A stretch of DNA of 50,937 nucleotides from Chromera velia (Eukaryota), in contig JAHBMJ010000300.1 of the NCBI GenBank assembly GCA_018398765.1, positions 1 to 50,937 on the forward strand, written 5' to 3'. This document shows positions 1 to 50,937 of the stretch, piece after piece (within the stretch, counting starts at the first letter, position 1; every line of letters begins with the position of its first letter). The notes beneath the pieces are model-generated. The model ran no database searches. It saw only the letters and a list, made by a program, of their open reading frames with translations, and was not told the DNA's origin. The translations under genes were made by a program, and so were the position numbers.

Positions 1-777
1 TGTACATCAGCAGACCGCGCACACGGGCAGGGGACGTTTCGGACAGGTAGGTTGGCGCGGCTGCAGTGGATATCATAGAGTGTGTGAAAATTTCGAATAC
101 TCTTCAGACATTGCTGAAGCATAATTTTATTCGGACACGTACGTTTTTGCTCATGCAGCTAATCGAATAGACGCATTCTCTGCATAGTCTGAATGAAGAG
201 CCCAGAGGTAAGATGAGATTCAGGAATAATTGACAGACACACGGAGGAAGCCTCGTAAAGCCGCGGAAAAGATCTGCTGGAAGATTCGAGATGTTCTCTG
301 GTACACTTTCAAGCATGATCACCCCGATCAAGGTCTGGATGTCTTCCTGTCTCGGTCCTCCTTTTCTGTTTCTCGCGCTGATCTGCCGTAGAAATGAAAG
401 GCCACTGCTGCAACTGGCGGTCCACAACATCACTGAGGCCGATCATGTCAGCATAGAAACATGCAGGCAGAGAGAAAAGGAAAACAAGACTGCTTCACTG
501 CATGGCTGACTGACCAACGACGAGAGACCCAACGCCAATGCCCACAAGGAGACGCCCCAAGTGAAGCTGCCACACAGCAACAGACCAGGCGCCCAAAGAG
601 GCCCCGATGCAACAGAGAACGTCTGATCCTACAAGCACGGCCTGAGAGGGAGGAGAGGCAGCAGAGGGGAGAGGAGGGGAAGGAATCCTTATGTCCTTGT
701 TTTTTGTAATGAAGATTCTACAGTTCTGCATGCATACTAGAATACTGCATAAATCTCGAACTAAAAACCTCTGAAGA

Positions 778-808
<31 letters not shown>

Positions 809-2222
809 CACACAGAAAGAAAGGCAGATGAAAAGCGGGCGGGAGGGAGTCACTCCATTGCTCCCATTGACTGGCCCCGTTCCTCTGTTCCACATATTCT
901 CTTCTGTATTCTCTTGTTTTTTAGACACCTTCAGGCAGAGGCACCAGAACAAAAGAGCGACGCAGGGAGGACTGTTGAGTACCTCGATGTTCTACTTCTG
1001 CTCGAGTGACCACAATCACTCGAAAAGAGCATCTTCAAATCTAAATGAGCAGTCTGCCAACTGTGCGGTGTATGGCAGACTCATAAGCAAACCAACCTTG
1101 CGACCCACAAAATCCGACAGCAGACCTCCGATAAGAGAGCCGACCTGCAGGAATGCATAAAGGTGTGGGTCATTCCCGAGAATACAAAACTACGCACTCA
1201 CTACCCACATGCCTGCGCCTGCTCCCTGGATGGTCTTGAGTATCTGTCGTTTCCTTCAGCCAAGTCAAGTCACCTTTGCGGACTAGGTCACTGCGTCGAT
1301 GCAAGCTGCGAAGAAAAGTTGGGTTTAAATACATTTATAAAAACCTGCAACGATCATCACATAAAAGAAACTTGTGCTGATTTAAGTTCACCGGCACGAT
1401 CGATCGGCACTTTATCCAACAAAGACTGAAGCAAGGCAGACGATCGCGCCTGAACAGAAAAGAAAAAAAAACGGAAAGAGAGCAGGCAGAGAAGAGAGAG
1501 CTGACCACAGCACCCGCCCCTGTGAGAGCCACCACTGCCGCTTTGTTCCAGCATGAGAGCTCCCCACCACAGAGACCGAAGGAGCTCTGAATGGCGGGTA
1601 GGCAAATTGTCATTGCCCCCAAATCACCTCCATCAAGAATTCCTGCAGATAGCAAGAGCAATGGACCTCAGAACAAGGGTGAACGAAGGAACGGGCATCA
1701 TGTACCGATTTCGAACAACTCCCAAGCAATAACGCAGACAGCCTCATTGTGGTAGACGGACAGCTTCCTGAAAATGCAAAACAAGTCGGGCAACGCGCTC
1801 CAGGGATAGCGAGCAGAGGCGATCAAAAGAAAAAGATGTTAAAAAGGGATTGTGGATGAGGGTATACATACAGATAGAAATGCTGCTATACATATGCATA
1901 AACCGCTTTGAAATCTGCATGAAATATGTGAATATGAATATACGCGCATGCTCGGTCAATTGAAGCTGCCGGTCCTCTTTCCCCCTCCCTCGCCCTTTCT
2001 GTTCGGTTGCTTTCATATACTGGTCCTTCTGCCTTTCTTTGCAGCGCAGATCGAACACACTGAAGCATGAAACTTACCAGAAAGGGCCGCCAGGGTCAAA
2101 GTCAACCAGTGGTATCTCGAGATATGAGAGAGGGATGTGAACAGAGAGGCAGAGGGAGACTGTTCTGTGTCATTCGTTTTCCCGTTCTCCTGCTCTTTCT
2201 TCTTCCCTCCCGTTAGAAACAT
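1..2222 (-). CDS. MFS sugar-porter family transporter, 5' part (gene continues beyond window start)
   Basis: Manually spliced GT-AG exons 2222-2078, 1642-1506, 1144-1097, 641-515 and 60-<1, all phase-consistent. Product: ...LTLAALSGILDGGDLGAMTICLPAIQ...VGSLIGGLLSDFVGRKAVLVGSDVLCCIG...LHLGRLLVGIGVGSLVVAAPTYLSETSPARVRGLL. It carries the D-x-x-GRK, GRxxxGxGxG and YxSExxPxxxRG sugar-porter motifs. The start ATG is the best guess. Confidence 0.92.
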
Positions 2223-2329
2223 CTTGGTCGGCACAGAAAGAAGCAAAGTTTTTCTTTGATCAGTCAAGGCGAGTGGTGGATGAGAGAATGAAAATTCATC
2301 TGCATTGGATAGGCCGAAGATTCCTTTAA

Positions 2330-2625
2330 TTATGCATGCATGCTTCCGAAAAGACGCGTGCTTCTCTCGAGAATCGGCGCTCTGGCTCTACAGGGCGCGG
2401 ATCTGTTCAAATCTCGACGACAAGAGGGGGCAAGAACTCTTGAATATCGAGAAATGGGTGGAAAGAAGCTGATGTACGCTTGGCAACCACTCAGAATCAA
2501 GAGGATCGATTTTTGAAGTCATGCTTCGAAGTTTCGGCCGATCGTGCGGCGGAAGCAATTAAATTGACAAAAAAAAAGCGCGCGTTTTCTGCATGGGCGC
2601 ACGAGCGTACCGCATGCATGCCCGT
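2330..2625. promoter_or_regulatory. TGCATGCA-type motifs in the divergent MFS / coiled-coil intergenic region
   Basis: ATGCATGCATGC at ~2332 and GCATGCATGC at ~2612; similar motifs at ~17008 and 31660-31765 in other divergent regions. TGCATGCA is a known ApiAP2-bound motif in apicomplexans, but it is also common in introns here. Confidence 0.3.
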
Positions 2626-3036
2626 TCGCTATGCTATCCGTTCGCTTTAATAATTCTGTTCAATTTTTTCAGTGCAGAATTATAACGTACGTCAGAAGAA
2701 CTGTTTTCCGAGGCGATATTGTCGACTGCAGTTAGCAAGAACTTGATTGGTGCACATCTATATACATTCCCAAAGCAAACCAGGCACACGAATGTGCACT
2801 GTAGTCGCACACTTTCCATTTCGAAGGAGGCAAACGAGACAGCCACATGACCTTTCCGATGTTCATAATGTTTGGTCACATGTGACACACTCACTCAGAC
2901 GACACTCCCTCAACGGAAACGCTCCCTGACGCACACTGTCTGTCTGCGTGCGTCGGCCTGACGGTCAGACAGACAGACTGACAGGAAGACTGACACTGAC
3001 TGAAGTCGGTCCCAGAAGAAAGATCGTGACGGCAGC

Positions 3037-4740
3037 ATGCAGAGCACGATAGAGGTGGTGGATGCCTTAGCGCATCGAATCGCCAGAGAGGGGGGACCTG
3101 GTGATGAGGCAGGGAGGGAGAGGGAGCAGATGGCTCTGTCTCTTCCTGGGGCGGGGGGGGCGGGGGATCCGGACAGTGCGGCATTCTCACTTTCGAAGCT
3201 TTGCGAGATTCAGGAAAGGGAATTGATCGGCATCAAGAAACAGCAGGTGAGTGCTTTGTATGGCCTTCCCAACCGTTCATAGGGCTTTTTGAAATGTGCG
3301 TGCACCTTTTTGAAGCCTCGGTCAGGGAAGTCCAGTGAAATCCATTTGCTCAAACATCAGATTTTCTGTCTCTTCCTTTTCTCCTGTTTTAGAGCACATG
3401 TGTTCCACTTTCTGCGCCTCTAGAGAGCGCCCAACACCAGTTCTCTTGCGTTTAGTCCTCTTCTGGTCCTTCCTTTTCAGCTTCCTTCTCTGCTTCCTCC
3501 CTTCTTTCCTCTCTTTGTTCAGGGAATTTCGTCGTCCCTCCAACGAAAGTTTGAAGAACCCGAGTTGGCCAACTACCGCACACAAGACCAGAGCTTCAGT
3601 CCGATTTTCGTGGACGCAGCGGTGGGTCCTTCGGGAAATTTGAATTTTTGTTTTCAGAGAGAGAAGTTCGAGTGCTTCTCGACAGCTGTATAGCCCAAAT
3701 CGAAAGACAGACAGACAGACAGACAGGCAGACAGACAGACAGACAGGCAGACAGACAGACAGACAGGCAGACAGACAAACAGACAGACAGGCAGACAGAC
3801 AGACAGACAGACAGACAGGCAGACAGACAGACAGACAGACAGACAGGCAGACAGACAGACAGACAGACAGACAGACAGGCAGACAGACAGACAGACAGAC
3901 AGGCAGACAGACAGACAGACAGACAGACAGACAGGCAGACAGACAGACAGACAGACAGGCAGACAGACAGACAGACAGACAGACAGGCAGACAGACAGAC
4001 AGACAGACAGACAGACAGGCAGACAGACAGACAGACAGACAGACAAGTAATTCAATCTGCCCCTGCATGCATGTCTCTTCTTTCAGGAAGACCTACAACC
4101 CCCTGGCCCCTCCTCTGGATTTGCGAAGGTGGCGCGTTCAGAAGGGAGGGCAATGACTTTAGACGAGTACTCAAAGCATAGAGGGACCAACGCAACTTCA
4201 AAGAAGACATTCAGCACAAAACCTCTGCCGCCTTTGAGTCGAAATGACAGAGGACCTTTTTTCAACGCAAAAATTGACGGGGAAAGGAAAGAGGTCTGTC
4301 TGCCTGCCTGCCTGCACCCTGTGAGGCGATGTCAATCTGATTGCTGAAAGGAACTTTTTTATTTGACAAACGTTGGAGACAGGAGAAAGCGTTCTTTGGT
4401 GTCCCCGTGTGTTGACACAGGCGGGGGGAAGGAATAGGGGGGCGGACAGTTGGAAGAAATATTTGAGGAGCAGCTCGACGGCGCGGTTGATCCAGAAAAC
4501 GTCTCTTCAGCAAAAGGACGACAGCCCTCTCTCCTTGCCCGAATGTGTTGAGAAGATGTGGAGATGTTTTTGTGTTTGTGGCTTTCTGTCTCTTGTCTGC
4601 CGCAACAGTTGCGCCTTTCATTCCCAGTCTCCCCTCTCGCATGCTTCATTTGACACACAGGGTCACCTCGAGATCCCATTGAAATGGTTGCATGTATGTC
4701 CCTTGCATTGTGGACTGCATGTTCTCTTTCTTTCTTTCTT

Positions 4741-4810
<70 letters not shown>

Positions 4811-5726
4811 CATACCTGCATACCAGTATGCTATTTTCCATGTTCATCAATGTATGTCTGTCTGCATACCTGTATGTTCTTTCACGTGTGCATGTGTGCA
4901 CATGCAGACCTGGGCAAGTGCCTCTGTTCTTCCGGGAACCTCCCAGAGATCTCCTTACGAAGCGCCGAGAGACACAAAAAGTCTTCTGAAAAACCAAGAA
5001 CCTCTCTTCAGCCACAAGGCGTTGCCAGGGGGGTGGAAGCCAAGGTGGGTGGGTGGGTGGGTGGGGGAGTAGGTGGGTGGGTGGGGGAGTTGGTGAGTAA
5101 ATTGAAAAAAATTGCAGAGCGGAAATGCGGTTTCGGGGCTTTTTGCTTGATCTATTGACTTAGTGTGTGCGCGTCAGGCGCGAGTGAGCGAGTGTGTGGT
5201 CACGCAGAGAGAGCACCACCCGACATGCGGGTTTGCAGGGAAAGAGTTTTTGCGGTGAAATATATAAAGCGAAACCCTGAGCTCATCTTTTCAGAGAATC
5301 ACCGAGGCTCCGATTCGGGGTGGTCCTTTTGGTGATTTTTGTCGGTGACACGCACCACTATTGAAGATCCGTCTTGAAGGCATGTGAACAAATTCTTTCT
5401 TTACAGCGGGTGCTTTTACTGTCTCCCCAATCTTTGCTGTTTTTGGTTGAAGATCGTGCCACTGAGTTGGAGGGGGAAATGCGCAATGAAAGAGAGCAGT
5501 GCATGGTCTGCTTCTTGGACTCTCTTCTGCTTTTGCAAAGCTCTTCTGTCTGTGTTCCTGTTTGTTGACAAGTGCAGGCAGGCTTCGGGTTCATTGCAGA
5601 GCTCTCGATTCAACAATTCTGCTGAAGGGGCGTCTGTCTTGAAGGGAAAGTTTGACTTTGAGAGAGACGGAGAAGGAGACACAGGGACAAATGCACCCGA
5701 GTGAGTTGACAGAGACAGAGACACCA

Positions 5727-5763
<37 letters not shown>

Positions 5764-8700
5764 CAGAGACAGACAAAGAGGCTGGATGGAAAGAGACTTG
5801 AGAGAGAGGAGGGATGACCAAAGCCATGCAGGAAAGGAAAAAGGATGCATCCCGCCTGACGCATTTCAAAGTCGTAAAAGGGCTCTGTCTGTCCTCTTTC
5901 TGCAATGTGTCGCTGTTGGATCAGAGACCTGACAGAAGAGCGGAAAACTGTCTGATGTGTATATATATATATATATATATATACATATATATATGTCTAT
6001 GTATGTATATATATATGTCTGTCTCTTTTTCCCAACTGCGAGCCTCCCACCGCAATCCCAACTCCTCTTCTTCGCATCCTGTGTGTGTGTCCCCCCTGTC
6101 CCCCCACGTACATGCCTTAATTCTTTCAGAGAGCCTCAGCAGCAGGGGCGACGGCCTCAATTTGGGGACCCGGTGCCGGTCCCGACTTCTCTCCACACTC
6201 AACTGGCAGCAGCCCGGGAGGCACAGGCCACATTCGCAACACAGGCCAGGCAGGCGGACTCGACGAATGCGGTGTTGAGGTACCAGCTGCGTCACGCGAA
6301 GGAGAAGATTCGGGAGCTCCAAGCACAGTTGGGAAAAGAGAGGGAGCATCTCCTGGTGGAATTAGACAGAGAGAGGGCGGCGGCGGCAACCTTGGGGGAA
6401 GCCTGGGGACAACAGGTCAGTCCGTCTGTCAAAGTTTGGACAGAGAAAATCTTTGAAAGCGAGCACACCATGGCATTCTTTGATGCGTGTTACACCTGTT
6501 TCGATCAGGCCTTCTGTTGATCAGTGGGAATACCATTGAAAGATATGCAGTGCATAGGAGGGTCACACGTCTGGTTTCGTTGTGGGAGAATTGGCTTCCA
6601 TGGGTCCTGCTTTGTCTTTCTCTTTCTATGACTCTTCTCTGTCTTACAGCTTGCGGAGGTGCTGGTCTGTCTCTTTTTGCTCACTGGATTCGGACAGCCT
6701 GTCTGGCCCTTCTGAGTGCCCTCTCTGCACCTGGAGAGCAAGCCTTTTTGCTTCTCAGAGGAACAGAAAGAATCTTCCTGACGTTCTTATTCTCTTTCTT
6801 AATTGTGTACAGGCAGGCGAGTGGCGCTTTGAGGCGGTGAGACAACGAATGGACAAAAAGCGCGCGCAAGCCGAGAGAGACGAAGCCATGCAGGCACTCG
6901 AGAGAGAGCGTTCACTTGCGACCTCCATGGTGGCAGCCTTGAAGGCGGAGCTGCAGAAGGAGAGGTCCACAGAGAAGAAGAAGCAGGAAGACCTTTTTGA
7001 GTTGAAGAGATCGCTCAGAAACGCAGAAGACAAAAAGATGGAGGCCGAATCCATGAGAGAGAAGGTCAGGCACCCACCGACACAAAGACAAAAGAGAGAG
7101 AGAGAATGGGAAAAAAGCAGAAGTGGGAGAGCTCTAGCAAGGAGGTCTGAAACGTAAATTGCAAGAATGAGCTAGGCCACGTTAGGAGAAAATGGTTTAG
7201 TTGTAAAAAGCAAAAAGTCGTTACTGTTCAGTTCCTGTGCCTTCAAGTTTTTCTTGCGTTAGGTCCTGCTCTTCGGACCTTTTTGGCTCCTCTTCCTTGT
7301 TTTCTGTCCATCTCGTCTGCCTGCGTGAAAGACCTTTTCATTCTGCTTCCTTCCAACTGATGGATGGATGCAGGTCCGGGAGGTTGCAGAGAACGACGTG
7401 ATCGAGGCTCGAACGGCCGTAGAAGCCTGGCGTGAGGAGGCGGCGCGTCGAGAAAAGGAGAAAGACGCCCTATTGACCTCCACAGAACTCAGGCTGCTGG
7501 AAGAAAAGATGAGGTTGCGGGAGCAGTGCGACGAGGAAAAGAGAAAGAGAGAGGGGGTGGAGAGAGAACTGGAGGCCTTGAAGGCGGAGAAAGAAAGAGT
7601 AAGTACGCCATGGGACGGTTGCAAAGAGAGGAAGGGAAAACCGAATTGAAAGGGATCAGCAAGTAGCTGAGAACAGTTTTGTAGAATGTTGTATTGTCCT
7701 GTCGCGCACACACGATAGTTTGTCCTGTGACACTTTTCGCCTTTTGTGTGCACTCACCACGATTCTATCCAAAGCAAATGACACAGACCTGCATACTTAA
7801 ACCAAAACAAAGAGATATCCCAGCAAATGAGAGAAAAAACAAAAACAATCACGGAAAAAGGACCGGAAGAATAAGAGAAAGACGAGAAGATGAAGGCAAT
7901 ACAGTAAATTGGCGAATGAGCACTTGAATTATCTGTGCTCCCTCCCATTTGCAGCTGGAGGCCGAGTTAGAGGCCGAGAGGGTCCAGAAAGACTCCACAA
8001 AGAAGAGCGGACTCCTCACGAACGATGCCCTTCTGCAGACACGACAGAAACTTGAGAAGGCAGAGGAGGAAAAGGCAGCACTGCAGGAGCGAGTCAACAC
8101 GGTCGGTGGAAAGACAAGAAGAATGAAGAGGAAGGCGGACGCAACTCTGACACAAGCAGCAAAGAACAGAAATGCAAAGCAAAATTCAATCAAACCGTTC
8201 CGCTCTTTTCTTTTCTTTTCTGCACAACTTGCCTTCCTTCCAAACCTTCTATGCCCCTTTCAAGAGTGTTCTTCTGTTTCTGATTTCGCCGAGTAGGCCA
8301 CGACAATATTGATGCATGCAGCTGTTGACTTTTTGTCTTCTCTCTTGGATTTGTTTTCTCCCTTCCTCGGTTGTTATTTATTCCTGCTTCTTTCTTGCAG
8401 TTACTGGCCGAGCAGAAGGCCCTGGGGGAGGCCTTAGAGGGCAATGCCACGACGGTGCTGGAGATCGAGAGTCTGAAGAGAATCGTCAGGCAGATGGAGG
8501 ACCACGTGACGGAGGCAGTCAGACAGAGAGAGGAGGCCATGATGAGCGCAGAGGACCAACTGACGAGAGTGAAGGCGGTACGTTGGACAGACAGGGAGAG
8601 CAGGGAAGAAAGGAATGCAGAAAGGAAGGAAGGAAGGAAGGAACGAGGAAGGCAATAGCGAAAGGAAAGGAACTTGAAGGATCATCCGGCAGCGCGCCGG

Positions 8701-11103
8701 CACGATTTTCTCTGGCTTGTGTGGGACAATTTGTGGGCAGGACAGACTTATCCTTTCCTGGGAGATGCGGGTCCCATGCATGGTGTCCTTCTCCGCCCTC
8801 CCGTCAGCCTGTGAATAAGCGCGACAAACGTCTCGGCCGCATGAATGAGAGAGAGAGTGAGAGAGACAATGAGGAAGGAAGAGATGGAAGGAGTGGAAAG
8901 TGGATAGATGAAAGAATAAGCGCACTTATGCACATCTCCGTAAATGCAGTGGCTGGACAAGAAGCACGCCATGGACGTCAGCAAACTGGCGGTGGGTCCT
9001 CTCTCTCTCTCTCTCTCTGTGGNNNNNNNNNNNNNNNNNNNNNNNNNNNNNNNNNNNNNNNNNNNNNNNNNNNNNNNNNNNNNNNNNNNNNNNNNNNNNN
9101 GTGGGGTTCGCGACTATCTGCTTTTGCTCCTTACTTGGATCCTCTCATTTGACAGAACCCCATTCTGATGATCTGTCATGCCTTTCTATTTCGGTTGTCT
9201 CTGCCATACTTCCCATACTTATGCATTAAATGAGACATCTCTTTCTGCGAGCATGGATCACGCATAGCGACTGATGCTGATCCAGATTTCCTCACATGCT
9301 TCGGTTTTCTGCCTCCTTTCCTTCATGCTATCTATTGTATGTACATGCAGGAGCTGGAGATGCTTCGGTTGAAGGTCCAAGACACAAAGGCGAAGGCAGA
9401 GGACCTCCAGGGATCTGCCCAGGCAGTGGAGGCAGACAGGCTTGCAAAGTCCAAAGTCCTCGAAGAGAGGGTCAGCCAGTATGTCAGTCAGTTGACTGAC
9501 TGACTGATCGGGCAGAAGGCAGGTCTTTGGAGTGGCAGACAGTCTCTTTCAGAGCTCTGCAGTGAACTCCTGAGCCGCATCAGCAGGTTCATTGTGTTGA
9601 ATGAGCTCTTCACGTCAGGCAGCAGAGCGCTTCCTCAGACTTGTGTGAGAGGGTCGACAGAGGAAAACAACAGAAAACTTGCCCTCTAGTGTACAAGTGA
9701 GATCAATGTCAATAAATCCAGAGAGAAAGAGGGGGAGGAAATTGTGAAGGGTCAATTTGTGTATCCCTCCTCTTTCTTTTTTTCGCTTGTTTCTCTTGCA
9801 GCTCCAAGCGCAAAAGAATCTCGAGGAGGTAGCGACAGACCTCGACCAGGAGATCTCGAACGCCAGGAAGGAATTGAACCACTGGAGGGCCCAACTGCGT
9901 TTCTTCCAGGACACACTGAAGGACCAAAACAGACAGAAAGAAACGGTCGGTGTGACGTTCTTTCTTTGGCCTTCCTTCGCATCGCTGTTCCTTTCGCCAA
10001 CATATTTCAATGCAATCTTTTCAACATTGCTTCGAGCCTTGTTTTGGCCGTTTCCTTATTTTTCTGTTTGTTTTGTCCGTCTTTTTATTTTTCTTTTTTC
10101 TGCGTCGTCCACTGGGCCCGCATGCATTCGAACTTCATTCGCTGTTCATCCACTGTCTTTCCCCCATGTTCTTCCTTATGCACATCAATTCTCCACACTG
10201 TAATTCGAGAGAGTGTTACCTGAATCGCTGAAGAGTTTTCTTTTCTCGTTCTCAATTCCCTTTCCATCCGTTCTTCTTCCTATTTTCTCTGTCGGTTTTC
10301 TGCCTCACTGCCCCTTTTTGTACCTAGACATGCATCGTTTCCGCCCCCCCTCTTTGCACTCCTCCCTCCCTCTCTCTGTCTGTCTGTCTGTTCACATGCA
10401 GATCCAACAATTGGCCGAGGAAATGGACAGACTCGAAGAAGGCCACAAGCAAAGGCTGGACGACATCTGCAGACGCATGGCTGCCCTCATTCACAGAATA
10501 CCAGACAACATGTCACAAAAACAAGAACTCAACAACCTGGCACTCGCCGTGCAACTCGCAGCGAAAAGTGCCCGTGCAAAACAAAGAGTCTCAGGCGGCA
10601 CCGCCCACCCCGTTCCCGCACCTCCTCAGACTGCGCATCCCGAGGTCAACCCTCCTCAAGCGAACCCGGAGCCCCCCTCAGAAAGGCCCTCCACGAGTGA
10701 TGCCCCTCCAGAGAGAGCCCCGTCCCGCACCAACAGCCCCAGGAAGAAAGGACGAGGGAAGGAAGTAGACGACGACGATGATTTGAGAAGTATTCGCAGT
10801 GGGAGGACAGAGGACGGAGGGAAACCCGAAAGGAATCCGAGCAGGGCGACAACGCCGAAGAGAAGTAAACTTTCCTTTGTCGTTCCCAAGGAAGGGGGGG
10901 AGGAGATTTTGCCTCCTGAGAGAAGTGAAGAGCAGAAGATGAGTCTGAAGTCTGCAGAAGACAGGAAGCGCCCAGTCTTCGCAAAACTGCTTGCCAAGTC
11001 GCCCAAGCGGGAGTCCGAAAAGAGAGACACGGTCACCAGCGAGCAGCTGAGCGCTGTGTCGGGGTTGAGGCCCGATTCTCCTTCAAACACGTCGCAACGG
11101 TAA
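3037..11103 (+). CDS. Large multi-exon coiled-coil protein (about 15-17 exons) with a P/S/R/K-rich disordered C-terminus; function unknown
   Basis: Exons with GT-AG borders include 3037-3246, 3523-3621, 4087-4293, ~4908-5044, ~5600-5700, ~6130-6415, ~6813-7064, ~7374-7598, ~7954-8101, 8401-8577, ~9351-9470, ~9801-9945 and 10401-11103. Heptad-like E/K/R/Q/A/L-rich peptides ([35 protein letters not shown]). Exons between 4300 and 4900 are uncertain and an assembly gap falls inside an intron. Confidence 0.8.
3705..4045. repeat. Intronic (ACAG)n tetranucleotide microsatellite with periodic GCAG variants
   Basis: About 340 bp of acag repeats read directly from the sequence; explains the spurious QTDR/CLSV ORFs. 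Confidence 0.97.
9023..9100. other. Assembly gap (N run)
   Basis: Run of n characters after a (CT)n tract. Confidence 0.99.
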
Positions 11104-12170
11104 GGGGGGTGGCAATGGATTTAAATGATAAAAATGAGAGGGGGGGAATTGAGCGTTGGGGCGTTGGAGGTGGATAGGACAGGGGAGCAGGGAGAATTAA
11201 TGGTGAGGGGGGACACATTTGTCACTGCATGAATGAGAAGTCCATCGCAAGTTTGAAGGTTCTATTCATGGTTCTCCTTGTCTCGTTGCACTTTCGACAA
11301 TGAAACTCGTCTCATTCTTCTTTCTCCCTTTGTCTTCTATCGAAACCTCCCTTCTTTCTCTCTTTCCCTCTCACGCACGCTCTGTGGTGAGAGCCATCTC
11401 CGGTTTGCTGTGCAATGCTGTACAAGAAAGGAAGAAAGAAGCATCAGAAGATAAACGAAGGCAGGAAAGAGAGGAGGGAGGGTACAAAAAAGAGTTTCCC
11501 CTTCACTTTCTGAGTCTCTCCTTCGAACCCAAGAAGACAATGAGCATGTAGCGAAACCTGTCAGCGTGAGTGCCTTGACGCAAGTCTGACGCAAGCAGGT
11601 GTCGCCGGGAATCTGCATCTTGCTTCTTTCCTTCCTTTTTCTCGTCATTCTTCCCATCTTGATCGTCAGTTTCAAGTTATATCACAACTGCTCTTTTTAA
11701 CATTTCGTTCATTCGGGCTGTAACATCTCTTCACGCTATATAAATGGATGTACTTATCAATAGTCTTAGTAAACTAAAGGGACTGGAAATACGGATCTGA
11801 TTTTTGCATATTCCTCAGTACATCTAGATTTTTAGCTAAGATCCCGTAAAATTCGCTAAATTTTTAGCCCAAAACCCATAAAATGTACCAAAAGATTGCC
11901 GAAAATCTTATAAAATTTCAGCTACACATATTAAGAGTCTTAATTCCACTGGAATAAATATAATATACTGTATACACAATCTACTAGTAGACTTCAATCT
12001 AAGTGCAGCTCATAGTATACTTTAAATATTAAACTGCGTTATATTTTGATTTTATCAAATGTACTTCAGATAACTTCACTCAGTTAAATTTTGTGAGAAC
12101 TTGACTTTGTACTACTAAAAGTAAACTACTATTTGCTAGCCTAATCGCTAGCTCGTTTGTTTTTCATAAT

Positions 12171-12215
12171 CAGTGCTCTAGGGCACCACTGATCACTAAT
12201 CACTAATCACTAATA
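12171..12215 (+). mobile_element. Short retroelement-like 3' tail fragment, CAGTGCTCTAGGGCACCACT plus (AATCACT)n; second copy near 20228
   Basis: CAGTRCTCTAGGGCACCACT followed by heptamer ATCACT-type repeats occurs at both ~12171 and ~20228. Confidence 0.5.
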
Positions 12216-12683
12216 TACCAAGTAATGTATATGCCACTACTAATTTTATATATTTTTTATGTTGACAGCAGACAGCTTTCCCTAATTTAAATGTCTATTA
12301 TACAGTCTATATACACAAAGTGAAACGCAGGGGTCCTAAACTTTAATGTAAATTTAATGTTTGTGTTTATGACAGCTGAACTCCTATCAGGGGTACCAGA
12401 CACTTCAAACCACTCAGCTGCTATGTTTGAAGCCTAGTTTGAAGGATGTTTTCGGTCCCGCCTTTGAACAATAACCTTCCGATGACCCTTTACTGGATGG
12501 ATGACCAGCTGTAAAGGCGCGCTCATTTCCAAAGTTGTTCTATGCTCAGATCCCAATCGGCTCTAGATTTCCAATCCCATTCCGACAACCCCCTTCCCCC
12601 CACCCTGATCAAAGTTGCGTGCCGGTCCCACGAGGGTCCGACAAAAATAATCAGGAAGTCATCCCCGAAAAAGCTGAACGAAA

Positions 12684-13458
12684 TTACGACGAGGCAGCAG
12701 CGTTGTCCTTCTCGCCCTCTGCTGCTCCCGCCGTCCCCTCCCCACTGGCATTTCCGTTCTCTGCGAGGGCCTTGGAGGCCGCCTCGGCGGCGCCTGCAGT
12801 CGCGGCCGCCGTGCCCTCCCCCGCCGCTGCAGCAACGGAGGCTCTGCGGCTGCCGGCTGCAGACTGGATCGGATCGTTCATCTGTACGCACAGAGAGAAA
12901 GAAAGGGAAATGCGGTAAGTAAGTGCACTTGGGAGTGTGTGTGTGTGTGTGTGTGTGGGTAAACTTTGTACATAAATGCGCTTGCGTGCGCAACTGCGCT
13001 CGTGCACTTGTGTGTACACTCTCTGCGTTGCTCCTCCCTTCCTCCCTTCCGCGACACCCATGATCGACGCACCTGTTCCTGAACGTATTTTGTGATGAGG
13101 TCCTTGACTCTCTGGTTCTTCGCGAGGTCGATCGGCCTGTGTCTCTCCGCGTCCTCCCTCTCGGCCTCCACGAATTGGCCTGCAGACAGAAACGAAAGGA
13201 AAGCGTTCTCAAACATACCGATAAAAAGAATAAGGGAGGAGCGGGAAAATGAAGTTGGCAGAGTGCCGAAAATAAGAACAGAGGAAAGACAAATTTGAAC
13301 AAACAAAAGGGAAGGAAGCGATCTTCCTTCCAAAAAAGGGAGGGAAGGGAGAACTGGAGTGGAGGGTGTGTGTATGATGAGCCAGACAGTTAAAGAGGGC
13401 TGAATGAGGAGACCGACCTGATTGGAAGAGGAGAAAGTTTATCTGCACACGCACACAC

Positions 13459-13504
<46 letters not shown>

Positions 13505-13563
13505 ACACATACACACACACACACGCACACACACACACACACACGCACACACACACACACGCA

Positions 13564-13603
<40 letters not shown>

Positions 13604-16600
13604 GAGGTTCATCGGTGCACAGGCAAAGTGAGAGAAAAAGGAAATAGCACGTGGTAGAAGCTTGCGAAAGGATGGGAGGAAATGAAGAAGTGCCGTTGGA
13701 GGTATGGATCCCAGGACGCAACGCGTCGTTTTTTTCTTGTCGACATCTTTATTGGCATTCTGATGGAGGATACTTGATTCGCTTTTCGGCCTTTTCATTC
13801 GATGCACGCGTTTCCCCCCCCCCCCATCTCTTTGAGAATCACTCAGAGGGAGGTTGGAACTGCGGAAGATCAGGGATTGAGACAAGAGGAGAAACCCGAA
13901 CTCAAAGAGGAAGAGGGTATGGAGAGGTGAGAAAGTGAACGACATTCTCCTGTCAGCTGCCGAGACAATTGCAGATGGCGCGTCTGTGCTTCAGCTAATC
14001 CGCCTTCAGCTTGTCAGCACGTACATCGAGAAATTGGACAGAAGAAAATATCACGAGCGAAGGGTTAGGTCAGTGACTGACCACAGTTTCTGCCCCCGCA
14101 CGTGCGGCGAGATGGAGAGGAGTAAGTCTGCATACACACGCCATACATGCAACCGAGATGTAAAGGAGATGAATGTCCAAATCAGAACACCCCCAGAGCA
14201 CATCAATTTAAGGAGTTAATCACATTGACGAGATCAAGTCAGAATTAACGGAAGTGGCAGACAGAAAATAAGATCTCCCTCTCTGATTGGAATGCAACGC
14301 GGCCTACCTTCTCACTTTCTCTTCTTCCAGGCCCTTTTCTCTTGAAGAAACGAAACTACATTTGTCTGCGTTTTGCATAACCCATTCATGCACTCTGCAA
14401 CAACCGAACGAAAGAGACCGACCCTGCGATTGTGGTCTTGTTGACGTTCACCTTGTGGTCGTTGACTAGAGAGGTTACGCAGCGTCTCTGATTTCCCATC
14501 GCTGCAAAGTGGAGGGGTGTGCGGCCTGCCGAGGAAGAAACAAAGCGGCAAAGAGGAAAAAGAATGTACAAACCGGCACACACTGGGGACAGAAAGGAGG
14601 GAAGAAGAGAAATTAACTAACGGAAGATTTTCTTTCAGGCTTTGAAATCTGTTTGGAATTGACAGTTTCACCTCAGTTCCTGTCTGTCCATCAGCCTAGC
14701 CAGCCATTAGGCAGAATACGTACATGCCGCGTCTAGCCAATCCCACCAGGAACTGCTTCACACAGAAATCGTTTTCTTCCTTCGTCTCTCTGTAGCTCTA
14801 CCCCATTGGCAGGCAGCTAGAGGAAATGGAAAGAGACTTCAGATTCCAGCAGAAGATGAGATGAGAGACGGACCGAGCTTCGTCTCTGCATCTGCCTCCA
14901 CTCCTCTTCTGATGGCTGTGTTCATCACGTGAACCTCTCCGTGGAAAGCGGCTGCATACATATTCGTGTGTGCACTTTTAGCATGCATGCATCATCAAAA
15001 AAGATTAATCGGTGGGCAGAAACGAGACAAGGGAAGATAATTGAAGAAGTGAAACGACAAAGACTCGCTCACCGCTTCGCCAAAGACTCCAAAAGAGGAC
15101 TCTGTTGAAGCTCTCACCTGTCCAGACCCCTTTAGTGAAAAACGCAAAACGACAAAAATCAGCCCATCGCTTCTGTGTATGGCTCAGTAAGTGGAAAGAC
15201 AAAGTCATGAAACGATGCTGTTCATAGTGCAGTCTTGTTTAGGCTCTCCGCAAAACCCACACGATCGCTTTGAATGAGTTGAGGCACCTTCCTTCGTGGC
15301 AACTGAATCATTCTTTACCATACGTATGTGACAGGTAAGCTCGAGGTGAATCGAATCAGCAAACAAGGGCTCAAGATGGGCTGAGAGGGGCACGCAGAGG
15401 CTCTTTCGGCAAAGAAGACAAAAGAATCCAAAAAAAGAANAAAAAAAACAACAAAATAATAAAAAAGCAGAACCGACCTGCGTGGACAATTGTCTGTAGG
15501 CAGAAAGACAGACAGACAGACAGAGTGGAAAGGAGAGAAAGGAGAAGGAGTCCAATGGCTTTTCAGCTTCAGAACAGACGGCCTCTCTCCAAAGCGCCCT
15601 CCCCAGCAAAATTTCTTTTGGGCAACGCGTACGCATTGTGTCGTCCCCAAACCTCATTGCGTGAGTAAAAAACGAAAGGGAAAAAAAGAAAAAAGGACGA
15701 AGCAAGAGACAGCAAGCAAGCAAGAGAGGGACATTTCTTGTTTTGGCCTTTCGCTACGACTTCATCCATCCATCCATCCCGATTTTTATCCCCTCGATCG
15801 TTTAGTCAATTAATGCATTCGACTGACTCTTCCCCCCGTCTTCCTCCGACTGCCACTCAGTTCAGTGACAGTGTAGACTGCTTTATATGTATGTATGTGT
15901 GTGTGTGTGTATATATATATAAACGAACATCTCCATCCACCTGCCTGATTGCCTGAAGGGAGAAGTGGGCCTACCATTCCGCTGTCCTCGTCCTTCTTGG
16001 ATATGTCGACGTCTTCAAACTCAGACAGGGTCCGCAGCTTCTCCCAGTCGGGGGTCTCCTTTCGCAACTCGGCGTCAAACTGCAAACAGCTAGCGCACAT
16101 TGTCCATCCATCCATTCATCCATCGTTCCTTTGGCCGATCGCTCGTTCTTTTTTGGTGTGAAATCACATTTCAGCCGCATGCAGGTTGGGCTGTCCGTCT
16201 CAGGCTGGGTGCATGCGTGACAACTTGATCAGTTCAAATGCGTGCTCGTGAATTCCAGCAAGTCAATGCGTCACGGATCGAACGAGAGGAAACGACACCT
16301 ACATTCAGGATTGGAGATGGTGAGAGTGGGTAGTTTCTCTGATCAGGTCCCAGTCATCAAGCAATCGATTCGGGCGACAGACATTTAAATACAGATGGAA
16401 ACGAAAAGAGCACATGCAAACCCAAGAGGAGCAGCATACATGTGTGAGTGCAAGAGGCATTGAGAGAGATTTAATCCCGTCCGCGTCTGTCCATCATTCT
16501 CCCACTGCGTGCTGGGAAGGACACGTAGATGTGCATCCTTATACATGGGCAGAAAGGAACAGCAAATTAAAGCGACCAACCTGTTGCTGCAGATTGCGTG

Positions 16601-16628
16601 CCAGCTGATCACTTTTGCCCCCAGACAT
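12684..16628 (-). CDS. Ankyrin-repeat protein, 241 aa, 9 exons, Ala/Gly/Glu-rich tail
   Basis: Exons 16628-16581, 16079-15975, 15493-15478 (16 nt), 14951-14874, 14525-14423, 14127-14082, 13442-13418 (25 nt), 13179-13073 and 12881-12684, all phase-consistent (726 nt). Ankyrin motifs [39 protein letters not shown] and HRPIDLA. Confidence 0.92.
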
Positions 16629-17311
16629 TTTCGCGGCCAGAAGTGATGGGGACTTGAAAGAATAAGGGCAGACAGCCCAACCAGGCCAAGTCTAAGCCAA
16701 TCAAGTGGACGGGTGTTTCTGTTGGAGGTCCCTCTGAATGAAGTTCTGAACAGACTTGTTGATCGTCAGTCTGGTTTTACAAGCATGCGCTTTGTTTATT
16801 GGATCCCCACCTTGCTAACGCGGTCGTTTTTCTCCCTCGCCGGGTTCATTTGAAGACTACCAGCGTTTGTGAAAGGGACATCTCAGCCACCATCTCAAGA
16901 TCTTGTACAGTGTGATGCGGTTGCACATCTCGACTGAACAGTTTTCTCCGTACGCGTGTCGATCTAGCTTATAATTTTCATTCGATGTATATATAGCTGC
17001 GCGCAATGATGCATGCATGGATTTTTCCGCCAATACATTGAATCTTAATTTGTGCTCCGGCATGCCCACGCAAGAGCCTTGCTATACAGGGGCTGCATGG
17101 ATTTTGACGCGGGGTCAGCAGAGGGCCCATGCGGGCCCCCATCGGGCCCCCGTAAAATCTTGACGCACGCACATGCACTCATCGTGAGGAGATGGCGTCT
17201 CCATCTCAAGAATTAATTGAGAACGTTCTGTCGAGCGAAGTCTGTCTCACAGGTCTGGATGGTGATGGCCGAAGGAGCAGTCTTTCCAGAGTAGCCGGAG
17301 GAGAGCACGCG

Positions 17312-19528
17312 ATGATGTGGAGGTCTCTATTTGCTTTGTCTCAACTGGTCGCGCTCCCGTCTCTGGGGCAAGCGAAGGGGCAGAAGGCATTCCAATGCCT
17401 CAGAGCGCGAATTAGGGGGGATTGGAAGCACTGTCGTCATGATCGAAACATTCGCATTCTCAACACTGAGACGGGCTCTGATGAAATCACTGGGAGGATT
17501 GGCCTTGGTTCAGTCGTCGATGGTGGCAAGAGCAAGAGGAGGGGAGAGGGATCCACCAATCTGTTCTTTCAGAAGGACGGGAGACGGTCGGAGAGTATGG
17601 ACTTCTTCTCTCCCATCGGAAGGTCAAACGGCCACTCGATCAAGTAAGCGGCAAGCTGCTGCCCACGTTTGAAGGACTTTTGTGCTGCTATTCTGACCCA
17701 GTCTCGCCGGCTTCTATGCGGAGACGGCAGTTGTGTTCGTTTGTTCAACGGCGTCTCGTCTCTCCAAATATGCAGGAATGAGCTGGACATGCTGACCGAG
17801 AGGGCAGATCCTCAAACACACCTCCACAGCAAGATGAGAAGGAGGTCAAAGACTGTTCTGGCAGCGTCAGTTTGACCTGTGGAGACAGACAGAAGAACGG
17901 GGGAGACGGGATAATAGCTGAGAGGGGGAGAGTGTTGGTGAAAGAGCGCTCAAGTAGTTTGAACAGAAGCGATGCGAATTGCGTGCCTGGGAGGGATCGA
18001 ATGGGCAGGAAACCTCAGAGGCCAAACAGGACACAGAGGGTCGACAGATGCCCCGAGGCAGGCGTGAGACTAGACTGCTTTCTCCTTCCTTCGTTACGGA
18101 TAACCATCCACCCACCGACAGAGACATCTTGGGCTTCGGTCAAGCTTGGGATTGCCTCGTTCATTTTTGTGCTTCTCTTACTTGCTTGCCGTCCCACGAA
18201 GCATGTCGGAATACACAATCATTTGCTCTGACGTGCGTGCGTGCAGGGAAGAGGGCGCAGAGTCGAAGGAAACCCCCAAATCGCCATCTGGGTCGGTGGG
18301 TGGGTGTTTCCGCGTATTCTTTCTTTTCTGATGATTAAGCGTCCTTTGTTCTCCTTCTTTCTTCTTCAACCGTGTGTGCCCTCTCCGTGTCTCCTTCCCG
18401 CATGAGGGAGGGAGCAAGGCGATAACTTTGAGTATGCTGAGTATATTTACTCTCCGCCGTGTTTCTTTTGTGTGTGTGTTCCTGAGTGCAGACTCCCTGG
18501 CGAGATGGACGAGGAATCAATGACACCAAAGGAAAGGGCAATCTTCGAGGCTGCGAAAGAGTGAGTGAGTGAGTCTCTGAGGCAGGCAACCAGGGTGGGC
18601 AGGCAGCTGGTCTCTCTCTCAGTCACTCCTTCTCTCAAACAAACCCCTCTTCTCTTCTTCTCTCCCAACACAGACAGACAAATGTAGAGCGAGACGCAGA
18701 TAGTCAGGCAGGCAGGGAGGCCGGGGGCCAAGGAGGCAGGCAGACCGTCAGACTGACAGGCAGGGAGAAAAAACAACAGACAGAGGTGAACGAGGGCAGC
18801 ACACGCCTTCACAAGCAAGACAGACTGATAGACAAATACAAGAAAGCAACTAAAGCCAGACAGATAGACAGACAGACGGACGGACGGACATACAGACGGG
18901 CAGAATCGAAAGGCAATCAGAAGAAAAGGCGGACGGACTGTCTTAGAGATAGGCAGACAGACTGACGGTCTGCTTTGTCCCTGTTTTTCTCGAGCCGTTT
19001 TCTTCCGCTCAACCCACCGTCTCTGTCTCCTTCACTCCCGGTCTCCCTCCTTCTCTCTTGCTCTGCAGAGCTGCTGTTGCGGAATTTCAAACTTTGAAAA
19101 GCCAGAGTGAGAGGACAGGAACTAAACTCAAGGTGCCAGACTACTCGAGAGACTTTGTGGACAGTAGCAATCGAAACTTGAAGGATGCCTTTTTCGGGGG
19201 AGAGACCGAGGGCGGATTTGATGAGTACTTCTGGAGGGGTGTTCGGCGATGGTCATTTTTCTTCATGTTTTGGTCTCTCATGCTCAACATGTGCTGGCAG
19301 AACCGCCTCTGTCCGAGGTACCGAGACGTGTTCGTGTACACCCTTTTGCCTGCTGTCATATTCTTCATCGGCTTCTCCTGGTATATGGAAAACTTTGGAC
19401 CGCAAGAGAAACGACGAGGCGATCGCCCCCTTTTCGATATTCCGATATTTGGAATCGGATCGGAATACTACGAGGGACTTGACGCCCCTCCCAGAGATGC
19501 GTTTGAACGCAAAGCCTGGGGAAAGTAG
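17312..19528 (+). CDS. 324-aa hypothetical membrane protein with N-terminal signal-like leader and two C-terminal TM segments; candidate bipartite plastid-targeted protein
   Basis: Exons 17312-17643, 17776-17844, 18247-18291, 18492-18560 and 19069-19528, all phase 2 and in frame. N-terminus MMWRSLFALSQLVALPSLGQA-KGQKAFQCLRARIR. Hydrophobic segments WSFFFMFWSLMLNMCW and VFVYTLLPAVIFFIGFSWY. An in-frame upstream ATG at 17192 is an alternative start. Confidence 0.82.
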
Positions 19529-20902
19529 ACTGCATTCAAGCCTAGGTTCAATTAAGCGGTCAGCATCTCCGTCCAGCTGCAGCGCGGCGTCCTTCTTGAA
19601 AACGCACTTATTTGATGTTGAAGTGGTTGGTGCTAGTGTTGGTATGATAGCACTGAGGCGCTGCTTAGCGCTTAAAGAGAGTTTACCTTTATTAAAACAA
19701 CTGTAAGTCCGGAAAACTGAATCAACTCTAAGTTTTGTTTTGTTTTTTGGTTCGGTACATATTTTTTCAGCATTTTTTGGTGGTGGCTCACGGTGACGCC
19801 GCTCACCGGCTTTAACCGCCTCAATTCAATTTCATTCAATTTAATTTACATTAGTAGTTACGTTACATCATCATCATCACCATCACAAGTAAAAATTTAT
19901 AAGGCTATAGGCCCTACTACACCGTATAGACTCCTAATATAGTATAGTATAGTATGTGCACAAAGTTAAAGTGTCCTTTCCTCCAGGGGGGGAATCATCA
20001 TGAATCATCCTGTGTCACCGGATCGATCAATTTTTGGAGTAGTCCCTTCTGAGCAGCCATCTTTCTGAGCAGCCTATAAATCATAGCACTGCATGCAAAG
20101 CGCGGACATATTGTTATTTATTAGTGGCCTGGGAAACCAAGCGGGCCACAGGGTGTGGTCTAAGCCTCAGCGATGAGGTACACCCCCCTGCCATTTGCGG
20201 AGGTGACCTCTATAATACAAAACGGCGACAGTACTCTAGGGCACCACTAAATTACTTATCACTTATCACCGTGACTACTTATCACTTTCATAATTATACT
20301 TAGTAGGCCCACAATTGAATTGATAACTGCTACTTCTACTCGTTTCTACTTGAGCTCAGTGAACTGTAACTTAAGGCTCAAACCTGATGACAAGCTAATA
20401 TGAAAAACTAACTGTTTCTAACTGTTATTGAGTCAAAATTAAGTCTCGATTCGTTAATGATAGGTTCGGGTAGGTTTAAGAACATTTACTGCTTACACAA
20501 ATCTTACTAGATCTTGCTGAAGAAATAGTGAGTATTTGAATTTTCAGAATAAAAAGATCTGACCTCCCTAAACCTAGATACTACTTGAAAGTTGAAGCCA
20601 CACTTTTGGATAAGCTTAAAAGTCCGTGCCGCAAGCACAGATCTTTGAAGGTCTCTTGAAAGCTAAAACCATATATCTGGACGGTGTCTTGACCGTTTAT
20701 GCCACATGCATGGACGGTCTCTTCAAAAAGAGTGCCGTACATATAAATGATCTTGATTATATTTTTTTAAGTGGTCTTTAGGTTCAGGGAGGTAAAGATC
20801 TTACTAAAAGTAACTATAAGAGTTACAAAGAGTACTACGGCTAAGTAAGTGCGGCTAAGTACAGTCGCGACGTCTTTAAACGTCTTTTAGAGGCTACATG
20901 GG

Positions 20903-23604
20903 TGTAGCATAGTGGCTAGCTATACGTTAGCAGACGAGGGCTCATCGAGACAGAGACAGTTAGTCAGATGGAAGGTCTGTCATACTAGGTATTTGTTGTT
21001 ATTCACTCGTTCATTCTGTTTCTGTCAGTCTGACTCTCATGCGACAGAAATACGACTGTTGATTCATATGGCTAAATCGTATGCAATGACGCGCGTGCTT
21101 ACTTCGATCGCGGCCCCGGAACGACGTGTACACACATGGACCGGTTCCATCACAATCGACACGCAAAGGCAGGACGCTCGCTGACGCTCGCACCACGACG
21201 GGCATACACGTCACACATGCCCCTCCCCAGAATGATTGTCCTCGATCATTTCCTTTCCTTTATACAAGCATCGTTCATCCTCGATCATGCTTTATTCATT
21301 CCTGCCTATACTTGAATGAACTCATATAATGAAATGAGAAGCGAACGGATACATATCGATCCTCGTAAGACTGATATCGCGGAATCAAGAAATCAATTGC
21401 ATCTGCATGAGGATAAAAAATTTTGTTTCACATCCACACATACGCTTCGATCGATTGTCTAGTTCATGAATACATGACATGAAAGCTGTGGTCGCAACTG
21501 GACCTGCATGAGCTTGCTCGCTTTGTGCATGCGCGTATGACTTCTGGTGGCAACCATGCCAGTCTCTGTAGGGTCAGACTCGCCAACCCTGTAGCCTCCC
21601 TCTCTCCTCTTTCTGGTGGCAATGCATCTGTGCATGCTCGTCGCACTGTCGACATGAACGACTGATGCTGCTCAATCAATCGTCCACACTTTGAGTACCA
21701 CTGCACAAACATACTACAAGCTGGTCTTTCTACGTTTCTTTATAACTGCTGGTCAGAAGAATTGTCAGCCTTCTCCTTTCTTCTGTCAGACGCAATCTGA
21801 CACACTCTTGCTTCCTCCCCTTCCCTTTGCTTCACTCAGTGATCGACCTAGGGTGGGGTCTGCCTTCACTTCTCGCAGCTTATGCAGGAGGGCACCACAG
21901 GTTGTCTCCTCTGTCTCCTCTTTCTTACTCTCTGTCTCTTCCTCCTTCTCTGCCTGTCTGGCAGCGAATGCGCTTTCGATTTCTGCGATCTGCTGCTCTG
22001 TCAATTCCTCCTCTCTCTCCACTCTTCTGGGGCCTGGCATACGGCTTTTGACTCCTGTCTGGATCGGTCTTTCTGTTTGACGGCGGTTGGGGGAATTGGC
22101 GAACTCATCTTCTTCTTCGCCGTCTCTGTCCTGTCCCTCACTGCACTTACACCCTTCGATGTGATACATGCCTGAGGGGCGGTACACCCACTTGTTGTCA
22201 GACCTCTCTCCTGTCATACGGACCATCTTTGGCTGCCCCTCTGGCCTCCAGATGTCGCTGGTCTCGTCGGAGTTATGACCAAATGACAGGTGTTTTGGCC
22301 CTCTGCCATCTGCCCTCTCTCTCGGCTTCTGAATAATGATAATGTCACAGTCAGGACAGTCTTTTGTACCATGACCTGCGTGCAATGTCCTGTAGAGGAA
22401 ACACCTGTGGAACTCCCTGAGGATCTCTTTCTCTTTATTAGTCAGGGGTGACAGCTTTTGGATATTGTGTTCTCTGCTTCTGTTCGTCTGCTCCAGTGTA
22501 CCGATGTCCATGGGTGCTAGACCAGTGGGATCATATGACATATGACCTCCACCACCGGTCACAGGGGGTGCTTCTGTTAAAGAAAGTGTTCTGAGGTGGG
22601 TTGCTGCTACAGCAAATGAAACAGATAGGTGGGAAACGATCGCGAGTGCTTCAAATGCTACTTCTACTGCTGCTTCGGGGTTTGCGGGTTTCTTTCTGTT
22701 CACCTCCTTTTAGACATTTTCGGGAAGACCCTTCTCGTACTGATATACTTTGTTGCTCATGCTCATGTCAGGGATAAAGAGCATGTTGGAGATGAAGTTG
22801 CTCGTGTACGTCTTGAGATCTGTGTCCGACACTCCCATACACTTCATCCTGTCCAGTTCATCTCGGTGATCATAACGAGTCCGTCTGTCCTAAAAATATG
22901 TCAGCAGGACAGTCTGGAGCTCCAACCACGTCGCAGGCGTGTGCCCATTCTTTTCTGCAAGCTTTACAGCCTTGACTGCATCACCTTTGAGGTGGCTATC
23001 AGCTACACTGAGCAGCTGCGCATCGGTCATACCATGGAAGTCATGGTACTTCTCGCATACCCGGACCCAATCTTCGAATTCCTCAACTATAATTCCAGTA
23101 TAATCTTAGATTGGTTTGATCGCCTTCGCAAAAGCACTGGAAGAAGTGGAATGTAAGTCGCCGAGGATCGCTCTCAGCTCAGTAATCTCTGCAGCCTGAG
23201 CTTGGTACAAGGTTTTTAACTCTTCGAATTCTCTGGTGAAACCTTCCATCCTGACAGAGCAAATTTGGTCGCAACGAGGCTCCTGCTATCACGTATAGCG
23301 TAGTGGCTAGCTATACGTTAGCAGACGAGGGCTCATCGAGACAGAGACATAGTCAGACGGAAGGTCTGTCATGCTAGGCATTTGTTGTTATTCGCTCGTT
23401 CATTCTGTTTCTGTCAGTCTGACTCTCATGCGACAGAAATACGACTGTTGATTCATGTGGCTAAATCGCATGCAATGACACGCGCGCTTACTTTGATCGC
23501 GGCCCCGGAACGACGTGCACACACACGGGCCGGTTCCATCACAATTGATACGTGAAGGTGGGGTGCTCGCTGACGCTCGCACCACGATGGGCATACACGT
23601 TATA
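20903..23604 (-). mobile_element. Non-autonomous gag-only LTR retrotransposon (Ty3/Gypsy-like gag), about 2.7 kb
   Basis: Direct LTRs 20903-21215 (TG...CA) and 23294-23604 (termini mutated to TA...TA). 5-bp TSD ATGGG (20898-20902) / ATAGG (23605-23609). PPT-like GGGGAGGG next to the 3' LTR and degenerate PBS-like TGATAGCAGGAGC next to the 5' LTR. No pol present. Confidence 0.93.
21786..23249 (-). pseudogene. gag pseudogene, 487 codons with 3 in-frame stops
   Basis: One frame: MEGFTREFEELK...EFEDWVRVCEKY...HLKGDAVKAV...ATWLELQTVLLTYF*DRR...YEKGLPENV*KEV... This resembles a retrotransposon gag capsid, followed by a degenerate knuckle RCFLYRTLHAGHGTKDCP. Stops at 23108 (TAA), 22892 (TAG) and 22712 (TAA). 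Confidence 0.85.
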
Positions 23605-23744
23605 ATAGGTCTTCCCTTAGCTACTCGAAAGCTTCCTTAAAGTACCATAAAGTTCTTTTCCACTGGCTTAAGTTTCATTGTTTCCTGCCGTTTAATGTAG
23701 TTTCATGAAAATCAGAATTCTATGTAGAATTATATATGATATAG

Positions 23745-23775
23745 GATTTAACCCTCAATCATCATCATCATCATC
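23745..23775 (+). mobile_element. 31-bp tail-only insertion of the (ATC)n-tailed LINE family
   Basis: GATTTAACCCTCAATC(ATC)n matches the reverse complement of the LINE 3' end at 46516-46545. Flanked by ATATAG duplicates at 23739-23744 and 23776-23781. Confidence 0.75.
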
Positions 23776-23999
23776 ATATAGAATTCTAACTTTAGTTTCT
23801 AAGTATTTCTGAGAAGGGTACTATTGTTTGTAGCTATCAAGCCGAGCTAAAAAACACGTACCGAGCTATTAAAGGCTGAGCTGATTTAGGTCGAAGATAC
23901 ATGTATATTGAGCTCACCGCCAGGCCTAGGCGCCGGTATAGGTTTGTACTCTAGAAGCATACACCATAGGGTCAGAAACCTAGGTACCAACCAAAGCCA

Positions 24000-24880
24000 C
24001 TTGACACGGAGGCCGGGTCGTCCAGATGGAACCTCGATCGATTGCTAATTGACTAACGCCAGGCCTAGAGAGGTAAACACACTTAAGCAAGGGAAGCGAA
24101 GACCCGAAAGAACTGAGGCCGGACATGACACTGAAAGGTGATGCTCTTCTGTTACTGAAAGAAACCCAGAGAAGAAAAATCCCGTCCAGAGACATGACGG
24201 GTCGCGTATGCATACTTCAGAAGGAAACTCATGAAAAGCATGACATGAAAGAAACCACAAGAAAAAACATGGATGCAACATAGGCAGAGCATAAGCAAAA
24301 GCGGTGCCAGAAAGATCCTGAAGTCAGAGCCAAAGCACACCACCCCGCGGCGCATCACGCACCATACACATACTTGCTTTGACAAAAAACAATTAAAATA
24401 ATTAGCATACACAAACAATACTCCCACAGGCAACTTGGATCCACTTTATGGAGTGCATGCAAGCACGCAGACAACAAAACTAACACAGCCCAAAAACGAG
24501 AGACATATAACCATCACAGTCTGATTAACTCCCTTCACGCAGCCGACTCAGGATCCTCCTGCATGAAGCGGTCTCTCTCGTGAGACAGCTGCATGGAAAA
24601 CTCCCGACCGAGAAGAGAGACCGGCTGGAACAGCCCCCTCTGACCCTTGCCATGGAATGCAGAGGTCAGAACATTGATCACCACATATCTCTGCAGCGTG
24701 CAACCGAGGATTTTCCAGTAACGATCAGTCAACCGAGCCTGTACAGCCATCAGCTCACCCTCTGTCGAAAACCCCGCCCTCGAGCTAGCCACACTGACTA
24801 GCTTTTTGACGAAAGAGACAGTCTCCCTGTCCGGACGTCCAAAGGTCTCGAAGACCAATGGGACAAACCGAAGATACGCC
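24000..24880 (-). mobile_element. 5'-truncated CRE-like (RLE) non-LTR retrotransposon: end of the endonuclease ORF (24880-24535) plus putative 3' UTR
   Basis: RFVPLVFETFGRP...VQARLTDRYWKILGCTLQRYV...GQRGLFQP aligns with the C-terminus of ORF 45248-45946 (RFVPLVFETYGRP...VQARLMNYYSKLLSCTLQRFV...GTRGHFQP). The 3' boundary is approximate. Confidence 0.8.
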
Positions 24881-25211
24881 TGCGCGCGCGGTCAGACTGA
24901 GCTATAGCACGCATGACTGCATGGCGCGGGGGGGCCCGAGCTAGCTACCTTTAAATTTCAAGGTTGGAATCGTTCTCTCAGCATGTTCTCAGCCGTTCGA
25001 TCATTGTGGTGCTGTCTACAAATGTCTGTGAATGTCCGGCCCTGGAGGCATGCACATTACAGCAATACCCTTCAGACAGCACACAACCTACTTGATTCCG
25101 TCAGAGCGGGCGCCGGAAATAATTCAATTAAGGCCGGTCTGCTTCGTGATTCGACTTGGTTGCCTGTTGCTCACCGGTGTCGATCCGTGTGAGGGAGGAG
25201 CTAGCGACACA

Positions 25212-28182
25212 ATGTCGGAGGGGGCGTATGACCACCTCTTCAAGATTTTGCTCATCGGGGACAGTGGAGTGGGCAAGAGCAGTATTCTTCTGAGGTTCAC
25301 GGACGATGAATTCAACCCGAAGTCGCTGTCCACAATCGGTAGGCTGACGAGACTGCGGACTGCTCCACTTCAATTTGCCTGACCGTCATGCTGTCTCCTC
25401 AGACCCTTATTTCTGTCTGACGGTGTCATTTCGGTGAAACTTCTGCAGGTGTTGACTTTAAGGTGAAGTTTATGAACTTGAGGGGAAAGCGCTTGAAGCT
25501 CGCCGTATGGGACACTGCAGGCCAAGAGAGGTTTCGGACCCTCACAAGTTCCTATTACAGGGGGGCTCACGCGATAATTCTTGTGTAGTCAGTTCGCAGA
25601 ACACCAGTTTCTTCTCTCCTCGTCTGCTGGTAGTGTCCAGACTGTCAGCTTCTGTGCTATCCTCGTGACTGCGGTCAAGCATTTTCTGTTCTCTTTCTGT
25701 CTGACACAGTTGATCGATACGGAGAAAAGGGCCGTCTCGCTGATCTTATTTCTCTTTGGCCTTCACACCCGTGTCCGCTTCTTGGTGTCTGCGGTTTTTT
25801 CGGTCGGCTCCTCTTCGCACTTTGTCCGCTTCCCCCTTACCCTCAACCCCTTGTTCAATTGAACACTCAACTAGCCATTCCTTCCTGGGCTGCGTACGTC
25901 ATTCATTTGTGCTGTGGTGTGCAGTGACTGTTGCGTGAAGGAGTCGTTCAACAATCTGCAGACCTGGCTGGAGGAAGTCCGGAAATATGCAACGAATGTA
26001 GATGCGGTGAGTGTGAAGAGAAAATGAAGTGATTCACGAAGCCTGGGTGGCGTCTTTTTTTTTTTGCTTTTTTCATTCGTGCCCCTGAAGCAAGGAAGGC
26101 ATCACTCTCTTCAGCAAGTCATACATCCCAGCTCTCTCTACATGCTCCCGGCATACGCGCGCTTGCTTGCAGGTGAAAATGCTTGTGGCAAATAAAGTCG
26201 ACAAGGTAAGTTTTTTTGTGCACACGCTCATGCTTCCTTTCATATGACGTTTCTTCCCTCTTCCTACGTCCTTGTCTCCTTTGCATGCCTCCCCCCCCGA
26301 CTGAACGATTCAAGTGATGGTTGGATGCGCTTTCTTTCTTTTTTTCTTTCTTTCATTTTTTCCTTTTTTTGTTCCTTTCTGTATGGTCTTTTGGGGGCAG
26401 ACTACAGGAAGGGTTTTTTTGAGGAAAGCTCTACACTCCACTCAAAAGAGCGCTGAAATGGAGATTCTCAAGGAAGCGTTGTCTGATTATTTGGCAATGA
26501 GTGACGCTCACATTTCAAACGATGAGATACATTGTGGTGACCTGGCGATGCATAGGGACCTAGCTGTCTCTTTCCACTCCACTCCCCTGGAGCTTTCAGT
26601 TCCTTCACTTTCTTTCTTCGCTGAGTTTTTGGAAGCCACGAAGAAAGGCCATCAAAATCAGCCTCCGTGTTTTCCTCTCTCTGCCTCGCAGACCAGTTTC
26701 CTTCTCCAGAGAGTTCCCTCCCGTCCTCCCCTCTTGACTTTCCCTCAATTCCTTCTCTCTCTCTCTCTCCGTTGTATTTTATTTTCCTTTCCTTCTCTCT
26801 CTGTCCTCCCACCGCCTTCCCTCCCTCCTTGCCGAACGGGGATCTGTTCCGTTCTCCACTCCCCCCCCCCCCTCCATGCATGCGTCTGGAGCTGGTCGTC
26901 ACTTCATTCTTAACTCAGTCTTCTCACTCACTCTGCCTGCCCCCTTTGTGTTCCGTTTCGTCTTCTTCCTTCCTCACTCCTCTCCCTACTGCCCTCCCCT
27001 GCTGCACTCCCTCCCTTTCTCCTTTGTCCCTCGTTTCCTGGCAGGCGCCAGCAGAGGTGACCCGGGAAGAAGGAGAGGCATTCGCAGTGGATCACTCGAC
27101 TTTGTTCATCGAGACCTCAGCAAAGACAAGAGTGAGTCGATCGGCACGGCAGGGCTGGAGGTGGGGGGGGGGAATTTCGATCAAGGAAGGAAATTGGCGC
27201 ATACTGATGCCTGCATAGTGCGTTGAAATGCATGTTAGTGGAGGGACAGGCAGGCAGGGAGGGCCTCGACTTTGTTCCCTCTTGCAACGATCGAGGCAAG
27301 AAGGAAGGAAGGAAGGAAGGAGTGGGAAAGGCAAAAGAATTGAATGCGTGCGAGGGGGTGGGTGGTGCATCTGTAATCTTCTGGACATGAGAGATCATGC
27401 AGACGTGGCATGCATGAGCGGCTCTCTGTGCGGTGGGTGTGTCTTCAAAGACTTTCCCTGGCGGCAGCTTGAACTACACTGACTGACAGACGGAGGACAT
27501 GAGCTCTTTCTCCCTCCGAAGAACAACTGCGAGGGAGCGAGAGAGACAAACAGGGAACTCAATGGAAACACACACACACACACACACACAACACAGAGAG
27601 AGAGAGAGAGAGAGAGAAAGAAAGAAAGAAAGCGAGAGAGAGAGAGGATGGGCGAATTCTGTCTCGTGCCTCTCAGTTTTGCCACGTGCACGGTATTCTT
27701 CTCAGAATAAAGAATTTATCCTTAATGTCTCCCCCCCTGTCTTCTATTTTTCTTTTTTGCTGTTGAATACACGTATGTATAGGTCGGCATCGCCCAGGCC
27801 TTCGAGGAGGTGGTGCAAAAGATTTTGGACACGCCTGAACTTCTACACAACACAGTCCCAGTCGGTCCGTTGAGAGAGAGAGAGAGAGAGAGAGGTGGGA
27901 GGGAATCAGAAGGCCTTTTTGCTGTGTGCTGTTTTCTGAAACTTGGTTCCTAGTGGCCCTTTTCCCGTCATTGATGCTCCCTCCCCCCTCTTTTGTCTTC
28001 GAATGCAAACCTTTCTTCTTTCTTGCCTTGATTCTTTTTGTCGTGCCTCAATGCCTCCATGCATGCATGCATGCCTTCCTGCATGCCTGAATGAATGAAT
28101 GCTTGCAGGTGCGGGTGTGGCGCATCGACTCGACGGCAGCAACGCTAACCCGCAAGCGTCAGGGTCGGGATGCTGTAGTTGA
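25212..28182 (+). CDS. RAB18: Rab18 small GTPase, 7 exons
   Basis: Exons 25212-25338, 25449-25587, 25925-26006, 26173-26205, 27045-27131, 27783-27864 and 28109-28182. Motifs [33 protein letters not shown] and ETSAK, with C-terminal CCS. The [22 protein letters not shown] and [12 protein letters not shown] segments fit Rab18. Confidence 0.93.
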
Positions 28183-28834
28183 TGGATTGGTGGGGCTTTG
28201 GGGGTTTTGGGAAGTGGAGGTCGTCAATGGCGAGAAAGAAAAAAATTGGGGTGGTCAAGGGTACTTACTTGTTTTAGCATATAGGGGTCAAGGGAAACTG
28301 TTGTCGCTGAGTATGTCCACACAGGTGGTAGCGGGAGACAGACAGAGAGAGAGAGAGATGCCCACCTGAAGTCTTTGGAGGGAGGATTTCAGGAAATGAC
28401 TTCATCTCTTCCATCTACCTTGCTTGCTCTCCGAAAAGAATCGCAAGCCCAAATTTCTCATTCGAATTGCTGCATGCGTGAGACTTGTGGATCAATTAAT
28501 CTAAACGACGTGGCCGGGATTTTGACCTTTCGGGTGTGATCATTATCGAAACGTGGATCGATTGAAGCACTGCATGCCGGTGGTATCGATTGCTCGACCA
28601 GGTCGCTAGGCAGGTCGAAGCGTTGCATATACAAGGGGAGTGATGAAGCCAGGGATGCATGTGGCCACATGTGTGGTTGACATGCAGTGTATCATATTGT
28701 AAACAGACATGCAAATTTATGCGACCTTCACAAAATATATTGTTTCGGTCAGCCGTCACATTGGTGACTGTATGCTCGTAATGGTTATATGGATTATAAG
28801 TGAAGTAGAACTAGAAATAGAAATAGTAGAAATT

Positions 28835-29409
28835 CCCTGCAGGTAGCCAGGATTTTGCGGGATTTTAGCCCAGGATTTTAGCGGATTTTACGGGATTTTG
28901 CCCAGGATTCTGCCGGACTCTTACTATTAAAAATATAACCCCTACACCTAGGATTTTAAAATCTAAAATCGTGGAAGAAAGCTAAAATCCTAGCCTCTTC
29001 CTAGGATTTTATGGGATTATACGGGATTTTACGGGATTTTAAAGAAATGAATAAAATTAAATTCAAAGATGAATGACACACTTCAAGGCTGCACAGAAGG
29101 GATAACCGGCATCGATTGTGATCAACTTTTATTTCATTGTTTTTGTTTATGTTAAAATTCCGTAAAATCCCGTATAATCCCATAAAATCCTGGTATTCAT
29201 TTCTAAAATCCTAGGATCCACGATTTTAGTCTTTATAATCCGGGTATTAATCCCTAGAACCAGGATTTTAGATTCTAAAATCCTGGAGAAATAGTCCAGC
29301 AGAATCCTGGGCAAAATCCACCTAAATCCGCTAAAATCCTGGCCAAAATCCCGTAAAATCCGCTAAAATCCTGGGCTAAAATCCCGCAAAATCCTAGCTA
29401 CCTGCAGGG
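28835..29409. mobile_element. Foldback/MITE-like non-autonomous DNA element with long inverted arms built of GGATTTT subrepeats
   Basis: Left end CCCTGCAGGTAGCCAGGATTTTGCGGGATTTTAGCCCAGGATTTTAGCGG matches the reverse complement of the right end ...CCGCTAAAATCCTGGGCTAAAATCCCGCAAAATCCTAGCTACCTGCAGGG. Inner arms at ~29003-29040 and ~29160-29192 are also inverted. No clear TSD. Confidence 0.85.
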
Positions 29410-29734
29410 GTTACTAAAAAATTTATTTAATATTTAAATTATTATTTAAATTAAGTCATACTGACTCATACAGTTAAGAACAGCCTGAGAACTGCAACTT
29501 GATTGACTATGGTATTGATTGATTAATTAATTAAAATTCTATAACATTAATTAACGTTAATCTTATATAAGTATTTTCCGCAGCTCAGTACCGCCGCACA
29601 CTGCCGTGGCTTAGCTAGCTTGCACCGTTTTTTATAAGATGTAGCTAGCTTAAAATCAACTTAAGCATGCATGATCTGCAAATTTATTAAATTTTATAAT
29701 GAATTATGATTCTCTATAGTAAAAAAGCCTAGTT

Positions 29735-30116
29735 AAACATGAAAATCGTAGAGGAAATGTATGGGAATCTGATGGGAAATCCTAGATTCGGAGAAATGAA
29801 TAAAAATCAAAGGGAAATCCTAGGGAGAACTGTGAAAAATCTATATAGGCTAAGATTTCTCATAGATTTCCCCCTGATTTGAAGCAATGATTTCCCCCTC
29901 CTACTCCCCCCCTTGGCCCAGGCTTGGGCCCAGGTTGATTTCCCTATGAATCAGGCTGTGATTTCCCTCGGATCTCCATTAATTTCCCATCAGTTTTCCA
30001 TTCATTTCCTACTTTAGATTTCCCATCGTTTTCTTTAAGATTTTCTTTGATTTTCATTGATTTTCCTAGGATTTCCTATCAGATTTCTATAAATTTCCCT
30101 GTGATTTCTATGTTTC
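29735..30116. mobile_element. Second, more degenerate foldback/MITE-like element with GGAAATC / GATTTCC subrepeats
   Basis: Left AAACATGAAAATCGTAGAGGAAATGTATGGGAATCTGATGGGAAATCCTAG versus the reverse complement of the right end AAACATAGAAATCACAGGGAAATTTATAGAAATCTGATAGGAAATCCTAG. Subrepeat orientation flips inside the element. Confidence 0.6.
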
Positions 30117-30987
30117 TTTGTACGGAAGTCCTGGTTCAAAACTTTAAGTCTGACCAGGGAGAGTGACCCTGAATTAACGATAATTTTTAAAAGTCTTTTG
30201 CCTTAATTTATAACGATTAATAACTTTACAAGTGAGAAGCTCTAGCTTTATTATGGGTTTTATATGGTTTTCCTACTTTTACTCTAACATAGAAATTGAT
30301 GATAGAATCCAACTTTCTTTCACCTTAAATAAAAAACACCGGGGAGGGAGCCTCAGGATGCCTCAGGGAGGGCGGAGAGAGTCCAAAACACAGAAAGATA
30401 ATTCAAAAAGATGAACTTGAAACCGGAAAAAAAAGAGGATAGAGGAAGAAAACAATGGGAACAGAGCTTGAAAGCAGAATAGTGGACAAAAACAGTGGCA
30501 AGAAACGGAAAAGGCCTAGAGTGGAGAGAGGTTGGACGCAGAAGAGGACGGATAGCTGCAAAAAATGAAAACATAAGCAGCAGCCTGTGGGTTCAAAGTC
30601 AAGCAACCAGTCACTCGGACGGATGAGAACATCGGCCAGGACTTGAGTGTCCAGAATCATGCAGGGGTAGGGGATCATTATATATCTGGAGGTGCATTTT
30701 TGTTCCCTGGGTGACTGTCAACAATCATTGAACAATGTCATGTCGTGTCATGTCATGTCTGAATTTCCGCCCAAGTAAATTTCCACTCCAAAAAGGATTT
30801 CTGGATTGCCTTTACCGCTTGAACATCAATTTGAAAAGGACGGATTTGCACTGTCCGCCTGTTGAACTTCCCCACTCTCACGTGCCTTCTACCTCCGTCT
30901 ACCTCTTTCTTTGGCGTCCCGATGCATACATATGTTGATAAATCAGTCGAAAAGATAACACGTAGTGGGCGTTCGCGAGTAGCGCTG

Positions 30988-31431
30988 TCAATCGTGAGGA
31001 AGAACAAGGTTACAATATCCGTAGTAGTAGTAGTTGTCAGGCTTCTTTGGGCAATCGAGCTTCGGCTTGCACGTCTCCCGCTTCTCCCCGTTGCAGGTCT
31101 CGTGGCAAGGGGTGAACTTCGGTTCGAGGTAGCAGCCTTCTGTATTCGTGAAATACTGTGCGTTGCTGCACTCACATTTGCGCAGGATCGAGTGGTAGTG
31201 CCAGGCACACGCGCTTTCCCCACCCCAGCAGCCGCCCGGGTAGGGTCCGTTATATGCGTCCCTCATGGGAAACGTCCCCATCTGGAGCATCAGGGCGTTC
31301 TCGTTGCACTGGTCGACAGTGCAGCTTGTGGGGAGAATCGGTTTCTCCTTAGATTGATTCTCCTTCAGCTGCAGTCCACTTGCAAAGGAGAGGATACCGG
31401 CAATGAGGGAGAGACGGGAAATGAAATTCAT
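30988..31431 (-). CDS. Intronless 147-aa secreted cysteine-rich protein (12 Cys)
   Basis: ATG at 31431, signal-peptide-like MNFISRLSLIAGILSFASG, then 12 cysteines in about 110 residues, ending YYYYGYCNLVLPHD*. Confidence 0.8.
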   Translation of the reverse strand: MNFISRLSLIAGILSFASGLQLKENQSKEKPILPTSCTVDQCNENALMLQMGTFPMRDAYNGPYPGGCWGGESACAWHYHSILRKCECSNAQYFTNTEGCYLEPKFTPCHETCNGEKRETCKPKLDCPKKPDNYYYYGYCNLVLPHD

Positions 31432-32442
31432 CGTTGCAGATTTTCTGGTGCAATAAGGGCCACTCTCTTCTTCTGCTTCCCCTTCGCGTTTCTTCTGTGA
31501 CTTCCCAAGATTGGAACAGACTTTCTCCTGAAAGGTCTGTATGAGGGGGTCTGGAGTTTGGAGATTCCTTTCAAGATGACCACTTTCTGCGTTTTCATTG
31601 AACGTCGAAACAAACTTGTCTATACTTGCATGAATTTTGATCCGGCCACCAAAAATACGTACATGCATGCATGCATCGATCATTGCATTTTTTTTTTTTT
31701 GCATGCATTTAATTTTTTTTTTTTTTTAATTATGTATCGATCGGTCGATCGATCGATGCATGCAAAAAAAAATATCTGTATCGTTATAACGGGATACACC
31801 CAACTAGTTGGGTGAGTGCCTCGGGGGGCCATTTAGGGGGTCGGCCATAATTTGATTGTTGCAAACCATCAGGGGCTTGGGCATGTCTTATATTAATTGC
31901 CTGCATGGGCAAGTGGCCGGCAGGGGCCACGGCAACGCGCGCAAAATGTGCTTTTCGGGACCGCATGCGCGCGGATATACACGCAACTCCGTGCGAGTTA
32001 CTTGAGGGGCACGCATCATGACGTACGAGCGCGGATCAAGCGATCGCGGCTCCGTGCGAGTTGCTTGAGGGGCATATTTTGGAATCAGGACAGACACCGA
32101 ACCCCCCCCCCCCCAAAATGAAAAAAATTCGTTATGCGAGTGCGTGCGATCTCAGGGCCTCTCGGCTGATCTCAGCAGAGCTGAGCTGCCCCCCGAGGCG
32201 ATTAAATGAAGAAAATATATATATAGATTGATTGCATGCATGGGATTGTCGATCATTGAATTCGCTCTCGTGCACTGCCGATCGATCGATGCATTGAATG
32301 AAGACTCATCATACGTAGGGAAAGGACAATTCACACATGCAAGAACCAATCAGCTCCAAGAAAGATCAAGCCTCGATGGTGCACGCCCCTACCGGTGTGA
32401 ACGCCCCGAAGTACAGCAACAGTACCTAGTCCCAAATCCAAA

Positions 32443-33711
32443 ATGATGTTCCAACAGCCCGTCACAACATTCGCATACCAGGGCAATCCTCAACCTGCTG
32501 TGGTGCCATATGGTTCCCTTCCCTTCGTAGCACAGAGTGCTTACCTGCAACCTTCATACCATTTTGGTCCTGTGCCCAGAAGAGTGGAGACTCCCGAAGA
32601 GAAGAAAACTCGAGAAGAGCTTGAGGGACAGCTGGATGCCGAACTCTTCCACAAGGAGAAGGAAGACGGACTCGCGGCGGTCCGCAATGCAGCAAACAGG
32701 GAGAGAAGAAACAGATGGAGGCAGAAGTTGCTTGTTCTCACCCAGGCCGACAGAGACCACCCAGACCCATGGGACAACCCCTACAGAGACCCTGGCCACA
32801 TGCCCACTATCGAGGAAATCGACAGAGCACAGAGGCACGACGATCGACGGGAAATAAACCGCCAAAGAACACACAACAACAGAATCAGGCAGCTCAATTA
32901 TGAGCTCCAGCGTGCCAGCCTCCCTGCCTATCAAAGAGACCAGATCGTCCCCCCACCCCTCGAACGAATGGTAAAAGTCCAGACTCCCCGTCCTAAACCG
33001 CCAAAACGAAAGCAGCAACCCCCTAAGCGAGCTCCTCCGCAAGGCTCCCTAGACATTGAGGCACAGAACCGGCAGTGGAAGGGCTTTCAGTCCCAGCTTG
33101 CCCGACAGGGGCACAAGACACTGAAAGAGGAGATGGAGAGGCAACACAAAGAGCAAAGAAAAGCTCTGAAGAAAAAGCTGGACGCTTTCACAGCCCCTCC
33201 GCAGTCCGATCGTCCGGGATACTTCCACGGCCCCAGTTTCGACCCCGACCTTCTTCGTCCGGTCCCCAATATGGAGATCGACGAGGCAGCCCTCCGAGAC
33301 CCCGTTCGTGCCCGAGCTCAGACGCTCATTTTGCAAAATCGAGCAAGAGACATTGAGGACAGGATCCGAAAGCTCCAAGAGACACAGGAGCATTTCAAGG
33401 AACACAGGGCGAGGGAGCTCCAGGAGATGGAGGAGCAGATGAGGAGGAGGAGGGAGTGCTTCCTCTACGATGCTGCAGATGCTGACGACCATCTCGTCAA
33501 CTTTTCCCACCAGCAGAGAAGGGTACCCCACCCGAACGCACCCGTCACCCAAGCCTCCCCCGTCTCCCCAGAGGAGCAAGAAATCAGAAGGCAAACCAGA
33601 GCACCTCCTGACATTGCGGGCTCAGGAGCACCCCTTCCGAGTCTCTGGAGAAACATGAAGGAGTGGCTCGAGTACATGACCTCCTACCCCAGCACCAGAG
33701 TGCCAATCTAG
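32443..33711 (+). CDS. Intronless 422-aa Q/P/R/E-rich hypothetical protein with coiled-coil segments
   Basis: Long uninterrupted non-repetitive ORF with AAAATG start context and a coding-like appearance; no recognisable domain. Confidence 0.78.
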   Translation: MMFQQPVTTFAYQGNPQPAVVPYGSLPFVAQSAYLQPSYHFGPVPRRVETPEEKKTREELEGQLDAELFHKEKEDGLAAVRNAANRERRNRWRQKLLVLTQADRDHPDPWDNPYRDPGHMPTIEEIDRAQRHDDRREINRQRTHNNRIRQLNYELQRASLPAYQRDQIVPPPLERMVKVQTPRPKPPKRKQQPPKRAPPQGSLDIEAQNRQWKGFQSQLARQGHKTLKEEMERQHKEQRKALKKKLDAFTAPPQSDRPGYFHGPSFDPDLLRPVPNMEIDEAALRDPVRARAQTLILQNRARDIEDRIRKLQETQEHFKEHRARELQEMEEQMRRRRECFLYDAADADDHLVNFSHQQRRVPHPNAPVTQASPVSPEEQEIRRQTRAPPDIAGSGAPLPSLWRNMKEWLEYMTSYPSTRVPI

Positions 33712-35019
33712 CCCTCCGTCTATCACCAAAACTTACTGATGGATGAGCCAACACTGCGTGCTTCACAACGGGAAAAAGAGGGATCCCCTTGTCTTAGCAT
33801 TTCTTTCTTCGCTCTTCATGTGCGTGAATGGCTGCATGCTGTCACTTTAATCTGTGCATCTCCCTTTCGTTGTTGATGAAATTATATCGCATTGCCCTCC
33901 ACACGGCGATTCAAGTTTGATCAGTTTGAGGTCTTTGTCTTAATACAAAATTTCAAGTTTATTAACTTGAACCTTCACATTGGCGGTCTTTTTGAACTTA
34001 AAGGAATTGACACAGTGTTATACAGCAGTCATAGCATGCATGGCACTAGATCTAGATTATGCATGATAAAGACTTTATCTAACTTTATCAAAATTAATGA
34101 GCTACGATATGAATAATTAATTGATTCTTTCTGATTTCCACTCATTCCTACAGTTACAGGCTAGGCTACAGGTTAAGCACTGCGGGCCTCGTTCTATAAA
34201 AAACCTTCGGTTACCTTCAAAGTTCCAAAGGAGAAAACATCTTTTTTTTTTCTTAAGTACATTTTTTTTTAGTATGTTTGTTACTATTTTTAAATATGAA
34301 TTAATGCTAGTATGAATGTTTGAACACTAGAGCTATAAATATAGAAAACACAGATATTTTAAAGTTATACATTAATTCATGAAAGTTGTGACGCAACAAT
34401 AGAAAAAAATGATACCAGATGAAACTAATGTTTAAAGTTAAAGATAATTATAATTATAACTAATAAGATTGACCATACACACTGACAGTGACTCGGACGC
34501 ACCATCTTTATTACACTGTGCTGTTGAGAGTAACCAACTTAGGAGTAATCATTCTTTTAAGCAAAACAAATTAGTGGGTAAATCAAGTACTAAACATAGA
34601 TTTATTGTAAAGTTCTCTTTTGTCTAGAAATATGTGTAAGTATATATAAGTTAAAGTCAAGTTCTTGATATTATAGAAACAACTTAGACAAAAAAAAGTT
34701 TAAAAATGATCTTTTTTATGCCATACTGTCCTCGTAGATAGTTTTTTAAGATGCGTTTCTCCTATATTAGATCTTGATGCAACACATTTGTAGGCAAATA
34801 CAGCCAGATTAGCGCGGTAGTGGTAATCCCCTCAGACCCCTCTAGTTACCAAGTTTTGGTTACCAATTTGATGGTAACTAAAAGCTTTCTAAGAAGGGCC
34901 GGTAGTTACTCCTAGCAGCACAGTGTAATCTTTATCCATCTCTGCAGAGCTAACACTAGAAGTTAAAGGTATTTATAACATATACAAACTGACATGTAGT
35001 AAAAATTTACATTTTTTTT

Positions 35020-35295
35020 TATGATTTCATGTTCCTATTCCCGATTCTTCCATTCCGCAGGCGGATCTATTGGCAGCCTAAGACTTTTGACTGCGGCCGG
35101 TTCATCCAGTAGCACTGAATCTAGCACTGAATTCAAAGTTGTAGGTGTCTTCCAGTCCTACATTAGTCACCCACATATATACAAACAATGTGAAATGAAA
35201 ACTCACATAGTGAAAAATAACCAAAAAGAACTACAAGCCTTTCAACCAAGAATGCAGCTCGAATGTAGGAAGAAAGAAGAAAAGAAAAGAAAAGA

Positions 35296-35328
<33 letters not shown>

Positions 35329-35340
35329 TACACATACACA

Positions 35341-35413
<73 letters not shown>

Positions 35414-35612
35414 AGGGAGGGAAAGAGGGAGAAAGGGAGAAAGACAGAGAGAGAGAGAGAGAAAGAGGGAGGGAGGGAGGGAGAGAGAGAGAGAGAGAAA
35501 GAGAGAGTGAAGAGAAATGAAGAGAAGAAGAGGAGCACGGGGAGAAGAGGATTACTGGGACTTAGTATCGGGAAGAAAAAGAGGAAGAAGAAAAATTCAG
35601 ACCCTTCCTTAT
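35020..35612 (-). repeat. Diverged duplicate of the last intron, last exon and 3' UTR of the GalT-like gene (source ~48990-49575)
   Basis: Colinear similarity, for example GAACTACAAGCCTTTCAACCAAGA(A/T)TGCAGCTCGA and GAGAAGAAGAGGAGCAC, with the same (CA)n(GA)n block. The acceptor CAG is CAT in this copy. Confidence 0.85.
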
Positions 35613-35661
35613 AAACGCTTCAATCTCTCTTTCCCTCTCTCTCTCTCTGTATGTGTATGTG

Positions 35662-35701
<40 letters not shown>

Positions 35702-35849
35702 TATGTGTGTGTGTGTGTGTACGTACGTGTGTCACATTATGCGTCTGAATACATTTTTTGCTGCTCTTCCCCACAAGGCATACAAAATCCCCTGCCCACG
35801 TATGTGCACCTTTCTATTAACCTGCCTGCAGACCTGTCTGCATGAATGA

Positions 35850-38800
35850 ATGGGCGAGACAGGAGTGCACTTTCTAACAAAAATGAGAAACAAAAACGAC
35901 GGACTTGTCTCTATTGTGTGCGAGGTACCACTCCAATACGCGCACAAACAAGCGGAGATCAAGGCGTCCAAAGGCGAAAGGATCAACTTTCTGCGCGTCA
36001 GGCCCATTGCTGCAGCCCCGGATCTCGGGCCCTCCTCTCGGGTCTGCTGCGAAAGCATACTAGAGACCGGCAGCCACCAGGAACCCGTTTTTATTCTCAG
36101 GTAGACTCTGAGAATGGAAGCTTAAGAGAATTGTCTTGAAGGTATCATTAGGTCCTCCTGCAGAGACGCCCTTGAACCGTATCGCTTTGCCGGGAGGGCC
36201 CTGTTCTCCCAGGTTGAGAGCAGAGGCAGGGGTTGGCGAGGCGCTACTGACACTGGACACTCCCCATTTCTTTTTCTCCTTCTCTCCTTTGCAGTGTCGT
36301 GTCTTCACGGGTGGATGCCACTTGGCGTGCACAGGCAAGCAGAGTGCTCAGCAAGGCGATGAAGAATCCGCATATGACCCAGGGAGGTCCGGGGATACCA
36401 CAGAAATCGGCAGAACCGTTTTGTGGAGTGACGAGGGAGAAAAGGTCTCTGGGTGTCATCTGTATCCATCCATCCATCCATCTATCCATTCATCTACTAA
36501 TTTACTCATTCAGGTGGACCCAACATTTTGAGATATGGAATAAATGTTCGGATTGTATCTCAAAAAATGTGTACACGCTCGCACAGCTGGAAGAAGATGT
36601 CAAAAATTCGACTTCCCAGAGGGAACAAGGTAAGAGGCAGAGCAACACACAGGAGTTGAACAGCATGGAAGCTGGACATGCAGAGAAAAGCACGTTCAGT
36701 CAGTCCAACATGCATCTACACCTATGTTATTTCAAAAAACGGTATTGCGATGACACGATGCCCCCCTCCCGTGCTAATCTGATTAAATACACGCTTATAC
36801 TAATCTACAGAGAATCTGATAGCTTGCTTGACTTATATACATTCAGAGCCAGAATTACCGCCACTGCAGCGCCAACGAACGAAGCGTCCCACAAGGCTAA
36901 ACGGGTGATCAGATCGTTCAGCCGGATCTGCAGTTATCTGCAGTTTCGCAAACCAAAAACCAAACTCTGTGATTGGCCGCTGAAAAACAAAGCAAATGGG
37001 CAAAAAGAATCTCGGAGGGCGTGTTCGAAAATCAGCACTACAAGGAAGAGGTAAACATCAGATTTCAGTGAAGACACAGCCTTGTCTCGATCAGTACACG
37101 ACAAATCATACGTGGCAAAAGAAGAAACAAAGTACTTTGAACAATTGACTGCAGGGATCTAGATGAAAGGTTAATATCCATTAATTCAATCAAGGGCGTA
37201 CGTGCATACTTTTTTGAGACAGCTGGATCTTAGCCGAAGGAACAAAAACTTCCTGAGTGGACTTGAAAAGGAATTCAGGAAGGCAATCAATATTTTGAGA
37301 CCCCGATCCATCCTTCAGTTTTGATTCTTGCTTTGTAAGATCCCATTCTTTCATCTCATTAATTTGGGTCACAGACTGACTGTCTGACTAAGGACCTTAC
37401 TGACTTCTTAGAGAGACGCCCTCCAGAGGTGCCCAGAGGTAGAGCGTTGGCCCTGTGAAGCAGCCCCCCTGCGACTCCAGAGGATCCCCCCCACTGTGGC
37501 TTGTTGTTTCTGTACGTAAGGGTGCATGCACAAAAGCACATGCAGGACAGCAAAAAACGGTAAAAAAGGAAAAAGGGAGTACTGACCATGCTTTTCTAAG
37601 CCACCTCAGTCCATAAAGTTGAATCAATGAGTTTTTGCCAACAACTCGATCTGAAGAAGGTCTGAAGCAGAGAAGGCTCAACTAAACAAGGAAGAAGAAG
37701 ACTACTTGCTTAGCTCCCCACTGCATATGTGGTAAAAAAAGAAACAAAGTACTTTGAACAATTGACTGCAGGGAAGGAATTCGGCCATGAGTCAATGCAG
37801 CTGGGTCCCATGATTTCTAACTTCTGACGGCTGGCGTCCAGCGGGTCGCTTCCAGTGAAATACTTGCCCACCAGCCAGCCAGCCGCCCTTCTCTTGATTC
37901 GATTGCCTACCTATCCACACCCTGACTGACCCACTGACTAATTGCCTGACCGACTGACTAACAGTCTTAAACCCCTCCGTTCGTTCTTTTTAAAATTCCA
38001 TCCCATCCTCCTTTCCACTCTCCCCCCCTTCCTTTTCTTCCACACACATCCTTTCCGCTCTCCTCGCCTCCCTTATGTCCACACACCTCGGAGTCCTTTC
38101 CACTCTCCTCTCTTCCCTTCCTTCCATACACATCCTTTCCGTTTTCCTCTCTTTCCCTCCTTCCACAAACCTCTTTTTCGCTCTTTCCTCCTCCTTCCTT
38201 CAGCATACCTCCTTTCCGCTCTTCTATCTTCCCTTCCCTTCCTTCCACACACCTCTTTTCCACTCTTCTCTCTTCCTTTCCTTCCATACACCTCCTTTCC
38301 GCTCTCCTCTCTTCCTTTCCTTCCACAAACCTCCTTTGCGCTCTCCTCTCTCCCTTTCTTCCACACACCTATTTTCCGCTCTCCTCTCCTCCCTTACAAA
38401 AGGGTTGGCACCGCCACTGGGCGGGCGCGCCCACCTTTCCAAACATCCGCTGCCCTCACTCGCAGGAGTCTGGCGGGGCCACGGCATGCCGTTGAGGTAC
38501 CGGGGCTACAATCTGTATCTGGAAGCGGATTAATTGAATTAAACAGCATGCATATATTAAAAGATACAGATTGAACAAAGATACGAAACAACCATAAGAG
38601 TCGAAAGAAGATAACAGACCCAGACTGGTAGTTTTCTTAAGCGTCTTATATGAATAAGAGACCAAGGCTATCACCCTAGACTAGCCAACCTCTTCGCTTC
38701 CCTTCCTTCCATATACCTCCTTTGCGCTCTCCTCTCCTCCCTTCCTTCTATGCATATCCTAAGCTTTCCGCTCTCCTTTCCTCTCCCCTCTTCCTTCCAC

Positions 38801-41700
38801 AAACCTCCTTTTCGCTCTCCTCTCCTCTCCCCTCTTCCTTCCACACCTTCTTTCTGCTCTCCTCTCCTCCCCTTCAACACTCTCCCTTTCTGCTGTCCTT
38901 TACTCCCTTCCTCTCCGTTTTGCTTATCGCTCTCCTCTTCTTCCTTCCTTCCACATACCTCCTTTCCGCTCTCCTCTCCCCCTTTCCTTCCATATACCTC
39001 CTTTCCGCTCTCCTCTCCCCCATTCCTTCCATGCACATCCTTTCCACTCTCCTCTCCCCGCTTCCTTCCACACACTTCCTTTCCGCTCTCCTCTCCCCCT
39101 TTCCTTTCACACACCTCCTTTCCGCTCTCCTCTCCCCCATTCCTTCCATGCACATCCTTTCCACCCTCCTCTCCCCGCTTCCTTCCATACACCTCCTTTC
39201 TGCTCTCCTCTCTTCTCCTCCCTTCCTTCCACATACCTCTTTTCCGCTCTCCTCTTTCTCCTTCCTTCCACACGTATACCTCCTTTCTGCTCTTCTCTTC
39301 CCCCTTCTTCCACACACCTCTTTCCTGCTCTCCTTTCCTCCCTTCCTTCTATGCACATCCTTTCCGCTTCTCTCCCCACTTCCTTCCACACACCTCTTTT
39401 CCGCTCTCCTCTCCTCTCCCCCTTTCCTTCCACACCTCCTTTCCACTCTTCCCTCTTCTCTTCCTTCCACACACCTGCTTTCCGCTCTTCTCTCCCCCTT
39501 TCCTTCCGCACACATGCTTTCTGCTCTCCTTTGCTCCCCTTCAATACTCTCTCTTTCTGCTATCCTTTACTTCCTTCCTCTTCGTCCTCCTTATCGCTCT
39601 CGTTTCTTTCATTTCTTCTAGTGTACACCCCCTTAAAGTTTCTGTCTAGGTTTCTGTTCAACTTTCCTCCCTTCTTCAGTCTCCGCATCACCTCCTTTCC
39701 GCTCTCCTCTCCTCTCTTCCTTCCACACACTTCCTTTCCACTCTCCTCTCCTCTCCCCTCAGAGTCTTCCTTCCACACCTTCTTTCCGCTCTTCTCTCCC
39801 CCCTTCTTCCACACACCTCTTTCCCACTCTCCTTTTCTCCCTTCCTTCCACACCGCCTTTCCACTCTCCTCTCTTCCCTTCCTTCCACACCGCCTTTCCG
39901 CTCCCCTCCCCTCTGTTCCCGTCCTTCTCTCATCTCCCTCACTTCCTGACTGACTGATTTGCGAGCACACGAGGCTCAATTACCCCCCCCCCGTCCGGTA
40001 TTGCATGATTCAATTTGCTCACGCAGCATACTTTTCGAAGGCTGAGGGGGTCGACCGCCTGATGTATCTGTCCCTCCCTATCTTCAGAAAAATACTGGTC
40101 GATAAATTCTAAAAGCTGATCTGGAAACGGTGGTAACCGTTGAAGAATTTTTAAAGAGAGAGACAGTAAGTATGGCCTTCTTCTTTCGATCTATCCGTAC
40201 GATCCACTTAAGCTAGAGGAGAAGCTTCATGGATCGGTAGGAAGGCGGGCAGGAATTAAGGCAGCTGACTGCATGCCGAGTCTCACTCACTTTAGAAAGA
40301 GAAGGAAAAGCCCCCCGTACTTAAGGCTAGCACTTAAGGTCCCTGTTGGTGAAGCTGCAGGACATACAGGAGAGACAGCGACACATGTACGTACATCGAG
40401 ATGAAAGGTTAATGTCTATTAATTCGATCAAGGGCGTACGTGCATACTTTTTTGAGACAGCTGGATCTTAGCCGAAGGAACAAAAACTTCCTGAGTGGAC
40501 CCGAAAAGGAATTCAGGAAAGCAATCAATATTTTCAAACCTCGATCCATCCTTCAGTTTTGATTCTTATTTTGTAGGATGTCTGCTCCTTAATTGACCTA
40601 ATGCATCCAATTAGACTTACGTCCCCCTTTTTCGTTTTTTATTTTCTATATTTTTCTATCTTGTATGCAATGCCATATCAAGTCCTTCCTTCTGTGCATA
40701 CATGCATGCAGAGTCTGCATGACGACTTTCAGGCTGGCTGTCGACCTTTCTACATAGCCTGACAATCGCTCACTCATCCCATTGATTGACTGATTGACTG
40801 ACTCACACGGATAGACATCTAGGGGAACAGACTAAAGGGACTGCAGGGATGTTGTGGAAAGAGGCGGTGTCATACAACAAAGAAAGGAAGGAAGTCAGTG
40901 TTAGTTTCCTTAATATGTCCCCCCCCCCNCTTTCCCCCCCTCTCTCTCCGAGTCTCTCTCCTACCTATCCCTGGACCAACCCGACCCACTGGTTCTGACT
41001 TGGTTCGCTGGATTTGCAGTTTCCTAGCATTCACTTCCCGATCATTTTGAAGAAATACATTCATTCATTGCCTGAACGTGGCTGCTTCTAACTCCACTCT
41101 CAGACCGACCGACCCTTTTTTTCGGCAATCTGTTTTTCTTTTTCTCTCTCTTCCAGGAGGAAGCAGAGGATCTGATGTATCGTCAGAGAGGATCGGCTCT
41201 TGATGTAATTGAGGAGACTGAGTACGACTGTTGGGGGCCATCTGGTATTCCTCGAAGAGTTTCGAGATCATCCCAAGACCCAAAGAGCAGTTGACGTGGT
41301 AAGAGAGTTTCACACACTCCTCCTCCAGCTGTTCTGCATCCATGCGCATCAAGCATCGCGGGCCCTTCATCCTCTTCCCCTCCCTCCTCTTCCCCAGCCG
41401 CCTTACTGTCTCTGTCTCTTTCTGCATCTCTGTCTCCACTTGTGCTTTCTTCAACTACTTCATTGATGGCGAGGCATGTCTCAATTACCTGAATGGGCGA
41501 GAACCCATGCAGTTGAATCGATTGACAACATGAAGAAACGGAGGGACTTCATCAGCTCAATCACCTGGGCCTAGGTTTGGCTCTCCTGCCCGATTCGGTC
41601 ATGGAAACTTTATACAACGATGGCGTACGGGAATTCCCGAGCCGATCATGAAGGTCTAGCTTGGTCGATTTGAGATACCAGGGCCCCAGCAGACTTACCT
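35850..41700 (+). pseudogene. Possible decayed intron-containing gene or TE-derived coding region of unknown family
   Basis: Exon-like blocks with AG/GT borders (~36294-36386, ~36514-36629, from ~41157) and a coding-like frame at ~40110-40580 broken by TAG/TAA. Internal duplications 37162-37340/40400-40579 and 37108-37157/37725-37774. No recognisable domain. Confidence 0.3.
37975..39950. repeat. Pyrimidine-rich minisatellite, ~35-bp unit (CCTTTCCGCTCTCCTCTCCCCCTTCCTTCCACACACCT-like), interrupted at ~38400-38690
   Basis: Tandem degenerate units visible directly; explains the GRKG/EESGK ORFs. Confidence 0.92.
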
Positions 41701-41835
41701 GCTGCGGGAGAGAGGCCGCATAGCATGAAAGCAGACGTAGAAACAAGAAAACAAGAATGGACATACAAAGACAAGGAGGGGGAGAAGGAAAGAACGTGAC
41801 ACACATAAAATATACACACGCACAGAGAGAAAGAA

Positions 41836-41884
<49 letters not shown>

Positions 41885-42171
41885 TGCAGACAAGCAGACA
41901 GACTGACTGACAGAGAGGAATAATTGCCGAGTAGGTCAATGACGGGTCTAACATGTTTTTAAAAAGTCGCCTTGGAGCAGGAAGACAGGAAAAAAGAAAT
42001 GATCAAGACAGCCTTGCATCACACGAACAAATAAAAAACGACCAAGCATGAACGAAAAAGAGAACATCGTCATCTCTTCTTCTCTTCCCTTCCCTTCCAT
42101 TCTCTCCCCTCACCTTTTCTTCTCTTGACCCCAATCTGGTCCCCCACCTGTTTTTCTTCTTTTTTTCCTTT

Positions 42172-42567
42172 TCTGTCTGTCTGACTGACTGATTAACTGA
42201 CTGACAGGCTGACTGACTTATTGACTGTCTGGCTAACTTTCTAACAGGGTGACTGACTGACTTACTGACTGTTGACGGGCTGACTGACTGGCTGGCTGAC
42301 TTACTAACTCAGTGGGTGACTGACTGGCTGGTGGAATGACTGGCTGGCTGACGGACTGACTGACTGGCTGACGTGCTGACTCAGTGGGTGACTGACTGGC
42401 TGATGGACTGACAGGCTGGCTGGCTGATGGACTGACTGACTGGCTGGCTGGCTGATGGACTGACGGGCTGACTTGCTGGTTAACTGATGGACTGACTGGC
42501 TGATGGACTGACTGACGGGCTAACTGGCTGGCTGAATCATTAACTGGCCGACTGACTGGCAGACTGA
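42172..42567. repeat. Degenerate (CTGA/CTGG)n tetranucleotide repeat
   Basis: gactgactgactggctggctga tracts. Confidence 0.9.
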
Positions 42568-43219
42568 TCAGGCCCCAGGAGGCTTTCGTGACCCCCCTTG
42601 CAAAGGCGTCATCTTGAGAGATTGAGAGCTCACCCCTCGTTCCCATCCTAACAGGACTTTCATCCAAAAAATCCCGAATCTTCTAGCTTCTCCCTCTCAT
42701 TCACCAGGAAGAACTTTCAGATCAGTCAGATGCTGTTGCTCGGTCTGGTCAGACGCAAGTGTAATCTTTCTGGAGGCGGAAATGTAGAGGGAATACTCCG
42801 TACGAAGCATCACAATGCAGTGGTGGTGGTAGGCCGGCCTGCGTGATCTGCATTACGTATGTATGGCGTCGGGTCAGAGGGAACCATGCAGAGATTGATG
42901 AATCAGAGACGAGTAAAAAGAAGAAATGAAATGGAAAAGCCACCGCGATGGATACATGTCATAAAAGACTAAGACCGAGACCAACAAGCGAGAAAGATTG
43001 AAGAAAAACAGCAGAAGACCACTGAATCGATCTATCTGTCTGTCTGTTTGTTTGTTTGATGGGAAGGGAATGAACAGAAGAAGACCATGCTGAGGGGTCT
43101 GGGCGATCGCACGGGAAGTCTTAGCACATGACTGAATCGGACAGAGGACGCGAGATGAGGTATCATTACCACCATCTGCATGCATCCTGTCATGAGCATG
43201 CTATACCTATATATCGATA

Positions 43220-46200
43220 TAGGCGGAGGAAACCGTCACAGCAGGCTGCCAAAGATAGCATGCGCCGCCACGTGGATGCCCTCATCAAAGACGGGGCCCT
43301 CTCTAAAACAGTCTCCCGCCTAGGCTCCTTAGGGATCGCTACCCCAAACATGAAGACATTCCGCAAGCGGAAGGATCTCCACCCCCTGCGTAGGAGTCCG
43401 ACCCGATATGAGACCAAAGCCCTCGCATCAGACCCGCCCCACCTCGAGCTTACGCTCGATTCCCTCCTACAAGCAGCCCGCTCTGCCACCCAAGGCTCTG
43501 CCCAGAGAATTTCAGGGTGGCGTTATGAACACATTCGTTTCTTTCTCCCAGGCGACGGATCAGGAGGGGGGGGTACAGCAAGGCAGTGTGCTCTCTTTAT
43601 CATCGCCCAGCAACTGGCAGCGGGCAACGCCCCTCCGTCCCTTCTTCGCTTGCTCGCAAGTGGGAGGTTTTTTACCCTCAACAAGGACCTGAAAGGTAAT
43701 AAGGTAAGACCGATCACGATGATCATCGGGGACGTGCTCCGAAGATGGGTCACGAAGGCAATCCTGATCAAGTATGGGAAGAAGTTTGAGGAACACCTTG
43801 GGGCATTGCAGTATGTGGTAAGAACGAGTGCAGAGACAGAGAAACGTTTTAGAGCAGTCCAAACTTGTTTACAGTTTTGTCCTAACTCCATCCTCCTCCA
43901 GATAGATGTAAACAACACATTCAACACTTGCGATAGACAGAAAGCGATGGACGAGCTGCTGCATGAAGATTTTCCTGAGCTGTTTCGTTTCTTTTCCGTT
44001 CTTTTCTCTCTGGTATGGTATGCCAGTCTCAATCTTCTTTTGTGATTAGAAAGGCAGACTGCGTACTTTCATGAGTCAAGAAGGAGTACAACAGGGAGAT
44101 GTTGCAGGGCCGCTTTTTTTTTGTCTTGGCCTAAAACCTGCTTTAGAAAAGTTGCAAAAGAGGCTGTACGAGAAGTATGGGAAGGTGGGATGTTTCATAG
44201 GTCCATACATGGATGATCTCTCTCTCATTTTCCCTTTTAGCTCTGCTGATTGTCTGACCTCTACCTGGTCAGATTGTGTAGAAATTTTGGGAGAATATGG
44301 CCTGATGCTCAATCTGAATAAGGATAAGAGCGCAGCTTTCTCTCCCAGTTGGAGAGGGAAATCAGAAAGAGAGATTCTACAACAGCGCCCCCCAGGACTA
44401 GAGGTATCGACACAAGGCTACAAGTTGATGGGGGCAGGGGGGGGTAAAGACTCGTTCGTGAACAGCCTGTTCGAAAAGAAGCTAGCAGAAGCAACAAAGC
44501 TGGGGAAGCGAGTGGAGGGGTATGGAGTTCTCCAGGGATGCAGCCTGCTGTTTCATTACTGCATCTTCTCTAAACTTGTCTACTTGGCGTGGGTGATGGA
44601 AGACAGACTCCACACAAACGTATGGGAAAGAGCAGACAAGGAGTTGGGGGAGTCTTTCGCCCGTAGTATGCGCCTCAGCCTACAAGAATGGACCTAATAG
44701 CAGAGCTAGGCGCATCTCCCATTATGTCAGGGGGAACTGGGGATCCCTTAAAGTTTCTTCCATTTTATCATGCCAGCGGCCTTCACAGGCTGCGCGGCAT
44801 ATACCTTTGCAGCAGTGAGGAGCCGATTGATAGAGCAGGGTTTCGAAACACCAACAAAGGCAGACTTTGCAGGTCTGTTTTAGGTAAAAAGGGCAGAGCA
44901 AGCTTATACTGATTGTAGGGGGGGGACCGAACGGGAACTTGGAAAGGTTCCTCAAATTCTGGAACTTCAGTGGGGGGAGAGAATGGAAAATTGGTTATTG
45001 TGGGAGAGACGGGAGGTACAGTACCTCATGATGGAAGCGCTGCACTTAGTTGAGAGGGAAAAGCTCTTAGCCGCTTTGCCAGCCAAAGGAAAGGCCCGTC
45101 TGTGATCCTGTGCAGGCACAGGCGCCTCCGCTTGGCTAACAGCCATACCGTCTTCAGGTTGGACTCGTATTTCTCCAACCCTTTTCACCACAGCCATCCA
45201 TCTCCGTCTCAGCTTGTCCATTCCAGAGATCAGAAGAAACCCTATCTGTGCGTGTGAAGCCCCGCTGGATGTGGAGGGACAACATGCATAGACCTGCGGG
45301 ACAGGGGGGGGGGTCTGGTGGTGGTGAACAAATGAAGGACGCCTTTTGCTCCCTCCTTCAAGGCCTCTATCACTGCTACGTAACAAAAGAGCCTATGTTC
45401 GGGCAGCTTGGGCTGTCTACCGCAACCCGTCTGGTCGAAAAGAGACAGAAACGCCCCGATTTTCTTGCAAGGCTCCCGTCCGGAGACACAGTGCTTGCCG
45501 ATGTCGCTGTTACCTATCCATTTTCCATCGATGCTAACCATCTGCGCCGATTTGCAAAAACAGCAGGGTCAGCAGCGAGGGGAATGAAGAAAGTGAAGAA
45601 CGATAGGTATGGGGAGATTTGCTATGAAATCGGTTTCCGTTTTGTGCCGCTTGTTTTTGAAACTTATGGAAGACCAGGGGAGGGAGTAGTAAGGGTTTTG
45701 AAGGAAGTGGCAAAGTTGGGAGCAGGGAGGATGAGGGGTAGGGAGGGAGACGAAGCAGTCCAAGCAAGGTTGATGAACTACTACTCCAAGCTCTTGTCTT
45801 GCACTCTGCAGCGTTTTGTCACAGCAAACCTTCTGTCCTCCATCTACAGCAAGAGGGGCACAAGGGGCCACTTCCAGCCCAAGGGTCTGCTCGGGGGGGA
45901 AGTGGCCGCGTTCTCCAGGTCTTTTGACCAGGAGGGCGCAAACTGAAGGAATTTCTTTGGCAATGCAAGAAAACAGAAGAGGGATACATGGGTAAAAGCG
46001 TAAGCAAATGAATCGGAAAAGTTTAGGGAACTGAGTTTAAAGAAAGCGTTTTGATGGGGTGTTTAAAGTAGGAGTTCTTTAAAGGGATGGAAGACGTGCG
46101 GGATGCACCTCTGCACAATGAAAGTCTTTCTGATTAAAAGGGTAGCTTTTTTTCAATGAAAGAACTGAAGTGTTTCGAAGTTTCTGCCCTGCATCCCCTC

Positions 46201-46340
46201 TGTCTCTTTTCTCTCTCTTTTGATTGTTCAACCTGTTGTGAAGCTACGATTGATCAGCTGTATCAAGGTGATCGAAGTTATGCCTATTTTTGTCGCTGGT
46301 AGTCATAGGACGGAACAAATCGGCAAACTAAGTTAGATCC
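43220..46340 (+). mobile_element. Degenerate CRE-clade-like non-LTR retrotransposon (RT plus CCHC plus restriction-like endonuclease), 5'-truncated
   Basis: RT pieces SGWRYEHI, KVRPI...GDVLRR, IDVNNTFN, GVQQGDVAGPLFF and YMDD. Also ARL*SCAGTGASAWLTAIP, knuckle CACEAPLDVEGQHA*TC and RLE motifs KRPDFL...DVAV...K..RY...FVPLVFETYG. Broken by stops and frameshifts; ORF ends at 45946; ends are approximate. Confidence 0.9.
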
Positions 46341-46353
46341 GCCTCTCATATAG

Positions 46354-46389
46354 AAGGACGCGGCATGCATGAAAAAACCCTCAATCATG
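46354..46389 (+). mobile_element. 36-bp tail-only insertion (...GGCATGCATGAAAAAACCCTCAATCAT)
   Basis: Flanked by ATATAG at 46348-46353 and 46390-46395; shares the ACCCTCAATCAT terminus with the LINE tail. Confidence 0.7.
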
Positions 46390-46500
46390 ATATAGGTGCC
46401 CCCAATAGCCCAGCTATAATAGCTTAGTGTGCCTATAATCGGACTGTGCACCTATAATCCACCTCCATATGCACCTTCCATGTGCACCTATATAATTGGA

Positions 46501-48619
46501 TGGGGATATGGCATGATGATGATGATGATTGAGGGTTAAATCCTAAATTTAGCGACGCCAAATCCCAAGCCACTAGCAAGGCTTTGAGGACAACCCAGAG
46601 CACACATTCATGGGGGGGGGGATGAGGATGCCTGCATGCTAATCGGATTGATTCGCCTCAACTTGCCTTATCGACAGAATGGACCTTCTTGAGATAGTCA
46701 GCTATAGCTTTAGAACTGCTTCTAGGCAGGATTATGCACAACAGCAACACCATATCCTTCATTTTCTTCTCATTATTAAATTTATTAGAAGTGCCCCTCC
46801 CGGTTGCACCTGCAACGCGTTGTGCGGTCTGTATTCTTATGTCAATGAGCGCTTTCTGCTTCACAATTTTGTACATTTCTTTCAGCCTGTTCCGTTCCCT
46901 TTCTGTGTCCTTACACTCCGTCAGGACATGAACCTCATCTTTGATCACATGCAAGGGGGACAAACATTTATCGCACAGCTGTTCCGGTTGGGTTCTATCT
47001 ATATCTCCCCCTGTGAGAGCCCTGAAAAGCATACGGAAGCCTGCAGAGGACTGCAACAGACTCTTTGGCAGAGGTTCAACACTACACTCTATCATTTCAC
47101 TTCTTGGACGCCATTTCTTTTCACTCAGAAGGTGCATGGTCAAACGCTATCTGGTCGGATTCTCTGACTGGAAAAGGGAGAGATTCGTAAGGCAGGGGAA
47201 AATTCCGTCTCTGTCTCTAATGTTTCTAGTTTTTTCTTTCAACTAGTTAGACAGCCAGGCATCCTCTACGATCTTTTTTGCCGCCCTTTTCCTTCTGTCC
47301 TTGCCCTTCCTTTTAAACTTGTCCCCCACCGTGCTTAGTAATAGAGGCCACAAAAGAGAGCAATCTAATAGAACGGCCAGCCATTTTACTGTCTTAACGA
47401 AGGGTTCACACGAGCCAGCCAAGCACTCATTCCACACTGCCCGGGGTAGAGCACGGTCGATCGATTTTATGCATTGGATGAAGCCCTCACTCAACTTACC
47501 AAGTAGAAAACTGAATGGCTTAAGAGAGAGAGAGAGAGAGAAAAAAGGGAAGGTGAAATAAAGGAGTGATGGGAGAGACCAAAACAACATCAAACAAAAC
47601 GTAACTGTAATGTATCGAGGCAGATAACATCTGTCTTTCTCAGCGGGATCGTTTCCAGTCTATACAGCGCGACTGGCAGCCAGAGGGCCTTGAACAAAGT
47701 AATTTTAGAAAAGGGAGAAACAAAGCCTAGAGAAGAAAAAGTACCAAACACAGCCCCCAATGCCTTCTCTGCCGCCTCAATGCGGGCTTCGACTGTCTTG
47801 CTAAGGTTCCCGTCCTCAAAAACCCAGTTGCCCAAATACTTATATTTACTCACCGCTTCCACTGGTCTGCCTTCATAAAGAAAAAGGGTCCGGGGCACTA
47901 GGTAGGGGTGGGGGGAGGAGAGGCGCATAACTTTTGTTTTTTTTAAATTTACCTTCAGGCCGTGCTCTTTACAATAGTCCTTAAGGCGAGACAGGCATTT
48001 CTGCAAGTCTGAAGCACTGTGAGCAAACAGAACAAGGTCATCAGCGTATCTGATGCTTTCGATTAAAACGTCAGACAGTCTGACAGGAGTCTTTCTATCA
48101 GTACCCCCAGCCGAGCTTTGATTCTTGTCCTCATTATTGGAGCTAACAGATTTATACAGATTGTTGATGAAAAGAAGAAAGAGGAGAGGAGAGAGAGGAT
48201 CGCCTTGTTTTACTCCTCCACCTTCTGGAAAGCATTCTGTTGCCCCATCCACCCAAGCCTTCACCTGACTATACATCGAATAAATTATCTAAACATCGGC
48301 TTGGCTTACTCCTTCCTCCCTGAGCCTCTCTAACATTTTGACCCAAGGAACTGTATCAAACGCGTTGTTAAAATCAATAAACGTGGCAATTAGAGGGCTC
48401 TTCTTCTTTTTGGAGCTGAGAATTAACAAAGACAGAGCAGCGAAGGCCTCCTTTGATAATGTCCCTACCCCTTGTCTGAAACCGAGCTGCCTTTCGTCAA
48501 TTTTCACCTCCTTCCTGATCTTTAAGTCCATCAATAAAGCAAAAATCTTACCCAGAAGCCCCACAATGTGGATTGAGCACCATTCATTACAGGCATGCAT
48601 GAAAAAACCCTCAATCATC
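46501..48619 (+). mobile_element. 37-bp tail-only insertion (46501-46515 plus 48598-48619) split by a nested LINE
   Basis: 11-bp TSD ATATAATTGGA (46490-46500) / ATATAATTAGA (48620-48630). The reconstructed insert TGGGGATATGGCATGCATGAAAAAACCCTCAATCATC matches the 46354 copy. Confidence 0.7.
46516..48591 (-). mobile_element. 5'-truncated RTE/RTEX-like LINE with (ATC)n 3' tail
   Basis: RT motifs RQLGFRQG, FIDFNNAFDTV, GVKQGDPLSPLLF, YADD and YKYLG. C-terminal RLTMHLL...CDKC...DEVHVLTEC knuckle, stop at 46658, tail TAGGATTTAACCCTCAATC(ATC)n. 6-bp TSD GGCATG at 46510-46515 and 48592-48597. Clade assignment is tentative. Confidence 0.9.
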
Positions 48620-49185
48620 ATATAATTAGACTGTCTAAAACCATATACGGACTGTCACAGTGTTTAAACCTATAAACGGACTGTGTACAGTGTACATAGA
48701 CTAACTCCAACAGATAATGACCCACGGATTTTATCATTGAACTGTAACTTTCTCTGCCATCGACTGTTAGTCGCTCTGCCGGTGGTGACAAGCTCTGCCG
48801 GCAATTGCCGTCCTGCCAGCAATCGCTGTTCTCTGCCGCCAAAAAAAAAACAGAATATCAATTATGTGTTTTCAATTTAATATGTCCTTGAATAATAATC
48901 TGAGGTTAAATTTGAAAAATATTAGAGAGTTCGGTTTTTAAAAGATTGTAAACACATTTCACAAACGGCTTGCAACCATTTGTTTTTTTAATGATTTGGC
49001 GTTCTCAACTTCTCATTCCTGATTTCCCTATTGTAGACCCGTTGGCAAACTTTTGCGGCCGGTTATCTTGTACATGTGGCACTGAATTTAAAGTTCTAGA
49101 TGTCTTCCGGTCCTGCATAAATCCCCCACATACAAGCAAACAGTGTGAAAGGAAAACTCATACAAAGAAAAGTAACCAAATAGAA

Positions 49186-49267
49186 CTACAAGCCTTTCAA
49201 CCAAGATTGCAGCTCGACTGTGGGAAGAAAGAAAAAAAAAAAGAAAAGAAATGAAAAGAAAGTAAAA

Positions 49268-49303
<36 letters not shown>

Positions 49304-49325
49304 TACACACACACATACATACACA

Positions 49326-49358
<33 letters not shown>

Positions 49359-49399
49359 GCACGCACGCACGCATGCACGTACGCACATACGCATACACG

Positions 49400-49431
<32 letters not shown>

Positions 49432-49441
49432 TACACACACA

Positions 49442-49477
<36 letters not shown>

Positions 49478-50937
49478 AAGAGAAGAGAAGAAGAGGAGCA
49501 CAGAGAGAAGGGGGGCACTGGGACTAAGCATCGGGGAGAAAAAGAGAAGAAGAAAAATTAAGATCCTTATAGACTGAAGACCGACCGACAGACCGACCTA
49601 AGTGCAAAAGCGAAGAGTTCTGGAGGCACTTTCCCAGCAGACCCCCCCAAAGAGGTTCCAGAGCACTCCTCCCCTCCCCCTCCCCCCCCCCTGCAGTCCC
49701 CAGAGCTTCCTCTCTGGACCCTGACCTCGACATCCTCCCTCCCCCAGCAGTCTCCACCCCAGGCTGATCCCCCCCGCTCGTCCCAACACGGCTACTCGGA
49801 CCGCACTCGGAGGTCCCCCCATTTCTCCCCGACCCTACTCGCTGTGCAATTTTCAACCGAAGATGTACGTGCCAATGGAACCCTCCCCCCTTGCCCCATC
49901 TCTTCGGGTTGGACGCCCATGGAGAGCTGAAGATTTCAAACGCAAACGCTTTCAGTGTACCTTCTGGGGACGAAGGGGAGAAGGAACTAGAGGTGGAAGT
50001 GGAACTGGTGGGAGAGACAGAACACGCTGGGGGTCCACCGAACGTTCTCTTTGCCTTTCCAATGACTTGGTGAAGGATATTCGCAAGGTCAGTGAGTTCA
50101 GCAGGAGATGCGTGAAGGAAGGACGAACAATGACGAAGAGGGACAATTAGAATGGTCAGTGTGACGGTGTTATCGTCTGGCATCGGATCATAGAGGTCTC
50201 CTTCTGCCCCCGTTCCTCCTGTCGTTTCCGCGAGACTGAAGGGAATAATGGCCACAAAGTGCCGAGTGCGGGCTGCAATTCGACTGAATCCCTCCCCTGC
50301 AAAGAAGGAGCCTCGTGCACGTGCGAGCAGGAATTTGAAACGGGCTGCTAGAGACCCGTGGGTGGTTCTTGCCATTTTCTGCTCTTTGCGTGTCTGTGCG
50401 GCTCCTTCAGACTCGGGTGTTGACTTCTCGCTGCTCTTTGTGGATGGGGTGATGGAGTCAGTCAGGTCAGCATGAAGCAGCCTGAGGGAGGCGCAATTGC
50501 GAATCTTCTCATCGAACCGAAGCATCAATTCAGATCGGACGAGACGGGAACACATGAGGCAAAACACCGAGGGGGCCGGACAAGGAACAATTTGGCTTGG
50601 GTTGCTCAAAACATGAGCATTATGTGACCCTGGGGGTGGGGGGGTAACGACCTTGATTCTCTCCCGTTCAACTCTCTCGGGTATTCTCACACCCGCTCCT
50701 GCACCCTCCCCCCCGCCCTCAGAGTCCAATATTCCCGATGCCATTCCTGGAGCAGACTCAAAGATCCCCGAAGGCTGCCTCCGAGAAACTGACGCACGCC
50801 TGGCCCCACTTGCTGCTGTGCCAGGAGTCACTGCCCTCCCCCCCGGACCCAGGATCCCCCCATCCCCCCCGGCAGACGAAAAGATTATCGCCGACCCCCG
50901 CCGCCCCCCTGCCCCCGGTGTCCCCTGCCCCCCCCCC
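49186..50937 (-). CDS. GalT/HIT-superfamily-like protein (galactose-1-phosphate uridylyltransferase C-terminal-like domain) with low-complexity inserts; 3' part only
   Basis: Large exon from at least 50831 (5' boundary not determined) to 49598, phase-1 intron, last exon 49217-49186 (VELQSWLKGL*). Motifs FCLMC, HFVAIIPF, ILIVPLRHCSSF...ELTDLANIL...FGGPP and FHWHVHL resemble GalT-family C-terminal domains. Confidence 0.7.

What the first reader, a model, noticed from the sequence alone, without database searches (positions are those of the whole stretch)
20898..23609. RIP-like hypermutation: the LTR pair differs only by C>T/G>A transitions at CpG and CpA
Seen: my manual alignment of the two LTRs gives about 25 substitutions, all transitions, plus one 2-bp indel. 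Nearly all are CG/TG/CA or CA/TA and TG/TA pairs. The terminal TG...CA of one LTR became TA...TA and the TSD changed ATGGG>ATAGG, and these sites cannot derive from CpG. All three gag stops are TAA/TAG, consistent with CAA/CAG. Known: zero transversions plus CpA>TpA in repeats is the signature of fungal repeat-induced point mutation (RID/DIM-2), while plain CpG decay does not hit CpA. Inference: this apparently non-fungal, alveolate-like genome has a repeat-directed C>T mutagenesis or dense non-CpG methylation defence.
Basis: partly seen in the sequence, partly recalled or inferred. Interest (0 to 1): 0.9.

Follow-up and report, generated by a model that had tools for sequence, protein, structure and literature searches.

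The report
RIP-like C-to-T decay in Chromera retrotransposons
In the coral-associated alga Chromera velia, copies of a retrotransposon have lost cytosines to thymines mainly at CG and CA sites, a pattern resembling a fungal genome defence and likely caused by methylation of transposon DNA, in a species for which no such system turned up in my literature searches.

Summary
The LTRs (20903-21215, 23294-23604) of a gag-only Ty3-like element differ by 25 transitions, 0 transversions and one 2-nt indel: CpG 14/66, CpA 9/46, CpC 2/24, CpT 0/34 sites. The window is Chromera velia, an alveolate. Paralogous LTR contigs set the direction as C>T/G>A on both strands, with mean variant share 0.155 at CpG, 0.129 at CpA and about 0.02 at CpC/CpT. 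The CpA hits are not second hits at CpG.

Against a strict RIP reading: four gag paralogs and a LINE family (amino-acid level) show a 7-10-fold C>T excess without CpA preference. Other repeat pairs in the window lack the CG/CA confinement, changes are not strand-clustered, and no unique-DNA control was available.

Published tables give C. velia five DNMT-domain genes, four classed as DNMT2 and none as RID/DIM-2/DNMT1/3/5, but that table has gaps. Best reading (0.5): transposon-targeted CG plus non-CG methylation with gradual deamination. An active RIP-like mutator (0.2) and a genome-wide spectrum (0.22) remain open. Earlier scan notes report similar patterns in a fungus and opposite polarity in a diatom-like genome; none for this genome.

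The parts
20898..20902 (.). left target-site duplication (ATGGG)
20903..21215 (-). 3' LTR, 313 nt, ends TG...CA intact; carries 14 of the 25 derived T/A alleles
21220..21228 (-). polypurine tract (GGGGAGGGG on the minus strand) 4 nt inside the 3' LTR
   Evidence: role inferred from the position
21786..23249 (-). gag-like ORF, 487 codons, broken by stops at codons 48, 120 and 180; Ty3_capsid E=2e-6 and Retrotrans_gag E=1e-3 (both under the curated cut-off); no pol, so non-autonomous. The second Cys of the likely zinc knuckle reads Tyr through a CpA-context change at 22393
23279..23291 (-). primer-binding-site-like stretch 2 nt inside the 5' LTR; starts TGA where the canonical start (recalled) is TGG
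   Evidence: function inferred, matching tRNA not tested (no tRNA gene in the window)
23294..23604 (-). 5' LTR, 311 nt, both terminal dinucleotides changed (TA...TA); carries 11 of the 25 derived alleles
23605..23609 (.). right target-site duplication (ATAGG), one G>A at TpG
19650..20897 (.). left flank, AT-rich and TpA-rich (GC 0.40, TpA o/e 1.02), with a short high-copy repeat near 20732-20793; possibly older decayed repeat DNA
   Evidence: origin inferred
23610..24000 (.). right flank (GC 0.38, TpA o/e 1.16), with a short high-copy repeat near 23738-23777
43125..45946 (+). decayed LINE used as a second transposon class: 14 C>T/G>A against 0 reverse changes in the stretch covered by 5 or more paralogs, in all four contexts

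Best explanation
Copies of this Chromera velia LTR retrotransposon have gained C-to-T changes on both strands after insertion, mostly at CpG and CpA, likely because the host methylates cytosines in transposon DNA in CG and non-CG contexts and the methylated bases deaminate over time. Shown: the direction, the post-insertion timing, the two-strand symmetry, and the CG=CA>>CC/CT ranking in this family's DNA; a 7-10-fold C>T excess also in a LINE family. Inferred: that 5mC is present, that it is aimed at transposons, and that the loss is gradual. The enzyme is unidentified. The listed candidates are the four DNMT2-class genes and one further DNMT-domain gene, or a divergent DNMT that the surveys missed. 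The effect is that copies lose their terminal TG/CA, gain stops in gag, and drift to AT-rich, TpA-rich DNA.
For: LTR pair: 25 transitions, 0 transversions, 23 of 25 at CG or CA. The target-site copy and both LTR termini changed, so the changes are post-insertion. Paralogous contigs over 20700-23800: C>T 265 and G>A 282 places against A>G 91, T>C 98 and 120 transversions in X1; X2 gives 275, 270, 90, 98 and 113. Among the 40 best-supported rows of 1005, the 27 interior places where this copy has T/A and most others C/G are CA 17, CG 7, CC 2, CT 1, against 326, 156, 216 and 316 such sites left (CA against CC+CT p=3e-5). In 23450-23515, with 40 of 45 rows shown and all C>T rows among them, the mean variant share is CG 0.155 (21 of 22 sites), CA 0.129 (7 of 8), CC 0.022 (2 of 6), CT 0.024 (2 of 3), A/T>G/C 0.014 (2 of 27); CA against CC/CT p=0.004. 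C>T and G>A are interleaved along the copy (runs test p=0.24 overall), as gradual loss predicts. Host genes and introns in the window keep GC 0.48-0.56 and TpA o/e 0.30-0.45, against 0.55-0.66 in transposon interiors, 0.92 in the LTRs and 0.83-1.16 in AT-rich patches. C. velia has five DNA_methylase-domain genes (PMC5890265 supplement). Symbiodinium, also an alveolate, has CH methylation enriched on transposons (PMC5890265 section 8). In Zymoseptoria, 5mC in transposons ranks CG>CA>CC>>CT and drives CA>TA change in mitosis (PMC8016269 passages).
Against: No methylation was measured, and I found no methylome of this species. One survey lists no DNMT1, CMT, DIM2, DNMT3, DNMT4, DNMT5 or DNMT6 for C. 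velia, only 4 DNMT2 (PMC12344493 supplement), and DNMT2 is normally a tRNA enzyme (PMC9998398 passage). Missense changes in four gag paralogs: CG 8/81, CA 11/193, CT 14/226, CC 7/176, so CA is no higher than CC+CT (p=0.85). LINE family: CA 7/204 against CC+CT 17/645, p=0.63. Other repeat pairs in the window lack the confinement: 37157/40395 has 11 transitions and 2 transversions with CG 2/12, CA 3/20, CC 2/20, CT 4/22; 35092/49054 has 16 and 12. The LTRs still have CpG o/e 1.30, and CpG o/e is about 0.6-0.8 in genes and transposon interiors alike, so CG loss is not special to transposons by composition. The CA sites number only 8, and 7 lie where a second related family adds depth.
Confidence: 0.5

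Rival explanations
1. An active RIP-like mutator: an enzyme recognises repeated DNA and converts C to T (methylation-coupled or direct deamination) in bursts, at a sexual stage or in mitosis, as RID does in Neurospora or Dim2 in Zymoseptoria. It would have arisen separately, perhaps from the expanded DNMT2-class genes.
For: About one in five CpG and CpA sites differ between the LTRs while 0 of 311 columns show a transversion. CpA is hit as often as CpG, whereas methylomes such as that of Symbiodinium have about 70% mCG against about 1% mCH, which passive decay would not turn into equal rates. The change reaches into the target-site copy outside the repeat. Nine C>T changes run uninterrupted in the 5' LTR (runs p=0.054). 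The flanks have RIP-type indices (TpA/ApT 1.23-1.29; (CA+TG)/(AC+GT) 0.94-1.00).
Against: No RID/DNMT4 or DIM2 is listed, and DNMT4/RID is called fungus-confined in PMC12344493, although PMC9998398 reports DNMT4-like enzymes in diatoms. The element itself has no RIP-type composition (interior TpA/ApT 0.56). No strand clustering over the whole copy (p=0.24). No CpA preference in paralog proteins or the LINE. Some LINE paralogs remain within 90% clusters with open frames.
Confidence: 0.2
2. A genome-wide mutation spectrum with a strong C>T bias and a preference for C followed by a purine. It is visible in transposons only because they are neutral and have copies to compare. Genes and introns would keep their GC through selection or GC-biased gene conversion.
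For: Transition excess in the other repeat pairs of the window. A C>T excess in all four contexts in gag paralogs (40/676 against 7/781 reverse) and in the LINE (34/1061 against 3/966). CpG o/e is 0.6-0.8 nearly everywhere. No canonical DNA methyltransferase is listed.
Against: Introns and genic stretches have GC near 0.5, CpA o/e 1.10-1.16 and TpA o/e 0.30-0.45, far from what a 7-10-fold C>T excess with CA>TA would give at equilibrium (inference). The CG/CA confinement is strong in this LTR family and absent in neighbouring repeats, which a single spectrum does not predict (small numbers).
Confidence: 0.22
3. Editing or error during retrotransposition (APOBEC-type deamination of cDNA, or reverse-transcriptase bias).
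For: In the gag paralogs, 13 of 14 CpT-context changes are G>A on the sense strand (13/174 against 1/52), a hint of strand bias in that subset.
Against: C>T and G>A are equal on the + strand (265 against 282). The host-derived target-site copy is changed, and the two LTRs, made identical by reverse transcription (established knowledge), differ at 25 places.
Confidence: 0.04

Closest known systems
Repeat-induced point mutation (RIP) of ascomycete fungi, RID/Masc1 (DNMT4)-dependent
   Same: C:G>T:A transitions in repeats on both strands, CpA hit, Gln codons turned to stops, change reaching just outside the repeat.
   Different: Non-fungal host; CpG hit as hard as CpA or harder; no RID/DNMT4 or DIM2 listed; no strand-coordinated runs over the copy; link to a sexual stage and to homology untested. 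PMC9246332 (passages) lists RIP for fungi only and says it may have evolved elsewhere.
Dim2-dependent mitotic CA>TA mutator of Zymoseptoria tritici (PMC8016269)
   Same: Transposon-associated C>T at CA; its 5mC ranks CG>CA>CC>>CT, like the ranking of changes in the LTR pair.
   Different: There more than 98% of new C>T changes were at CA and CG was spared; here CG equals or exceeds CA. No DIM2 is listed for Chromera.
CH methylation of transposons in Symbiodinium, Klebsormidium and land plants, with decay of 5mC
   Same: Non-CG methylation marks transposons, also in another alveolate (PMC5890265); 5mC deaminates to T.
   Different: In Symbiodinium mCH is about 1% against about 70% mCG, and DNMT5, DNMT6 and retrotransposon-borne DNMTs are present. 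Chromera has only DNMT2-class genes listed, and its CA changes are as frequent as its CG changes in this family.
DNMT2-only organisms with reported DNA methylation (Toxoplasma TgDNMTa/b, PMC5436566)
   Same: Related lineage; only DNMT2-class genes listed (2 in Toxoplasma, 4 in Chromera); CG, CHG and CHH methylation reported in Toxoplasma.
   Different: No transposon mutagenesis is reported in the passages I saw; DNA methylation by DNMT2 is disputed (recalled).
Non-autonomous Ty3/gypsy-like LTR retroelement
   Same: LTRs with TG...CA, 5-bp target-site duplication, primer-site-like and polypurine stretches, Ty3 capsid-like gag.
   Different: 2.7 kb with gag only and no pol; the Pfam scores are under the curated cut-offs.

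Membership tests
RIP (fungal) | C:G>T:A transitions dominate between repeat copies, on both strands | tested here: met
RIP (fungal) | CpA is the preferred target, above CpG and CpY | tested here: inconclusive
   CA >> CC/CT in LTR-family DNA but CA = CG; no CA preference in paralog proteins or the LINE
RIP (fungal) | confined to repeated DNA, unique DNA spared | tested here: inconclusive
   composition of introns and genes argues for sparing; no polymorphism data in unique DNA; two other repeat pairs lack the pattern
RIP (fungal) | RIP composition indices in the affected repeat (TpA/ApT high, (CA+TG)/(AC+GT) low) | tested here: not met
   element interior 0.56 and 1.42, LTRs 0.81 and 1.02; only the flanks reach 1.23-1.29 and 0.94-1.00
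RIP (fungal) | strand-coordinated clusters from single rounds (feature recalled) | tested here: not met
   runs test p=0.24 over 53 changes; 5' LTR alone p=0.054
RIP (fungal) | RID/DNMT4 (and DIM-2) encoded | not testable with these tools
   no genome held; a published table lists 0 for both, but it has visible gaps
RIP (fungal) | acts premeiotically and depends on homology | not testable with these tools
   needs crosses or a duplicated transgene
Transposon-directed CG+CH methylation with 5mC decay | 5mC present at CG and CA in transposons | not testable with these tools
   no methylome found
Transposon-directed CG+CH methylation with 5mC decay | C>T excess over the reverse change in transposon copies, CG among the highest contexts, strands mixed | tested here: met
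Transposon-directed CG+CH methylation with 5mC decay | a DNA-acting C5 methyltransferase is encoded | tested here: inconclusive
   literature only: 5 PF00145 genes, 4 classed as DNMT2; sequences not obtained
Ty3/gypsy-like LTR retroelement | paired LTRs, TG...CA ends, 5-bp target-site duplication, polypurine tract | tested here: met
Ty3/gypsy-like LTR retroelement | pol with RT-RNase H-integrase order | tested here: not met
   no pol between the LTRs; the class rests on the gag match alone

The most novel reading that the evidence does not exclude
Chromera velia has evolved, apart from fungi, a mutagenic defence against transposons, in which an expanded set of DNMT2-class enzymes acts on DNA and drives CpA and CpG to TpA and TpG in repeats.
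Probability: 0.13. Interest if true: 0.92.

Novelty: new variant of a known kind. Interest (0 to 1): 0.58.

Why it matters
Mutagenic genome defence is described for fungi only (PMC9246332). Chromera is a close free-living relative of apicomplexan parasites and carries about 30 Mb of transposons (PMC4501334), yet surveys list for it no standard DNA methyltransferase. A CG+CA mutation scar in its retrotransposons makes two open questions testable with one methylome and one phylogeny: whether DNMT2-class enzymes can mark DNA, and whether RIP-like defence exists outside fungi. If the plain reading holds, it still gives indirect evidence of non-CG transposon methylation in a chromerid, and it warns that LTR dating there will overestimate ages.

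Tried and rejected
Whole genome: none held, so no genome-wide alignment of copies and no direct search for DNMTs or deaminases. DNA of other copies: a gag search in metagenome contigs gave 237 pattern matches and none confirmed; an LTR motif gave 0 matches in metagenome, genome and viral contigs. No listed holder is on record as RNA; runs X3 and X4 are RNA only by guess, so nothing is concluded on expression. LINE at 46658-48654: the C. velia homologs were only 44-64% identical, too far to polarise. LINE at 43125-45946 beyond 43845: only one diverged paralog, so those rows were dropped from the count (kept rows). Misaligned, spliced parts of gag paralogs were dropped. 'Second hit at an ancestral CpG' is rejected: at the 9 CpA differences both LTRs share the A/T neighbour, and the neighbours of 6 of the 7 variable CA sites show no G/C variant at 2% or more (23477 is the exception; the neighbour of 23450 lies at the edge of the readable range). 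Reverse polarity (T>C) is rejected for the four LTR-pair differences inside the range, where C/G is the majority, and for the canonical TG/CA ends. Assembly artefact is rejected. Literature: no paper holds Chromera with repeat-induced point mutation; the listings show no Chromera methylome or non-fungal RIP report. Supplements were only partly searched: 12 of 16 for PMC4501334 and 12 of 23 for PMC9998398, both without hits; the rest may bear on the DNMT repertoire. Earlier scan notes: nothing for this genome or this LTR. The Rab18 phylogeny was not run: the two exons are Ras-family and the taxon was settled by other proteins.
Full report
The element. Positions 20898-23609 hold a complete 2.7-kb LTR retroelement on the minus strand. 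The LTRs lie at 20903-21215 and 23294-23604, between a 5-bp target-site duplication (ATGGG, ATAGG). A polypurine tract lies at 21220-21228 and a primer-site-like stretch at 23279-23291. The only long frame is a 487-codon gag-like ORF (21786-23249) with three stops. Read through, it matches Ty3_capsid at E=2e-6 and Retrotrans_gag at E=1e-3, both below Pfam's cut-offs. There is no pol, so the element is non-autonomous.

The host. The four homologs of the gag are all Chromera velia CCMP2878 proteins at 68-83% identity. A C. velia gene model, Cvel_16482, matches the LINE at 43350-43820 and 45158-45943 at 100%. No whole genome was held.

The observation. The LTRs differ by 25 substitutions in 311 columns, all transitions, plus one 2-nt indel. 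By site: CpG 14/66, CpA 9/46, CpC 2/24, CpT 0/34. CpA exceeds CpC+CpT (p=0.0097) and equals CpG. Both termini of the 5' LTR and one base of the target-site copy changed at TpG/CpA. LTRs are identical at insertion (established knowledge), and both LTRs share the A/T neighbour at the nine CpA differences. These are therefore post-insertion changes at true CpA sites. Two of the three gag stops stand where paralogs have Gln; the third is unresolved, with Tyr in the one aligned paralog. Contigs of two DNA runs match the outer ends of the element with no differences.

The family at DNA level. I laid four runs on 20700-23800 at 80% likeness; 1265 and 1221 contig pieces were laid from X1 and X2. X1 shows C>T at 265 places, G>A at 282, A>G at 91, T>C at 98 and transversions at 120; X2 is nearly the same. 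The symmetry excludes editing of one cDNA strand. Only 40 of 1005 rows were shown. In 27 interior rows this copy has T/A where most others have C/G, in the contexts CA 17, CG 7, CC 2, CT 1 (CA against CC+CT p=3e-5 after allowing for site numbers). A second laying on 126 LTR bases gave an almost complete table (40 of 45 rows, readable range 23450-23515). Mean variant share was 0.155 at CG (21 of 22 sites), 0.129 at CA (7 of 8), 0.022 at CC (2 of 6), 0.024 at CT (2 of 3) and 0.014 for A/T>G/C (2 of 27). These shares are depth-weighted contigs, include inherited variants, and in 23450-23476 include a second related family. In the cleaner part (23477-23515) only one CA site remains, so the CA test there has no power.

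Results against a CpA-specific process. Missense differences in the four gag paralogs, mapped on the window's codons, give CG 8/81, CA 11/193, CT 14/226, CC 7/176 and reverse changes 7/781: a 7-fold C>T excess with no CA preference. These paralogs are annotated open frames, which may favour lightly hit copies, and the codons are inferred. The LINE at 43125-45946, in the stretch with five or more paralogs, shows 14 C>T/G>A against 0 reverse changes in this copy (CG 5/28, CC 5/45, CA 2/25, CT 2/34). Pooled with its paralogs it gives 34/1061 against 3/966, again without CA preference (p=0.63). Two other direct repeat pairs in the window show 11:2 and 16:12 transitions to transversions with CT hit as well. 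C>T and G>A changes are interleaved along the element (p=0.24), although the 5' LTR has a run of nine C>T (p=0.054).

Repeat-specific or genome-wide. I had no polymorphism data for unique DNA. Composition is the only control: introns and genes have GC 0.48-0.56, CpA o/e 1.10-1.16 and TpA o/e 0.30-0.45; transposon interiors have TpA o/e 0.55-0.66; the LTRs 0.92; the flanks and other AT-rich patches 0.83-1.16 at GC 0.32-0.40. A 7-10-fold C>T excess acting everywhere would be expected to pull introns towards low GC, so targeting is the simpler reading. This is inference, and biased gene conversion could mimic it. The AT-rich patches may also be AT-rich for other reasons; one contains MITE-like elements.

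Machinery, from papers only. A supplement row of PMC5890265 counts five DNA_methylase genes in C. velia. The supplementary table of PMC12344493 lists four DNMT2 and no DNMT1, CMT, DIM2, DNMT3, DNMT4, DNMT5 or DNMT6. That table also gives zeros for Phaeodactylum, which has DNMT3, 5 and 6, and for Vitrella, which has a sequence grouped with algal and diatom DNMTs in the supplements of PMC10538959 (DNMT5 class inferred from the column position). Its zeros are therefore weak evidence. Symbiodinium has about 70% mCG and about 1% mCH, the latter enriched on transposons (PMC5890265 section 8). Zymoseptoria Dim2 methylates CG>CA>CC>>CT in transposons and causes CA>TA mutation in mitosis (PMC8016269 passages). 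Toxoplasma is reported to have CG, CHG and CHH methylation (PMC5436566 passages) and is listed with two DNMT2-class genes only. PMC9246332 (passages) knows RIP from fungi only. PMC4501334 (passages) reports about 30 Mb of transposons in Chromera; the passages shown say nothing on their mutation pattern. My searches listed no Chromera methylome and no RIP-like report for it; the library lacks most subscription journals.

Verdict. The signal is real and replicated across the LTR family. It works like RIP in outcome, but it should not be filed as RIP: two tested features are not met and the enzyme and timing are untested. I give 0.5 to transposon-targeted CG plus non-CG methylation with gradual deamination, 0.22 to a genome-wide spectrum, 0.2 to an active RIP-like mutator and 0.04 to editing during replication. 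The open puzzle is that CA is hit as often as CG in a species whose only classed cytosine methyltransferases are DNMT2-like. Earlier notes of this scan describe a similar pattern in the fungus Jimgerdemannia and the opposite polarity in a diatom-like genome; I did not test them, and they are no support here.

Noticed in passing
window 28835-29409 and 29735-30115: Two AT-rich MITE-like elements with long terminal inverted repeats built of short GGATTTT-type units; the first has near-perfect outer arms.
   Followed up: partly
window 43125-45946 (+) and 24535-24891 (-): A decayed non-LTR retrotransposon with RT domain, and a short diverged 3' fragment of a related element upstream of the Rab gene (49% amino-acid identity). 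Parts of the first are annotated as host gene Cvel_16482.
   Followed up: partly
window 46658-48654 (-): A second decayed LINE with RT domain; C. velia homologs at 44-64% identity.
   Followed up: partly
protein P0004 (Cvel_16953): A gene model that joins a Sec61-beta domain to the N-terminal part of this family's gag; may be an annotation artefact from an insertion in or behind the gene.
   Followed up: no
protein P0034 (Cvel_21857): A gene model with a copia-type RT domain (RVT_2) joined to a LINE RT domain (RVT_1); probably nested elements merged in annotation.
   Followed up: no
window 38000-39930: A pyrimidine-rich minisatellite of about 39-nt units in two blocks, flanked at a distance by a 185-nt direct repeat (37157-37341, 40395-40579, 93% identical).
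   Followed up: partly
window 35092-35606 and 49054-49568: A dispersed repeat carrying (CA)n and (GA)n microsatellites in its middle, two copies 14 kb apart.
   Followed up: partly
window 20732-20793 and 23738-23777: Short stretches with very high summed contig depth on either side of the LTR element, with varied loose ends: ends of other abundant repeats.
   Followed up: no
   Followed up: partly
window 30988-31725 (-) and 32401-33711 (+): Two long open frames without Pfam match: a cysteine-rich one with a signal-peptide-like start (by eye) and a 436-codon charged one.
   Followed up: no
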